64,000 bases of DNA from an uncultured Bacteroidales bacterium. GTDB taxonomy: Bacteria > Bacteroidota > Bacteroidia > Bacteroidales > Bacteroidaceae. The stretch is from contig CADCBH010000009.1 of NCBI GenBank assembly GCA_902799655.1, positions 3,619 through 67,618 on the forward strand, read 5' to 3'. Numbering within the stretch: the first letter of the stretch is position 1; each line of letters begins with the position of its first letter. The translations under genes were made by a program, and so were the position numbers. Under the pieces are notes generated by a model, which ran no database searches, was not told the origin of the DNA, and saw only the letters and a list, made by a program, of their open reading frames with translations. Shown here piece after piece: positions 1 to 64,000 of this stretch.

Positions 1-11
1 ATTATTTGTCA

Positions 12-98
12 CTGAATTTTCTAGAGAATTCGTCGCTAAACCCTAGGTTTACGCATCGCAAGAAGTATTCTTGCCATTCAATTCTCTAGAGAATTCAG
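12..98. repeat. Multi-hairpin palindromic element
   Basis: CTGAATTTTCTAGAGAATT (12-30) is the reverse complement of AATTCTCTAGAGAATTCAG (80-98) with 1 mismatch; it encloses hairpins TAAACC-CTA-GGTTTA and GCAAGAA-GTA-TTCTTGC. Confidence 0.7.
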
Positions 99-114
99 CA
101 ACGAGGCACTATTG

Positions 115-193
115 TGTCACCCTTGTGTCACCGTTTGTCACCCTTCAAAACGTTGCACACCCTTTATCCATAAGGGTTGTGTCAACGTGTCAC
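115..193. repeat. TGTCAC direct repeats with internal inverted repeat
   Basis: TGTCAC at 115, 126, 136 and 188; CCCTT-TATCCAT-AAGGG at 160-176. Confidence 0.65.
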
Positions 194-377
194 CCTTTGT
201 TTCAAAAAAGTATGAGATGAAGCGACGCATATTCTGTGGTAAAGAAGTCTCAAAGGGAGGCTTATCGATGGAGGATATGTAAACTGGCATGCTGGAGTGT
301 TTTTTGACGCAGGTCAATAAAACCGAATAAATTGTAGATTAATATGCATGAAGCATCCTGAATGATGCATTATTGCT

Positions 378-385
378 TACCTTTG
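378..385 (+). promoter_or_regulatory. Bacteroidota sigmaA -7 box for small-ORF transcript
   Basis: TACCTTTG matches TAnnTTTG. Confidence 0.7.
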
Positions 386-461
386 CACTTGCAATCGCGA
401 TGATTGTATCAACATTTTCATTAGGTTAGTAGTTTATTATAGGATTTTTAAGGTAAAGATT

Positions 462-557
462 ATGTTAGTAGATTTTCAAACGACAATGTTGGTGGCATTA
501 GTGGTCGTAACCACGGTGCTCAGTGTCATCACACTGGTTAACACCAACATCCGTTAA
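462..557 (+). CDS. 31-aa hydrophobic small protein (MLVDFQTTMLVALVVVTTVLSVITLVNTNIR)
   Basis: Manual translation; A at -3; single TM-like stretch; lies between its own promoter and terminator; too short for the ORF track. Confidence 0.55.
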   Translation: MLVDFQTTMLVALVVVTTVLSVITLVNTNIR

Positions 558-560
558 TGG

Positions 561-600
561 AAAGAGCACGGAGTGAGGGATTCATACCGTGCTCTTTTTT
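561..600 (+). terminator. Intrinsic terminator
   Basis: AAAGAGCACGG...CCGTGCTCTTT followed by a T-run. Confidence 0.8.
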
Positions 601-723
601 GTTTATAAAACCTAAAAATCGGCCATTTATGATATATTTAACTTAATAAAAGGTAGAAATATGCTCAAATTTCGGGAAATGTGCGTAAATTTGCACGGAA
701 TTTTGGAATCAAAGCCCATTTTC

Positions 724-1833
724 ATGAAACATATCACGACAATATACCTATTTCTGGCCATGCTTTTAGCGATGGTCTCCTGTCAAGGAACAACAGACAA
801 CACGGTGACGCTCTATGATGATGCAATCATCACCTCATTCTCTGTGACCTCGATAGACTGCTATGTGGATGGTGAGAAAACCACCTACAGCGGAAGCGGC
901 TATAAGTTCAACATCGATCCTATCAGCCACCAGATTTACAACACCGACTCACTGCCCATGGGCACAGATATCGAGCATATCCGGTGCACATTGAAAACCA
1001 TGAACAATGGTATGGCATGGCTTGTCAGCAAAGATGGTGAGATGATGACCTATTTCAGCGCTACTGATACCATCGACTTCTCGACACCACGTATCTTCCG
1101 TATCTATCCCAGCAGGGGACAGGGTTACACTGAATATACGGTGAAAGTGAACGTACACCAAGAGGATGGCGACGATATGAAGTGGACACGCATGATGGAA
1201 GAGTCATTCCCTACCGATCCGACGCTGCCTGCAGACCTGAAGAAGTATTTAGGCAAAAGCACTTCTGAAGAGTATGCCCTGTCTACCAACGACCGCATCA
1301 TGGTCAAGAAGAAGGGACAGACAGCATGGGAAGAGGATTTCATCGGCGAAGGCTGTGACTATGCCCTGATACCTACTCAGAATGTCTCACTGGTGAGCTA
1401 CCCACTCCTTTACTCAGACTCTACCGACTATGTCCTCATGGCTGGTACATCACTCAACAATGACAAGCGTGCGATGGTATGGCGCAAAATCGTGGACTAT
1501 AGCCAGTTCTCATATCTGAACCAGTGGATACTGATAGAGCGTGAGGACAATGACAAATACAACCTGCCCCTGTTGACCAACCTGAACCTCATCTACTACG
1601 ATGATGGCATACTGGCTTTCGGTGGGGACTACAAGACGGTGTACAAGAGCCGCGACAACGGCATCACATGGAAACCCTACGCATTCATCATGCCTTACGA
1701 CTTCAAATATGAAGGACTGGAGAAAGTGATTGTCAAGACAGATGACGACTTCTTCATCTGGATGTACTGTGACTACGGTACCTCGAAAGAGATCTGGCGC
1801 GGAAGAATGAACAAAATGGCCTGGGAGTATTGA
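724..1833 (+). CDS. DUF6242-like lipoprotein
   Basis: Start moved to ATG 724, downstream of -7 box TAAATTTG (686-693); lipobox MVSC; occupies the position of the lipoprotein upstream of porG-uppS-bamA in Bacteroidales. Confidence 0.65.
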   Translation: MKHITTIYLFLAMLLAMVSCQGTTDNTVTLYDDAIITSFSVTSIDCYVDGEKTTYSGSGYKFNIDPISHQIYNTDSLPMGTDIEHIRCTLKTMNNGMAWLVSKDGEMMTYFSATDTIDFSTPRIFRIYPSRGQGYTEYTVKVNVHQEDGDDMKWTRMMEESFPTDPTLPADLKKYLGKSTSEEYALSTNDRIMVKKKGQTAWEEDFIGEGCDYALIPTQNVSLVSYPLLYSDSTDYVLMAGTSLNNDKRAMVWRKIVDYSQFSYLNQWILIEREDNDKYNLPLLTNLNLIYYDDGILAFGGDYKTVYKSRDNGITWKPYAFIMPYDFKYEGLEKVIVKTDDDFFIWMYCDYGTSKEIWRGRMNKMAWEY

Positions 1834-2504
1834 GAACAGCCTTAGCAGTCATATTGCTGGCTCTCGCAGTCAGCACAAGCGCACAGACAGAGCCGGAATA
1901 CCGAATGGAAATCGGTGGCGGCATTGGGATGGTGTCCTATCAGGGCGACTTCAACAGCAACTTGCTGAAAGAGATGCAGCCCATGTTCTCGCTGCTGGCG
2001 AAATACAGGTTCACCCCCCGCATGGCATTGGCCATGAACGTCAGTTACGGCAAGCTGAAGGGCTCGGCAAAGACGGTGACATCACACGTACCGCAGCAAT
2101 GGGAGTCATACACCTTCAGTAACAATATCTGGGACATCGGCATCAGGACAGAATACAATTTCTGGCCGTATGGAACAGGAATGGAATATCGTGGAGCCCA
2201 AAGGCTCACACCATATATATTGTTAGGACTAGGCCTGACGGTCTGCAAGCCTGACAGAACGGAGATCGCGCTGAACGTACCACTGGGTGCGGGCGTGAAG
2301 TACAAAGTCGCCGACCGCTTGAACATGGCCTTGGAATGGGCCATGCACATCACGGGCAGCGATATGCTTGACGGAGTGAAAGATCCCTACGGCATCAAGA
2401 GCTCCGGACTCTTCAAGAACACCGACTGCTACAGCGAGCTGCGCCTGTCGGTGACTTACGACATATGGGCCAAGTGCAAAACATGTCACAACGACCGCGA
2501 CTAA
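1830..2504 (+). CDS. porG: Outer-membrane beta-barrel, DUF6089/PorG-like (T9SS)
   Basis: Signal peptide, alternating beta strands, C-terminal CKTCHND; synteny with uppS-bamA-ompH as for P. gingivalis porG. Confidence 0.7.
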   Translation: MRTALAVILLALAVSTSAQTEPEYRMEIGGGIGMVSYQGDFNSNLLKEMQPMFSLLAKYRFTPRMALAMNVSYGKLKGSAKTVTSHVPQQWESYTFSNNIWDIGIRTEYNFWPYGTGMEYRGAQRLTPYILLGLGLTVCKPDRTEIALNVPLGAGVKYKVADRLNMALEWAMHITGSDMLDGVKDPYGIKSSGLFKNTDCYSELRLSVTYDIWAKCKTCHNDRD

Positions 2505-2519
2505 TCATGCATAAGAATT

Positions 2520-3254
2520 ATGAATTATGATCTGAAATACATCCCCCAGCATATTGCCATCATCATGGACGGCAATGGACGTTGGGCCAATGAGCGAGGC
2601 AAGGAACGCAGCTTCGGCCATCAGGCCGGTGTAGAGGCTGTGCGCCGCATCACTACGGAATGTAGCAATCTGGGAGTCAAGTTCCTGACACTCTACACCT
2701 TCTCTACAGAGAACTGGAACCGTCCTTCCGACGAGGTTGCTGCCCTGATGGGACTGGTGCTCACCTCATTGGAAGACGAGATATTTATGAAGAACAATGT
2801 GCGCTTCCGTGTCATTGGCGATATCAAGCGACTGCCAGAGGTGGTTCAGCAGAAATTGCACGAGACTGAGGAGCACACCGCCAAGAACGACTCCATGACC
2901 ATGACCATCGCCCTGAGCTACTCAAGCCGATGGGAGATTACCAATGCCGTACAGGAGATTGCTGCCGACGTCAAGGAGGGGAAGTTGGATATCAATGCCA
3001 TCGACGAATCGGTCGTCAACGAGCATCTGACCACCAACTTCATGCCCGACCCCGACTTGCTGATTCGCACAGGCGGTGAGTTGCGCATCTCAAACTACCT
3101 ATTATGGCAGATTGCCTATTCCGAGCTGTATTTCTGCGACACATACTGGCCCGATTTCGATGCAGAAGCCTTGCACAAGGCCATCGAGAGCTATCAGCAA
3201 CGCCAGCGCCGCTTTGGTAAGACGGAGGCACAGGTAGAGAACGAAGAAAAGTAA
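2520..3254 (+). CDS. uppS: Undecaprenyl diphosphate synthase
   Basis: [38 protein letters not shown] motifs. Confidence 0.97.
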
Positions 3255-3259
3255 GATAA

Positions 3260-3368
3260 TAAAAAGGTAAAATAGTAAAAGCAAAGTGAAAATAAAAGCG
3301 ATTACAACGAGGGTAAAGGTGATGGTAAAAGGTATTTTACCTTTTTACCTTTTAACCTTGTTACCTTT
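3260..3368. repeat. GGTAAAA / TTTTACC repeat palindrome overlapping bamA start
   Basis: GGTAAAA-like units at 3266, 3274, 3311, 3324, then reverse-complement units at 3335-3365. Confidence 0.7.
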
Positions 3369-5958
3369 AGGCGTTAACGCGCAGGATGTCATCGTCAATC
3401 CCGACATATCATATGCCGGAACACCGCGCCGCTGCGAAATCGGTGGATTAGCAGTCAAAGGTGTTGAGGGCTATGAAGACTACGTGCTGACAGGTCTCTC
3501 TGGACTCTCTGTAGGTCAGACGATTGATGTCCCAGGTCCAGAGATTACCGAAGCAGTAAAGCGCTATTGGAAACATGGACTGTTCTCCAAGGTATCCATC
3601 TCTGCCGACTCTCTGATTGGCAACAAGATCTATCTGTGCATACATCTGGCTACGCGACCACGCGTGAGTGCCATCAACTACTACGGTCTGAAAAAGTCGG
3701 AACGTGAGGATATGGAGACCAAGCTGGGTGTCGTCAAAGGCAGCCAGATCACGCCTAACATGCTCGACCGTGCCAGAGTGCTGGCGAAGAAATACTTCGA
3801 TGACAAAGGCTACAATAATGCAGACATTCAGATTACCCAGCGCGACGACGTGACGGGCAAGAACGAGGTGATTCTCGATGTCTCCGTCGACAAAAAATCA
3901 AAGATGAAGGTGCGCAAGATCATCTTCGATGGCAACGAGAAGATGTCGCACAGCAAGCTGACGGGTTCCATGTTCCGCAAGGGTGCTTTCGGAAAAATCA
4001 ACGAGTCTGGCAAGCTGAAGAACCTCTTCAAATCCAAGAAGTTCACACCTGAGCGCTATGAGGAAGCCAAGACAGCCCTTATTGACAAATACAACGAATT
4101 GGGTTATCGTGATGCCACCATATTGGAAGACTCCGTATGGACGGTTGACGAGAAACATGTCAACGTGTATGTCAAGCTTGAGGAAGGTGAGCGCTATTAT
4201 ATCCGCAATATCACATGGGTGGGTAACACAGTGGTCACCACAGACTATCTGAATCAGGCACTGGGCATGCGGAAAGGCGATGTCTATAACCAGAAACAGA
4301 TGAAGAAGCGCCTCTCAGAAGATGATGATGCTGTCGGCAACTACTACTGGAACAATGGTTACCTGTTCTACCAGCTCGAACCGACTGAAATCAACATCGT
4401 GGGCGACAGCATCGACCTCGAAATGCGTATCCAGGAAGGTACTCAGGCACACATCAGTCATGTGCGTATCTATGGTAACGACCGCCTCTACGAAGAGGTC
4501 GTACGCCGAGAGCTGCGCACCAAGCCTGGTGATTTGTTCTCTAAGGAAGCCATCCAGCGTTCGGCACGAGAAATCGCCTCAACAGGCTTCTTCGATCCTG
4601 AAAAGGTCAATCCCGATATCAAGCCCAACTATGAGGACGGTACTGTTGACATCAACTGGGAACTGGAACAGAAGTCCAACGACCAGCTGGAATTCTCATT
4701 AGGTTGGGGACAGACGGGTATCATCGGACGTATCGGTATCAAACTCAACAACTTCTCGATGCGTAACCTGTTCGGAAAGAACAAGATGCACCGTGGTATC
4801 ATGCCAATCGGTGATGGTGAGCAGTTGTCATTGTCATACCAGTCCAACGGTAGCTACTACAACTCTATTTCGACGGGTTATTCTACAGGTTGGTTTGGTG
4901 GCAAGCGCCCCAATGCGTTCAATATCAGCATTTTCTACTCTAAGCAGAGTGATATCTCGAGTACCTATCGTAACTCGGCTTGGATGAACAACTACAATAA
5001 TTATTATGGTGGTTACGGTTCATTTAACAGCGGCTACTACGACTACACCTCCATGATGGACGAAGACAAATACATCAAACTCTTCGGTGTTTCCGTGGGA
5101 TGGGGTAAGCGTCTGCGCTGGCCTGATGACTACTTCCAGTTGTCTACCCAGTTGTCATATACCCGTTATATGCTGCGCGACTGGAGCTACTTCCTGATTT
5201 CCAATGGTAACTGTAATAACATCAACCTGGGTATCACGCTGTCGCGTAACTCCACTGACAACCAACTGTTCCCACGTCGTGGTTCAGAATTCATGGCCTC
5301 TGTCACCCTTACGCCACCCTGGTCACTGCTCAACAAGAAGGACTATGCCAATCTGGCTACTGCGGAGACATACAACAAGAACATCGACCGCTACAATGAC
5401 GAGTTGCAGGAGAAATACCGTTGGATTGAGTACCACAAGTGGAAGCTCAAGACAAGATCATTCACGGCACTCACTGGTGGCCAGAAGTGTCTGGTGCTGA
5501 TGACACGCGTAGAACTGGGTCTTCTTGGTTCATACAACAAATACAACAAATCACCATTTGAGACGTTCTATGTCGGTGGTGACGGTATGAGTGGCTATAG
5601 CACAGGTTACGCTGAAGAGACCATCGGTCTGCGTGGTTATGAGAATGGATCGCTGACCCCGTATCGTGCTGAAGGTTATGCCTACGACCGCTTTACACTG
5701 GAGTTGCGCTATCCGCTGCTGCTGGGTAATACGACCATCTATGGTCTGGGATTCTTGGAGGGTGGTAACGCTTGGTCGGAAACCAAGAATTTCAATCCCT
5801 TCGAAATCAAGCGCTCTGCTGGTATCGGTGTACGTATCTTCCTGCCAATGGTTGGTATGATGGGTATCGACTGGGCATATGGTTTCGACAAGCCCTACGC
5901 GACATCAACACGTAAAGGCGGTAGCCAGTTCCACTTCATCCTCGGACAAGAATTCTAG
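3286..5958 (+). CDS. bamA: Outer membrane protein assembly factor BamA
   Basis: POTRA repeats, IGLRGYENG motif, C-terminal ILGQEF; start is GTG 3286 or ATG 3322. Confidence 0.95.
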   Translation: MKIKAITTRVKVMVKGILPFYLLTLLPLGVNAQDVIVNPDISYAGTPRRCEIGGLAVKGVEGYEDYVLTGLSGLSVGQTIDVPGPEITEAVKRYWKHGLFSKVSISADSLIGNKIYLCIHLATRPRVSAINYYGLKKSEREDMETKLGVVKGSQITPNMLDRARVLAKKYFDDKGYNNADIQITQRDDVTGKNEVILDVSVDKKSKMKVRKIIFDGNEKMSHSKLTGSMFRKGAFGKINESGKLKNLFKSKKFTPERYEEAKTALIDKYNELGYRDATILEDSVWTVDEKHVNVYVKLEEGERYYIRNITWVGNTVVTTDYLNQALGMRKGDVYNQKQMKKRLSEDDDAVGNYYWNNGYLFYQLEPTEINIVGDSIDLEMRIQEGTQAHISHVRIYGNDRLYEEVVRRELRTKPGDLFSKEAIQRSAREIASTGFFDPEKVNPDIKPNYEDGTVDINWELEQKSNDQLEFSLGWGQTGIIGRIGIKLNNFSMRNLFGKNKMHRGIMPIGDGEQLSLSYQSNGSYYNSISTGYSTGWFGGKRPNAFNISIFYSKQSDISSTYRNSAWMNNYNNYYGGYGSFNSGYYDYTSMMDEDKYIKLFGVSVGWGKRLRWPDDYFQLSTQLSYTRYMLRDWSYFLISNGNCNNINLGITLSRNSTDNQLFPRRGSEFMASVTLTPPWSLLNKKDYANLATAETYNKNIDRYNDELQEKYRWIEYHKWKLKTRSFTALTGGQKCLVLMTRVELGLLGSYNKYNKSPFETFYVGGDGMSGYSTGYAEETIGLRGYENGSLTPYRAEGYAYDRFTLELRYPLLLGNTTIYGLGFLEGGNAWSETKNFNPFEIKRSAGIGVRIFLPMVGMMGIDWAYGFDKPYATSTRKGGSQFHFILGQEF

Positions 5959-6023
5959 GAAACTTTAAACCTTTCGTCAGTTTTCTCGTCAAAGAAGATG
6001 TATTAACATAAAAAGAGACGATT

Positions 6024-6539
6024 ATGAAGAAGTATTTATTGATAGTAGGTTTGGCGTTTGCATCGGTCCTGTCGATGCAGGCCCAGAAGTTTGCTTTAGT
6101 CGATATGGACTATATCTTCAAGAACATTCCTGCCTATGAGCGCGCCAACGAGCAACTCAACCAGGTGTCAAAGAAGTGGCAGGCAGAGGTAGAAGCCGTC
6201 CAGATTGAAGCTCAGACCTTGTATAAGAACTACCAGAATGAAGTGGTATTCCTGTCTCAGGAGCAAAAGAAGACCCGCCAGGACGCCATCGTTGCTAAGG
6301 AGAAAGAGGCAGCAGACCTGAAGAAGAAATATTTCGGTCCCGAGGGCGAGCTCTTCAAGAAGCGCACGGCACTGATGACTCCGATACAGGAAGAGGTATA
6401 CAATGCCGTTAAGGATATTGCCGACCTGCGTGGCTATCAGCTTATCCTCGACCGTGCCAGCGACAACGGCATCATCTTCGGTTCACCCAAGGTAGACATC
6501 TCCAACGAAGTGCTCTCGAAGCTTGGCTATAGTAACTAA
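6024..6539 (+). CDS. skp: OmpH/Skp chaperone
   Basis: QKFALVDMDYIF start, coiled coil, KVDISNEVLSKLG end; follows bamA. Confidence 0.9.
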   Translation: MKKYLLIVGLAFASVLSMQAQKFALVDMDYIFKNIPAYERANEQLNQVSKKWQAEVEAVQIEAQTLYKNYQNEVVFLSQEQKKTRQDAIVAKEKEAADLKKKYFGPEGELFKKRTALMTPIQEEVYNAVKDIADLRGYQLILDRASDNGIIFGSPKVDISNEVLSKLGYSN

Positions 6540-6542
6540 ACG

Positions 6543-6590
6543 TCGAAGCATCGAAATATCGAAGCATCGAAATATCGAAATATCGAAGAA
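6543..6590 (+). repeat. TCGA-core 8-bp tandem array (6 units)
   Basis: TCGAAGCA TCGAAATA TCGAAGCA TCGAAATA TCGAAATA TCGAAGAA. Confidence 0.9.
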
Positions 6591-6614
6591 AAAAACAATA
6601 AAAGAAAAAAAACT

Positions 6615-7115
6615 ATGAAGAAATTAATTATCTGCGCTATTTGCGCACTCTGCGGTTTCACCACCGCCAATGCACAGAAATTCGGCCACGTAAACTCTCA
6701 GGAGATTATCCAGGCTATGCCAGAATTCGCTAAGGCACGCACCGAGATTGAGGCTCTCTCTAAACAGTATGAAGCAGACCTGAAGAGCATGTACGAGGAA
6801 CTGCAGAAGAAGGGTGAGGCCTATGAGAAGGAACAGGCTACCCTGCCCCAGAACATCAAGGAGCGTCGTGAGAAAGAACTGGCCGAGATGCAGCAGAAGA
6901 TCCAGCAGAGCTATCAGGACAACCAGCAGGCTCTCGCCAAGGAGCAGCAGGAGAAGATGCAGGCTATCACCACCAAGGTGCTCGATGCTATCAAGGCTAT
7001 CGGTGCTGCTGGCAACTATGTATATATCATGGATGTCACCAGTGGTATTCCCTACATCAGCACAACGCTCTCTACCGACGTTACTGCTGAAGTTAAGAAG
7101 AAGCTCGGCCTGTAA
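6615..7115 (+). CDS. skp: OmpH/Skp chaperone
   Basis: KFGHVNSQEI, coiled coil, DVTAEVKKKLGL. Confidence 0.9.
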   Translation: MKKLIICAICALCGFTTANAQKFGHVNSQEIIQAMPEFAKARTEIEALSKQYEADLKSMYEELQKKGEAYEKEQATLPQNIKERREKELAEMQQKIQQSYQDNQQALAKEQQEKMQAITTKVLDAIKAIGAAGNYVYIMDVTSGIPYISTTLSTDVTAEVKKKLGL

Positions 7116-7139
7116 TAACAAGCAGGTCATCAAGACAAT

Positions 7140-7171
7140 ATACAGCTGATACGAGTCCGTATCAGCTGTAT
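7140..7171 (+). terminator. 14-bp perfect intergenic hairpin (terminator or mRNA stability element)
   Basis: ATACAGCTGATACG-AGTC-CGTATCAGCTGTAT; weak U-tract. Confidence 0.55.
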
Positions 7172-7192
7172 TCAATCCACCATTCCACAGTT

Positions 7193-7702
7193 ATGAAGAA
7201 AGCAATAGTATTAGTAGTCATGGCGCTGTTGACGGCTCTGCCAACAGTAGCACAGGATGCGTTGAAGTTCGGCTATCTGAGCTATTCCAACGTGCTGCAG
7301 GCAATGCCAGAATATGCCACCATGCAAAGCAAGATGGCTGAGTTGCGCCAGAAATATGAGGCCGAACAGCAGCGCGTAGAAGAGGACTTCAACAAGAAGT
7401 ACGAAGAATTCCTGGACGGTCAGAAGAGTTTTCCCAAGACGATCTTGCAGAAGCGCCAGAGCGAACTTCAGGAGATGCTTGACAAGAATGTCGCTTTCAA
7501 GAAAGAAAGCCAGCGACTGCTCACACAGGCCGAAGAGGATGCCATCGCTCCCATCAAGTCTCGCCTGTCAGAGGCCCTCGCAGCCATCGGAAGTGAGAAA
7601 GGCTATGCTATCATCATCAATACTGACGAGAAGGCAACGCTCTGGCTGAATCCCGCCATGGGAGAAGATATCACCGAAACGGTCAAGAACTACCTTAAAT
7701 AA
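7193..7702 (+). CDS. skp: OmpH/Skp chaperone (third paralog)
   Basis: KFGYLSYSNVL, coiled coil, GEDITETVK. Confidence 0.85.
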   Translation: MKKAIVLVVMALLTALPTVAQDALKFGYLSYSNVLQAMPEYATMQSKMAELRQKYEAEQQRVEEDFNKKYEEFLDGQKSFPKTILQKRQSELQEMLDKNVAFKKESQRLLTQAEEDAIAPIKSRLSEALAAIGSEKGYAIIINTDEKATLWLNPAMGEDITETVKNYLK

Positions 7703-7735
7703 TTCTCAATTGCCCATTCCCCATTCTCAATTGTC
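7701..7735 (+). repeat. 7-bp tandem array (5 units)
   Basis: AATTCTC AATTGCC CATTCCC CATTCTC AATTGTC. Confidence 0.7.
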
Positions 7736-8561
7736 ACAAGCACCTGGTCCCATCGGCATCTTTGATAGCGGTTATGGTGGACTGACCATCCTGCATGGGA
7801 TTCGTCAGTTGCTTCCTGAGTATGACTATCTGTACTTGGGTGACAATGCACGTACACCATATGGCACACGCTCATTTGAGGTGGTCTATGAGTTTACGCG
7901 ACAGGCTGTTGAGAAACTCTTCGAGATGGGCTGTCATCTCGTCATCCTGGCTTGTAACACAGCCTCAGCAAAGGCTCTGCGCTCCATACAACAGAACGAC
8001 CTGCCCAAGATTGATCCCAACCGTCGCGTTTTGGGTGTCATCCGTCCTACCGCAGAGGTGATCGGCTCATTGACGCACAACCGCCATGTGGGTATTTTTG
8101 CCACAGAGGGCACCATCAGGAGTGAATCGTACAATCTCGAAATCCAAAAGCTATATCCAGACATCAAGGTTACTGGTGTAGCCTGTCCGTTCTGGGTACC
8201 TCTGGTTGAATACAATGAGGCTGACTCGCCAGGTGCAGACTATTTTGTCAAGAAGCGTATCGACCAGATGATGCGCATAGACCCTGACATCGATACTGTC
8301 ATCTTGGGTTGCACACACTACCCTATCCTGCTGCCCAAGATTCATAAGTTCATGCCCCGCGGCATCCGCATCGTCTCACAAGGCGAATATGTAGCCAATT
8401 CGCTACAACACTATTTCGAGCGTCACCCGGAAATGGAGCGACGCTGCACAAAAAATGGCCAGACACGCTATCTGACCACCGAGAATCCTGAGAGATTCAA
8501 GGAACAGGCCCAACTCTTCCTCCATCAGCCGATAGAGGTGGAAAACATTACCTTAGTATAG
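7710..8561 (+). CDS. murI: Glutamate racemase
   Basis: PIGIFDSGYGGLT, LACNTAS, LGCTHYP; TTG start at 7710 or 7731. Confidence 0.96.
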   Translation: MPIPHSQLSQAPGPIGIFDSGYGGLTILHGIRQLLPEYDYLYLGDNARTPYGTRSFEVVYEFTRQAVEKLFEMGCHLVILACNTASAKALRSIQQNDLPKIDPNRRVLGVIRPTAEVIGSLTHNRHVGIFATEGTIRSESYNLEIQKLYPDIKVTGVACPFWVPLVEYNEADSPGADYFVKKRIDQMMRIDPDIDTVILGCTHYPILLPKIHKFMPRGIRIVSQGEYVANSLQHYFERHPEMERRCTKNGQTRYLTTENPERFKEQAQLFLHQPIEVENITLV

Positions 8562-8563
8562 TT

Positions 8564-9796
8564 TTATCGTCGAAGCAATCGCTTGGACAGGTAGCGTACG
8601 GGATACCATACGCTCAGGAAACCCACTACCACAACTGTGATGAAGATGAGTACCACATCCCATGGATGTACACTCACTGGATAGGCATCAATGACAAATG
8701 ATCCCTCACTGTTACCTAACCGTACCAATCCGTACTCTTGTTGCAACCAGCAGAGCAGAAGACCTAAGAGAATGCCTATCACCGCACCCATCAATGAAAT
8801 CATGCGACCCTCAAACAGGAAAATACGTATGATCTGGTGTTCACTGGCCCCCAGACTGCTGAGGGTGGCCACATCACTACGCTTGTCGATAATCAGCATC
8901 GACAACGAGCCGATGATATTGAAACAGGCTATGATGAGGATAAACGTCAGGAAGATATACGCCATCAGCTTCTCCACCTTCATAATGCGGAAGGTATCAT
9001 CCTGCTGCTCATAGCGGTCATAGACATGGAAACGTCCTTCTGCCAAACGCTGCATCTCTGTCTTGACGGCTTCGAAATCGCTTCCGGGTCGCAGACGCAG
9101 CTCAAGGGACGAAAGACGATTGTCTTGGTCGAAAAGGTGACGCGTGAAGTCCAATGAGGTCAGAATATACTGCTTGTCGTATTTCGTCTGCTTGATACAG
9201 AACACCACGCCAGGAGAATACAACTCGTCCTCAACGAAACCGTCGGTAGGATCGGCCATATTCAATTGCCCCTCGCGACGCGGCGCGTAGATCTTCAACG
9301 GCTGCTGATAGGTATAACCTAACCCTAACTGGTAGGCAATACCCAGACCAGGAATACCATAACTCATATCAGCGGCATGCAGCGAGAACTCACCATCGCC
9401 CTCGAGTACCTCACGGATATGCGTCAGCGAGTCGAAATTATCTTGGACACCCTTGATACGTACCATCATCTGACGATTGCCATAGACGGCGAGCGCCTGG
9501 TCTTCCAGACACTCAGTAGCCACTTCTACAGCGGGAAGATGACGGATCTTCATCAGCACAGGGTCGTCAGCCGAGGCCGTCTTACCTTTGACGGGGACCA
9601 CTTTCAGTTGCGGATCCATCTGTGTGAAAAAAGAAGCCACCAAGTCATGGAACCCATTAAACACAGACAGCGTCACCACAAGAGCCATCGTTGCCACAGC
9701 GACACCGATAACAGAGATGCCGCTGATGATGTTGATGGCGTGTGTGGACTTCTTGGAGAAGAGATAACGCCGTGCTATGTAAAAAGGGAAATTCAC
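8564..9796 (-). CDS. LolC/E (FtsX-like) ABC transporter permease
   Basis: FYIARRYLFSKK N-terminus, periplasmic domain, C-terminal FtsX TM bundle. Confidence 0.85.
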   Translation of the reverse strand: MNFPFYIARRYLFSKKSTHAINIISGISVIGVAVATMALVVTLSVFNGFHDLVASFFTQMDPQLKVVPVKGKTASADDPVLMKIRHLPAVEVATECLEDQALAVYGNRQMMVRIKGVQDNFDSLTHIREVLEGDGEFSLHAADMSYGIPGLGIAYQLGLGYTYQQPLKIYAPRREGQLNMADPTDGFVEDELYSPGVVFCIKQTKYDKQYILTSLDFTRHLFDQDNRLSSLELRLRPGSDFEAVKTEMQRLAEGRFHVYDRYEQQDDTFRIMKVEKLMAYIFLTFILIIACFNIIGSLSMLIIDKRSDVATLSSLGASEHQIIRIFLFEGRMISLMGAVIGILLGLLLCWLQQEYGLVRLGNSEGSFVIDAYPVSVHPWDVVLIFITVVVVGFLSVWYPVRYLSKRLLRR

Positions 9797-10128
9797 TTCT
9801 TAAGCAGTTCGTCAATGCGTTCGATATAGTCGAGCGAGTCGTCGATAAAGAAACGCAGCTCGGGGATAATACGCATCTGATGACGGATACGAGTACCCAG
9901 CTCATAGCGTATCTGCTTCTCATTGCGAGTGATGTTCTGAATCAGTTCCTCACCACGCTCTGAGGGGAAGATGCTCAGATAGGCCGTACAGATGCTCAAA
10001 TCGGGAGATATCTTGGTACGCGTCACACTGATCATCACACCGTGCATAGCACGCGTCTGCTCCTGAAAGATCAGAGAGAGTTCTTTCTGGAGCATACGGG
10101 CTATCTTGTTTTGTCTTGTCTCTTGCAT
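9793..10128 (-). CDS. rbfA: Ribosome-binding factor A
   Basis: RQNKIARMLQKELS, IPELRFFIDDSLDY. Confidence 0.96.
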   Translation of the reverse strand: MQETRQNKIARMLQKELSLIFQEQTRAMHGVMISVTRTKISPDLSICTAYLSIFPSERGEELIQNITRNEKQIRYELGTRIRHQMRIIPELRFFIDDSLDYIERIDELLKK

Positions 10129-10131
10129 ATC

Positions 10132-10887
10132 TTATTTCTTGGTATCTTGTTTGGCTTCCTCAATGTCCAACACCTCTACGTCGAAGACGAGTGTACTGAA
10201 GGCAGGAATAGAACCAGTGGCGCGACCACCATAAGCCAGTTCCTGAGGAATAAACAGCTGCCACTTTGAGCCGACGGGCATCATACACAGCGCCTCAGTC
10301 CAACCCTTGATGACCTGATTGGGCGAGAAAGTGATGGGGTCACCGCCATGTTTGTCAGTAGAGTCAAACACAGTGCCGTCAATCAGACGACCCTCGTACT
10401 TCACCTTTACCTTATCGGTGGCTTTGGCGATAGCACCATCACCCTGTTTCAGCACCTTATATTGCAAACCGCTGGGCAACACGATGACACCTTCTTTCGT
10501 GGCGTTCTCCTTCAGGAAGTCTACGCCAGCCTTCTTCAGCTTCTCCTCCTTGGCTTTACGGATATCAGCCACACGCTTGCCGAGAAAAGACTCAGCCTGC
10601 TGGTGCTTGAAGAGTGTAGTATCGCCATACAGCGCATCGTACAGGCCTTTGTAAGCCAGATGCATCTGCAGCGAATCATTAGAGTCCTTGACCTCCTTCT
10701 CCAAGCCACCGAGGAAACGGTCGCGCACGATGTCGGCCAATACATAGCCGGCAGCATAGCTCAGCGAGTCACTACCAGTGACTAACTGGATGGCATTTTT
10801 GGCCTTTTTATTCTTTTTGGCGGCCTGAATAGAAGACAAAGAAGCACCCGCCACGAAGGCGAGTGCTACTATGATGAGCTTTTTCAT
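10132..10887 (-). CDS. FKBP-type PPIase (exported)
   Basis: LPSGLQYKVL, VKYEGRLIDGTVFDS, VIKGWTEAL. Confidence 0.92.
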   Translation of the reverse strand: MKKLIIVALAFVAGASLSSIQAAKKNKKAKNAIQLVTGSDSLSYAAGYVLADIVRDRFLGGLEKEVKDSNDSLQMHLAYKGLYDALYGDTTLFKHQQAESFLGKRVADIRKAKEEKLKKAGVDFLKENATKEGVIVLPSGLQYKVLKQGDGAIAKATDKVKVKYEGRLIDGTVFDSTDKHGGDPITFSPNQVIKGWTEALCMMPVGSKWQLFIPQELAYGGRATGSIPAFSTLVFDVEVLDIEEAKQDTKK

Positions 10888-11768
10888 TACTTTTTAGGAT
10901 CTACTTCGAGGAGTTCAATCTTGAAGATGAGCATAGAGAAAGGCTTGATATCAGCACCCTGCTGACGCTCGCCATAAGCCAGCTCCTGAGGAATATAAAC
11001 CTCCCAAGTAGAACCGGCAGGCATCTGCTGCAGAGCCTCTGACCAGCCCTTGATGACCTGGTTGGCACGGAACTCGGCGGCCTGACCACGCTTGTAGCTG
11101 CTGTCGAACACCTTACCATCGAGGGTCTTACCCTCGTAGTTCACCTTCACGAGAGAGGTATCCTTAGGCATAGCGCCCTTTCCTTCCTTGATAATCTTAT
11201 ACTGAACACCGCTGGGCAGAGTAACAATACCTTCCTTCTTGGCGTTCTCCTTCAAGAAATCCTCACCGGCTTTCTTGTTAGGACCAAACTCCTTCTCCAG
11301 AACCTTGGCCTTGATGCTGCGCATCATCTCCTGGGCAACCATCTGAGCAGAGTCAACAGTCATCAGACCACCCTTGCCAGTAGTACCACTGACGAAGCCT
11401 GCCATAAAGTTCTTCAGCGAGATGGTCTTGGTTGAGTCGTCACCAAACAGCTCATGGTTGATACCCTTTACCATCTGGTTAGAAATCTGCTGACCAATCT
11501 GCACACCTGCATAGTAAGCGGCCTTCTTCTTGTCATCACCTGCGTTGGCACCTTCGTTCAAGCCCTTAATGAACTCATCCATATAGGCTGTATCAACACC
11601 CAGACGACCTACGAGATAATCTTTCAGACCCTGTGTCTGAGCCATACCGATGGCGTAGCTGACAGAGTCGATGTCACTCTTCAGGTTTGCCTTTGGAGTG
11701 CCATTGCCGCAAGAATACATCATGATACCTGCGACTGCTGCAATAGCAGCAAATGTAAACTTCTTCAT
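10887..11768 (-). CDS. FKBP-type PPIase (lipoprotein)
   Basis: Lipobox MYSC; YEGKTLDGKVFDSS, VIKGWSEAL. Confidence 0.92.
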   Translation of the reverse strand: MKKFTFAAIAAVAGIMMYSCGNGTPKANLKSDIDSVSYAIGMAQTQGLKDYLVGRLGVDTAYMDEFIKGLNEGANAGDDKKKAAYYAGVQIGQQISNQMVKGINHELFGDDSTKTISLKNFMAGFVSGTTGKGGLMTVDSAQMVAQEMMRSIKAKVLEKEFGPNKKAGEDFLKENAKKEGIVTLPSGVQYKIIKEGKGAMPKDTSLVKVNYEGKTLDGKVFDSSYKRGQAAEFRANQVIKGWSEALQQMPAGSTWEVYIPQELAYGERQQGADIKPFSMLIFKIELLEVDPKK

Positions 11769-11783
11769 TGTTTTTTCTTTTTT

Positions 11784-11823
11784 TATTTCGATATTTCGAT
11801 GTTTCGATGTTTCGATGTTTCGA
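11784..11823 (-). repeat. TCGA-core 8-bp tandem array (5 units)
   Basis: Minus strand: TCGAAACA x3, TCGAAATA x2. Confidence 0.9.
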
Positions 11824-11832
11824 GCCTTGGAA

Positions 11833-12438
11833 TTACATCACTTCAATCAGCTCTACATCAAAGATGAGGGCTGCAAAGGGAGGAATAGCAGCACCGGCAC
11901 CACCCTCGCCGTATGCCAGACGATAGGGGATGAAGAATCGATACTTAGCACCCTCCTGCATCAGCTGCAGACCTTCCGTCCAACCAGCAATTACCTGCTG
12001 AAGACCGAATACGGCGGGTTCGCCACGCTGTACACTGCTGTCGAATACGGTACCATCGATGAGGAAACCCTCATAGTGGCACTTAACCGAATCCTTGGCA
12101 GAAGGTTTCTTACCGTTACCCTCTTTCAACACCTGGTACTGCAAGCCACTGGGCAATGTGATGACACCATCTTTCTTGCTATTCTCGGCCAGATATTTCT
12201 CACCAGCCTCCTTATGGGCCTTACCGGCCTCTGCGCGCTGTGCGCTGATCTTCTGTTCCTGACGGGCAAAGAAATCCTGAACAATCTGCTGAGCCTCACT
12301 GCTCTTTATCTTTAACTCACTGCCTGCCAATACATCCTTGACAGCCTGAGCAAAATCATCGATATTGAGTTCTGAGCCACCCATGTTTGCCAACTGATGA
12401 CCGATACCAATACCTAATGCGTAACTAACTTTATCCAT
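11833..12438 (-). CDS. FKBP-type PPIase (cytoplasmic)
   Basis: MDKVSYALG, CHYEGFLIDGTVFDSS, VIAGWTEGL. Confidence 0.93.
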   Translation of the reverse strand: MDKVSYALGIGIGHQLANMGGSELNIDDFAQAVKDVLAGSELKIKSSEAQQIVQDFFARQEQKISAQRAEAGKAHKEAGEKYLAENSKKDGVITLPSGLQYQVLKEGNGKKPSAKDSVKCHYEGFLIDGTVFDSSVQRGEPAVFGLQQVIAGWTEGLQLMQEGAKYRFFIPYRLAYGEGGAGAAIPPFAALIFDVELIEVM

Positions 12439-12469
12439 ATTTTATACCTTATTATTAATAAATCGGCTG

Positions 12470-12529
12470 CAAAGGTACGAATAAATCATAATTCATAACG
12501 CATAATTCATAATAATTTTTGTATCTTTG
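12470..12529. promoter_or_regulatory. Divergent -7 boxes with 7-bp ATAAWTC array between them
   Basis: TACCTTTG on minus (12470-12477), TATCTTTG on plus (12522-12529); ATAAATC ATAATTC ATAACGC ATAATTC ATAAT at 12481-12513. Confidence 0.7.
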
Positions 12530-12558
12530 CATCAAATTAACAAAAAACCTTTTTGTAT

Positions 12559-13251
12559 ATGAAGAAAATTGTTGTATTAACTGGTGCTGGAATGTCGGTA
12601 GAGAGCGGATTAAAGACTTTCCGCGATGCCGACGGACTTTGGGAAGAGTATCCTGTACAGCAGGTAGCAACCCATGAGGGCTGGCTGGCCAATCCTACCT
12701 TAGTGACCAACTTCTATAACATGCTGCGCAAGAAGTGCTGGGGCGTACAGCCCAACGAAGGGCACCGTCTGGTAGCGGCTTTGGAGGAGAAATACGATGT
12801 GACGGTAGTCACTCAGAATGTTGACAACCTGCATGAGATGGCAGGCTCGTCGAAGGTCATCCACCTACATGGCGAACTGATGAAGGTCTGCTCAAGTAAC
12901 GATCCCGATGATCCTCGTTACCAGCAACTGCTGACACCCGATAACTGTGAGGTCGTCCCTGGGACCAAAGCAGGCGACGGTTCATTGCTACGTCCCTTCA
13001 TCGTCTTCTTTGGCGAGGCAGTACCTATGATTACTGTAGCTGCCGAAGCATGCCAGGAGGCCGACATCTTCATCATCATTGGCACGTCACTGGCTGTCTA
13101 CCCTGCAGCAGGTCTTATTCATTACGTACGTCCGGGTGTTCCCGTCTACCTCATTGACCCAAATCCGGTCAGTGCCGGCAGCCGTAACATCACACAAATT
13201 CAGAAAGGCGCATCAGCAGGTATGCGCGAACTGACAGAGCTGCTGAAATAA
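12559..13251 (+). CDS. cobB: NAD-dependent protein deacylase (sirtuin)
   Basis: LTGAGMSVESG, TQNVDNLHE, HLHGEL, GTSLAVYPAAG; ATG start 12559. Confidence 0.93.
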   Translation: MKKIVVLTGAGMSVESGLKTFRDADGLWEEYPVQQVATHEGWLANPTLVTNFYNMLRKKCWGVQPNEGHRLVAALEEKYDVTVVTQNVDNLHEMAGSSKVIHLHGELMKVCSSNDPDDPRYQQLLTPDNCEVVPGTKAGDGSLLRPFIVFFGEAVPMITVAAEACQEADIFIIIGTSLAVYPAAGLIHYVRPGVPVYLIDPNPVSAGSRNITQIQKGASAGMRELTELLK

Positions 13252-13334
13252 CAAAAAAACAGGGAAGCAATCTTCACAGACAGCTTCCCTACGAGGAAAA
13301 TGATAAATATAGATTAAAATTACTAGTTGTGTGC
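13252..13334 (-). ncRNA. Candidate ~80-nt small RNA
   Basis: -7 box TACCTTTG on minus (13339-13346), no ATG, terminator AGGGAAGC...GCTTCCCT (13261-13290) plus 7 U on minus. Confidence 0.45.
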
Positions 13335-13444
13335 ACTGCAAAGGTAGGAAGAATTTTCTTATCTTGTACCTAAAAAAGGAAGAAAAATTCCAGTATTCAC
13401 ACGATTTAACAATTTAGTCGGCAATTTTGTCGACTTAATACACA

Positions 13445-15025
13445 TTATTGCCCAATTGTGCATTTTTTTAAGATTTCATTATACACTCCTTCCGTGTTCA
13501 AAACACGTTCGGCTTCGCGCAATGTCTTGTCCGTTCGCAATCCAATCTGCATCTGTCCTGCCTGAAAATAGTATGCCGATACAATATCTTGTTCCAGCAT
13601 CTGACGAATTTCATTGCGATGCGCATCTAGGTCACGCGACAAGTCGTGGTGGTCGATTTTCTGTTTCAGTGCCTCAAACTCATCGCGGGCATCGTCGTAA
13701 TAACCCTCGAACTTGGCAGCACGTACCAGTTCCTCAAACTGTTTCTTGCTAACCTGGTCATACGTGAAGCCAGACTTGATGACACGCTGCTTGAAATTCT
13801 CGTAGTCGGCATCTGTCAGGTGGAAATCCTTAGCAGGCGTCAGCGTATGATGTTTGGCAATATAGTCAACCACATAGTCGAACATCACCTCTGTAGAATC
13901 GTAGCGGTCCAGATAGAGCGTCACATTGGCCATCGTATCGGGCTTCACCTCGATGTCGGGCTTAATGCCCTCCTTCATCTTAATGCCACGACCACTGGGC
14001 AGATAGTAGCGCGATGTGGTCAGCTTCAGATTGGCATTATAGGGCAGTTCGACATTGGGAACCTGCACCAAACCCTTACCGAAAGTGCGCGTACCTATTA
14101 TTATACCACGTTTCAGATCCTGCAGCGCACCGCAGGTAATCTCCGAGGCCGAGGCAGTCTCACCATTAACCAATACCACCAAGGGCATCACCGTATCAAT
14201 CGGTTCCAGACGCGTCTTATACTCCGAGCCGGCACGCTTCATCTTCCCTTTTGTCTCTACAATCTTCGTATCCTTAGGCAGCCACATATTCAGAATATCG
14301 ACACACTCTGACAGTGAACCGCCACCATTACCGCGCAGGTCAAGCACCAGTTTGGTGGCACCCTGCTTTTTCAGATCGAGGAAAGCACGGCGCATAGCCT
14401 TGGCTGGCTCACCTGTGAAAGAGTTCAAACAAATGTAACCTACACTCTGGGGACGCATACCATAATAGGTAATCTCAGGCATTTTGATATTTCGACGCGT
14501 AATCTTAAAGTCCATCTTCTTACCGGTCGACGGACGCAGAATCTTCAGCACAAACGTCGTTCCAGCCTCACCACGCAGGTGACTACTGACATAGCTCACA
14601 TTCTTATCAGTCATCACCGTATCGTCAATCTGCAGAATCACGTCGCCTTTCTTCAGACCGACCTCAGCAGACGGCATACCCTCGTAAGGCTCGTCAATCA
14701 CGACACGCTTCAGCTTCTGGTGGTAACGCACCAGCGCGCCGATGCCTGCATACTTACCCGTCAGCATTGTTTTCAGATCCTTTTGCTGCTCTTCGGGATA
14801 GTATTCCGTATAAGGATCCAGCGAGTGGAGCATGGCCTTAATTCCTGTACCAATGACCTTGTTGGCATCCAGCGTGTCAACATACATCATGTCAAGGTTC
14901 TTATAAAGGGCATTGAAGATATCCAGATTCTTGGCTACCTCCAGATTATGGTTCCGGGCCTCTTGAGCGTGAGCAGTCACGGCAGTCACAACACACAGTG
15001 CGATATACAATAATGTTCGTTTCAT
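13445..15025 (-). CDS. S41 family C-terminal processing peptidase
   Basis: PDZ domain, LDLRGNGGGSL, TASASEI, GTRTFGKGLVQ; start moved to ATG 15025 (downstream of -7 box at 15052-15059). Confidence 0.92.
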   Translation of the reverse strand: MKRTLLYIALCVVTAVTAHAQEARNHNLEVAKNLDIFNALYKNLDMMYVDTLDANKVIGTGIKAMLHSLDPYTEYYPEEQQKDLKTMLTGKYAGIGALVRYHQKLKRVVIDEPYEGMPSAEVGLKKGDVILQIDDTVMTDKNVSYVSSHLRGEAGTTFVLKILRPSTGKKMDFKITRRNIKMPEITYYGMRPQSVGYICLNSFTGEPAKAMRRAFLDLKKQGATKLVLDLRGNGGGSLSECVDILNMWLPKDTKIVETKGKMKRAGSEYKTRLEPIDTVMPLVVLVNGETASASEITCGALQDLKRGIIIGTRTFGKGLVQVPNVELPYNANLKLTTSRYYLPSGRGIKMKEGIKPDIEVKPDTMANVTLYLDRYDSTEVMFDYVVDYIAKHHTLTPAKDFHLTDADYENFKQRVIKSGFTYDQVSKKQFEELVRAAKFEGYYDDARDEFEALKQKIDHHDLSRDLDAHRNEIRQMLEQDIVSAYYFQAGQMQIGLRTDKTLREAERVLNTEGVYNEILKKCTIGQ

Positions 15026-15151
15026 CAGCTGTAATTCGTTATTTGACCCTGCAAAATTACAAAAAAATACCGTTTCCATGAATTTTTTTCTAAAAAAGTT
15101 TGCGCAATTCAGAAAAACATATTACCTTTGCACCCGCAATTCAGCAAAACT

Positions 15152-15225
15152 GCTTCAGTAGCTCAGTTGGTTAGAGCACCTGACTGTTAATCAGGGGGTC
15201 GTTGGTTCAAGCCCATCCTGAAGCG
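15152..15225 (+). tRNA. tRNA-Asn(GTT)
   Basis: Acceptor GCTTCAG/CTGAAGC, anticodon arm CCTGA-CTGTTAA-TCAGG, GGTTCAAGCC T-loop; -7 box TACCTTTG at 15123-15130. Confidence 0.95.
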
Positions 15226-15234
15226 CGAAAAAGC

Positions 15235-15264
15235 AAGGAGTTAGAAAATTCTAGCTCCTTTTTT
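15235..15264 (+). terminator. tRNA terminator
   Basis: AAGGAGTTAGAA/TTCTAGCTCCTT stem plus T-run. Confidence 0.8.
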
Positions 15265-15336
15265 CGTGTTCTTACCCAAAATATTTGCAACATCAGATAC
15301 TTTTTCGTATCTTTGCCACCAAATTATAATACTACT

Positions 15337-15642
15337 ATGGAAGTAATTATCGAGCAACTCGAAGAACAGATGATTGTTACCCTCAAAGGTGACTTAGACA
15401 CTGCCGTCAGCATGGAGGTAGAAAAGAAGATGGAACCCGTATTCAATTGTTTCGACTCAGACCTTATTATTGACTGTGCCGAACTGACCTATATTTCATC
15501 CAGTGGACTGCGCATCCTGTTGACCATATATAAGCATATGCACGAGATAGGCCGACAAGCCACATTGCGCCATCTGAGTGAAGATGTCAGTGACGTGTTG
15601 ACCATCGGCGGCGTCCTGCAACTATTCCAAGTAGAGCCATGA
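15337..15642 (+). CDS. STAS-domain anti-sigma-factor antagonist
   Basis: LKGDLDT, IDCAELTYISSSGLR phospho-Ser motif; ATG 15337 downstream of -7 box 15308-15315. Confidence 0.88.
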   Translation: MEVIIEQLEEQMIVTLKGDLDTAVSMEVEKKMEPVFNCFDSDLIIDCAELTYISSSGLRILLTIYKHMHEIGRQATLRHLSEDVSDVLTIGGVLQLFQVEP

Positions 15643-17981
15643 AACCGTTCTCCAAGCGTCTTACCGATCGTATCATGATGGTTGTAGTACTGTCAACAGT
15701 ACTCATGACCGTTGCCCTGTTTATGGTAGCGGGCAGCCAAATGAACCATCATACCGGTGCATTCATCCAAAGTTTGATGGACACTGAGAACGAAACGATT
15801 AGTAAGATGCTTACTAGCGTGGAGGTGGCACTCATCAATAGCGCCGATGAGATTGAGAACAACATCGATAGTCCCGAAAGCGTACTGGAATCCCTAAAAG
15901 ACGAACTGAAGTGTAATAGGCACATCGAAGCATTCTTTGCAGCCTTTGAGCCCTATCACTTTCCGAAGCAGGGACGCTGGTTTCAACCCTATGCCGTTTG
16001 GCAAGGCGACAGTATCGCTAAAATGCAAATCGGCTCAGACAAAAATAACTATCTGGCTCGCGAGTGGTACAACCAAGCCTTTAAAAATGACAGCGGCTAT
16101 TGGTCGGAGCCCTATATCGATGAAACTAATCTTAAAGAAAAGAATATCCTTTGTTCTTTCCTCTTACCATTACACGACAAAAGCGGACGCAAGATAGGTG
16201 TCGTGGGGGCCGACATCTCTATCGACTGGCTATACGAGAACATGCTCGAGATAGATGCAAAGACTAACGAAACCAGAATCAATCTCAAGCATTTATTTCT
16301 AGACAATAAAAAAGAACAATGGTATGGCTTTATCGTGGGTAAGAAAGGAACGTATATTACACACCCCGACAAGAGCCGTATACTCAGAGACAACTTCTAT
16401 GGCATTGCACGTCGCTCCGCTGACACCCGTGATGACCATCTGGCACGCCACATGGCTAACAGGCAGCGTGGTATGGAGCAGGTAGAGATTGACGGCATCG
16501 AGGCCTATGTCTTCTACTCTCCCGTCAAACATACGGGATGGTCGATCGCTATCGTTGTACCGAAGTTGTCGTTCTACGATGCCTCCATTTCCATCTGTCT
16601 GCATATCATCCCCGTCATGCTACTGGGTCTTTTTGCTGTATATTTTATTTGCCGCATCACCATTCACCGCGCCACACGCCCACTGGAATTCCTGGCTAAG
16701 AGTGCTGACGAGGTGGCAAAAGGCAACTTCAAAGCCCCACTGCCCACACTGCGCGACGACGATGAATTGCAGTTGCTGCGCGACTCCTTTGCCAATATGC
16801 AACAGTCGCTATCAGGATATATCGAGGAGCTAAAGACAACAACGGCCCAGAAAGCCTCTATGGAGCACGAGCTGAACATTGCGCATCGCATACAAATGGC
16901 CATGCTGCCCACCGACTTCCCGCATCACGGTGAGATCAATATCCATACTAGTCTGACACCAGCCAAAGCGGTAGGCGGCGACCTCTACGACTTCTTCATC
17001 CGCGACGGCTACCTATTTTTCTGTATCGGTGATGTTTCCGGAAAAGGTATGCCAGCAGCGCTGATGATGACTGTCACGCGCAGCATGTTCCGTTCCTATT
17101 CCCTCCACGGCATTCAGCTGCCCCACCAGATCATTACGCAGATGAACGAGGTTATGAGCGAGCACAACGAGTCGTGTATGTTCTCTACCCTCTTCGTCGG
17201 TATGCTCAATCTGGCTACCGGCCATCTTCAGTATTGCTCGGCAGGCCATGAGCCTCCACTGTTGATTGCCGACAGTGTCAGTCGCGTGCCCATCGTGCCA
17301 AACGTACCCGTCGGTGCTTTGCCAGGCACCACCTATCAGCTGCAGGAGCTACAGATGACGCCCAACAGCGTATTGTTCCTTTTCACCGATGGTGTCAACG
17401 AAGCCAGGAACAACGACAACCTGCTGCTGGGTCGCGACACCGTCTACGAAATAGCACAGCAGGCACTAGCCGACAACCAATATGCACCACAACCCCTTAT
17501 CGAGCGCATGCAAAAGACCATTGCCGACTTTGTGGGTGATGCAGAACAGAGCGACGACCTCACCATGCTCGCTGTCCAGTGGCTCACACCTCATGACTTT
17601 ACGCTCTCTAGCATCGATGAGATTCCTTATTTAAGCAACTTTGTCATGAACACTGCCAACAGCGCCGGCTTAGACCGCCGCAACAGCATGCACCTACGAC
17701 TGGCTATCGAGGAAGCCGTGGTGAATGTCATCAAATATAGTGGTGCACCCGATGTCACCGTCACAGCCACCGTCAACAACGATCAACTGCAGATCACGAT
17801 CAGCGATACCGGCAAGCCCTTCGACCCCACAGCCGCTCCAGCTGCAGATATCAACATACCGGCTGAAAAGCGTCCTATCGGTGGTCTCGGCATTCACTAT
17901 ATCCGTCGTATGTGCGACCATGTGGACTACTGCTACAAAGACAGCCGCAACATACTGACCCTCTACAAGAACATCAGGTAA
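15639..17981 (+). CDS. dCache-HAMP-SpoIIE(PP2C) phosphatase fused to RsbW-like HATPase
   Basis: Two TMs around Cache domain (YWSEPYID), HAMP (DELQLLRDSFANM), PP2C (VGGDLYD, IGDVSGKG, FTDGVNEA, QSDDLTML), kinase (EEAVVNVIKY, ISDTGKPFDP, GGLGI). Confidence 0.88.
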   Translation: MKPFSKRLTDRIMMVVVLSTVLMTVALFMVAGSQMNHHTGAFIQSLMDTENETISKMLTSVEVALINSADEIENNIDSPESVLESLKDELKCNRHIEAFFAAFEPYHFPKQGRWFQPYAVWQGDSIAKMQIGSDKNNYLAREWYNQAFKNDSGYWSEPYIDETNLKEKNILCSFLLPLHDKSGRKIGVVGADISIDWLYENMLEIDAKTNETRINLKHLFLDNKKEQWYGFIVGKKGTYITHPDKSRILRDNFYGIARRSADTRDDHLARHMANRQRGMEQVEIDGIEAYVFYSPVKHTGWSIAIVVPKLSFYDASISICLHIIPVMLLGLFAVYFICRITIHRATRPLEFLAKSADEVAKGNFKAPLPTLRDDDELQLLRDSFANMQQSLSGYIEELKTTTAQKASMEHELNIAHRIQMAMLPTDFPHHGEINIHTSLTPAKAVGGDLYDFFIRDGYLFFCIGDVSGKGMPAALMMTVTRSMFRSYSLHGIQLPHQIITQMNEVMSEHNESCMFSTLFVGMLNLATGHLQYCSAGHEPPLLIADSVSRVPIVPNVPVGALPGTTYQLQELQMTPNSVLFLFTDGVNEARNNDNLLLGRDTVYEIAQQALADNQYAPQPLIERMQKTIADFVGDAEQSDDLTMLAVQWLTPHDFTLSSIDEIPYLSNFVMNTANSAGLDRRNSMHLRLAIEEAVVNVIKYSGAPDVTVTATVNNDQLQITISDTGKPFDPTAAPAADINIPAEKRPIGGLGIHYIRRMCDHVDYCYKDSRNILTLYKNIR

Positions 17982-18179
17982 CGGCGCCGCCCTGCTCTTC
18001 AAGATATTTGCAACACACACTTTGCATTTTTGCCTCCTCAAAGAACAGGAAGCGGAATGGAATGCTAAAAACCGTGAAAAGGCGGCATTAATTTCCGTGT
18101 ACATGTTTGTTATTTCATTTTTAATCTCTATCTTTGTAGTCAGTTTATAGTTTTTAACTCATTAATAAGGTAAACAATT

Positions 18180-19112
18180 ATGGTAAATTACAAGGATTTG
18201 GGTCTCGTAAATACCCGCGAGATGTTTAAGAGAGCAGTAGCCGGTGGCTATGCTATCCCCGCTTTCAACTTCAAAAGTCACCCGTTATCATGCAGGTGTC
18301 TAAGGGTGCTCGCAACTATGCCAACGCTACCATCCTGCGCTATATGGCCGAGGGTGCTGTGGCTTATGCTAAGGAGCTGGGCTGCGCTCATCCTGAGATC
18401 GTTCTGCACCTTGACCATGGTGACAGCTTCGAGCTCTGCAAGGATTGTATCGACATGGGCTTCTCTTCAGTGATGATCGACGGTTCTCACCTCCCCTACG
18501 AGGAGAACGTTGCACTGGCCAAGAAGGTTGTTGAGTACGCTCACCAGTTCGACGTAACCGTTGAGGCTGAGCTTGGTGTGCTCGCTGGTGTTGAGGATGA
18601 GGTCAGCGCTGCTGAGTCTCACTATACCAAGCCCGAGGAGGTTATCGATTTCGCTACCCGCACAGGTTGCGACTCACTGGCTATCTCTATCGGTACTTCT
18701 CACGGTGCTCACAAGTTCACTCCCGCTCAGTGCACATTGGTGAACGGTGTACTCGTTCCGCCTCCCTTGGCATTCGATATCCTGCACGAGATTGAGAAGA
18801 AGCTCCCTGGCTTCCCCATCGTGCTCCACGGTTCTTCTTCAGTTCCTATGGACGAGGTGAACACCATCAACCAGTTCGGTGGCAAGCTCGAGGCCGCTAT
18901 CGGTATCCCCGAAGAGCAGCTGCGTGAGGCTTCTAAGAGCGCTGTCTGCAAGATCAACATCGACTCTGACTCACGTCTGGCCATGACCGCTGCTATCCGC
19001 AAGCACCTGGCTGAGCATCCTGGAGACTTCGATCCTCGTCAGTATCTGAAGCCCGCTCGTGAGAACATGAAGAAGATGTACCGGTTCTGACGGTAAGCTC
19101 GCTCAGTGCTAA
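18180..19112 (+). pseudogene. fba: Class II fructose-bisphosphate aldolase with two frameshifting internal deletions
   Basis: HLDHG, SVMIDGS, GTSHG, VLHG, KINIDSD intact; frame breaks at 18274/5 (FNF|KSPVIM) and 19081/2 (KKMY|GSDGKLAQC*). Real or assembly artefact unresolved. Confidence 0.8.
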
Positions 19113-19130
19113 ATAATAAAGCATCCAATA

Positions 19131-19164
19131 ATAAAGGCTTTCCAATTCTTTGGAAAGCCTTTAT
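19131..19164. terminator. Bidirectional terminator
   Basis: ATAAAGGCTTTCCAA-TTCT-TTGGAAAGCCTTTAT between convergent genes. Confidence 0.85.
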
Positions 19165-19171
19165 TTTATGT

Positions 19172-19207
19172 TCGAAACTTCGATATTTCGATATTTCGAA
19201 GTTTCGA
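19172..19207 (-). repeat. TCGA-core 8-bp tandem array (5 units)
   Basis: TCGA at 19172, 19180, 19188, 19196, 19204. Confidence 0.85.
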
Positions 19208-19226
19208 AATTTACGCTGCTTTGAAA

Positions 19227-20288
19227 TTATTTACCCATATCTGCATGGATCTTATCCACGGAACCAGTTGTAGGATTCAGCGTCATATGCGTGACATAGC
19301 GTTTGAACAATGATCCACTACGCAGCTCGACGAAGCCAAACTGAGCGGCATAGAGGTCAAAGGACCCCAAGAAGTGGTTGTCACGGTGCAGCGTCATCTT
19401 GATACGGCCAGGCACGTTAACATAGAAACCACCCTCCTTCTTCTTCTCGTCTACCTCGTATTTCTGGAAGGTCGTACGGTGCATATCCTCTATACTCATA
19501 TAATAAGGTACACCCGAGAGGTCGTCCTTATCAACGAGACCGACCTTCTTCGAGAGACGGAAGATAACCTCACGTTCTACTTCCTTCTCCGGACAAACGA
19601 CAAGCACCTGCTCAACGGTATCGCGCGTCGTCGTTCCCGTGAAGAGTGTCAAGAGAATCTCGCGCTGTTTGTCAATCTCATCGATCATACGCTGCAGCTG
19701 CTGCTCGTCCTGCGGCATATCCTCTGCCTCACCAGTGATGAGCTGCTGTCGGTGCTCCTGCAGTTCGATAATCTGCTCAACAGTGAGCTCAGCCATCTTG
19801 GCCGTGCTACCGGCTGACAGCACCTCGGCATTGAGGTACTGACGCGGATCGGGCTGCTTAACGGGAGGAGCCGGTTTGAATGGCACGCGAGGTTTCATCT
19901 TCACGGGTTCAGCATTCACCGACTGTAGTACACCATCTTCAGTCAGATTGATCTCTGCATTCTCGCACTTTCCGCCCTTCAACTTGACGGCGAAACACTT
20001 AGAGGTGTCACGCAAACCAATCTGGGTCAGACCGTAGTTGGCGATGCTATAGGTCACTTCCTCTTCAAGTTTGATACCTCTCAGTCGCAGGTACTTCTCA
20101 CCATACTTGGCAAACTCGCCCGGGGTATACGTTTTCTTCTCAATGAGCAGGTTAAACTCAATGGCAGTCTTCGGAAGGTAATAGACAATACCGTCTGCGG
20201 TACGTCCTGCCTTCGTCGGCGTTGTCAGCTGCTGGGCCATTGCCACAGAACTACAGACAAGCATCGCTGCAAAAAGTAATTTTTTCAT
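19227..20288 (-). CDS. DUF4831-like exported protein
   Basis: Signal peptide; GIVYYLPKT, YTPGEFAKY motifs; adjacent to nnr as usual in Bacteroidales. Confidence 0.7.
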   Translation of the reverse strand: MKKLLFAAMLVCSSVAMAQQLTTPTKAGRTADGIVYYLPKTAIEFNLLIEKKTYTPGEFAKYGEKYLRLRGIKLEEEVTYSIANYGLTQIGLRDTSKCFAVKLKGGKCENAEINLTEDGVLQSVNAEPVKMKPRVPFKPAPPVKQPDPRQYLNAEVLSAGSTAKMAELTVEQIIELQEHRQQLITGEAEDMPQDEQQLQRMIDEIDKQREILLTLFTGTTTRDTVEQVLVVCPEKEVEREVIFRLSKKVGLVDKDDLSGVPYYMSIEDMHRTTFQKYEVDEKKKEGGFYVNVPGRIKMTLHRDNHFLGSFDLYAAQFGFVELRSGSLFKRYVTHMTLNPTTGSVDKIHADMGK

Positions 20289-20303
20289 ATATCTATTCTA
20301 TTT

Positions 20304-21818
20304 TTATTCTTTCAGTCTTTTAAATGCCCGCGGCAGATAGCGTATGATATCACCAGCCAACAGGCTCTCTTCACCCATATCAGCGGCAGCCAAATCACCA
20401 GCCAGTCCGTGGAGATAAACACCCACCATACAAGCCTCCTTGCGCTCATAGCCTCGAGCCAGCAGTCCAGTAATGATTCCCGTCAGTACGTCACCACTGC
20501 CTGCCGTGGCCATGCCAGCATTCCCTGTCGGGTTGAACATGATGTGGCCGTCGGGCATGCAGATAGCAGTATAGTGGCCCTTGACAATAACGATACCCTG
20601 TAGGCGCTCTGCCAGATTGCAAGCCTTCGTCAGACGGTCGTAGCTATCAACAGAATGTCCTTCCAAGCGGTCGAGCTCTTTGGGATGAGGCGTCAGGATA
20701 ACGCCCTTAGGCAACTGCTGCAACCAGGCACGACGGTTGGACAGGATATTCAGAGCGTCAGCATCGGCTACGATAGGACATTGTGCCCTACGCAGCTGCG
20801 AGATCAATGCAATAGCGGTCTGCTCACTCTGCCCCAGACCAGGTCCGATACCCATAGCATTGAACTCCTCGGTTTCTACCGATTCTGAGAAGATTGTCTC
20901 GTCGTTGCTCCTTTGGATGATGGCCTCGGGTACTGAGGTCTGAAGAATAGGCACGTTACGCTTAGGCGTGTTGACCGTAAGCTTACCCACTCCCGAGCGC
21001 AGACAGGCTCGTGCTGACAGGATAGCGGCTCCCGCCATGCCGTAGCTGCCCGCGATCAGCAGTGCATGACCCATTTCACCCTTATGGGCGAAAGGTTTGC
21101 GGGGCAGCATACATTGGCGGATGTCGTTCTCCTCCAAGACAGTATATGGAGCCTCTATCTTCCGAATACCTTCCTGACTGAGCCTGATGTCGAGCACGCG
21201 CAACTGTCCAATAAACTCCTGATTCTCTGCAAAGAAGAATGAAAGTTTGGGCTGCTGCAACGTGAGCGTCATATAGGCACGGATGATATTGGCGCGAACG
21301 TTATACGTATTGTCTTCGGCCATCAATCCTGACGGTAGGTCGATACTGACCACCTTCGAGGGCGAGGCATTGATATATTTCACCAGCGAGGCAAAACCGC
21401 CTGCCAGCGGTTTGTTCAGACCCGAACCAAAGAGGCCGTCAATAACCAGTGTATTGGCATCCAACTGTGGTGGGTCAAACTCCTGAGTGACCTCTACAAA
21501 CTGCTGGATGCGCTTATTCTCCTGCAGCAATCTCTTGTTGGCAGCACACTCCCCAGAGAGAGAGCCACTGATATTGAACAGGTAGGCAGAGACCTGATAG
21601 CCCTGCTCAGCGAGCATACGAGCTATAGCCAGACCGTCACCGCCATTATTGCCCGGACCAGCGAACACCACGATAGGCGTTGCCGAGCCCCACAACTCAG
21701 TAATAGTGCGTACCATTGTCTGCGCGGCACGCTCCATCAGATTGAGACTCGAAATCGGTTCGTTCTCAATGGTGTATTTATCCAGCTCTTTTATCTGAGC
21801 ACTTGTAAATATCTTCAT
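20304..21818 (-). CDS. nnr: Bifunctional NAD(P)H-hydrate epimerase/dehydratase
   Basis: GPGNNGGDG, DLPSG, AHKG..GHALLIAGS, LTPHPKE, GMATAGSGDVL. Confidence 0.95.
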   Translation of the reverse strand: MKIFTSAQIKELDKYTIENEPISSLNLMERAAQTMVRTITELWGSATPIVVFAGPGNNGGDGLAIARMLAEQGYQVSAYLFNISGSLSGECAANKRLLQENKRIQQFVEVTQEFDPPQLDANTLVIDGLFGSGLNKPLAGGFASLVKYINASPSKVVSIDLPSGLMAEDNTYNVRANIIRAYMTLTLQQPKLSFFFAENQEFIGQLRVLDIRLSQEGIRKIEAPYTVLEENDIRQCMLPRKPFAHKGEMGHALLIAGSYGMAGAAILSARACLRSGVGKLTVNTPKRNVPILQTSVPEAIIQRSNDETIFSESVETEEFNAMGIGPGLGQSEQTAIALISQLRRAQCPIVADADALNILSNRRAWLQQLPKGVILTPHPKELDRLEGHSVDSYDRLTKACNLAERLQGIVIVKGHYTAICMPDGHIMFNPTGNAGMATAGSGDVLTGIITGLLARGYERKEACMVGVYLHGLAGDLAAADMGEESLLAGDIIRYLPRAFKRLKE

Positions 21819-21910
21819 TTACGCATGCAAAAATACAAAAAATATACTAATCATGCCCATACTTTGCAAAAAAAATTGTAATTTTGTACCAAAATTCATT
21901 ATTTTCACTC

Positions 21911-22447
21911 ATGAGCACAGTTAAAATCAAGGACAAGACGTTCAAAACGTTCATCTCCGAACAAGAAATTAAAGACAGGATTAAAGAGGTGGCTACACGC
22001 ATCAACAAGGACATGGAGGGCAAGAACCCGCTGTTTCTCGCCGTGCTGAACGGTGCCTTTATGTTTGCCGCCGACCTGATGCGCGAGATTACCATTCCTT
22101 GCGAAATCTCATTTGTCAAACTATCATCCTATCAGGGCGTCCTCTCCACTGGCAATGTCCACGAGATTCTGGGTATCAACGAGGACTTGAACGGCCGTAG
22201 CGTTATCATCGTCGAAGACATTATCGATACGGGTCTTACGATGAAGCAGATGATGCGTACACTGAGCACGCGCACACCAGCCTCGATAGATCTTTGTGCA
22301 CTCTTCGTCAAGCCCGACAACATGCAAGAGCAACTCGACATCAAGTACCCATGTTTCTCGATTCCCAACGATTTCATTGTGGGCTATGGCCTTGACTACG
22401 ACCAGCAGGGTCGCAACCTGCCCGAGATTTACTCACTTGTAAAATAA
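21911..22447 (+). CDS. hpt: Hypoxanthine phosphoribosyltransferase
   Basis: VLNGAFMF, IIVEDIIDTGLT, FIVGYGLDY; ATG 21911. Confidence 0.95.
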   Translation: MSTVKIKDKTFKTFISEQEIKDRIKEVATRINKDMEGKNPLFLAVLNGAFMFAADLMREITIPCEISFVKLSSYQGVLSTGNVHEILGINEDLNGRSVIIVEDIIDTGLTMKQMMRTLSTRTPASIDLCALFVKPDNMQEQLDIKYPCFSIPNDFIVGYGLDYDQQGRNLPEIYSLVK

Positions 22448-22579
22448 TACATGCGACAAATCAAGCTTCCCCACATGCCCAGCGATGTCGAGGCGCGTAA
22501 GAGCGACTTGATGACAGACTTATGGTATAAAGGTAAAGAGACAAAGATTAAACAGGACAAACAAAACATTATAATCAGG

Positions 22580-23152
22580 ATGAAGAATATTGTTATTTTC
22601 GGCGCTCCAGGCTCAGGTAAAGGCACACAGAGCGACCTCATTATCGAGAACTACGGTTTGGAACACATCTCTACAGGTGATGTGCTCCGCAACGAGATTA
22701 AGAAAGGTACCGAACTGGGCAAGACCGCCCAAGGATTCATAGACAAGGGCCAACTCATTCCCGATGACTTGATGGTATCTATTCTAGCCAACGTCTATGA
22801 CTCATTCGGAAGAAGCCACAAAGGCGTTATCTTCGACGGTTTTCCACGCACCATACCACAGGCAGAGGCCCTGAAGCAGATGCTTGACGAACGTGGCGAC
22901 AAGATCGCAGCCATGATTGAACTCGACGTCCCCGAGGACGAGTTGATGACACGCCTCATCAAGCGCGGTAAGGATAGTGGACGTGCTGACGATAACGAAG
23001 AGACCATCAAGAAACGCCTCGTCGTGTACCACACACAGACCCAGCCGCTCATCGAGTGGTATAAAAAGGAAGGTCTCCACCACCATATCAACGGCCTTGG
23101 TACGCTAGAGCGTATCTTTGCCGACATCAAAAATGTGATTGACAATCTGTAA
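22580..23152 (+). CDS. adk: Adenylate kinase
   Basis: [37 protein letters not shown]; ATG 22580. Confidence 0.96.
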
Positions 23153-24324
23153 TGGAAAGTAACTTCGTAGACTACGTCAAAATATACTGTCGCTCAGGCA
23201 AGGGCGGCCGAGGGTCGATGCACCTGCGCCACGTGAAATACAACCCCAACGGCGGTCCCGACGGGGGCGACGGTGGCAAGGGCGGCAGCATCATTCTGCG
23301 CGGTAATCACAACTACTGGACGCTGCTACACCTGAAATACGAGCGCCATATCTTTGCCGAGCATGGAGGCAACGGTGGTCGCGACAAATGTCACGGCACC
23401 GACGGCAAGGATGTGTACATCGACGTACCCTGCGGTACAGTGGTCTACGATGCTGAGACGGGCAAATACGTCTGCGATATAACCTACGACGGCCAGGAGA
23501 TAGTACTCCTCAAGGGTGGTCGCGGTGGATTAGGTAACTACCAGTTCCGTACTGCCACCAACCAGGCGCCACGCTATGCACAGCCCGGCGAACCCATGCA
23601 GGAGATGACTATCATCCTTGAACTGAAGTTGCTGGCTGATGTCGGTCTGGTAGGTTTCCCCAATGCAGGCAAGTCCACATTGCTGGCGTCGCTCAGCAAT
23701 GCCCGCCCCAAGATTGCTAACTACCCCTTTACCACGATGGAGCCCTCACTGGGCATCGTGGGCTACCACGACAACCAGTCGTTTGTCATGGCAGACATTC
23801 CTGGCATCATTGAAGGAGCCGCTGAAGGCAAGGGCCTTGGCCTGCGCTTCCTGCGCCACATTGAGCGCAACTCACTGCTACTCTTTATGGTACCTGGCGA
23901 TACCGACGACATCAAGCATGAATACGAGGTCCTACTCGACGAGTTGCGCCGTTTTAATCCCGATATGCTCGACAAGCACCGCGTGCTAGCCATCACCAAG
24001 TGCGACCTGCTCGACGATGAACTCATCGAGATGTTGCGTGAGACGCTACCGCAGGACTTGCCATGTGTCTTCATATCGGCAGTGGCCAACAAGGGACTTA
24101 GCGAACTGAAGGACGTACTATGGCGCGAACTCAATGCCGAGAGTAACAAGTTAGCTGCTGTGATGGCTGAAGACACATTGGTACACCGTGACAAGGATAT
24201 GACGCGCTTTGCCGAGGAGCTGGCCGACGAGGGTGAGGACGAGGACATCGAGTATATTGATGATGACGAGATAGAGGATATCGAAGACTATGACGACTTT
24301 GAATACGAGGAGGACGAGCCATGA
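23152..24324 (+). CDS. obgE: GTPase ObgE
   Basis: [31 protein letters not shown]; acidic tail. Confidence 0.97.
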
Positions 24325-25373
24325 AGAAGATACGTCATCTGTTGCTTGCCATCACTGCCATGGTAGCCATTACCTCATGTGCACAGTCACAGTTCTCCGA
24401 CCTTGAAAAGCAGCAAGTGAGTATCGAGGAGCCCGGACTCTTCGAAAAGTCAGACGCTTTTACTGTTGACTTTAGTTCAGGACGCGACAAGGACTACTGT
24501 TTCCCGCTGCCTGTCGGCAAGGCACGCATGATGTCTGATTACACCGTAGAGATTGAGACCCAACGTGGCGATGCCGTTAAGTCGATGTTCGCCGGTGTTG
24601 TCCGTCTATCACGCTATAGTGCCACGCTCGGTCACGTTATCGTCGTACGTCACGGCAATGGCCTCGAAACCGTTTACAGCAACAATGCCGAAAATCTGGT
24701 AAAGTCGGGCGACCGCGTCAAGGCGGGACAGACCATTGCCATCGTAGGCACCGAGAAAGGTCGTACCTTCTGTCGCTTCTCTATCATGGTCAACGGTAGC
24801 CGCATCAACCCCTCCATCATCGTCAGCCTCGAGAGTCACCGTTTGCGTCCGCAAGTCGTACTCTTCCAAAGAACTGCAAACTGGAAGGTCAATGTCAGTG
24901 TACTGAAAGAACCGATGGTAGAAGAGCCTGTCAACAGGGTATGGTGGTGTTATCCACTGCCTGGCGCCAAGGTCATCAGTCCCTACGGCAATCGTGGAGG
25001 TCGCCGCCATTCCGGTGTAGACCTCAAGACCGTTAACCGTGACAACATTCTCGCTGCTTTCGATGGAGAAGTGGTCTTCTCAGGACCTTTCTCTGGTTAC
25101 GGCAATCTGGTGCGCATCCGCCACGACAACGGCCTCGAAACCTATTACAGCCACAACTCCAAAAATCTTGTCAAGGTAGGCGATCAGGTTAAGGCCGGCG
25201 ACGTCATCGCTCTGACTGGACAAACGGGTCGCGCCTCTACGCCCCACCTTCATTTCGAGACACGCATCAACGGTCAGGCCGTTAATCCCAATATCTATTT
25301 CGATCACGAGACGCATACCCTCCGCCTCGAGGCCTTTAGTAAGAAGCGCGACGGCTACGTCATCAAGCGATAG
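24321..25373 (+). CDS. Lipoprotein with two M23 peptidase domains
   Basis: Lipobox ITSC; two RHxNGLETxY repeats; second domain has HSGVD and HLHFE. Confidence 0.85.
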
Positions 25374-25418
25374 ACCATATCCTGCAAATTCTTATAACAG
25401 CATAATAAAACAACAACT

Positions 25419-25985
25419 ATGCAGACAAGATTTACAAAAAACGCTAAGATTTTCGACATCGGCATTACTGCTGTGGCGGGAATGGTCTCAATAGGCATCA
25501 TGCTCTACGGCGTGGGCCACTTTGGATTGAAAGAAGCTTGGCCCGAACTAGTGCTCAACCTGTTCTATGTGGCCTGTCTGGTTATGATTTGGATGTATTT
25601 TTTCAACTACCGCATCACTACACAGCAATTTAACTATTGGTGTTCAATCTCGGTGGGCGTGACAGTATTGCTGCGCGACATTCTCTTCCCACCCCCTTTG
25701 GCATTTTATGCACTCCATCTGATATGTCTGGCACTCTCGGTGCTGTTGCTCTGTATGCTCACCTATTTCTATGCACGAAAGGACTGGCAGAGCTATACCA
25801 AACGCAACTTATGGGCCATCTGCATCATTGACATACTCATTGCATCACTTTATAACTACGATATCTTTATCGAGCCTTACGACGAATACACCAACTATAT
25901 GCTCACAGAGATATGGATACGTCCAACCATCACCTACGGTCTTGTGGCATGTTTCGTGACGGAAGCGAAAGAGCAAAATGAATAA
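25419..25985 (+). CDS. Hypothetical multi-pass membrane protein
   Basis: 188-aa ORF with about 5-6 hydrophobic segments; no recognisable motif. Confidence 0.7.
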   Translation: MQTRFTKNAKIFDIGITAVAGMVSIGIMLYGVGHFGLKEAWPELVLNLFYVACLVMIWMYFFNYRITTQQFNYWCSISVGVTVLLRDILFPPPLAFYALHLICLALSVLLLCMLTYFYARKDWQSYTKRNLWAICIIDILIASLYNYDIFIEPYDEYTNYMLTEIWIRPTITYGLVACFVTEAKEQNE

Positions 25986-26013
25986 AAAACAAACTTAGAA
26001 AAACAATATAATA

Positions 26014-26490
26014 ATGAAAAAAATGATTCAATGGGTGCTGGCCGCCACCATAATCTGCGGAACTACGACAATTGTCTCGAGCTGTAAAGAAACAAAAGCT
26101 CCAGAAGAAAAGAACGAAGCCGCAAAAACTGTCAAGAGTGAAGAACTTATTCGCACCTCGCAGAGTTGGGACGGCGTGGAACTGCCAGACTACCTGCAAG
26201 GCCGCCCTGAACTGGTGGCTGTGAAGTATGAGTTCCCCGCTGGACAGAAGCTAGGCTGGCACCACCATCCCGTCATGAACTACGGCATCCTAGTACAGGG
26301 TGAGCTGACCATCATTGGACAGGACGGCAAAGAGAAAGTTGTACATGAGGGCGAACCTGTCGTCGAGATGGTAAACACCATCCACCACGGTGAGAACAGA
26401 GGAACAAAACCCGTCATTCTCTACATGTTCTACCTCTCACAGAAAGACTCGCTTTTGGCCGTTCAGCACCCGGAAATTCCGCTGGAATAG
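26014..26490 (+). CDS. Cupin-domain lipoprotein
   Basis: Lipobox VSSC; LGWHHHP and EMVNTIHHGEN cupin motifs. Confidence 0.8.
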   Translation: MKKMIQWVLAATIICGTTTIVSSCKETKAPEEKNEAAKTVKSEELIRTSQSWDGVELPDYLQGRPELVAVKYEFPAGQKLGWHHHPVMNYGILVQGELTIIGQDGKEKVVHEGEPVVEMVNTIHHGENRGTKPVILYMFYLSQKDSLLAVQHPEIPLE

Positions 26491-26501
26491 CGTTTTATAT
26501 G

Positions 26502-26540
26502 AAATAGCGCCCTGCGAAGATGAATCGCAGGGCGCTATTT
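26502..26540. terminator. Bidirectional terminator
   Basis: AAATAGCGCCCTGCGA-AGATGAA-TCGCAGGGCGCTATTT. Confidence 0.88.
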
Positions 26541-26556
26541 TATATCATAGATATAA

Positions 26557-27483
26557 TTAGTTGTATTTGAGAATCTGACCAGGCTTCAGGCGTGATGACT
26601 TCTTCAGGTGGTTGAGCTTCATAATGGCATCCACCGTAGTACCGCGCTTACGAGCGATGGAATAAAGGCTCTCACCCTTACGTACCTTATGGAAGCGCGA
26701 TGCACGGGCATAACGGACAACAGGGGCCGCACTAGCCATCTCCATCTCCTCGTTGCCACCCAGGTCGTTTCCAACACCACGCAGGCGATTGGCGAGGAGA
26801 CCTTCCTGCTGATAAGTATCCTTGCGGAACATATAGTAGTCATCAACGACATCCTGATTACGGAAGTCGAACATCAGAGCAGGGTTGAGGGCCACACCAC
26901 AGAGGCGTGTCTCGAAGTGCAGGTGTGAACCTGTGCTGCGACCGGTATTACCGCCCAAGCCGATAGGCTCGCCAGCGCGTACCTCCTGATCTTCCTCGAC
27001 CAGCTGCTCCGACATGTGACCATAGATGGTCTCCAGACCGTTGTAGTGGCGGATCACGACATACTTGCCATAGCCACGACGCTCGTAACGCACAATACGC
27101 ACCTTACCACTAAATGCAGCACGGATGGTGTCACCGGTATAGACCTTGATGTCGAGACCTTTATGCTGACGTCCCCAGCGGGCACCAAAGTTGCTGGTGA
27201 GCACGCGGCTATCAGTAGGCATGCAAAAGCCTTTCAGCGAGATACGGAACGAATCAGGCAGCGCAGTCTCCTGATGCGCATAGCGATTGCTCCAGTCCTC
27301 GTAGAGGTCATCGGCAGGTGAATCATAATTCTCGGTAAATATCAGTCGCTGAAGCGCTACGCTGTCGACTGCTTTCATCTTGCGATCAATGGGTGCTTGG
27401 CGAGCCAACAGATCTTGTCCCATAGTCGGGAGAGAACATATTGATGCTATGGCCAACATTGCAATTTGCTTCAATTTCTGCAT
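26557..27483 (-). CDS. M23 peptidase with C-terminal LysM
   Basis: HKGLD, HLHFE, HKVRKGESLYSIARK LysM. Confidence 0.9.
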   Translation of the reverse strand: MQKLKQIAMLAIASICSLPTMGQDLLARQAPIDRKMKAVDSVALQRLIFTENYDSPADDLYEDWSNRYAHQETALPDSFRISLKGFCMPTDSRVLTSNFGARWGRQHKGLDIKVYTGDTIRAAFSGKVRIVRYERRGYGKYVVIRHYNGLETIYGHMSEQLVEEDQEVRAGEPIGLGGNTGRSTGSHLHFETRLCGVALNPALMFDFRNQDVVDDYYMFRKDTYQQEGLLANRLRGVGNDLGGNEEMEMASAAPVVRYARASRFHKVRKGESLYSIARKRGTTVDAIMKLNHLKKSSRLKPGQILKYN

Positions 27484-27627
27484 TACAGTTCTTTTAGTTC
27501 TTATTGATTTTCAACCTTATACAGGAATAATACGCCGCAAAGGTAATGCTTTTTATTTAATATTGTATTTTTTACGCATATTGTTTAAGTTTATTTTGTG
27601 TGTTTTAACACTTTTAACTTAATTAAC

Positions 27628-29730
27628 TTAAGAAATGACGCCCCAATTGATATTTGACTTGCGAAGTTCGCGCAAACGCGTCCAAAGCAGTGCATAACGG
27701 TTAGATACACATTCGGGGTCATCGTCGATGATGAGCTGAGCCTCATCACGGGCCAACTGTACGAGTTGGCCGTCACGTGCAATATCAGCAATCCTCAAGT
27801 CGAAAGCCATACCACTCTGCTGAGTGCCTTCAAGGTCGCCTGGACCCCGCAGCTTCAGGTCGGCTTCAGCAATTCGGAAGCCGTCATTAGTCTCGCACAT
27901 GATGTCGAGGCGCTTGCGTGTATCATCAGCGAGTTTATGGTTGGTAACAAGAATGCAATAGCTCTGGTCGGCACCACGACCGACGCGTCCGCGAAGCTGG
28001 TGAAGCTGGGAAAGTCCGAATCGTTGGGCTTCGAGAATGACCATGACAGAAGCGTTAGGTACGTTGACGCCAACCTCGATAACAGTAGTAGCAACGAGTA
28101 TCTGCGTCTCGCCGCTGACAAAACGTTGCATCTCAGCCTCCTTGTCCGCGGGTTTCATCCTGCCGTGAATCTTACTCATACGGAACTCGGGGAACACCTG
28201 TCTCAGCACTTCATAGCCATCCTCCAGATTCTTGAGGTCTATCTTCTCGCTCTCCTCGATGAGCGGGAAGACGATATACACCTGTCGGCCCTGACGAATC
28301 TGATTGCGAATGCTCTCATAAAGTGACGGAAGCGAACGATCGAAGACATGCTGGGTGGCCACGGGTTTGCGGCCTGGCGGCAACTCATCGATGACACTGA
28401 CATCAAGGTCGCCATAGAGCGTCATCGCCAGTGTACGCGGGATGGGTGTGGCAGTCATCACAAGAACATGAGGCGGGTTGACACTCTTGCTCCACAACTT
28501 AGCACGCTGAGCCACACCGAAGCGGTGCTGTTCGTCGACGACGACCATGCCGAGGCGTCCGAACTTGACAGTATCTTCAATGACAGCATGAGTGCCAACA
28601 AGAATCTGCACGGTGCCGTCAAGCAGTCCGTCGAGAATCTCCTGACGACGCTTACCCTTGACAATACCCGTCAGCAATGCCACACGGATATCCATACCCT
28701 CCAGAAAATCCATAATGGTCTGCAGATGCTGCTCAGCCAGAATCTCGGTGGGTGCCATGATGCAGGCCTGGTAGCCATTGTCGAGGGCAATGAGCATCGA
28801 CATCAGGGCCACAAGGGTCTTGCCACTACCCACATCACCCTGTAACAAGCGGTTCATCTGTCGGCCGCTACCCATGTCCTTACGAATCTCGCGGATGACA
28901 CGTTTCTGGGCACCGGTAAGTTCAAAGGGCAGATTCTCTTTATAAAAGTCGTTGAAATAATCGCCCACCTTTGAGAAGACATAACCACGGTATTTACGAC
29001 GCTGGTCACTGGCATAGCGCAGAATATTGAGCTGCACGTAAAACAGTTCCTCGAACTTCAGACGCAAGCGGGCCTGTTCCAATTCCTTGGCATTCTGTGG
29101 ATAGTGTATCTTGCGCAAGGCATCGTCACGTGACACGAGGTGAAGCTTCTGGATAATGAAGTCAGGGAGCGTCTCGGCAAACGGGGTTTTCAGCGTGTCG
29201 AGGAGGCTCTTAACCAAACGTTCGATAGCACGGCTGTTCATGCCTGCCTTCTTCATCTTCTCCGTGGTGTTATAGTAGGGTTGCATACCCATCGCCGCCA
29301 GTTCGAGTTTGTCGACAGGGTCAATATCGGGATGGGTAACGTTGATACGACCGTTGTACACATTGGGTTTTCCGAAGATGACATACTCCTTGCCCACGGC
29401 ATAGTTCTGCTTGGCATATTTCCCGCCATTGAACCATGTGAGGTCCATGACACGTCCGCTACTATCGGTGAAATGAGCCACCACGCGTTCCTTGCGAGCA
29501 CTCATCTTAAAAGTCTCAAAGCTAAGGATATGGCCCTTCACCTGCACAAACGGCATGTCGCCCGTCAACTCATGAATGGCATAGAGACGGCTGCGGTCAA
29601 CATGCTTATAGGGAAAATACTGTAATAGGTCGCCAAACGTAGTGATGCCCAGCTCTTCGCTGAGCATCTTACGTCTGTTGGGACCCACGCCCGCCAGATA
29701 TTGTATGTCTTGTTGCAGGATATCAGTCAT
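27628..29730 (-). CDS. recG: ATP-dependent DNA helicase RecG
   Basis: [40 protein letters not shown]. Confidence 0.97.
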
Positions 29731-30394
29731 TTATCAGCACTTCAGCAATCTTCAGGTCGTAAGGTGTGGTAATTTTGATATTCTCGCGATTGCCATCGAC
29801 AAGAGTTACATCGACTCCGAAAGCCTCGACCACACTGGCATCGTCGGTGAAGCCATCGTTATAGGGCTGGCGGTTGGCAGCCTTCAATAATTGAATGTCG
29901 AAGCACTGCGGTGTTTGAACCAGACGGTAGTCATTGCGGGGGACTGTTTGGGAGGAGGAAGGAGAGATGTGACGCACCGTTTCCACGACAGGGATGACAG
30001 GGATGACAGCCTTTTTCTCACGAGCTATCGCATAGCAATTGCGAATCATCTCAACACTAGGAAAGGGGCGCACACCATCGTGGACACCAACAACACCCTG
30101 AGCATCGTCAGGGATAAGTACCAAACCATGCTGCACGGAATGGAAGCGTGTCTCGCCACCATCGGTCATCTGGTATTCCACTTGGAAGTCATACTCTTGG
30201 CAGAGCTGGCGCCAGTAGTCTTGCTGTGCTTGTGGCAATACGAGGATAATGTTAATGTCAGGCAGAGCCTTTTGGAAACGTTCAATCGTGCGCATCAGCA
30301 CAGGTTTTCCACCAATGGGTAAAAACTGCTTGGGGATATCGGTCCCCATGCGGAGGCCCTTGCCCCCTGCCACAATAATGATGTAGTCCATCAA
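29723..30394 (-). CDS. ispD: 2-C-methyl-D-erythritol 4-phosphate cytidylyltransferase
   Basis: [36 protein letters not shown]. Confidence 0.93.
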
Positions 30395-30960
30395 GCCATG
30401 AGGTGTTTAAAGCGCATGCCCTCGGCAATTTGATCAGCAGTCTGCTTGTCCTTCAGCTGAGCCAACAATTCGTAAGCGAATGGGAAAGCTGCGGCAGGCC
30501 CCTCACCTGTGGTGACATTGCCATCGACGGTGAAGAGATCTGCGGTATAAGTAGCACCATTCTCTGCCAATGCTTTGTCGAAGCCTGGATAGCAGGTTGC
30601 CTTCTTGCCCTCAAGGATACCAAGTGGAGCAAAGACGACTCCCGGTGAAGCACAGATGGCAGCCACCTTCTTACCTGCGGTAGCCTGATTAACGACGGCC
30701 TTGCAGACGCCCTTGTGTTCATACAGGTTGGTAGCACCGGGCATGCCGCCAGGGAGGAACAGAAGGTCGGCATCGGTGAAGTCGGCCTGTTCGAACATGA
30801 CATCGGCCTCGATATTCACGCCATGTGCCGACTGTACCAACGGGAAGTCAGTGATGCTTACCGTTACCACGTCTAAACCTCCGCGACGCCAGATATCAAC
30901 GGGGATGAGGGCCTCGACATCTTCGAAGCCGTCAGCTAAGAAAACATAAACCTTTTTCAT
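30391..30960 (-). CDS. DJ-1/PfpI (YajL-like) protein
   Basis: [21 protein letters not shown]. Confidence 0.9.
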
Positions 30961-31673
30961 TATTTCAGTGCTTGTAAGTATTGCTTAATCGTTTCCTCAA
31001 GACCCATATAAAGGGCATCACAGATGAGTGCGTGACCTATCGACACCTCATCAGTCCATGGGATAACTTGATGGAAATAGGCAAGATTCTCGAGCGACAA
31101 GTCGTGACCCGCATTGAGGCCAAGGCCTACACGACGAGCCTCCTCAGCAGCAGCGAGGAAAGGTGCTATAGCTGTCTCACGGCCAGCAGCATACCCGGAA
31201 GCATACGGCTCAGTATAGAGTTCCACACGGTCAGCTCCGCAGATTTTGGCGCCTTCCACCATCCGTGGGTCGGCATCAACAAAGATGCTGGTACGAATGC
31301 CCGCCTCCTTGAAAGTGCGGCAGATATCGGTCAGGAAAGCCTTGTTCTCAATAGTATCCCAACCGTGGTTGGATGTCAGTTGGTCATGGCCATCGGGCAC
31401 CAGTGTCACCTGTGTGGGCACCACTTCGAGCACCAACTGGGTAAACGAGTCGATGGGGTTGCCCTCAATATTAAATTCAGTAGAAACCAACGGTTTCAGA
31501 TCGCGTACATCCTGATAACGAATATGACGCTCATCGGGGCGGGGGTGTACGGTGATGCCCTGTGCACCGAAATTTTCAACATCGCGAGCTACAGCTAACA
31601 CATCGGGGTTGTTGCCGCCTCTGGCATTGCGGAGAGTAGCAATTTTATTGATGTTTACACTTAATCTTGTCAT
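30960..31673 (-). CDS. pdxJ: Pyridoxine 5'-phosphate synthase
   Basis: [40 protein letters not shown]. Confidence 0.97.
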
Positions 31674-31787
31674 TTTTTTGCTTCCTTTTGTTCCTTTTAC
31701 GTTTAGATTTCGTATCTTTGCACCATTAAATATGGCGCAAAGATAGCAAATATTTGCGAAATAGCAGCTAAAAAAGCAAAAAAACTT

Positions 31788-32675
31788 ATGGCATCACGCA
31801 AACTAAGATTCGCCATTTTCGGCAACAGCTACCAGCCGAGGAAGTCGGTTTCAATCCAGAAACTGCTGGCATGTCTTTCTGCTCGTCAGGCAGAAGTTTT
31901 CATAGAACGAGAGTTTTATGCTTTTCTGAAAGACGGTCAGCAATTGCCATTAGATGGTATCAACGTGTTCGACCAGACAGACTTTGATGCCGACTTCGTA
32001 GTGTCGATGGGTGGCGACGGAACCTTTCTGCGTGCAGCCAGCATGGTAGGTAACAAGCAGATTCCCATTTTAGGCATTAATACCGGCAGGCTTGGTTTTC
32101 TGGCCGACATCAACCCACAGGAAATTGAACGTACTATCCAGGCTCTCTATGAGGGAGACTATGCCGTTGACACCCGTGCCGTTATCCGCGTAGAGACCGA
32201 TGGTCTGCCACTGAGGGGCTATTGTTGTGCACTCAACGACGTGGCCATCCTGAAGCGCGACAATGCCTCAATGATTACTATCCATGCCACCATTAACGGC
32301 GACTATCTAACCACCTATCAGGCCGATGGCTTAATCATGAGTACGCCCACGGGCTCGACGGCCTACTCACTGTCTAACGGTGGTCCTATTATCGTGCCTG
32401 GCACCCATGTTTTTTCGCTAACCGCTGTTGCCCCCCACTCTCTCAATGTTCGCCCCATCGTTCTTTCGGAAGACAGTGAGATTAAACTGACTGTCGAGAG
32501 TCGTACGCACAACTACTTAGTAGCCCTTGACGGTCGTTCGGAGAAACTCGATGACAGCACAAGCCTCACACTGCGCAAGGCTCCTTATCGCGTAAAAGTC
32601 ATCAAGCGTGCGGGTACAAAATATTTCCATACCCTTCGAAAGAAAATGATGTGGGGTGCTGACAGCCGTGGATAA
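31788..32675 (+). CDS. nadK: NAD kinase
   Basis: [34 protein letters not shown]. Confidence 0.96.
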
Positions 32676-32872
32676 GTTGCGCTGTCATACCTGACATTGC
32701 ATGTAGTACTACAGCGACATTGTTTTGTACATAGCCCGATAGTAGTGGTTATGGTTATTTGTCATGTCCACAATTGAGAACATTCTCTATAAATAAATAA
32801 GGTGAAAATGTTAAATAATGCTATTCACAAAAAATAATGGCGAAAAAACTTGGAACTTATTCATAAATGCCC

Positions 32873-32905
32873 TACCTTTGCAGTGTACTATTTAAGTGGT
32901 ACACT
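32873..32905 (+). promoter_or_regulatory. -7 box followed by GntR/YtrA-type operator palindrome
   Basis: TACCTTTG (32873-32880) then AGTGTAC-TATTTAAGTG-GTACACT (32882-32905). Confidence 0.7.
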
Positions 32906-32938
32906 ATTACAGAGAGATTTAACTTTATAAAAGCAATT

Positions 32939-33754
32939 ATGATAGAAGTAAAGAACATCAGTTTCAAGTACGCAGGCGGTAAGAGCCAGGTATTCGATCA
33001 TTTCAGCCTGACGTTGGAGACCAACAACATCTATGGTTTGCTTGGTAAAAACGGTACGGGAAAATCTACGCTACTCTACCTATTGTCTGGTTTGTTGCGC
33101 CCTGCCCAGGGAACAGTTTGTTGCGACAACATCGCAACCAGTAAGCGATTGCCCGAAACGCTCCGCGACATCTTCCTTGTAACCGAGGAGTTCGAGATGC
33201 CTGCCATCCGTCTCTCAGAATATGTGAAACTCTACAAGCCTTTTTACCCCAACTTCTCCGACGAGATTCTACAGGGTTGTCTGGCTGATTTCGAATTGCC
33301 AGCTGATGTGCACTTAGGCCAATTGTCAATGGGTCAGCGAAAAAAGGCTTACATTGCTTTTGCCATGGCGACCAACACCAAGTACTTGTTGATGGATGAG
33401 CCCACCAACGGACTGGACATCCCATCGAAGTCGCAGTTCCGAAAAGTCATTGCCCAGCATATGACAGAGGAACGTACAGTGATGATTTCAACCCATCAGG
33501 TACACGACGTGGAGCAGATGCTCGACCACATTCTTATCCTCGACCAGCGCAACGTACTGCTGAATGCCTCCATGCAGGAGATACAGGATCAGTACACCTT
33601 CGAATACCGTACGCCCCAGCAGATGGACGACAGCGTGCTCTATGCCGAGCCTACTCTGCAGGGCAATGCTGTCATCTGCAAACGAAAAGATGGCGATGCC
33701 GAGACACAAGTGAACCTTGAACTTTTGTTTAACTATAAAACACAAGCAAAATGA
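32939..33754 (+). CDS. ABC transporter ATP-binding protein
   Basis: GKNGTGKST, LSMGQRK, LMDEPTNGLD; ATG 32939. Confidence 0.9.
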   Translation: MIEVKNISFKYAGGKSQVFDHFSLTLETNNIYGLLGKNGTGKSTLLYLLSGLLRPAQGTVCCDNIATSKRLPETLRDIFLVTEEFEMPAIRLSEYVKLYKPFYPNFSDEILQGCLADFELPADVHLGQLSMGQRKKAYIAFAMATNTKYLLMDEPTNGLDIPSKSQFRKVIAQHMTEERTVMISTHQVHDVEQMLDHILILDQRNVLLNASMQEIQDQYTFEYRTPQQMDDSVLYAEPTLQGNAVICKRKDGDAETQVNLELLFNYKTQAK

Positions 33755-34614
33755 AAACATTCAATTTCAATAGATTCTCACAGGCACTGAAGTGCCAGTT
33801 TCTCGTACTTCGCAAGACGTGGATTCGCCTCTTCGGCATCTTTACCCTCGTCATGTTTATGGCCGACCTGTTCTTTACCCGCGTGCAGGGGCACAATTAT
33901 CAATATATGTTAGAAGAATGGGGCGCAGCAGATGCCTATCAAAGATATAATTCCTATGTAGAGCAGACTGTCGTCTTCGGCGTCATCTTCTTCTGTTTCT
34001 CCATGCTCTTTGGTGCCAGTTTCCTATTCTCAGGCATGAAGGACACCCGCAAGCGTTCGGCCTTCCTACTTTGGCCCGTGTCCAACATGGAGAAATACAC
34101 CATCAATCTGCTGCTCTCCGTACTTTGGTTGGCTGTCATCACCATTGGCGCCTACATGTTGGCTGATGGTCTGCGCGTGTTCATTGATTGGGTGACAGGG
34201 CGCGTCGTTATCTGGGGTATTCCAATGATAGGTACTCGTGTTTTTGGCCCTGCTCCTTTCGAGCATTGGCAGATGGCATGGATGCTCTTCGCCTGGGTAT
34301 TCTACATTCACTCGCTTTATATTGTGGGAGGCACCCTGTTCCGTCGCCAGCAGTTCCTGCTGACCAGCTGCACGATCGTTCTTGTCGCCATCTTGCTGAC
34401 AATGATTCTAAACCAGATAGAATGGAACAGCATGAACATCGAGTTCATCACGGGTACATGGGACGAGAAAACGAAGACCTATACGCAAATTTTCCATCCC
34501 TTCTTCTATATTTTGAACACAGCAGTGACCTTGCTTATCTTCGTTCACTATTGGGCATCGTATAAGCTCTTTACTCGCATGCAGGTTATTAACAATAAAT
34601 GGTTGAACGTGTAA
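33751..34614 (+). CDS. ABC-2-type membrane protein
   Basis: About 6 TM segments; overlaps ATPase stop. Confidence 0.7.
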   Translation: MKTFNFNRFSQALKCQFLVLRKTWIRLFGIFTLVMFMADLFFTRVQGHNYQYMLEEWGAADAYQRYNSYVEQTVVFGVIFFCFSMLFGASFLFSGMKDTRKRSAFLLWPVSNMEKYTINLLLSVLWLAVITIGAYMLADGLRVFIDWVTGRVVIWGIPMIGTRVFGPAPFEHWQMAWMLFAWVFYIHSLYIVGGTLFRRQQFLLTSCTIVLVAILLTMILNQIEWNSMNIEFITGTWDEKTKTYTQIFHPFFYILNTAVTLLIFVHYWASYKLFTRMQVINNKWLNV

Positions 34615-34638
34615 AAAAAACAAACAGAGGAAAAGCGT

Positions 34639-34998
34639 ATGACATTTACTAATGATAAAGCAATATACATCCAGATGGCAGACCGTCTCTGTGATGAGAT
34701 TCTTGCAGGAAAATACAAAGACGACGACCGCATACCATCAGTACGAGAGTATGCCGTACTTCTGGAGGTGAATACCAACACCGCCGTGAAAGCCTACGAC
34801 GAGTTAGCTCGCGCGAACATTATATATAATAAGCGTGGACTTGGCTACTTCGTTACCCCTGGTGCCCGCAATGCCATCATGGCACAGCGTAAACAGGCCT
34901 TTATGGACCTGCATCTGCCCGAAGTTTTCCGCCAAATGAAACTTTTAGGCATAAAAAAAGAAGAGATTTGCAACCTTTTCGACCAATACAACGTCTAA
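34639..34998 (+). CDS. GntR family (YtrA subfamily) regulator
   Basis: IYIQM, RIPSVRE, VNTNT, KRGLGYFV; short C-terminus. Confidence 0.9.
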   Translation: MTFTNDKAIYIQMADRLCDEILAGKYKDDDRIPSVREYAVLLEVNTNTAVKAYDELARANIIYNKRGLGYFVTPGARNAIMAQRKQAFMDLHLPEVFRQMKLLGIKKEEICNLFDQYNV

Positions 34999-35025
34999 CA
35001 GATAAATCATAAATCAAAAAACAAG

Positions 35026-35745
35026 ATGATTCACCTCAAAGACATCAACAAGACCTATCAGGGCGCACAGCCGCTCCATGTGCTGAAAGGCATCTCTCTT
35101 GACATTGCAAAGGGAGAATTCGTCAGTATCATGGGAGCGTCGGGCTCGGGTAAGAGTACCCTCCTCAACATTCTGGGTATTCTTGACAACTACGACTCAG
35201 GAACCTACGAGCTGGCAGGCGTTCCCATTTGGAACCTCTCCGAGCGTCGCGCTGCTGAGTATCGTAACAAGCTGATTGGATTTATTTTCCAGTCATTCAA
35301 CCTCATCTCTTTTAAGACAGCAGTAGAAAATGTTGAGTTGCCACTCTTTTATCAAGGGGTTTCCAGGCGCAAGCGTCATGCGCTTGCCCTGAAGTATCTC
35401 GACCGTTTGGGATTGCTTGACTGGGCAGATCATTACCCCAATGAGCTCTCCGGCGGTCAGAAGCAACGTGTCGCCATAGCCCGTGCACTCATCACCAAGC
35501 CTCAGATTATTCTGGCCGACGAGCCTACGGGAGCTCTCGATTCAAAGACTTCTGTGGAGGTCATGCAACTGCTGAAACAGCTGAACCAGGACGAAGGTAT
35601 GACCATCGTTGTTGTAACCCATGAAAGTGGTGTAGCCAACGAAACCAACAAGATAGTACATATCAAAGACGGTATTATTGGCAAGATAGAAGAGAACCTT
35701 GATCACAATGCATCACCCTTCGGCAGTGGAGGTTTGATGAAATAA
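35026..35745 (+). CDS. MacB/LolD-type ABC ATPase
   Basis: GASGSGKST, LSGGQKQRVAIARAL, LADEPTGALD. Confidence 0.93.
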   Translation: MIHLKDINKTYQGAQPLHVLKGISLDIAKGEFVSIMGASGSGKSTLLNILGILDNYDSGTYELAGVPIWNLSERRAAEYRNKLIGFIFQSFNLISFKTAVENVELPLFYQGVSRRKRHALALKYLDRLGLLDWADHYPNELSGGQKQRVAIARALITKPQIILADEPTGALDSKTSVEVMQLLKQLNQDEGMTIVVVTHESGVANETNKIVHIKDGIIGKIEENLDHNASPFGSGGLMK

Positions 35746-35776
35746 CTAGTAGTACTAGTCAAACTAGAATAACTAG
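35745..35776 (+). repeat. ACTAG 9-bp tandem array (4 units)
   Basis: ACTAG at 35745, 35754, 35763, 35772. Confidence 0.75.
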
Positions 35777-35782
35777 AGAACT

Positions 35783-37042
35783 ATGCGAGATATCATTAGT
35801 GAAATATGGCAAACAGCACGGAGGAATAAGCTTCGCACGACACTGACTGGCTTTGCGGTGGCGTGGGGAATCTTTATGATTATCGTGCTGCTGGGTGCCG
35901 GCAACGGACTCATCAATGCCAATGTAAAACAGGCTAGCAACTGGCTCACCAACTCGATAGAAGCTTATGGTGGTAGTACCTCGAAAGCCTACAAGGGTCT
36001 GAGTGAAGGACGAGGCATCACGTTAAACACCAAAGACTTGACCGCCACTGAAACAGAGTTCTCGAATAATATCGACGATGTTGGAGCCGTTTATTACCAT
36101 AGTGCCACAGTGAGCTATGGTGAGCAGTACCTCAGCAATATGCAAATCACGGGCGTGTACCCTATACATAGTCAGATACTGAAGCGCGACCTGCTTTGTG
36201 GCCGGCATATCAATGAAATAGACCTAAAGGAGAAACGCAAGGTGCTGGTGCTGGCCGACAACCAAGCTAAGGAACTGGAACCAAGAAACTGCAAGTTGTT
36301 GCTGGGCAAATACGTAAAACTGGGCAGTATGGCCTTCAAGGTGGTTGGTATATACAAGAGTACTGGCGATGGAGAGAGCTCGGCCTATGCCTCTTACTCC
36401 ACCATCAAGAGTGTCTTTGGTGCCAATAGCAACAGTATAGGTAATATTGAATTTACTTTCCATGGGCTGAAGACTGAGGAGGCCAACGATGCCTTTGAGA
36501 AAGTGTATCGTCGTCGTCTAAATGCCAACCACCAGGCACATCCCGATGATGAAAATGCTATCTGGATATGGAATGGCTACACCCAGAATCTGCAAATGCA
36601 GACCGGTATAGGTATCATACGCACAGCCCTGTGGGTGGTAGGACTGTTCACGCTGCTTTCCGGTATTGTAGGTGTGAGCAACATCATGCTTATCACCGTC
36701 AAAGAGCGCACCCACGAGTTTGGCATCCGCAAGGCAATAGGTGCCAAGCCCTGGAGCATCTTGAAGCTGATTATCATCGAGAGTGTGATTATCACGACAT
36801 TCTTCGGTTATATCGGCATGGTGCTGGGAGTAGCAGCCAACGAATATATGGATGCTACCATCGGTCATGAAGTCATTGACACAGGTCTTTTCCAAGCCAC
36901 TATGTTCCTTGACCCGACGGTAGGTTTGGATGTATGTATCGAGGCCACCATGGTGATGGTCATCGCTGGTACCATTGCTGGTCTTATTCCAGCCTATAAG
37001 GCAAGTAGAATCCGCCCCATAGAGGCATTAAGAGCTGATTAA
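35783..37042 (+). CDS. MacB-like ABC permease
   Basis: RNKLRT, VKERTHEFGIRKAIGA, PIEALR. Confidence 0.9.
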   Translation: MRDIISEIWQTARRNKLRTTLTGFAVAWGIFMIIVLLGAGNGLINANVKQASNWLTNSIEAYGGSTSKAYKGLSEGRGITLNTKDLTATETEFSNNIDDVGAVYYHSATVSYGEQYLSNMQITGVYPIHSQILKRDLLCGRHINEIDLKEKRKVLVLADNQAKELEPRNCKLLLGKYVKLGSMAFKVVGIYKSTGDGESSAYASYSTIKSVFGANSNSIGNIEFTFHGLKTEEANDAFEKVYRRRLNANHQAHPDDENAIWIWNGYTQNLQMQTGIGIIRTALWVVGLFTLLSGIVGVSNIMLITVKERTHEFGIRKAIGAKPWSILKLIIIESVIITTFFGYIGMVLGVAANEYMDATIGHEVIDTGLFQATMFLDPTVGLDVCIEATMVMVIAGTIAGLIPAYKASRIRPIEALRAD

Positions 37043-37043
37043 A

Positions 37044-38297
37044 ATGAGAATAGATTTAGATACATACAGAGAAATACTTGACACGCTAACCCGTAACAAG
37101 TCGCGCTCGTTCCTAACAGGATTTGGCGTATTTTGGGGCGTGTTCATGCTGGTGGCATTGATTGGCGGCGGACAGGGTCTGCAGGAGTTACTCGAAAAGA
37201 ACTTCGATGGCTTTGCACAAAACACCGTATTCATCTGGTCGCAACAGACCACTAAGGCCTACAAGGGTTTCCGTAAGGGACGCTGGTGGAGCATGGACCA
37301 GAAAGATATCGGAAGATTGCGCCAGCGCGTACCAGAGCTGGACGTAATAGCTCCTGTGATTTTCGCGCCCTGGGGGCGTTCTAACACAGCCTACTATGGT
37401 GACCGGAAAGCCTCACCACGCATTCAGGGTTCATCGCCTGAATATGCCCTTGTAGTAGCCCCAAAGCTCTACTATGGGCGCTACATCAACGAGATGGACA
37501 TGAAGGAGTGTCGCAAGGTATGCGTCATCGGCAAAAAGATTTACAAAGAGCTCTTCAAGGAAGGTGGCGACCCCTGTGGCAAGAAGATACGCATCGACTC
37601 TACCTATTATGAGGTGATCGGTGTTGACTATTCCTCAACCAATATGAACATCAACGGTCGTGCAGAGTCAAAGGTGACACTGCCTATGACGCTGATGCAG
37701 AAGACCTACAACAGAGGAGACGAGATAGACATGCTGGCAGCCACAGGACACAAGGGTGTGGTGATGTCATCCCTTGCAGACCGTATTCGCGAGGCAGTGA
37801 CGATGGCACACTATGTTGACCAGACAGATGAGCAGGGTGCTATGGTGTTCAACACCGAGGTGCTCTTTCAGATGCTCGACAACCTGTTCCGTGGTGTCAA
37901 TTTCCTCATCTGGCTGGTGGGCTTGGGAACCTTGTTGGCAGGTGCCATCGGTGTGTCGAATATCATGATGGTAACGGTGCGTGAGCGTACCACAGAGATT
38001 GGTATTCGGCGAGCCATTGGTGCCACGCCGAAAATGATTCTCTCACAGATTATCTCTGAGAGTATCGTACTGACGCTGGTTGCAGGCATGAGTGGTATTC
38101 TCTTTGGTGTACTGATACTGCAAATGCTCGAAATGGGCAATACGGAAGACGGCATCGTGACAGCCCACTTCCAAATCGGATTCTGGACAGCCATCCTCTG
38201 TGCCCTCGTAGTGAGTTCGCTGGGCGTGCTGGCAGGTCTGGCACCAGCTGCCAGAGCCATGAGTATCAAGCCCGTAGATGCCATGCGCGATGAGTAA
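37044..38297 (+). CDS. MacB-like ABC permease
   Basis: RNKSRSFL, VRERTTEIGIRRAIGA, PVDAMR. Confidence 0.9.
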   Translation: MRIDLDTYREILDTLTRNKSRSFLTGFGVFWGVFMLVALIGGGQGLQELLEKNFDGFAQNTVFIWSQQTTKAYKGFRKGRWWSMDQKDIGRLRQRVPELDVIAPVIFAPWGRSNTAYYGDRKASPRIQGSSPEYALVVAPKLYYGRYINEMDMKECRKVCVIGKKIYKELFKEGGDPCGKKIRIDSTYYEVIGVDYSSTNMNINGRAESKVTLPMTLMQKTYNRGDEIDMLAATGHKGVVMSSLADRIREAVTMAHYVDQTDEQGAMVFNTEVLFQMLDNLFRGVNFLIWLVGLGTLLAGAIGVSNIMMVTVRERTTEIGIRRAIGATPKMILSQIISESIVLTLVAGMSGILFGVLILQMLEMGNTEDGIVTAHFQIGFWTAILCALVVSSLGVLAGLAPAARAMSIKPVDAMRDE

Positions 38298-38348
38298 TCG
38301 GTCCTATTAGCCCCCATAAAAAAGAACAAACAAAAAAACTCCATTAAT

Positions 38349-39461
38349 ATGAAAAAGTACAGCAAACTGATCATCGCAGCGATTATCGCGCTGATTTTCA
38401 TCGGGACATTCGTGTTCCTTTGGCAGAAGAGCCAACCCAAGGAAGTGGTTTACAATGAGTTCACGCCCAAACTGGACAGCATCCAGAAAACCACCATTAT
38501 CACTGGTAAGATTGAGCCTCGCAACGAGGTGAACATCAAACCTCAGATATCAGGTATCATCACCGAACTCTACAAGGAGCCAGGTGACCATGTGAACGCT
38601 GGCGACGTGATAGCCAAGGTAAAGGTCATACCAGATATGGGCCAGTTGTCGAGTGCTGAGATGCGTGTACGCCTCGCTGAGATTAACCTGAAGCAAGCGC
38701 AGACCGACTTCCAGCGCGAGGAGAACCTCTTCAAGCAGAAGCTGGTATCTGCTGACGAGTTTGACAAGATCAAGGTCTCTCTCGAGCAGGCCAAGCACGA
38801 GAAGGCGGCTGCTACGGATGCGCTGCAGGTAGTTCGGGACGGTGTATCACAATCCAACGCCAATGCCTCTTCGACGCTTATCCGCTCTACTGTGAGTGGT
38901 ATCATCCTCGACATTCCTGTCAAAGTGGGTAACTCGGTGATTCTTTCGAACACCTTCAATGACGGTACCACCATTGCCACTGTAGCCAACATGAACGACC
39001 TCATCTTCCGTGGTAATATCGACGAGACAGAGGTAGGACAGCTCATGAGTGGTATGAATATGAAGATTACCATTGGTGCGCTGCAGGATCTGAAGTTTGA
39101 CGCTGCTCTGGAGTACATCTCGCCAAAGGCCGTAGAGAGCAATGGTGCCAACCAGTTTGAAATCAAGGCAGCCGTCAAGCTGGTAGAAGGTGGCAAGATA
39201 CGTTCTGGCTATAGCGCCAATGCAGAAATTGTACTGGCAAGAGCCGACAAGGTGCTCAGCATCCCTGAAAGTGCCATCGAGTTTAGTGGTGACAGCACCT
39301 TTGTCTATGTGGTGAAAGGCAACGGTAAGGAAAAGCGCTACGAGCGTACAGCCGTTAGCACCGGTCTCTCTGACGGTGTAAACATCGAAATCAAGAAGGG
39401 TATTACGGCCAAGGATAAGGTGCGTGGTCCCGAGATTATTGCAGAAGATAAAAAGGAGTAA
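38349..39461 (+). CDS. Periplasmic adaptor (membrane fusion protein)
   Basis: N-terminal TM, IKPQISGII, IRSTVSGII, coiled-coil hairpin. Confidence 0.9.
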   Translation: MKKYSKLIIAAIIALIFIGTFVFLWQKSQPKEVVYNEFTPKLDSIQKTTIITGKIEPRNEVNIKPQISGIITELYKEPGDHVNAGDVIAKVKVIPDMGQLSSAEMRVRLAEINLKQAQTDFQREENLFKQKLVSADEFDKIKVSLEQAKHEKAAATDALQVVRDGVSQSNANASSTLIRSTVSGIILDIPVKVGNSVILSNTFNDGTTIATVANMNDLIFRGNIDETEVGQLMSGMNMKITIGALQDLKFDAALEYISPKAVESNGANQFEIKAAVKLVEGGKIRSGYSANAEIVLARADKVLSIPESAIEFSGDSTFVYVVKGNGKEKRYERTAVSTGLSDGVNIEIKKGITAKDKVRGPEIIAEDKKE

Positions 39462-39464
39462 GCT

Positions 39465-40790
39465 ATGAAGAAGTTTTTAATTCTGTCAGTACTCATTGGA
39501 GCAGTCCATTCAGACATGCTGGCGCAGAGCCCTTGGACACTTCGGCAGTGCATAGAGCATGCTGTGGGCCACAATATCAGTATCAAGCAAAAGCAGAACA
39601 CCTGCAAGAAGCAGGAGACGCAGCTCTCTACGGCACGTAACAGCCGTCTGCCAGACCTCAACGCATCAGCCTCTGAGACGTTCTCGTTCGGTCGCGGTCT
39701 GACGCTCGACAATACCTATACCGACCGCAACACCAACTCTACCAGTTTCAGTCTCGGCACCACTGTGCCCCTCTTTACGGGTTTCCAGATTCCCAATCAG
39801 ATTAAGCTGAACGAGTTGAATCTCGAGGCCGCCACACAAGACCTCGAGAAGGCCAAGAACGACATCCGCATGCAAGTGGCGAAGGCCTATGTCGAGATAC
39901 TCTATGACCAGGAGATTGCCGATGTGGCACATCGCCAGATTAGCATTGACTCGGCACAGGTGGTACGTCTCAGAGCCTTCGTCGAGAACGGCAAGGCCAG
40001 TCAGGCAGAGCTCTCGCGCCAGCAGTCCACCCTGGCACAGTCGCAGTTGACCGCCACACAGGCCGACAACAACTATCAGCTGGCCCTACTTGCCCTGTCG
40101 CAGTTGCTCGAGTTATCCACCCCTGACGGCTTCACTATTGTGCGCCCTATTGTCAGCACAGTCCCCAAGGGGGCGTCATTGGGCATCTCGCCAGAGGCTA
40201 TCTACGCCGAGGCGCTGACCATCAAGCCTGAGGTTCGGGCAGAGCAGCTCCGTCTGAGTGCCGCAGATCGCAACATCAATATTGCCAAGGCAGCACTCTA
40301 TCCTACGCTCAACTTCAATGCCGGTCTGCAGACAAACTACTACAAGACCAGTGGCATGCCGGCAGACCCCTTTGGTACTCAGATGAAAAATAATTTCAGC
40401 CAGTACCTTGGTCTGTCGCTCAACGTGCCTATCTTTAGCCGTTTCCGGACACGCAACAACATCCGTTCGGCACGCATCGACCGCGAAAACCAACTATTGC
40501 AGTTGGAAAATGTGAAGAAGACGCTCTATAAGGAGATTCAGCAGGTTTACTACAACGCCATAGCCGCTCAATCAAAATATGAGAGCAGCCAGTCAGCCCA
40601 GCAGAGCAGTCTTGATGCCTTCACGCTTACCCAGGCAAAATACGAAAACGGCAAGGCTACTATCACTGAGTTTAACGAGGCGAAGAACAATTATCTGAAG
40701 ACGGAGAGTGACCTGGTCAAGGCCCGCTACGAATATCTATATCAAACGGCGCTGCTCGACTTCTACCGAGGCCGTCAGCTCGATTTCTAA
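39465..40790 (+). CDS. TolC family outer membrane efflux protein
   Basis: Signal peptide, WTLRQCIE, two SRLP/ALYP repeats. Confidence 0.9.
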   Translation: MKKFLILSVLIGAVHSDMLAQSPWTLRQCIEHAVGHNISIKQKQNTCKKQETQLSTARNSRLPDLNASASETFSFGRGLTLDNTYTDRNTNSTSFSLGTTVPLFTGFQIPNQIKLNELNLEAATQDLEKAKNDIRMQVAKAYVEILYDQEIADVAHRQISIDSAQVVRLRAFVENGKASQAELSRQQSTLAQSQLTATQADNNYQLALLALSQLLELSTPDGFTIVRPIVSTVPKGASLGISPEAIYAEALTIKPEVRAEQLRLSAADRNINIAKAALYPTLNFNAGLQTNYYKTSGMPADPFGTQMKNNFSQYLGLSLNVPIFSRFRTRNNIRSARIDRENQLLQLENVKKTLYKEIQQVYYNAIAAQSKYESSQSAQQSSLDAFTLTQAKYENGKATITEFNEAKNNYLKTESDLVKARYEYLYQTALLDFYRGRQLDF

Positions 40791-40808
40791 ATACACTCTG
40801 GAAATCAC

Positions 40809-40841
40809 AAAGAGTGCTCTCCAAAAGGAAAGCACTCTTTT
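40809..40841. terminator. Bidirectional terminator
   Basis: AAAGAGTGCT...AGCACTCTTT between convergent tolC and PUL genes. Confidence 0.8.
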
Positions 40842-40865
40842 CGTTTGTTGCTTAATTAAGCGGTA

Positions 40866-42206
40866 TTATTCAACGGTTATCTTTTTCAAAGTATAGCCAT
40901 TACCCACCATGAAGAAGCCATCTTGCTCTTGCAACAGTTGTATAGATGTCTCGTTGATGACATACTCCAATACCATGTCGCCACTGATTGGGGTATCACC
41001 ACGGCCTGTGTCACCAGAACCTCCGGTAACGAGATTAGTCCACCAGGCAGATGCTGCAGTACCTTGACCTTCACCACTTACATAAGCACGCAGAATGGTA
41101 CCAACTTTGACATGGTTAATCAGCTCAGTCTGCAGAACTTTAAAAGGAGCGTCCCAGGTTACATCGAACGAACCTTCCCATAGAGTAGTCTCAGCGGAGG
41201 TTTCCACAGTAATCTTTTTCACGGTATATCCATTACCCACCATGAAGAAGCCGTCTTGCTCCTGAAGCAATTGTATAGATGTCTCGTTGATGACAAACTC
41301 CAATACCATGTCGCCACTGATTGGGGTATCACCACGACCTGTGTCACCAGAACCTCCGGTAACGAGATTAGTCCACCAGGCAGATGCTGCTGTACCTTGA
41401 CCTTCACCACTCACATAAGCACGCAGAACGGTACCAACTTTAACGTGGTTAATCAGCTCAGTCTGCAATTCTTTGAACGGGGTATCCCATGTTACATTGA
41501 ACGAGCCTTCCCAAAGAGTTACTTCTCCACCTACAGGATATGCGGGATCATGGTTAAGCTCAATAGTGCCAGCTTCGAAGACAACACCTTCCTTATCCTG
41601 AAGCTTCAGTGCATAGACACCATCAGCCAAGTCAGGAACAGTATATTCAATATAGTCACCCTCCTCATTGTAAACGGCATCTACTGAAGTCTCACCGATG
41701 ATAACCTTGGCCACTTTCGACATGTTTGAACCATGCATCGTAGCAGTAGTACCCTGTTTAACCAGAGTTTCGTGGATATCGCTGGCTGCAGGATATGGGT
41801 CGGAAGTAGCAGGTGTCACAGTAATGTTAAGGGTGCGCGAGGTACTCTTACCTACAGTAGTGGTAGCCACAATCTTCAGAACGTGTACACCAATGGGAAG
41901 TGTCTGGTCGATGACAGTGCCTTCGGCAATCTGTACACCATCAAGCAGCCAAGTTACAGTCGTATACTTAATAGGAGTGACCTTAATCTCGATATTCAGT
42001 TTGGTCAGGCGGTCCAGAGTCTGGTCTGCCAAGTCAGTATTCAGAATACGTGGGTCATCATTCTCCGATACCGTGAAGAAGGGATCGTCGTCAGATGAAC
42101 AAGACGTGAGGGCTGTGGTGCCTGCGAAAGCAAAGCACATCACGAAAAACATGGTCAGTGCTTTCCATCCCTTATGCTGATAATGTTTCATATTGTAAGT
42201 CATCAT
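40866..42206 (-). CDS. PUL surface glycan-binding lipoprotein (Ig/PKD-like domains plus two tandem C-terminal domains)
   Basis: Lipobox LTSC-SSDDD; immediately downstream of susD; Trp-rich duplicated module; start may be 42191. Confidence 0.75.
   Translation of the reverse strand: MMTYNMKHYQHKGWKALTMFFVMCFAFAGTTALTSCSSDDDPFFTVSENDDPRILNTDLADQTLDRLTKLNIEIKVTPIKYTTVTWLLDGVQIAEGTVIDQTLPIGVHVLKIVATTTVGKSTSRTLNITVTPATSDPYPAASDIHETLVKQGTTATMHGSNMSKVAKVIIGETSVDAVYNEEGDYIEYTVPDLADGVYALKLQDKEGVVFEAGTIELNHDPAYPVGGEVTLWEGSFNVTWDTPFKELQTELINHVKVGTVLRAYVSGEGQGTAASAWWTNLVTGGSGDTGRGDTPISGDMVLEFVINETSIQLLQEQDGFFMVGNGYTVKKITVETSAETTLWEGSFDVTWDAPFKVLQTELINHVKVGTILRAYVSGEGQGTAASAWWTNLVTGGSGDTGRGDTPISGDMVLEYVINETSIQLLQEQDGFFMVGNGYTLKKITVE
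40869..41520 (-). repeat. Intragenic tandem duplication, 333-bp period
   Basis: e.g. CCATTACCCACCATGAAGAAG at 40897 and 41230; near-identical protein repeats. Confidence 0.92.
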
Positions 42207-42235
42207 ATTTTCTCTAAACTATTATCTCTAAACTT

Positions 42236-43972
42236 TTACTTGATATATCCCTTTCCATATGGGGGTGTAAAGGTATCCTGTACTTTCAGGTCATCCTTAT
42301 CCCACCAGAGGTGCTTGTGCCAGTCGTCCTTACCACCTAAGCGCTCAATAGCAGCAGCGTAGTTAACACTATTATACTGTGATTCCAGTTCAGGGTAATT
42401 CAGACGGGTAGGCATGGTCAGATCGTCACTGGGCACAAAGCCATCTGTAAATGCTTCCAGACGTGTTCTGTCAAGTACGGCGGGGTAGTCAGAACGACGC
42501 ATGTTTGCCCAAGCCTCTGAAGGATTCGTCAGGTGGAGAATCCACGCCTGTGTGTTGATGGTCTCCTTGGGATTGGCTCCAAGAGGGTTATTCTGCAAGA
42601 AGGCATCAATCTCTTCAGAAGAAATCTTATTAGAAGTCAGATAACGGTTGTTGAGCAGTTCCATGGAAGCGCGTACACCAGCCTCATAGTAGCTCTTGAC
42701 ATCACCATCGGCAAACCATTCCATGGACTTAGCCTCAGCCAACAGGAATTGTACCTCAGCAGCAGTCATCAGTATGCCAGGATTAGTAGGCATCTCAAAG
42801 TCGATATTCAGCATTGGACGCATCATACGAGCACGATAGTCGCTGTTGTCATAGTTGTTGGGATCCTGTTCAGCCCACTTCTGGAGTGTGGGGAATTTAT
42901 CTGTAGAGAGCACATTCATCCAATTGTGCCACCATGCAGCACCTGGATTACATGGTTCCTCACCACCACTCACACTAAAGTTAGCCAAAAGCTCATCAGT
43001 CAAGTCAATATTCTGCTCTTTGTCGGGCTTTGTCTGATTACGCTTGATATTATAGTAGTGACGGCAGATACGATAGAGACGAGGATCGTTCGTATTCTTG
43101 AGCTGATAGAACAACGTAGAGCAGACGAGCGTGGGTGAAGAGGGATCTTGTCCGTAAAGAATCTCACTAAGCGCGTTGGTGCGGAAGTCATAGTCATCAG
43201 CACCGTTATAAAAAGTATAAGGTGAATCTTGATAGACAACGAATGCATCATCATCTGCTGAGTCAATATAGCCACTGTTCATGGCCTTCACAAATTCCGT
43301 CTTTGCCTTCTCTTCATTGACATCAGAGATACGCATAGCATAACGCATGCGAAGTGAGTTGGCATATTTCTTCCATTTGTTGACATCGCCACCCATACTG
43401 GTCACATCGCCCGTAATACGATCGGTACCAGTACCTAACTGCTGTACACAGGCTTCCAATTCGTCAAAGAACCAGTAGTATAGTTTCTCTACGGTATCGT
43501 ACTTAGGTGTAGACTTGTTTTCAATATAACCCAGACCGGCATCAGAGCAAGGCACATCACCATAAATGTCAGCCAGAACGCCTGTCAGAAATACCCGATG
43601 GATACGCAGAGCTGCATTCAGATTGGGTTTGTCTTCTGAATTGTGGATGGCATCGACAAGATTCTTAATAGACAGCACATAGTAACGATCCCATATACGA
43701 CGGCTGATGTCGTTCTCAAAATGAACAGAACCAGCATAGTATGTGACGTTCCAACCACCAGCCAAGTGCTGTGTGAAGCCAGTGATATAGTTACGGTAAG
43801 TATCCATCAGGCTGATATCACCATAAGTCTGCAACAGACAGGTGGTCAGCTGTGCATTGGGGTCAAGCTGAGAAACTTTCGAATCATCGGTATTCAGCTC
43901 CTCCATATAACTGTCGCTGCAGGCACTAAAGCTCAATGCTACGACGGTCAGTAATAAATATATCTTTTTCAT
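42236..43972 (-). CDS. susD: SusD-like lipoprotein
   Basis: Lipobox FSAC; LADIYGDVPCS, KWKKYANSLRMR, SEAWANMRR; follows susC. Confidence 0.9.
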   Translation of the reverse strand: MKKIYLLLTVVALSFSACSDSYMEELNTDDSKVSQLDPNAQLTTCLLQTYGDISLMDTYRNYITGFTQHLAGGWNVTYYAGSVHFENDISRRIWDRYYVLSIKNLVDAIHNSEDKPNLNAALRIHRVFLTGVLADIYGDVPCSDAGLGYIENKSTPKYDTVEKLYYWFFDELEACVQQLGTGTDRITGDVTSMGGDVNKWKKYANSLRMRYAMRISDVNEEKAKTEFVKAMNSGYIDSADDDAFVVYQDSPYTFYNGADDYDFRTNALSEILYGQDPSSPTLVCSTLFYQLKNTNDPRLYRICRHYYNIKRNQTKPDKEQNIDLTDELLANFSVSGGEEPCNPGAAWWHNWMNVLSTDKFPTLQKWAEQDPNNYDNSDYRARMMRPMLNIDFEMPTNPGILMTAAEVQFLLAEAKSMEWFADGDVKSYYEAGVRASMELLNNRYLTSNKISSEEIDAFLQNNPLGANPKETINTQAWILHLTNPSEAWANMRRSDYPAVLDRTRLEAFTDGFVPSDDLTMPTRLNYPELESQYNSVNYAAAIERLGGKDDWHKHLWWDKDDLKVQDTFTPPYGKGYIK

Positions 43973-43987
43973 AAGACGTATATGCAA

Positions 43988-46900
43988 TTAGAATTTGACG
44001 TTAACATTGAAACCATAGCTGCGGCGTGAGGGCAGCGAACCATACTCCAGACCGAGACCAGAGGTATTGTAACCAGAGTCAGGATCGATGTTGGGGATCT
44101 TCTTCCATACGATGAACGGGTTACGGGCCACGAAGCTAACACTGAGGCTCTTCACTACCTTCAACTTGCTGAGCATCTTCTCAGGGAAGGTGTAGCCGAA
44201 GGTTATCTCACGACACTTGATATATGAGTTATCATAAACAAAGGCGCTCTGCACATCATTAGCAACAGCCTTCCAATAAGTTTCGGGATTCACAGGAATA
44301 TCGTTCTGCCTATAGGTACCATCACCATTATCAATCACACCCGGAGCGATAAATCCATTGCATTTTTTTTCTGCACGCCATTCGGCATCCGTCTTTCCTG
44401 CAGCTTCACGAGCTTCCTCAGATGCGTACCACTCGTCACGACCAGCCAGTGTTTGAATAGCCTTACCTGTCTTATATGCTGAATTCATAGACATCGAGTA
44501 GAGGTCAGCACCAATCTTGACGTCGAAGCTAGCAGAGAGGCGGAAGTTTTTGTAAGTAAAGGTTGAATAAAAACCGCCTGTCCAATCCCATGATGAATTA
44601 CCAATCGTCTTGATTTCGTCGTCAACCTCGGGCAAACCGGTCTTAGCATTGATGATAACCTGGCCGTCAGGAGCGCGTTTGAAGTCCTTACCGCGGATGG
44701 CACCATAGTCCTCACCAACCTTAGCACCTACACTGACACCGCACCATGAGGCATTGGCTAGCTCAAAGTAATCCATACCCTCAACGAGTGATTTCACTTT
44801 GTTGACATTCTTCGAGTAGTTCACACCAGCATCCCATGCAAAGTCTTTATACTGGAGCACACGACCGTTGAGGGCGATCTCGATACCCTTATTCTCAATC
44901 TCACCAGCATTAATCAGACGGTAAGAGTAACCAGAAGTAGTCGTTGATGCCAGACCGATGATCTGGTCTTTAGACAGCTGATTATAGTAGGTCAAGTCTA
45001 AACTCAAACGATTGTTCAAGAACTTCATTTCCAAACCGAGTTCGAAAGAGTTGGTGCGAGTTGGCTTCAGGTCCTTGTTGGGCTGTGTGCTGTTGTTAAT
45101 CATACCAATGGTATAGCCCGAATAGCTGTACTTGCCAGTTGAATAGTTCAATGCCAGCTGGTAAGGATCAGTATCACTACCGACCTGTGCCCATGAGGCA
45201 CGGAACTTACCGTAGTTAATGAGCTTCTTATTGTTGATGAATTCAGAGAAGACGACGCTACCCGAGAAAGAGGGGTACACATATACATTATTATTAGTAG
45301 GCAGTGTAGAAGACTTATCACCACGAACCGTAGCCTCCAGATAATAGGTATGTTTATAACCTACACTGGCACTAGCATAGAGTGAGTTGATTTGCTTCTG
45401 ATACATGTCTTCACGCACGTTCTGCTCCTGATAGTTCATGATATTGATGACATCACTCATCTGCTGGGTCATACCAGTACTGGTGGTGGTCTTGTTGTTC
45501 ACTTTAAAGATGTTGCCACCCAGTGAGGCATTGACGTCGAAGTCGCCGAATGTGTTGTTATACAAGGCGAGCAGCTCGGCATTGAGCGTGCGGTTGTTGA
45601 AAATCTTGTTGGTCAACTGTCCAGCAGGTGTGCCTGGCGTTGTCTTGGCAATATAGTCCTCAAAGGTCATGTTGTTGATATCCGTACCAATGGTTCCCTG
45701 CAATTTCAGGTGGTCAGTGATATTCCAGATAGCCTTAGCGGTAAAACGGAATACGTCTTTTTTCGTTGTATTCTTGTTCTTGTAGAGATCCCAATAGGGG
45801 TTCTTGTTATACTGGTCATTACCATTCCAGTTTGAGTAGTTGCCATCAGCATCTTGATAAGTCTGCAGCCATGCCTGGTTGTAAGTACCTGCCAGTGTCA
45901 TGAGGTTCTTACCAACATTGCTCTGAGAGTCACCCAGGGCAGGACGGTTCTTTACATCCTCACGGGTATAGTTGGCAGTGAAGTCGAAATCAACAGGACC
46001 TGCGGAAGTGGTCACGCGCAGGTTGAAGTTATCACGGCTCATGTTGGTGTTGGGAAGGATGTCCTTGTTGCGCATGTCGGTCACAGAGAAACGTAGACCC
46101 GTCTTACCAGAGCTAACGCTCAGAATAGCTGTATTCTGTGTGGTAAAACCAGTACGGAAAAAGCCGTCGGCATTGTTAGGATACATCTTAAACTCACGCT
46201 CTACACCATCGAAATACTTATAGACGAAAGCATCGGCCTTAGGACCCCAGCTTGAGTTAGTACCAGAGGTGCTCGATGTAGGCAATTTGCCACCATAGCC
46301 CATACCATAGACCTCTTGGATATCATCCCACTTGGCCAACTGAGTATCTACAGTAAACGAACCATTATACTCAACACTGATTCGGTCCTTTTCAGCCTTC
46401 TTGGTGGTGATAAGGATCACACCGTGAGAGGCACGGCTACCATACAGGGCAGAAGCAGCAGGACCTTTCAGCACAGTCATGTTCTCAATATCATCAGGGT
46501 TGATGGCAGAGATACCGTCACCAAGGTCATAACCGCCGGCCTCGCCTGCGCTACCAAAGTTGGTATTGTCCAAGGGCACACCGTCAATCACATAGAGAGG
46601 CTGGTTGTTACCTGTCATCTCCGTATTACCACGAAGCAGCACGCGGGTAGAACCAGAGGCGCCACCAGCGGTATTCTGGACGACGAGACCGGCCACCTTA
46701 CCAGACAGTGAGTTGATCACATTGGTTTCCTTAGCCTTGGTGAGCTCCTCACCCTTCACCTCAGAAACGCCATAACCCAGGGCTTTGCGGTCACGCTTGA
46801 TACCCAGGGCTGTTACTACCACCTCGCTGAGGGCGGTACTCTCTTCCTCCATCAGGACAGTCATACCGTTGGCAGCCTTTACGGTTACCTCTTTGTAACC

Positions 46901-47170
46901 CACATAGCTGATGATCAACTCTGTGCCAGGTTTTACATCGACGGTAAAACGACCATCCAGATCAGTGACGGCACCGGTAGTCGTACCCTTCACACGGATG
47001 CTTGCACCGATGATAGGTTCCTTACCGTCAGTCACCGTACCAGAAATCTTTGAAGCTTGCTGTACGCTGGAAACTCCCATGACGTCAGCAAACGACGACT
47101 GCAGGGCTACTGGCAACCACAGGGCTCCAGCGGCTAACATGCAGGCAATACTACGATTGTTCAGTTTCAT
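43988..47170 (-). CDS. susC: SusC-like TonB-dependent transporter
   Basis: EVVVTALG, QPLYVIDGVP, VLKGPAASALYGSRASHGVILITTK, C-terminal GFNVNVKF. Confidence 0.95.
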   Translation of the reverse strand: MKLNNRSIACMLAAGALWLPVALQSSFADVMGVSSVQQASKISGTVTDGKEPIIGASIRVKGTTTGAVTDLDGRFTVDVKPGTELIISYVGYKEVTVKAANGMTVLMEEESTALSEVVVTALGIKRDRKALGYGVSEVKGEELTKAKETNVINSLSGKVAGLVVQNTAGGASGSTRVLLRGNTEMTGNNQPLYVIDGVPLDNTNFGSAGEAGGYDLGDGISAINPDDIENMTVLKGPAASALYGSRASHGVILITTKKAEKDRISVEYNGSFTVDTQLAKWDDIQEVYGMGYGGKLPTSSTSGTNSSWGPKADAFVYKYFDGVEREFKMYPNNADGFFRTGFTTQNTAILSVSSGKTGLRFSVTDMRNKDILPNTNMSRDNFNLRVTTSAGPVDFDFTANYTREDVKNRPALGDSQSNVGKNLMTLAGTYNQAWLQTYQDADGNYSNWNGNDQYNKNPYWDLYKNKNTTKKDVFRFTAKAIWNITDHLKLQGTIGTDINNMTFEDYIAKTTPGTPAGQLTNKIFNNRTLNAELLALYNNTFGDFDVNASLGGNIFKVNNKTTTSTGMTQQMSDVINIMNYQEQNVREDMYQKQINSLYASASVGYKHTYYLEATVRGDKSSTLPTNNNVYVYPSFSGSVVFSEFINNKKLINYGKFRASWAQVGSDTDPYQLALNYSTGKYSYSGYTIGMINNSTQPNKDLKPTRTNSFELGLEMKFLNNRLSLDLTYYNQLSKDQIIGLASTTTSGYSYRLINAGEIENKGIEIALNGRVLQYKDFAWDAGVNYSKNVNKVKSLVEGMDYFELANASWCGVSVGAKVGEDYGAIRGKDFKRAPDGQVIINAKTGLPEVDDEIKTIGNSSWDWTGGFYSTFTYKNFRLSASFDVKIGADLYSMSMNSAYKTGKAIQTLAGRDEWYASEEAREAAGKTDAEWRAEKKCNGFIAPGVIDNGDGTYRQNDIPVNPETYWKAVANDVQSAFVYDNSYIKCREITFGYTFPEKMLSKLKVVKSLSVSFVARNPFIVWKKIPNIDPDSGYNTSGLGLEYGSLPSRRSYGFNVNVKF

Positions 47171-47237
47171 AGATGTACTTGAATTGTTATTATTAGGTTA
47201 TTTTGAATGAAGTCTGTATGACTCGTTTTAAGCACTG

Positions 47238-47294
47238 CAAAAGTAGATATTATTTATAATAAAGAGGTTTGATTGCGTACATAATGAGGTTTGA
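47238..47294 (-). promoter_or_regulatory. susC promoter with tandem operator
   Basis: TACTTTTG (47238-47245) and GAGGTTTGA at 47264 and 47286 (22-bp period). Confidence 0.7.
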
Positions 47295-47347
47295 ATGCTA
47301 ACGATTGAGAGTATCTATACCTTTTGTACCAGCCCCGCAATAGGCTC

Positions 47348-47460
47348 AAACAAAGGGGGTGAACCCTTGAGTAGGTCCACCCCCTTTCCACTTACATGTG
47401 TTACTAACTACTAAAAACTACTACTAAAAACTACTTATATCTTGATTACCTATTGAATGA
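47348..47460 (-). ncRNA. Candidate PUL-associated sRNA (~110 nt)
   Basis: Own promoter, no ORF, repeated UAGUUUUUAGUAG body, terminator 47352-47387 whose mismatch is G-U only on minus. Confidence 0.6.
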
Positions 47461-47465
47461 TGATG

Positions 47466-47522
47466 CAAAAGTAGTGTTTTTTTCGGTGATAGTGGTTTGA
47501 AAGCATACAAAAAGAGGTTTGA
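47466..47522 (-). promoter_or_regulatory. sRNA promoter with the same operator as susC
   Basis: TACTTTTG (47466-47473); GTGGTTTGA 47492 and GAGGTTTGA 47514; same 26-bp offset and 22-bp period. Confidence 0.7.
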
Positions 47523-47553
47523 AAACTGATGTATGCAAATTTTCAAACCTCTT
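47508..47553 (-). terminator. Terminator of GH5-GH94-MFS operon
   Basis: 14-bp perfect stem AAGAGGTTTGAAAA (47512-47525) / TTTTCAAACCTCTT (47540-47553), U-tract on minus. Confidence 0.7.
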
Positions 47554-47570
47554 CAGATAGGATTTACACC

Positions 47571-48914
47571 TTACTTCTTAATCGGGTAGATATATAGCAA
47601 TCCCCACATAATCGCAGCAATAATAGCTGGGAAAACGGAGAAGAGCGCCCATATCATCTTGTTCACAGAGATGGGGTCCGTGATGGTAACTGTGGTCTGA
47701 CCAGTCACGGGATCAGTACCAGAGGCAAATCCGGCGATGCCGAGCAGGAGTACGACGAGGGAGCCGCTGATGGCTGTGCCGAACTTCATCGCCATGGTGC
47801 CAGAGGAGAAGATGAGTCCTGTGGAGGATGTGCCGTTCTTCTGTGTGGCATAGTCGGAGACGTCGGCATACATAGACCAGAGCAGTGGTGAGTAGATGCC
47901 GATGCCGACGGATGTGAGTATGACGATGGCTATCATGAGCCAGATGTAGGCTGGATCCATGGGTATGAAGAAGAAGAGGATGGAAGTGATGGTGCAGATG
48001 ACTGCAGCCCACATAAAGGCTTTGCGCTTGGACCCTACCCACTTGGTAAAGACGGGCGAGATGGCGCCGAATAGCATGCAGGTAGCCTCGCCGAATGTCA
48101 TAAAGACGGTATAGCTGATGATGAGTCCGCTAACGGTGATGTTGCCATGCATGCAGTATTCGAACATATATCCTGCTACGGCGTATCGGAATCCGTTGAA
48201 GAAGTTCATGCAGATGCCGATGAGTGTGAGGATGATCCAGGGGCGGTTGCGGAAGAGGTCGGCAAAGGGTTTGAGGGAGAATTTCTCGGCACGAACCGGT
48301 TTGAGGCGCTCCTTGGTCATCAGTCCGCATGCCAGTGTGCCGGCAGCCGCCAGGAGTCCGAAGAAGGCGCCGAGCACAGCATACTGGTGCTGGTCGGAGC
48401 CCCCGACGAATTTCTGGAGGTAGGGGAAGGAGAGCAGTGTGATGAATCCCATGGCATAGGCTCCCACCATACGGAATGCCGAGAACTGGTTTTTCTCATA
48501 GTCGTCAGTAGTCATGACGCCCAGCAAGGAGCCGTATGGCACGTTGACGGCTGTATAGACCACCATCATGAGCAGGTAGAGTGTATAGGCCCAGATGCGT
48601 TTTCCCATAGGACCGAAGTCGGGTGTATAGAGCAGCAGGGCGAAGATGAGTCCAAAGGGTATGGCACCGAAGATGAGCCAGGGGCGGTATGTGCCCCATC
48701 GGCTCTGTGTGCGGTCGGCCAGTGTACCCATCATGGGGTCGGTGACCACGTCGAACATTCGTGCGATAAGCATCAGTGTGGCTGTGTCGGCCACGGTGAG
48801 TCCGAAGATGTTGGTAAAGAATAGCGGGAAAGCTATCGACATCACCTTCCATGTGATGCCACCAGCTGCCGCGTCACCCAAAGCATATCCTATTTTTTCA
48901 CTTAGTTTTGCCAT
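47571..48914 (-). CDS. MFS glycoside-pentoside-hexuronide transporter
   Basis: EKIGYALGD, RMFDVVTDP, RWGTYRPW, MYADVSDY. Confidence 0.9.
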   Translation of the reverse strand: MAKLSEKIGYALGDAAAGGITWKVMSIAFPLFFTNIFGLTVADTATLMLIARMFDVVTDPMMGTLADRTQSRWGTYRPWLIFGAIPFGLIFALLLYTPDFGPMGKRIWAYTLYLLMMVVYTAVNVPYGSLLGVMTTDDYEKNQFSAFRMVGAYAMGFITLLSFPYLQKFVGGSDQHQYAVLGAFFGLLAAAGTLACGLMTKERLKPVRAEKFSLKPFADLFRNRPWIILTLIGICMNFFNGFRYAVAGYMFEYCMHGNITVSGLIISYTVFMTFGEATCMLFGAISPVFTKWVGSKRKAFMWAAVICTITSILFFFIPMDPAYIWLMIAIVILTSVGIGIYSPLLWSMYADVSDYATQKNGTSSTGLIFSSGTMAMKFGTAISGSLVVLLLGIAGFASGTDPVTGQTTVTITDPISVNKMIWALFSVFPAIIAAIMWGLLYIYPIKK

Positions 48915-48949
48915 AGCGTTGTCGTAATTAGTAAATGGTAGATAGTGAT

Positions 48950-51424
48950 TTACATGATGACCTCTACGGTGTGCTTACCTGGCGTAGCCTTGATGACGTT
49001 GCCGTCGATGGCAGTGCCGTCGAGCAGCACCTTGGTGACGCCGCTTTGCTTGCCTTCGGGGTTTTTCACCGTGATGTCGAACACGGCATCGCGCAGCACG
49101 CGCTTCACATGATATTCCTTGAGTGTTGACGGAATGCAAGGATCGACTTCGATGCCATCGAAGGTAGGTTTGACGCCGAGGATATACTGTGTGATGGTCA
49201 GCCAGTTCCATGCGGCAGTACCCGTAAGCCACGAGTTCTTACCCTCACCAGGGCGGGCAGCATCCTTACCTGCCACCATCTGGCAATAGACGTAAGGTTC
49301 AACCTTGTGAAGCTGCTGGTCTGTGATCCATGCGGGACATATCTTGGTATAGTGCTCCCAGGCATCGTTGCCACGCCGTGCCACCGTCTCACCGATAATG
49401 ACCCAGGGATTGTTGTGGCAGAAGATACCAGCGTTCTCCTTATAGCCGGCAGGGTAGCTGGAGATTTCGCCCATCTCGACATAATAGCGGGTGAAGGCAG
49501 GATTGTTGAGTACCATGCCGTGCTCGCAGTCGAGGTATTTCTTGCAGCTGTCGAGCGCCTTATCGACCATACCCTCTTCCTGTCCGATGCCTGCCATGGT
49601 GCAGAATCCCTGACTCTCGATGAATATTTTGCCCTCTTCGCACTCCTTGGAGCCAATCTTATTGCCATAGAAGTCGTATGCTCGCAGATACCACTCGCCA
49701 TCCCATCCATGCTTCTTGACAGCCTCGACCATAGCGTCTATGCACCCTTGAGCACGGTTGGCCTCCTCGAGTTTACCCATCTTCTCACAGAGTTCGACAT
49801 ACTGTTTGCCTGTGAAGACGAACAAGCCAGCAATCATCAGTGACTCAGCCTTTGAGCCCACGCTGTTGTTCTCGGTAGTCTGGAACGACTCGTTGGGGTC
49901 CCATGAGAAGCAGTTCAGATTCAGACAGTCGTTCCAGTCGGCGCGCCCGATGAGTGGCAGCATGTGAGGACCGAGATTCTCTACCACGTGATTGAACGAG
50001 ATGCGCAGGTGTTCGAAGAGAGACACCTCGCTGCCAGGCTGGTTGTCCCAGGGTACCTGCTCGTCGAGGATAGAGAAGTCGCCCGTCTCCTTGATATAGG
50101 CGACAGTGCCGAAGATGAGCCAGCAGGGGTCATCGTTGAAACCGCCACCGATATCGTTGTTGCCGCGCTTGGTGAGAGGCTGGTACTGGTGGTAGCAGCC
50201 ACCGTCGGGGAACTGTGTCGATGCGATATCGATGATGCGCTGACGAGCACGGCTCGGTATCTGGTGAACGAAACCCACCAAGTCCTGGTTGGAATCGCGG
50301 AAGCCCATGCCGCGGCCTACGCCACTCTCGAAGAACGAGGCAGAACGTGAGAAGCAGAAGGTGATCATACACTGATACTGGTTCCAGATGTTGACCATAC
50401 GGTTCAGACGTTCGTCATCGCTCTGGACGCTGAACTTGCTCAGCAGTTCATCCCACAACTGGCACAGTTCGGCGAAGGCAGCATCGACAGCCTCGACGGT
50501 AGCAAAGCGGCTGATGACGGCATGCGCCTTCTCCTTATTGATAATGGTATGGTCGAGGGCACCCAAGGAGGTAATCAGATCACCCTCCTTGGCAGCAAAC
50601 TTCTTCTCCTGCTCGTTTTCAACATAGCCCAGCACAAAGATCAAGTCACGGCTCTCACCAGGCTGCAGCGTCACCTCCACATAGTGCGAGGCGATAGGAC
50701 TCCAACCGTGAGCCAGCGATTTGGCAGGCTTTCCAGCCATGACACACTGAGGATTAGAGAAGTCGTTATAGAGTCCGATGAATGTTTCGCGGTCGGTATC
50801 GTAGCCGTCGGCCTTGGCATTGGTCAGCGCGTAGTAGGCATAGTGGTTACGTCGCTCCTTATACTCGGTCTTATGGTAGATGACAGACCCGCTCTCAATC
50901 TCCACCTCACCAGTCGACCAGTTACGCTGGAAGTTCTCCATATCAGTAGCAGCATTCCAGAGGCACCACTCGGTGAAGGAGAAGAGCTGCAGCGTCTTCA
51001 CGGCCTGAGAGGTATTCTTCAGCGTCAGTTTCTGTACCTCAGCCCATGTGTGAAGAGGAACGAAGAAGAGCACCGAAGCCTCCACGCCATTCTTACTGCC
51101 CGTAATACGGGTATAGTTCATGCCATGCCGGCACTCATAGCTGTCGAGTGGTGTCTTAGAAGGTTTCCATCCCGGGTTCCATACCGTCTCGCCATCCTTG
51201 ATATAGAAATAGCGGCCTCCTGCATCCATGGGAACACCATTGTAGCGGTAACGTGTGATGCGGCGGAACTTGGCATCCTTGTAGAAGTCGTAGCCACCGG
51301 CAGTATTGGAAATCAATCCAAAGAAGTCCTCATTGCCCAGATAGTTGATCCAAGGGAACGGTGTAGCAGGATCTGTGATGACATACTCACGATGCTGATC
51401 ATCAAAATGTCCAAATGATTTCAT
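48950..51424 (-). CDS. GH94 cellobiose-type phosphorylase
   Basis: [59 protein letters not shown]; exact acceptor specificity not determinable by eye. Confidence 0.92.
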
Positions 51425-51438
51425 AATATTCTTTTTCT

Positions 51439-51486
51439 ATATTTCGTTAATTCGATGTTCCGATGTTTCGATAATTCGATATTTCG
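51439..51486 (-). repeat. TCGA-core 8-bp tandem array (6 units)
   Basis: Minus strand: TCGAAATA TCGAATTA TCGAAACA TCGGAACA TCGAATTA ACGAAATA. Confidence 0.85.
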
Positions 51487-51488
51487 AA

Positions 51489-52625
51489 TTATTTTCCTGT
51501 CAAAAGGTCTACCAGGCCCTTGTCCTTGAAGTCATGCTTCTGCTGATCCCAGAAACCGAAATCTGCATCATAACACCAAGTGGTCCACGCAATATTGAAT
51601 TCGTCGAAGACGGTCAGCATGTCCTTCGTCCAGCGATATGCCAGTTCACGGTCGACGGGTTCATAGACACCCCATTCGCCGCAGAACAGTTGGAGGTTGT
51701 ACTTCTTGGCAGCCTCGATGGCATCCTTGAAGTCGGCACGTATGCGGTTGATGTCCCATACATCCGTGGTGTATTTATTCTCGTCGATGACCGCCTTCAC
51801 GGTATCGTTAGCAGCCTCGTAGTCTTCTTTTGACACGAGCACACCCGGGTAGTTCACCTTGCCGGTGTACTTGCCGATAGGTGTCCACCATGCCCCATAG
51901 TGGGTCAGAATCATAGGGTTGTAATAGTGGAAAGAGAGGATGATATTCTTGTCGCCCTCGGGAACCTTCAGGTGCTTGATGGTGCCATAGCTCTGCCACA
52001 TATTAGAACCGATGACCAGTGTGCGCTGTGGCTCACGCTCACGGAGAGCCTTGTGGACTTTGGCGATCAGCTGATTCCACTGCTCGTGGTCCTCAGCGAC
52101 GGGTTCGTTCATGAACTCATAAGCCACAGAGTCGTTGCTATAGCCTTTCAGCACGTCAGACAGCTGATACCACATATCGATAAGGTCCTGTTGCGCCTTC
52201 TCGGATGTAAAGAGGGTGTTGGCATTGGCGCCGTCCTCGTTGACAGCATTGAAATAGTGTGAACGGATGATATGCAGGTCAACGATGGTGCGCAGGTGGT
52301 GCTTCTCAGCCCAGTTGATAGCATTCGTCATCAGCTGCCATGCCTCGGGCAACTTGTTGCCATCCTCATCCCAGAACTGTACCTCGTCGATGGGCAGACG
52401 TACGAAATCGAATCCCAGCGAGTCAAGGCGTGCGAAGTCATCTTCCTGAATATGGTTAAGGCGTGCTTCGCCACGCTCTTCCGACTGTGACAGCCAATGG
52501 CTGACATTAGTACCCCGTTTGATGCGGAAATTGTTAGTTTCAGCCGTCTCAGCCTTACTGGCACATGCTGTCATCACCACTACGGCAACCGCCATCAGTG
52601 CCCATGAAATCATTGTCTTTTTCAT
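51489..52625 (-). CDS. GH5 glucanase/cellodextrinase, lipoprotein
   Basis: Lipobox MTAC; FVRLP, DLH, EFMNEP, FHYY, GEWG; subfamily uncertain. Confidence 0.88.
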   Translation of the reverse strand: MKKTMISWALMAVAVVVMTACASKAETAETNNFRIKRGTNVSHWLSQSEERGEARLNHIQEDDFARLDSLGFDFVRLPIDEVQFWDEDGNKLPEAWQLMTNAINWAEKHHLRTIVDLHIIRSHYFNAVNEDGANANTLFTSEKAQQDLIDMWYQLSDVLKGYSNDSVAYEFMNEPVAEDHEQWNQLIAKVHKALREREPQRTLVIGSNMWQSYGTIKHLKVPEGDKNIILSFHYYNPMILTHYGAWWTPIGKYTGKVNYPGVLVSKEDYEAANDTVKAVIDENKYTTDVWDINRIRADFKDAIEAAKKYNLQLFCGEWGVYEPVDRELAYRWTKDMLTVFDEFNIAWTTWCYDADFGFWDQQKHDFKDKGLVDLLTGK

Positions 52626-52668
52626 TGCTTTCTCTTGTTTTAAGTTAATTGCTTTGCTTTTTACCTTA

Positions 52669-53868
52669 TTATTCCTTTACTTTACCCTCCATGATGCCTT
52701 TCAGCACCCAGGAGTTTTTGACTTTCATGCCACGCTCACGGTCAAAGATGCCAAACTTCTCACCACCGTTGCCGAAGCTGTTATTGTCCCAGACGAAAGT
52801 CGAGAAGCCACGTTTACGCGCCTCGCTGACCAGGAATTTGCAATAGTATGACGCATTCTCGCGCTGCAGATCGCTCTGGCTGCCCTTGGTATGGTCGGTA
52901 ACGCCCCATTCGCCCATCACGATACCCAATCCCTTCGATGCCCAGGTGTCAACCACCTTGTCGAAGAAAGTCGTCATGGTCTTCTCGTCACTGGGCGAAG
53001 CCTCTCCATACTGTTTGTAAGGCTCACCCCAGTAGTAGTATTTGCACTCTCCGGCATAGTCCCATGGGGTATAGTAGTGAAACTCGACACTCATATAGTC
53101 GTTGCCGTTGCCCTCTGCATCGGTAGGGATGATAAAGGCATTGTCATAAAGACCGAAGTCAGGGTTGCAGACATAGGTCTGGACGATGAGGTGGCGCTTC
53201 AGGTTGTTACCACCGGTGGCACGTACCACATCGACGAATGTCTGGTTGTATGAGTTCTGCACGGCAAGATTCTCAGCCTCAGGCTTTCCCCAATTGTCCT
53301 TGATATGCACCTCGTTGGTACCGGCAAAAGCCACACGATAGTCATACTGGGCAAACTCACTGGCGATATTCATCCAGAGCAGGGCGAGTTTCTGATTGTT
53401 TTCATCCTTGTACTGGTAGGTAGGACGCCCTTCGAGCCACTTGTCGTGGTGGGTGTTGATGATGACCTTCAGGTCGTTGCTGAGGCACCAGTTTACTACC
53501 TCCTTGATACGTGCCATCCATGCCTTGTCGATACTCATCGCCATAGGGTTGGTGATATGGCACTGCCAACGGATAGGGATACGGATGGCAGTAAAGCCAG
53601 CCTCTTTGACGGCCTTGATGACCTTCTTGGTTACGACGGGATTGCCCCATGCCGTCTCTGCCTTGATGCTATTGTCGGGCATGCCGATAGCCATGCTTTC
53701 GCCATTCTGCCCGGGTGCCGAGCACTCGAACTGATTGCCGAGATTCCAGCCCACCATGTCCTTGTTCCACTGCTGAGCGGTAGGCTGTGCCCCTGCAGTC
53801 ATCACAGCACCTGTCATGGCCAGCACGACGAGTCGGATGCGTGAGAGAATGTTACTTTTTGTTTCCAT
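52669..53868 (-). CDS. GH5 (GH5_4-like) endoglucanase
   Basis: GWNLGN, ETAWGNP, IRIPIRW, NTHHD, GTNE, FHYY, GEWG, FVWDN. Confidence 0.9.
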   Translation of the reverse strand: METKSNILSRIRLVVLAMTGAVMTAGAQPTAQQWNKDMVGWNLGNQFECSAPGQNGESMAIGMPDNSIKAETAWGNPVVTKKVIKAVKEAGFTAIRIPIRWQCHITNPMAMSIDKAWMARIKEVVNWCLSNDLKVIINTHHDKWLEGRPTYQYKDENNQKLALLWMNIASEFAQYDYRVAFAGTNEVHIKDNWGKPEAENLAVQNSYNQTFVDVVRATGGNNLKRHLIVQTYVCNPDFGLYDNAFIIPTDAEGNGNDYMSVEFHYYTPWDYAGECKYYYWGEPYKQYGEASPSDEKTMTTFFDKVVDTWASKGLGIVMGEWGVTDHTKGSQSDLQRENASYYCKFLVSEARKRGFSTFVWDNNSFGNGGEKFGIFDRERGMKVKNSWVLKGIMEGKVKE

Positions 53869-53900
53869 TTCTGAGATCTTTTGTTAATAGTTTTGCATCG

Positions 53901-53956
53901 CAAAGTTATATGGTTTTCAATTAAAAGGGGTTTGACATCAAATATTTAAGGTCTCA
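53901..53956 (-). promoter_or_regulatory. GH5 operon promoter with degenerate tandem operator
   Basis: TAACTTTG (53901-53908); GGGGTTTGA at 53927 (26-bp offset); degenerate AAGGTCTCA at 53948. Confidence 0.55.
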
Positions 53957-54009
53957 TTCTTCTCAACTGTCAGATAAGAAACGTTTTTGATAGTTTTCAT
54001 ACTCATGGG

Positions 54010-56766
54010 TTAACCGTATTTGGAGGGTGAAACACCGAAATATTTCTTGAAGACAGTACTGAAGTACTTGGCATTGTCGAAGCCAGTGACGGTGGCGGTT
54101 TCAGTAACTGAACGACCGCTACGCAGCAGGCTGGCGGCACGTTCCAAACGGATGACACGGATAAAGTCTTGGGGCGACTTACCCGTAAATGACTTCAGCT
54201 TGATATAAAACAACGTACGGCTCATGGCCATCTCACGACAGAGGCGGTCGATATTGAAATCCGTGTCGGAGAGGTTCTCAACTACAATTCTCGTCACCTT
54301 CTCGATGAATGCCTGGCTTTCGGCCTCATCGACCACTGCAGGAGCCTCCGCTTCATCGGCAGAGGACGGCAGATTCTCGTTGGCAGCTTTCTCGATACCA
54401 TCACCCGTCACACTCGGACTGCTCAGCACCAGTCGCATATATTTGCTGTGCAGCTGATAGACGCGCCATGCGCCATAGAAGGCCAGCACGACCAGTGCCA
54501 CATAGACACACCACATCCACCATGAGTCCCACCAAGGACGGGCTATCACGATAGTCAGCTGCATGGAGTCGATGACAACACCACTGGTACGGCTCACACA
54601 TTGCAGGGTGAGCAGATGCTTGCCAGGTTCCAGATTGGTAAAGCGGATATGCTGTTCGCCTGTGGTACGGCTCCAGGCACCCTTGCCCACCTGATAACGA
54701 TAGACGATATCATAGTGGTTGCGCATATTGACACTCTCAAAGTAGAGATCGAAGGTGCGCTCATGGTAGCCCAGCTGTAGCTTACCCTCGGTGAGCATCT
54801 CATATAAGCGGTCGTTGACAGCCTCATCCTGGTCTTTCGAAAGGATGACGCGCAGCAGATGGAGCTTGGCGGTATAGTCGAGTGGTTGTATATCCTGTGG
54901 ACGAATGACCACACTACCCGTTGTCGTACCGAAGATGATATTGCCATCGGGCAGATTGGCGACAGCACCACGGGTGTACTCGCAGTCAAGACCATAGCAG
55001 TAGTTGACATTAATGGCTTTTGTGAGGTCGTCGGGAGCGATAAAGGCCAGTCCTTCTTCTGTGGCAGCCCAGATGCGACCATCCCTACCCTGCACAAGAC
55101 TGCTGACGTGGTTGGAAGGCAGGCCGTCTTCCTTGGTTATCTGACGGCTCTCGTGCTTGGCGAGGTGATAGACGTAAATACCTCCGCCATCGGTGGCTAT
55201 CCACAATTCCATATCCCGCGACAGCAGATGGTTGACAAAGGGATTCACATCCGTCACTCCCGAGGGGGCATAATTGAGTTCCTTGACGGCACCGGTAGTC
55301 GGCGTGATCAATTGCAATCCGAAGGCAGTACCCACAGCGATCTGTCCTGAGGCCAGTTGGGTAACAGACTGCACATTCTGGATGGGATAGTAGCGCACAG
55401 CATCCTTGGTCTTCTGTAACAAGTCGCCCATCAGACTGCCAACCCACAGGCTACCGTCGCGGTCATAATAGGTGACATAGACGTGATCATCCTTGATGAG
55501 ACCATCGGCAGAGGTATATACCTGTTTCACGTTGGCACGACTGTCGATTTCATAGACTCCTTTACCATAGGTCGAAACCAGCAGGCTGCCGTCGGGTTTC
55601 TTGTAGGCACTGACAGCCACCGTACCCTGACAGCAGTGTTGCCATTCGCCCGTTTTGGTATTCAGGATGCTGATACCATTGTCAGTACCCATCAGCAACT
55701 TGTCATCAGACAACGGCATCACGGTATTAACATGGTCGTTGAGCAGACTCTGACGGTTGTTGGCGATATGCCGATAGATGGCCGAAGTACTGCCAATAGG
55801 CCGTGCGATGTCGATTCCTCCGGAATAGGTGCCTACAACGATATTCTTCCACTGATCGACCAACAGACTGTACACGCCGTTGCCATGGAGCACGCCATAG
55901 GCAGTATCATTGGCATCGAAAAGCAGCGTGCCCTGTCCCATCCCGTCGCGTTGCATCTGGTAAACGCCCTGACCATCAATGCCGATGAGCATGGTATGTT
56001 CGTCATAGGGGCAGATGCTACGGATAGGATTCTGGCGGGTAGCGCCCATCAGTTGTACGAAGGCATCACCCACCACACGGGCTTCATCATCGGTGGTCAC
56101 GAGGTTCAGACCGTTCTCATAACCGCCCAGCCATACCTTTCCCGTCAGCTCATCATAATAGCCGCACTCCACATTATAGGGCAGCAGGCGCTCGCCCTTG
56201 CTGTTGTACACGCCACTACGGGTACAGAAGAGCAGGTGATTTCTCACCCGGATAATCTCATTGACATAGCCACCTTTGAAGAGTTGTTTGACGGTACCGT
56301 CCTTCAGCATCCAGCCTCCGTCGTGCAGGGCCAATACCAGCCCTTCAGAAGTCGGACACACATCATTGAGTGCCACCTGGTTGCCTACCAGTTCTGGCAG
56401 TTTGGCAATACATTCGAAGCGATCCTGACGGGGATTGAAGAGGTATATGCTGCCACGGTTGTCGAAGGCATAGAGCGTCTCATCACCTCCAGCCAACTTG
56501 ATGACGCGACCACCTAAATGGCCATAGGGAGTACCTTCGTTCAGATGGTATATTCTGATGGTAGAACCATTATAACGGCCTACACCGGTTTTCGACGACC
56601 ACCATACAACGCCCGTCGAACTCTGGCAGAGCGAGAAGATGCGCTGGTTGTCCATGCCGTCGTCCTTACCCAAGTGGGTATAGGTGAAGTCCTTCACGCT
56701 GATAGCGAAGGTGCATAGTGCAAATAGCGTTAGTAGTATGGCCGCCAGGCCTCTTCTGTATTTCAT
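54010..56766 (-). CDS. HTCS-like regulator: propeller sensor, Y_Y_Y, TM, AraC HTH; no kinase or receiver
   Basis: GTYSGG/ATDGGG propeller repeats, FTNLEPGKH, RPWW-TM, FNIDRLCREMAMSRT...GFDNAKYFSTVFKK. Confidence 0.85.
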   Translation of the reverse strand: MKYRRGLAAILLTLFALCTFAISVKDFTYTHLGKDDGMDNQRIFSLCQSSTGVVWWSSKTGVGRYNGSTIRIYHLNEGTPYGHLGGRVIKLAGGDETLYAFDNRGSIYLFNPRQDRFECIAKLPELVGNQVALNDVCPTSEGLVLALHDGGWMLKDGTVKQLFKGGYVNEIIRVRNHLLFCTRSGVYNSKGERLLPYNVECGYYDELTGKVWLGGYENGLNLVTTDDEARVVGDAFVQLMGATRQNPIRSICPYDEHTMLIGIDGQGVYQMQRDGMGQGTLLFDANDTAYGVLHGNGVYSLLVDQWKNIVVGTYSGGIDIARPIGSTSAIYRHIANNRQSLLNDHVNTVMPLSDDKLLMGTDNGISILNTKTGEWQHCCQGTVAVSAYKKPDGSLLVSTYGKGVYEIDSRANVKQVYTSADGLIKDDHVYVTYYDRDGSLWVGSLMGDLLQKTKDAVRYYPIQNVQSVTQLASGQIAVGTAFGLQLITPTTGAVKELNYAPSGVTDVNPFVNHLLSRDMELWIATDGGGIYVYHLAKHESRQITKEDGLPSNHVSSLVQGRDGRIWAATEEGLAFIAPDDLTKAINVNYCYGLDCEYTRGAVANLPDGNIIFGTTTGSVVIRPQDIQPLDYTAKLHLLRVILSKDQDEAVNDRLYEMLTEGKLQLGYHERTFDLYFESVNMRNHYDIVYRYQVGKGAWSRTTGEQHIRFTNLEPGKHLLTLQCVSRTSGVVIDSMQLTIVIARPWWDSWWMWCVYVALVVLAFYGAWRVYQLHSKYMRLVLSSPSVTGDGIEKAANENLPSSADEAEAPAVVDEAESQAFIEKVTRIVVENLSDTDFNIDRLCREMAMSRTLFYIKLKSFTGKSPQDFIRVIRLERAASLLRSGRSVTETATVTGFDNAKYFSTVFKKYFGVSPSKYG

Positions 56767-56802
56767 CGTTAGTATTGTCTTGATGTATAGTAGTCAGCAG
56801 TT

Positions 56803-57783
56803 TTATTGTCCACCCAGCCGTGCAAAATAGGCGATGATATCCTCCCAGGTCTTAAAGGTGTCGCTGCCATATTCCAGCAAGGTGGCCATCGTGTCGCCTC
56901 CACCTTTGTGAGCTATCAGGTAGTCGCCATAGAGCAGGTCGCGGCGCCACGTCGTTATCAGATGGCGCCAGGCAGGCACACCGATATACTCTTCCAACCA
57001 GCAGCGCGCCGTAGCTTCTTCTTCAGCCACGAAGTACACCTGATAGTGTTCGATGAGTAGTCTGACAGCCTTTTGTACCGATGAGGCAGGCTGCTGCTCC
57101 CTATTGGTCATACACTCCATACCTATATATATGATGGGACGTTCGCGGTGCTCCTGGCGGTCGTCAATCCAGCGGATGACAGGTACCACGGAGTGCATAA
57201 AGGACTGGTCGTTCATGCGGTGTTCACCATGAAAGTGGAGAGCCTGGGGATACACGCTATGGAACAGGTCGTAAGTATCTACCGTCGTATCCTGGTCGCC
57301 AAAGAGTCCGAAGACACGCTGGCGCTCCTCGTCGGTGACACCTTTGAAGCGCTGCTCCGACTGTTCTTTGTATTCCTTGACGAGGGCTTTGTCAACATAG
57401 AACTCCTGCACGCCGTCCAGACGGGGATTCTGAAATTGTTGGGTACCCGTCATACCATGGGCACGCATCGTCTCGCCCATCTCCAAGGCAGCATTCACGC
57501 AGATGCGGTCGAAGCCATAGAGTTGCTCGGCATACATGCCACCCATCGACGTACCGATAATCAGGTCGGGCTGCTCCTTTTGGCAGATATCCTGCAATAG
57601 CGCCATCGCCTCAGCGGGGTGTACGGGCAGATCGGGAGCGACAACCTTGGTCTGCGGCATCACTGTACGCAAACGGCTGACAGTGCCCGACTGTCCGCTA
57701 CTGGCAAAGCCATGGACATAGAGCAGTGTCTTACCCGCCAACAACTCCGGATATTGTAAAATATATGGATTTTCTGCATTCAT
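56803..57783 (-). CDS. YqiA/YcfP alpha/beta hydrolase fused to degenerate NT5C-like domain
   Basis: YVHGFASS, IIGTSMGG, GEHR; C-terminal RPIIYIGME...DLLYGDYLI...FKTWEDII; ATG 57783. Confidence 0.75.
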   Translation of the reverse strand: MNAENPYILQYPELLAGKTLLYVHGFASSGQSGTVSRLRTVMPQTKVVAPDLPVHPAEAMALLQDICQKEQPDLIIGTSMGGMYAEQLYGFDRICVNAALEMGETMRAHGMTGTQQFQNPRLDGVQEFYVDKALVKEYKEQSEQRFKGVTDEERQRVFGLFGDQDTTVDTYDLFHSVYPQALHFHGEHRMNDQSFMHSVVPVIRWIDDRQEHRERPIIYIGMECMTNREQQPASSVQKAVRLLIEHYQVYFVAEEEATARCWLEEYIGVPAWRHLITTWRRDLLYGDYLIAHKGGGDTMATLLEYGSDTFKTWEDIIAYFARLGGQ

Positions 57784-58002
57784 GACTGCAAAGTTACAAA
57801 AAAACGAGTGAAATGCAAAAGGAAAGTAGACTTTTCTTTTCATTTCCGAGTGCAAAATAAGTTCGGCGAAGACAAAGATACGAAAAGTCGAGAGCAAAAC
57901 AAAAGAATTTATTCTTTTTTTTGCCGAGACAGAGTAACTTCCTGCTCCAGAGGAGCAAAAAGTCACAATTATTTCGTAACTTTGTAGCCAAAATAAAGAA
58001 CG

Positions 58003-58770
58003 ATGGCAATAGATAGTGATATATTTCGCAGGAGCGAACTGCTATTAGGCAAGGAGGCAATGGAGCAAATCGCTCAGAAGCGGGTGATTATCTTTGGTGT
58101 AGGCGGCGTAGGTTCCTGGTGCGCTGAGAGTCTGATACGCAGCGGCATCCAGCAGTTGACAATTGTCGACTTCGACAGCGTGGACGTTACAAACATCAAC
58201 CGCCAGCTGATGGCTACGACGAAGACGGTGGGACAGGTGAAGGTGGACGCACTGAAAGAGCGTCTGTTGACCATCAATCCATCAGCAGACATTACGGCTC
58301 TACAGAATATGTTTACAGAGGAGTCGGCTAGAGAGTTCCATTTGGAAGGCTACGACTACATCATCGATGCCATTGACTCACTGAAAGATAAGGCTGCACT
58401 CATTCTGTTGGCTTGTCAGACAAAAGCAAAATTCTTTTCGTCAATGGGAGCTGCTCTAAAACTAGACCCTACACGCATTCAGATCACAGAGTTCTGGAAG
58501 GTAAAAGGTGACCCCTTGGCTCGTGCCCTTCGTAACAAGTTCAAGAAGGAGAAGCAGTTCCCCAAGCGCAAGTTCCAGTGTGTCTTTAGCGACGAACTGA
58601 TACAGCCAAAGGTTGAGGGAAAAGGGTCTCTCGTCCACATCACTGCCATCTTTGGCTTGATGTTGGCAGGATTAGTCATTCAGGACGCTACGACTTATCA
58701 CAGCCACACTGACGCTACTCGCAAATCAAATCCAACAGTCCCCGATTGTATTTCAACGGCAAAGAGTTGA
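58003..58770 (+). CDS. tcdA: tRNA threonylcarbamoyladenosine dehydratase (ThiF family)
   Basis: FGVGGVGSW, TNINRQ, IIDAIDS, SSMGAA, DPLARALR. Confidence 0.88.
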   Translation: MAIDSDIFRRSELLLGKEAMEQIAQKRVIIFGVGGVGSWCAESLIRSGIQQLTIVDFDSVDVTNINRQLMATTKTVGQVKVDALKERLLTINPSADITALQNMFTEESAREFHLEGYDYIIDAIDSLKDKAALILLACQTKAKFFSSMGAALKLDPTRIQITEFWKVKGDPLARALRNKFKKEKQFPKRKFQCVFSDELIQPKVEGKGSLVHITAIFGLMLAGLVIQDATTYHSHTDATRKSNPTVPDCISTAKS

Positions 58771-58798
58771 GTATCCGATAAATTCCCAATAATCATTA

Positions 58799-58831
58799 AA
58801 TCCCACAGTTGTATCACCCAGCTTTGGGATT
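58799..58831. other. 33-bp palindromic site A
   Basis: AATCCCA-N19-TGGGATT with continued inner pairing and a 7-nt centre. Confidence 0.6.
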
Positions 58832-58878
58832 TAAACTTTTACACCTTCGCTGCGTCATAATAGCAAACAAACTACAAT

Positions 58879-60855
58879 ATGAAACAGCGAATTATTCTAT
58901 TATTTTCTTTGTTCCTCTCCACAGGATGTATGTTCGGACAAGAACGAATGGTGTGTGATGAGACATGTGAAGTAGGTGACGGACAGACGTCGGCAGTACA
59001 AAAAGGTGAAGCGGGCTATGCCGTGGTGTCGCCCGTTGGTCGCGGAACCGTGGAGCCTATCCGTCAGGCACCGCGCCTGCAGACGCTCAACGGAAAGACC
59101 ATCGCCGTGGTAGGCGTGAGTTTCATGAGTCGCGTGACGCATCCTGAAATCAAGCGTTTGATAACAAAGCATTATCCCACGGCGCGAGTGCTACTGCTCG
59201 ACGAAGTAGGCACTGCAGGCCCTTATCCTGCCCCTGGCATCACTCGGCGGGCGAAAGATGATTTTCAGCAACGGCTGCGCGAATTGAAAGTGGATGCCGT
59301 CATTGCTGGCAACGGCGGTTGCGGGCTCTGTACACCGAAGGAGGTGGGCTCGTGTCTGGCGGCAGAGTATATCGGCATCCCGTCGGTCATCATTTGTGCG
59401 CCGGGCTTCACGACACAGGCCCGTTATACTGCATTGAATAACGGTGTACCCGTAATGCGAGTGGCTGAATATCCTGGTGCATTCGCCTTGGACAGCGAGG
59501 ACGTCCTTATCAAAAACACGCGCGAGGTACTGTGGCCACAGATTGTCGATGCCCTGACGCGCCCCATTACTGATGACGAGACTGCTGCGGCGCTGAAGTC
59601 CGCCCGTGGCGACTTGCGCGACGACGTCTTCTTCGGTACGTTGGACGAGGTAAACAATTACTTCGCCGACATGCAGTGGACCGACGGACTGCCTATCGTG
59701 CCGCCTACGTTCGAGCGGGTCAATGAGATGATGCGCTTTACCGACTACCGATGGGACGAGACTGTGGCCGTGCTACCTATAGCCCACCGCAACACGACGG
59801 CGTGGCACGTCGCCGTGAACGGTGTGATGGCCGGTTGTAAGCCTGAACTGATGCCCATCCTCATCGCCCTAACGAAAGCCCTGGGCGGTCCCGACTTCCG
59901 CCGCACGCTGGCCTCGACCCATGCTTGGATACCTTTCTGTTGGCTCAACGGACCAGTAGCACGACAACTGGGCATTGACTGCGGACAAGGTCAGATCAAC
60001 GAGTCGGCAAACATGGCTATCGGCCGTTTCATGAACCTCGCGTTGATGAACCTCTGCGGCTATTACGTCAAGCAAGACCGCATGGGTACCTTTGGCTATC
60101 CCATATCGTGGTGCATGGTCGAGGACGAGGCCGCCTGCCAACGTATCGGGTGGCAGCCTTACCATGTACGCGCCGGCTATCAGGCTACTGACAATACCGT
60201 CACCGCTGCCTCCACCCTACTCTGGGGCAACAACATGGCCCCCTCTACTACCGACCCGCAGCGTATCGCTCAACTCTTAGCCTGGGACATCAGTGAGCGT
60301 TGCCAGTTCGCTCTGGGTAGCGGTCGACAATACACGTTCCGCACCATTCTTATGACCGAACCCGTAGCTGCCACACTTGCCAAGGCATATCCCACGCCTG
60401 ATGCGCTGGAGGCATATCTCATCGAAGCCTCACGCCGACCACTGAAAGAGCGTGCCTTTGCCAACTACTACGCCAATCCAGGCGGTGCCAAGGACGGCGG
60501 TGAGCACAACCTGCGCCAATATACCAGTCACCTGCGTCGATCTGAGAGAGCCGCTCACACCGCCACGCCCGAATGGTACGATAGTCCCAATGCTACCATT
60601 GAGACCATCCCCACTATGCGTCAAGGTATGACCCAGTTCCTCATCACTGGCGATGCTGCCCGAAACAAACTGCAGACCATGCCTGGTGGTGGCTATTCAA
60701 CGGTGAAGATTGAGTTGCCGAAGAACTGGGACACCCTCATGGCCGAGTGCGGTTATCTTCCACTAAACACAATAACCAAAAATGGAAACTACACCTTGTC
60801 ACTCTTTGGCGTGACGGAAGGAAGCATTGGAACGACGTATATTACGAGCAGGTAG
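58879..60855 (+). CDS. Exported UGSC-like CxxC redox-domain fusion protein
   Basis: Signal peptide; GNGGCGLC followed by GIPSV; second module WTDGLPIVPPT..RV, VAVNGVMAGC. Confidence 0.6.
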   Translation: MKQRIILLFSLFLSTGCMFGQERMVCDETCEVGDGQTSAVQKGEAGYAVVSPVGRGTVEPIRQAPRLQTLNGKTIAVVGVSFMSRVTHPEIKRLITKHYPTARVLLLDEVGTAGPYPAPGITRRAKDDFQQRLRELKVDAVIAGNGGCGLCTPKEVGSCLAAEYIGIPSVIICAPGFTTQARYTALNNGVPVMRVAEYPGAFALDSEDVLIKNTREVLWPQIVDALTRPITDDETAAALKSARGDLRDDVFFGTLDEVNNYFADMQWTDGLPIVPPTFERVNEMMRFTDYRWDETVAVLPIAHRNTTAWHVAVNGVMAGCKPELMPILIALTKALGGPDFRRTLASTHAWIPFCWLNGPVARQLGIDCGQGQINESANMAIGRFMNLALMNLCGYYVKQDRMGTFGYPISWCMVEDEAACQRIGWQPYHVRAGYQATDNTVTAASTLLWGNNMAPSTTDPQRIAQLLAWDISERCQFALGSGRQYTFRTILMTEPVAATLAKAYPTPDALEAYLIEASRRPLKERAFANYYANPGGAKDGGEHNLRQYTSHLRRSERAAHTATPEWYDSPNATIETIPTMRQGMTQFLITGDAARNKLQTMPGGGYSTVKIELPKNWDTLMAECGYLPLNTITKNGNYTLSLFGVTEGSIGTTYITSR

Positions 60856-60938
60856 AAGATGCATTAGTCCAAGAATGGATTAAGGAGTCCTATCAACTTG
60901 TGGCGTCAAAGCTACCAAAAACAATACGTTTGAAGTGA
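60810..60938 (+). pseudogene. C-terminal remnant of MmcQ/YjbR family gene
   Basis: KHWNDV..EQVEDALVQEWIKESYQLVASKLPK; N-terminal two thirds missing; overlaps upstream gene tail. Confidence 0.55.
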
Positions 60939-60987
60939 TTAGACAGCGTAATACCTACTTCTGATTAACTTGCTTTTGCAGAACTTT

Positions 60988-61055
60988 GTAGGTGCGCAAT
61001 GCTTAAAACACTCGTTTTTAGGTATTGCGCACCTAATTTATTTGCAATACCTTTG
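60988..61055 (+). promoter_or_regulatory. Paired palindromic operator and -7 box of DUF2023-flavodoxin operon
   Basis: 20-bp inverted repeat 60989-61008/61016-61035; TTAGGT-N7-ACCTAA at 61018-61036; TACCTTTG at 61048-61055. Confidence 0.55.
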
Positions 61056-61076
61056 CAGTCAAATTTAAAATCAACT

Positions 61077-61466
61077 ATGACAACAACGAGAAAAGCAATC
61101 CCCACAGCCCTTCAGGTGCTGATGAATCACATCTACGAACTGCACAAAGGTGTACGCCACATGGTGCTCTTTACTTGTAACAATAAATACGGAGAACAGG
61201 TCATATCACGACTGAAGAGTCAGGGTATTCCCTATCTGTTACAACCTGCAGGAAGACAGAATCAGAATATTTACTTCGGACGACGAGAATGTCTGGAAGC
61301 TATCCGACTCATCGTCACCCGTCCGCTAAACGAACTCACGCCCGAAGAGGATTTTATCCTCGGCACTATGCTCGGCTATGATCTATGCGCACAATGCGAA
61401 CGGTATTGCAAACGTAAAGGACAATGTGAGGGCAAGTGCGACGGACATTGCATCAACAAGAATTAA
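61077..61466 (+). CDS. DUF2023 family protein
   Basis: HIYELHKGVRHMVLFT, LTPEEDFILGTMLGYD, QCERYC; ATG 61077. Confidence 0.85.
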   Translation: MTTTRKAIPTALQVLMNHIYELHKGVRHMVLFTCNNKYGEQVISRLKSQGIPYLLQPAGRQNQNIYFGRRECLEAIRLIVTRPLNELTPEEDFILGTMLGYDLCAQCERYCKRKGQCEGKCDGHCINKN

Positions 61467-61486
61467 CCACATATATTTATATAAAA

Positions 61487-61981
61487 ATGAATGCAACAAT
61501 TGTAATCTATGGTTCCTCAACAGGAACCTGCGAGGCTATCGCAGAGAAGATCGCCTTGAAACTGGGCTGCAAGGCCCTGAACGTACAGGACTTGACAGCC
61601 GACATCGTTAGTGTTAACCAGAACCTGATCCTCGGTACCTCGACGTGGGGCGCAGGAGAATTGCAGGACGACTGGTACGACGGACTGAAGACGCTACAAG
61701 GCGCAGACCTTAGTGGCAAGACCATCGCCCTCTTCGGCTGTGGCGATTGCTCTTCGTACAGCGACACCTTCGTAGGCGGTATGGGCGAACTCTACAACGG
61801 TATTAAGGATAGTGGTGCCAGGTTCATCGGTGCTGTTGAAACCGACGGCTACACCTTCGACGACTCGGAGGCTGTCATTGACGGCAAGTTCATCGGTCTG
61901 CCCCTCGACGACATCAACGAGGATGATAAGACCGACACCCGCATTGAGGCCTGGATAGCCGCTATCTCTCCCAATTTGTAA
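61487..61981 (+). CDS. fldA: Long-chain flavodoxin
   Basis: YGSSTGTCE, GTSTWGAGELQDDW, FGCGD, GLPLDDINE; ATG 61487. Confidence 0.9.
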   Translation: MNATIVIYGSSTGTCEAIAEKIALKLGCKALNVQDLTADIVSVNQNLILGTSTWGAGELQDDWYDGLKTLQGADLSGKTIALFGCGDCSSYSDTFVGGMGELYNGIKDSGARFIGAVETDGYTFDDSEAVIDGKFIGLPLDDINEDDKTDTRIEAWIAAISPNL

Positions 61982-61994
61982 TCAAAAGGGAACT

Positions 61995-62606
61995 ATGGGA
62001 CTAATAAAGAAGCTATTCACTAACTGTGCCTGTCCGCAAGGAAGGATGGGACGTGCCATGTTGAAGTTCATGAACCTCTGTCATGCGCCACTGACGAACT
62101 GGGGGCTGAAACTCGTCGATATTCAAGACGGCTGGACGATTCTCGACATCGGATGCGGTGGCGGAGCCACCTTGCAGCGATTGTTGAAACGGAGTCAGGA
62201 TGCTAAGGTCTATGGTATCGACATCTCTGAGGAAAGCGTGGCAAAAGCCAAAAAGGTAAATACCAAAGTGCTTGATAAACAAGTATTCGTTACTCAAGGT
62301 TCAGCCGAGAGGCTTCCCTACGAAGACGGGAAGTTCGACCTCGTGACAGCAGTAGAAACGGTGTATTTCTGGCCCAACCTGCCTGACTGTCTGCAAGAGG
62401 TACACCGTGTACTGAAGCCTGGTGGAAAGTTCGTCATCATGGTGGAGGTCGTTGATAGCGATTCCATGTGGACCAGCGTTGTGGAGGGTATGACAGCCTA
62501 TTCACCAGAGGATTTGAAAACGATGCTTGATGACGCTGGCTTCACTCAGACGGAAATCCACCGTAAGAAACCAACGTATGCCACGATTATCGGCTTGAAA
62601 GGTTAA
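61995..62606 (+). CDS. Class I SAM-dependent methyltransferase
   Basis: LDIGCGGG, GIDIS, GSAERLP, RVLKPGG. Confidence 0.9.
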   Translation: MGLIKKLFTNCACPQGRMGRAMLKFMNLCHAPLTNWGLKLVDIQDGWTILDIGCGGGATLQRLLKRSQDAKVYGIDISEESVAKAKKVNTKVLDKQVFVTQGSAERLPYEDGKFDLVTAVETVYFWPNLPDCLQEVHRVLKPGGKFVIMVEVVDSDSMWTSVVEGMTAYSPEDLKTMLDDAGFTQTEIHRKKPTYATIIGLKG

Positions 62607-62807
62607 AAGGTTTTTTTAAATAAATCATAAATTTACAGAGAATTCTTACCTGCCAACCCTCACAACGCGAAAACCGACATTAGCATAGCCTTTCGTTCCG
62701 TCGCGGCTATCATCGGAATACTCGCTACGGCAACTGTCGCGACTGCTGTCTATGTATATGACCCAGAAATAGGAAGAAAGTAAAAACAGTATTCAGAAAA
62801 AACAATT

Positions 62808-62840
62808 AATCCCAAGCCGAAATGATGTCGGTTTGGGATT
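62808..62840. other. 33-bp palindromic site B
   Basis: AATCCCA-AGCCGA-AATGATG-TCGGTT-TGGGATT; -7 box TATCTTTG follows at 62848-62855. Confidence 0.6.
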
Positions 62841-63090
62841 TATTGCGTATCTTTGCAACTTGAAAGCTAAGCCGTAAAGTACGGACAATCCCATATCTAT
62901 CAAAAGAACATCTCCAATATAACCAACGAGTAGCCCTAATATAACAAGGATACAGCAAGCGAGTAGCACCCATTCTTGTTCGGTAGATGTCCGGATTCGT
63001 TGAAAAATTCGGGGTGTTCATTGAATATAATTGGTGAACAGCCTATTTATCCTTACCTTTACAGCAAAATTTGTAAACTACTAAGTGAAT

Positions 63091-63465
63091 ATGAAAAAAA
63101 TCATTTTATTTCTGACCATGCTGGTAGGGGGCCTGACTGCACAGGCCGAGGACTATACCTACCTGACTTTTGAGACGACGGACGGGGCGAAGGCATCGGT
63201 ATCCGTTGCTTCTGACGTGACGCTGAGCATCAGCGGGACTACACTGACGGCAGGAACACAACAATTCACCCTCTCGAATCTGAGCAAGATGTACTTCTCG
63301 ACATCGGATGAAACAACAGGGATAAGTGAAGTAATGAAGGCCAACTTAGACGAGGCTACGGAAATCTACGACCTGCAGGGCCACAAGGTGAGCAAGGAAC
63401 AGATGCGCTGTGGCGTGTATATCGTGAAAACAAAAAGCAGGACTTATAAAATGGTGGTAAGATGA
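63091..63465 (+). CDS. Small secreted protein with Prevotella-type T9SS C-terminal sorting domain
   Basis: Signal peptide; TTGISEV...IYDLQGHKV...GVYIVK...KMVVR. Confidence 0.75.
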   Translation: MKKIILFLTMLVGGLTAQAEDYTYLTFETTDGAKASVSVASDVTLSISGTTLTAGTQQFTLSNLSKMYFSTSDETTGISEVMKANLDEATEIYDLQGHKVSKEQMRCGVYIVKTKSRTYKMVVR

Positions 63466-64000
63466 GACGGATCGTATTATCAATAATTGCCCTCGTGCTG
63501 ACGATAGCAGCAGGGGCGCAGACGCTGAACGTCAAGGTGGGTAGCGTGACCTATCAGTTTCCCGCCTCGCAGACGGGTGAGATGACTTACGCCAATGGCG
63601 AGACGGTTACCATCATGGGCAAGACGTTTACGTTGGCTGATATCACAGTGATGACGGTGGACAACAGCGAAATCACCGACGGCACGATTGCCGTCAGTTA
63701 CGACGGATCAACGGCGTCGGTAACGATAGCTGGTAACGTGGCGCAGTACGTCACGCCAACCGTTAGCGGGGCACATGTGTCGATAGCCCAGAGCGACGAC
63801 TTGGCTGAGGAGATTACCTACACGCTGAGCGGTACATCCACCGACGGCGAGTTCTATATGTCGGGCTCGTACAAGGCTACGATAGAGCTGAACGGCCTGA
63901 CGCTGACCAACGCGACGCCAGTATATAGTGGTGCCGCCGTACACATCCAAAACGGCAAGCGTATCAAGGTGAAGCCCATTACCGGCACGACCAGCACACT
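63462..64000 (+). CDS. Carbohydrate-binding domain protein (DUF4353/Cthe_2159-like), truncated by window end
   Basis: Manual translation MRRIVLSIIALVLTIAAGAQ...ITYTLSGTSTDGEFYMSGSYKATIELNGLTLTN...AVHIQNGKRI; no stop before the edge, so absent from the ORF track. Confidence 0.75.
   Translation, partial: MRRIVLSIIALVLTIAAGAQTLNVKVGSVTYQFPASQTGEMTYANGETVTIMGKTFTLADITVMTVDNSEITDGTIAVSYDGSTASVTIAGNVAQYVTPTVSGAHVSIAQSDDLAEEITYTLSGTSTDGEFYMSGSYKATIELNGLTLTNATPVYSGAAVHIQNGKRIKVKPITGTTST

Follow-up and report, generated by a model that had tools for sequence, protein, structure and literature searches.

Small RNAs are known to tune PULs in Bacteroides; to our knowledge, the transcription factors that control these RNAs are mostly unknown, and almost nothing is known for rumen Prevotella. 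In Proteobacteria, SgrS acts on ptsG as a substrate-induced RNA that represses translation of an importer, depends on a chaperone and is triggered by sugar-phosphate stress. The small RNAs GibS and FopS of Bacteroides thetaiotaomicron have unstructured 5' ends and pair at start codons, and GibS, which is induced by sugar, has a seed in common with the 14-copy family FopS (PMC7366714, PMC11697453). In Bacteroides fragilis, the DonS-type RNAs are summarised as cis-antisense RNAs encoded within a PUL that repress PUL genes (PMC13750123). SrcF of Segatella copri is a 272-nt RNA that is present in 97% of strains and encoded outside the PUL; its level depends on the PUL sensor-regulator and it affects PUL expression, in a species without known small-RNA chaperones (bioRxiv 10.1101/2024.04.05.588293).

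Here we analyse a candidate small RNA in a window of 64,000 nt (the whole stretch of DNA studied, to which coordinates refer unless a contig or locus is named) from a rumen Prevotella metagenome-assembled genome (G000) of 88 contigs and 92.8% completeness. The candidate sits within a beta-glucan/cellobiose PUL whose genes all lie on the minus strand, in the order regulator, GH5, GH5, GH94 (of the cellobiose-phosphorylase type), MFS, a 400-nt spacer, susC, susD and a gene of 446 amino acids. It is located between the MFS importer gene (47571-48914), the last of the upstream operon, and susC (43988-47170), and is co-oriented with the latter. The sensor-regulator of the PUL (54010-56766, minus strand) combines propeller, Y_Y_Y and AraC HTH domains, and a Pfam search of it returned neither a histidine kinase nor a receiver domain. 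Its start is 37 nt past the stop of the preceding gene, in a gap that holds no promoter module of its own. Tentatively, and with a probability of roughly 45%, we read the element between MFS and susC as a regulator-driven small RNA of ~114 nt, born by promoter capture and possibly feeding back on the importer.

In architecture and logic, the candidate is like GibS and FopS, yet it is no member of those families. Common to all of them are a -7 promoter of the sigma-ABfr type, an extended 5' stretch free of structure, a terminator hairpin, a proposed pairing across start codons and PUL genes as targets, and the likeness extends to the sharing of a seed between one sugar-responsive RNA (GibS) and a multicopy family (FopS). 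It differs from them in that it has no sequence or Rfam-model match, that its inducible member would lie within the PUL and under the PUL's own operator, and that its best candidate target is an inner-membrane MFS importer and not SusC. A further difference lies in the protein partner: a search that was positive in Bacteroides thetaiotaomicron found no RRM_1 (PF00076) protein, the RbpB type, in G000 (92.8% complete). This absence agrees with the lack of known small-RNA-binding proteins in Segatella copri, and it leaves an RbpB-type sponge role, one of two modes of action in the original prediction, without a partner; we dropped it.

Both DonS and the candidate are non-coding RNAs within a PUL and adjoin susC, but DonS is antisense to the PUL mRNA that it overlaps, whereas the candidate runs in the direction of the PUL genes without overlapping any of them, and its proposed site of action, in trans, lies 1.4 kb upstream. 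With SrcF it shares being a Prevotellaceae small RNA tied to a PUL sensor-regulator; SrcF is repressed through that regulator with no operator defined, whereas for the candidate activation is proposed and an operator is defined. The logic of a substrate-induced RNA that represses the importer of that substrate is the one known from SgrS, which is unrelated in sequence and is not driven by the pathway's own activator.

The promoter assigned to the candidate, which we call distal, closely resembles that of susC. It consists of an operator with two repeats, TCAAACCTC and TCAAACCAC, at a period of 22 nt (47492-47522, minus strand, found by pattern search) and a -7 box, TACTTTTG, read from the sequence at 47466-47473, so placed that transcription would start near 47461. 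The proximal promoter (47238-47294, minus strand) has two copies of TCAAACCTC as its operator pair (47264-47294) and the -7 box TACTTTTG (47238-47245). In the 64-kb window, the pattern TCAAACCWC-N13-TCAAACCWC has 2 matches, compared to 0 in 100 shuffles, and genome-wide just two operator pairs are combined with a -7 box (TAnnTTTG), both at an offset of 49. The distal and susC promoters thus have an identical period (22) and an identical -7 offset (49 nt from repeat 1); their operator blocks of 32 nt have the same letter at 26 positions, as originally predicted, and both -7 regions read CTACTTTTGCA, an exact 11-nt match. The distal element lies 228 nt upstream of the susC promoter on the same strand, and the two together place four direct repeats and one inverted copy inside 290 bp.

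The inverted copy belongs to the terminator hairpin of the MFS operon (47512-47553, minus strand), the 3' arm of which is the first distal operator repeat. Its arms (47512-47525 and 47540-47553) are complementary at 14 of 14 positions and are followed by UUUUUG, and the hairpin folds with -19.3 kcal/mol (z = -4.8). Both the double use of this repeat and the presence, beyond the MFS terminator, of a second -7 box with tandem operator repeats in the geometry of the susC promoter had been predicted and were reproduced. At the susC module the corresponding upstream arm is degenerate, with AAAAGGTATAGA in place of the AAAAGGTTTGA of other modules. A third promoter, that of the GH5 operon (53901-53935, minus strand), carries one TCAAACCCC repeat 27 nt from its -7 box TAACTTTG. 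The distance from operator repeat 2 to the -7 box is likewise 27 nt at all three PUL promoters, and by its sequence the GH5 operon promoter qualifies as the third of the same regulon in this PUL.

From the distal promoter, a non-coding transcript of ~114 nt (about 115) with its own terminator is predicted, and we found no ATG-initiated open reading frame inside it. Its 5' 73 nt are unstructured (-2.5 kcal/mol, weaker than shuffles) and include a G/U-rich single-stranded tract (47400-47436, minus strand), the proposed seed, which contains a doubled 13-mer and UAGUUAGUAA; a direct-repeat search places the two copies of the 13-mer 13 nt apart at 47407-47432. The transcript would end at an intrinsic terminator recognized as an inverted repeat (47347-47387, minus strand), a hairpin of 14-15 bp with arms at 47352-47365 and 47374-47387 (-27.6 kcal/mol, z = -3.9), followed by UUUGUUUG. 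A simple terminator scanner with narrow loop and T-run rules called neither this hairpin nor that of the MFS operon. The search of a phage collection gave no match and so no support for a phage origin, and BLAST of the RNA against its own genome returned just one 17-nt match, later placed in a copy of the family described below.

This anatomy is thus confirmed and is not a product of chance, in an arrangement specific to one lineage. The prediction of some 110 nt without an open reading frame, with a doubled tract and a terminator of its own, is borne out, as is the co-orientation of the RNA, which lies on the strand of susC without overlap and is not antisense to its leader. With a promoter under the PUL operator, ~73 unstructured nucleotides and a strong terminator, a regulator-driven short non-coding transcript is the natural reading; that it is transcribed, and induced by the substrate, we infer from this anatomy. 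The broader claim of a substrate-induced small RNA stands in part: the anatomy of promoter, operator and terminator, a likeness to a family of small elements and complementarity to MFS speak for it, and conservation in homologous PULs does not.

To place the distal element in an evolutionary context, we compared 80 genome loci fetched via the MFS protein and 80 metagenome loci fetched via SusC. In this beta-glucan/cellobiose PUL family, one promoter module, which we read as regulator-dependent, heads each transcription unit: a hairpin with repeat 1 as its 3' arm, repeat 2 located 22 nt on, where it covers part of the -33 region, and, 27 nt later, a -7 box. The module stands after MFS and before susC in L011, L023 and L041, whereas L092 and loci of the human-gut type have it between the regulator and GH5-susC. 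L017 (the locus of genome G015) and L020 have two modules, the first of which leads to a CBM-like secreted protein and a third GH5, and the second to susC. Their extra unit between MFS and susC (L017:6341-8960, L020:2409-4700) encodes a secreted protein of 190-303 amino acids in which CBM-like segments are repeated and a sorting-type domain forms the C-terminus; in L018, the GH5 of this unit is inverted.

Modules align without gaps over ~104 nt, and so does the distal element with those of L011, L017, L020, L023 and L092. It has the two TCAAACC-type repeats 22 nt apart, the TAnnTTTG box 27 nt on and the upstream inverted copy that pairs with repeat 1, which is lost at the susC module. What it does not have is a coding gene within ~90 nt, whereas in 17 of the 17 other instances of the module fetched from the genus a coding gene begins 16-87 nt past the -7 box. 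The two modules of the window are 58-59% identical, no closer than to those of other species, which reach up to 68%. These flat identities make the distal element a second member of the module family and not a recent duplicate, so that we rejected its description as a recent copy of the susC promoter. They are also too flat to settle a clean orthology of first and second modules with L017 and L020.

The main rival to a regulatory RNA, which we consider unlikely but a real contender, starts from here: the element would be a functionless by-product of a PUL rearrangement, in which the first of two modules has become geneless, a repeat fragment with a terminator has come to lie behind it, and the short RNA made from it has no role. 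Pairs of modules with genes between them do occur (L017/G015 and L020), and every other module fetched drives a coding gene, as this reading would have it. Against it, no remnant of the missing genes is detectable: the spacer retains no residual similarity to the unit of open reading frame and GH5 in L017, L018 and L020, so that we rejected a relic of deleted genes, and G000 contains no orthologue of the GH5 of the extra unit. Moreover, promoter, motif spacing and strong terminator are all intact.

The distribution of the arrangement favours the by-product. When 400 genomes of the genus were scanned for the pattern, 20 contained modules, and this genome alone had two within 300 nt, the pair of G015 being 2.4 kb apart. 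The RNA is absent from L011, L013, L016, L023, L024, L041, L091 and the loci of the GH5-susC type, and BLAST of its body against the 400 genomes gave short tract matches only. Conservation in homologous PULs, one of the checks that had been proposed, therefore fails, with the RNA absent from all those examined except the metagenome contig L095.

In this single other carrier, 2 of 400 spacer positions differ. Sliding identity shows that the similarity is confined to a block of ~900 nt (46829-47728) that is 99-100% identical and flanked by regions of 70-90%, and that spans the 3' end of MFS, the whole spacer and the first ~340 nt of susC. As judged from this profile, either the regulatory region has recently been exchanged by recombination between diverged lineages, or the contig is chimeric. 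Since the block includes coding DNA on either side, we did not count L095 as independent support for selection acting on the RNA; the lack of conservation beyond the recombined block counts, again, for a by-product. Smaller islands of high identity occur elsewhere between the PUL of the window and L095.

Two further resemblances were noted in the genus. The 5' end of the RNA matches a GH13 gene in G375 at 24 of 25 positions, which we read as chance (E = 1.2e-4 per genome, or ~0.05 hits expected across 400 genomes). In L031 and L041, a similar G/U-rich tract with an unrelated terminator follows straight after the MFS stop (in the first 90 nt) without a promoter, and the usual module before susC comes after ~100 nt. 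Going by short collinear words and an equal spacing of 91-92 nt to the word TCTCAATC, this tract may be homologous to the tract-terminator segment of the window; with short words only and weak scores from the family covariance model (E = 0.66 and 1.4), we did not accept a homology of tract and terminator and keep it as a lead only.

A 6-mer scan of G000 for tract-like sequence uncovered seven near-identical non-coding elements of ~125 nt, at C43:14526-14648, C7:155601-155729 and C13:268-392 on the plus strand and at C19:4679-4805, C44:1778-1904, C20:80794-80923 and C15:68749-68883 on the minus strand. All seven have the motif GUUAGUAGUUUU, a G/U-rich body with GUUAGUAGUUUUUUCAU and UUUUAGUUAGUAA, and a conserved hairpin, for which C15 and a variant at C20:3234 carry compensatory changes; in this seven-copy subfamily, the hairpin has no U tract. 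A -7 box that reads TACCTTTGCATCAG is found in 4 or 5 of the 7 copies, and four copies have ~110 nt of common upstream sequence with the inverted repeat TTGCGACAA...TTGTCGCAA. No long open reading frame runs over the copies or their hairpin on either strand, and Rfam had no match at 8 family loci. The motif, with one mismatch allowed, occurs at 39 sites genome-wide, 31 of them intergenic, and its reverse complement, AUGAAAAAACUACUAAC, is typical of starts of MKKLL signal peptides.

The family is nearly confined to G000, with weak matches in 2 of 150 genomes of the genus. Either a Prevotella analogue of the multicopy families of small RNAs or a selfish repeat is possible; its near-identical, lineage-specific copies are as expected of a recently spreading repeat and fit the by-product reading. 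Diverged units with -7 box, motif and canonical terminators are found at C3:138271, C20:72580, C4:89555 and at 390-491 of the window, those of C3, C4 and C20:72580 with other hairpins than the family's. The unit in the window (plus strand, -7 box at ~372-379) scores 20.4 bits as a diverged relative (E = 0.059 in the window) and lies in the spacer upstream of a 390-amino-acid gene that starts at 661; either a small RNA or a long 5' leader is conceivable here.

We built a covariance model (R1) from the 7 copies alone, with the candidate excluded. In the 64-kb window, the candidate is its best match, aligned end to end from 47473 to 47348 with 28.4 bits (E of ~1e-3 in the window and a borderline ~0.05 at genome scale, where the genome search does not list it), and the alignment starts at the distal -7 box. 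In pairwise alignments of the candidate with C13 and C15, 4 and 5 of 1000 dinucleotide shuffles, respectively, reach the observed score. In the candidate, the -7 box precedes the (G)UUAGUAGUUUU / UAAGUAGUUUUU motif by 36 nt, compared to 34-37 nt in the family, and past the -7 box the distal module reads CATCATCA, like the family, whereas other PUL modules read CAGCG or CACCC. The family hairpin, AUCAUAAAGGCCCGC...GCGAGCCUUUAUGAU, is not in the candidate, which has an unrelated G5/C5 hairpin instead. On these alignments, the simplest history would be that a PUL module was fused to an RNA body of the family type at or near a shared -7 box and start region.

We screened 2132 initiation regions in G000, based on crudely called gene starts, for pairing with the tract. 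Compared by duplex energy and longest helix, the set as a whole does no better than shuffled tracts, windows inside coding sequences or the opposite, wrong strand; that the genome-wide signal never exceeds shuffles is a further point for the by-product. Initiation regions of SusC-like genes are not enriched among the predicted targets either, which leaves the repression of competing PUL mRNAs, the other mode of action first proposed, without support. For the 7 family copies, a SusC-like gene and a gene of 911 amino acids are among the predicted top targets. In other Prevotella genomes, sequences complementary to the tract are found just upstream of start codons.

Within the PUL, the initiation region of MFS (48903-48935, minus strand, -21 to +12 around the AUG) pairs with the tract at -21.6 kcal/mol as calculated by RNAduplex, which ranks 6 of 2132, and that of the regulator at -21.9 kcal/mol, which ranks 5 of 2132. 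The MFS pairing is equalled by 13 of 1000 dinucleotide shuffles in the window and 19 of 1000 in L095; the regulator pairing is not significant, with 106 of 1000 shuffles doing as well. When the tract itself was dinucleotide-shuffled, 6 of 22 runs placed one PUL gene among the top 6, and 0 of 22 placed two there. In L095, the MFS pairing reaches -26.4 kcal/mol over ~31 bp, again from -21 to +12 around the AUG, despite a diverged GH94-MFS spacer. Fourteen relatives without the RNA reach -5.7 to -17.9 kcal/mol, so that strong MFS complementarity is found in the two carriers only. The GH94-MFS spacer (48915-48952) measures 38 nt in the window, ~45 nt in L095 and 4-14 nt in most relatives; the additional letters are ACUA-rich, and the site to which the candidate RNA is complementary lies among them.

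Predicted pairings of this kind count as weak evidence, and we regard the MFS start region as a moderate, specific candidate target. That the complementarity is present in both carriers although their GH94-MFS spacers have diverged argues against a functionless by-product. Feedback on MFS is the leading mechanism that we propose for the candidate RNA, with pairing in vivo and a repressive effect as its presumed steps. Uniquely in this genome, the distal module would have been fused at its -7 box and start region to the G/U-rich body of a lineage-specific small RNA family. The propeller/AraC regulator, once activated by substrate, would fire the distal promoter together with those of the GH5 operon and susC, which would yield an RNA of ~114 nt, unstructured in its 5' part and closed by the terminator hairpin. 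Its tract would pair antisense with A/C/U-rich initiation regions, the MFS start region being the best candidate, and repression of MFS would limit uptake by negative feedback and free MFS expression from that of the GH genes on the same mRNA.

Both remaining explanations are less likely than a small RNA or an orphan promoter. In one, which we find improbable, the element is a tandem promoter with an attenuated leader, from which partial read-through adds to susC expression while the hairpin tunes susC or insulates it from the MFS operon and the distal promoter. The co-orientation, the position 228 nt upstream and the shared operator would suit such a role, and the U tract (UUUGUUUG) is interrupted, so termination may be incomplete. 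However, susC has a complete promoter of its own, so that another promoter answering to the same regulator would bring no further input, and the hairpin is strong (-27.6 kcal/mol). An Rfam scan of 40000-58000 (E <= 1) returned nothing relevant and no leader or riboswitch match, and in the fold of the RNA the 5' part is unstructured and we saw no alternative anti-terminator pairing. Highly improbable is a role at the level of DNA only, in which the extra regulator sites influence the susC promoter over a distance of 228 bp, be it through cooperativity, looping or titration, and the -7 box is incidental: the clustered repeats and the use of distant half-sites by AraC-family proteins (as in AraC O2-I1 looping) are in its favour, but the -7 box matches that of susC exactly over 11 nt and stands at precisely the offset of a functional promoter, and the same module drives genes in relatives.

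If the RNA is inert, the locus still documents the shuffling of modular promoter-terminator units among PULs. Under the reading that we prefer, a regulator-driven small RNA, it brings together on 10 kb a complete testable circuit, with a sensor-regulator, its operator at three promoters, a short RNA and a candidate target, and it offers a plausible birth route for a regulatory RNA, in which a body of the family type comes to lie behind a borrowed, regulated promoter. In its fullest form, the regulator would directly switch on an RNA of its own locus, a member of a multicopy, seed-sharing family captured behind the PUL operator, which would pair at the start codon of the importer and provide both feedback and uncoupling of the last cistron, in a Prevotella without an RRM-type or other known RNA chaperone. 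We regard this full combination as rather doubtful; if true, Prevotella would have its own counterpart of the GibS/FopS arrangement, one for which transcription factor, operator and target are all defined.
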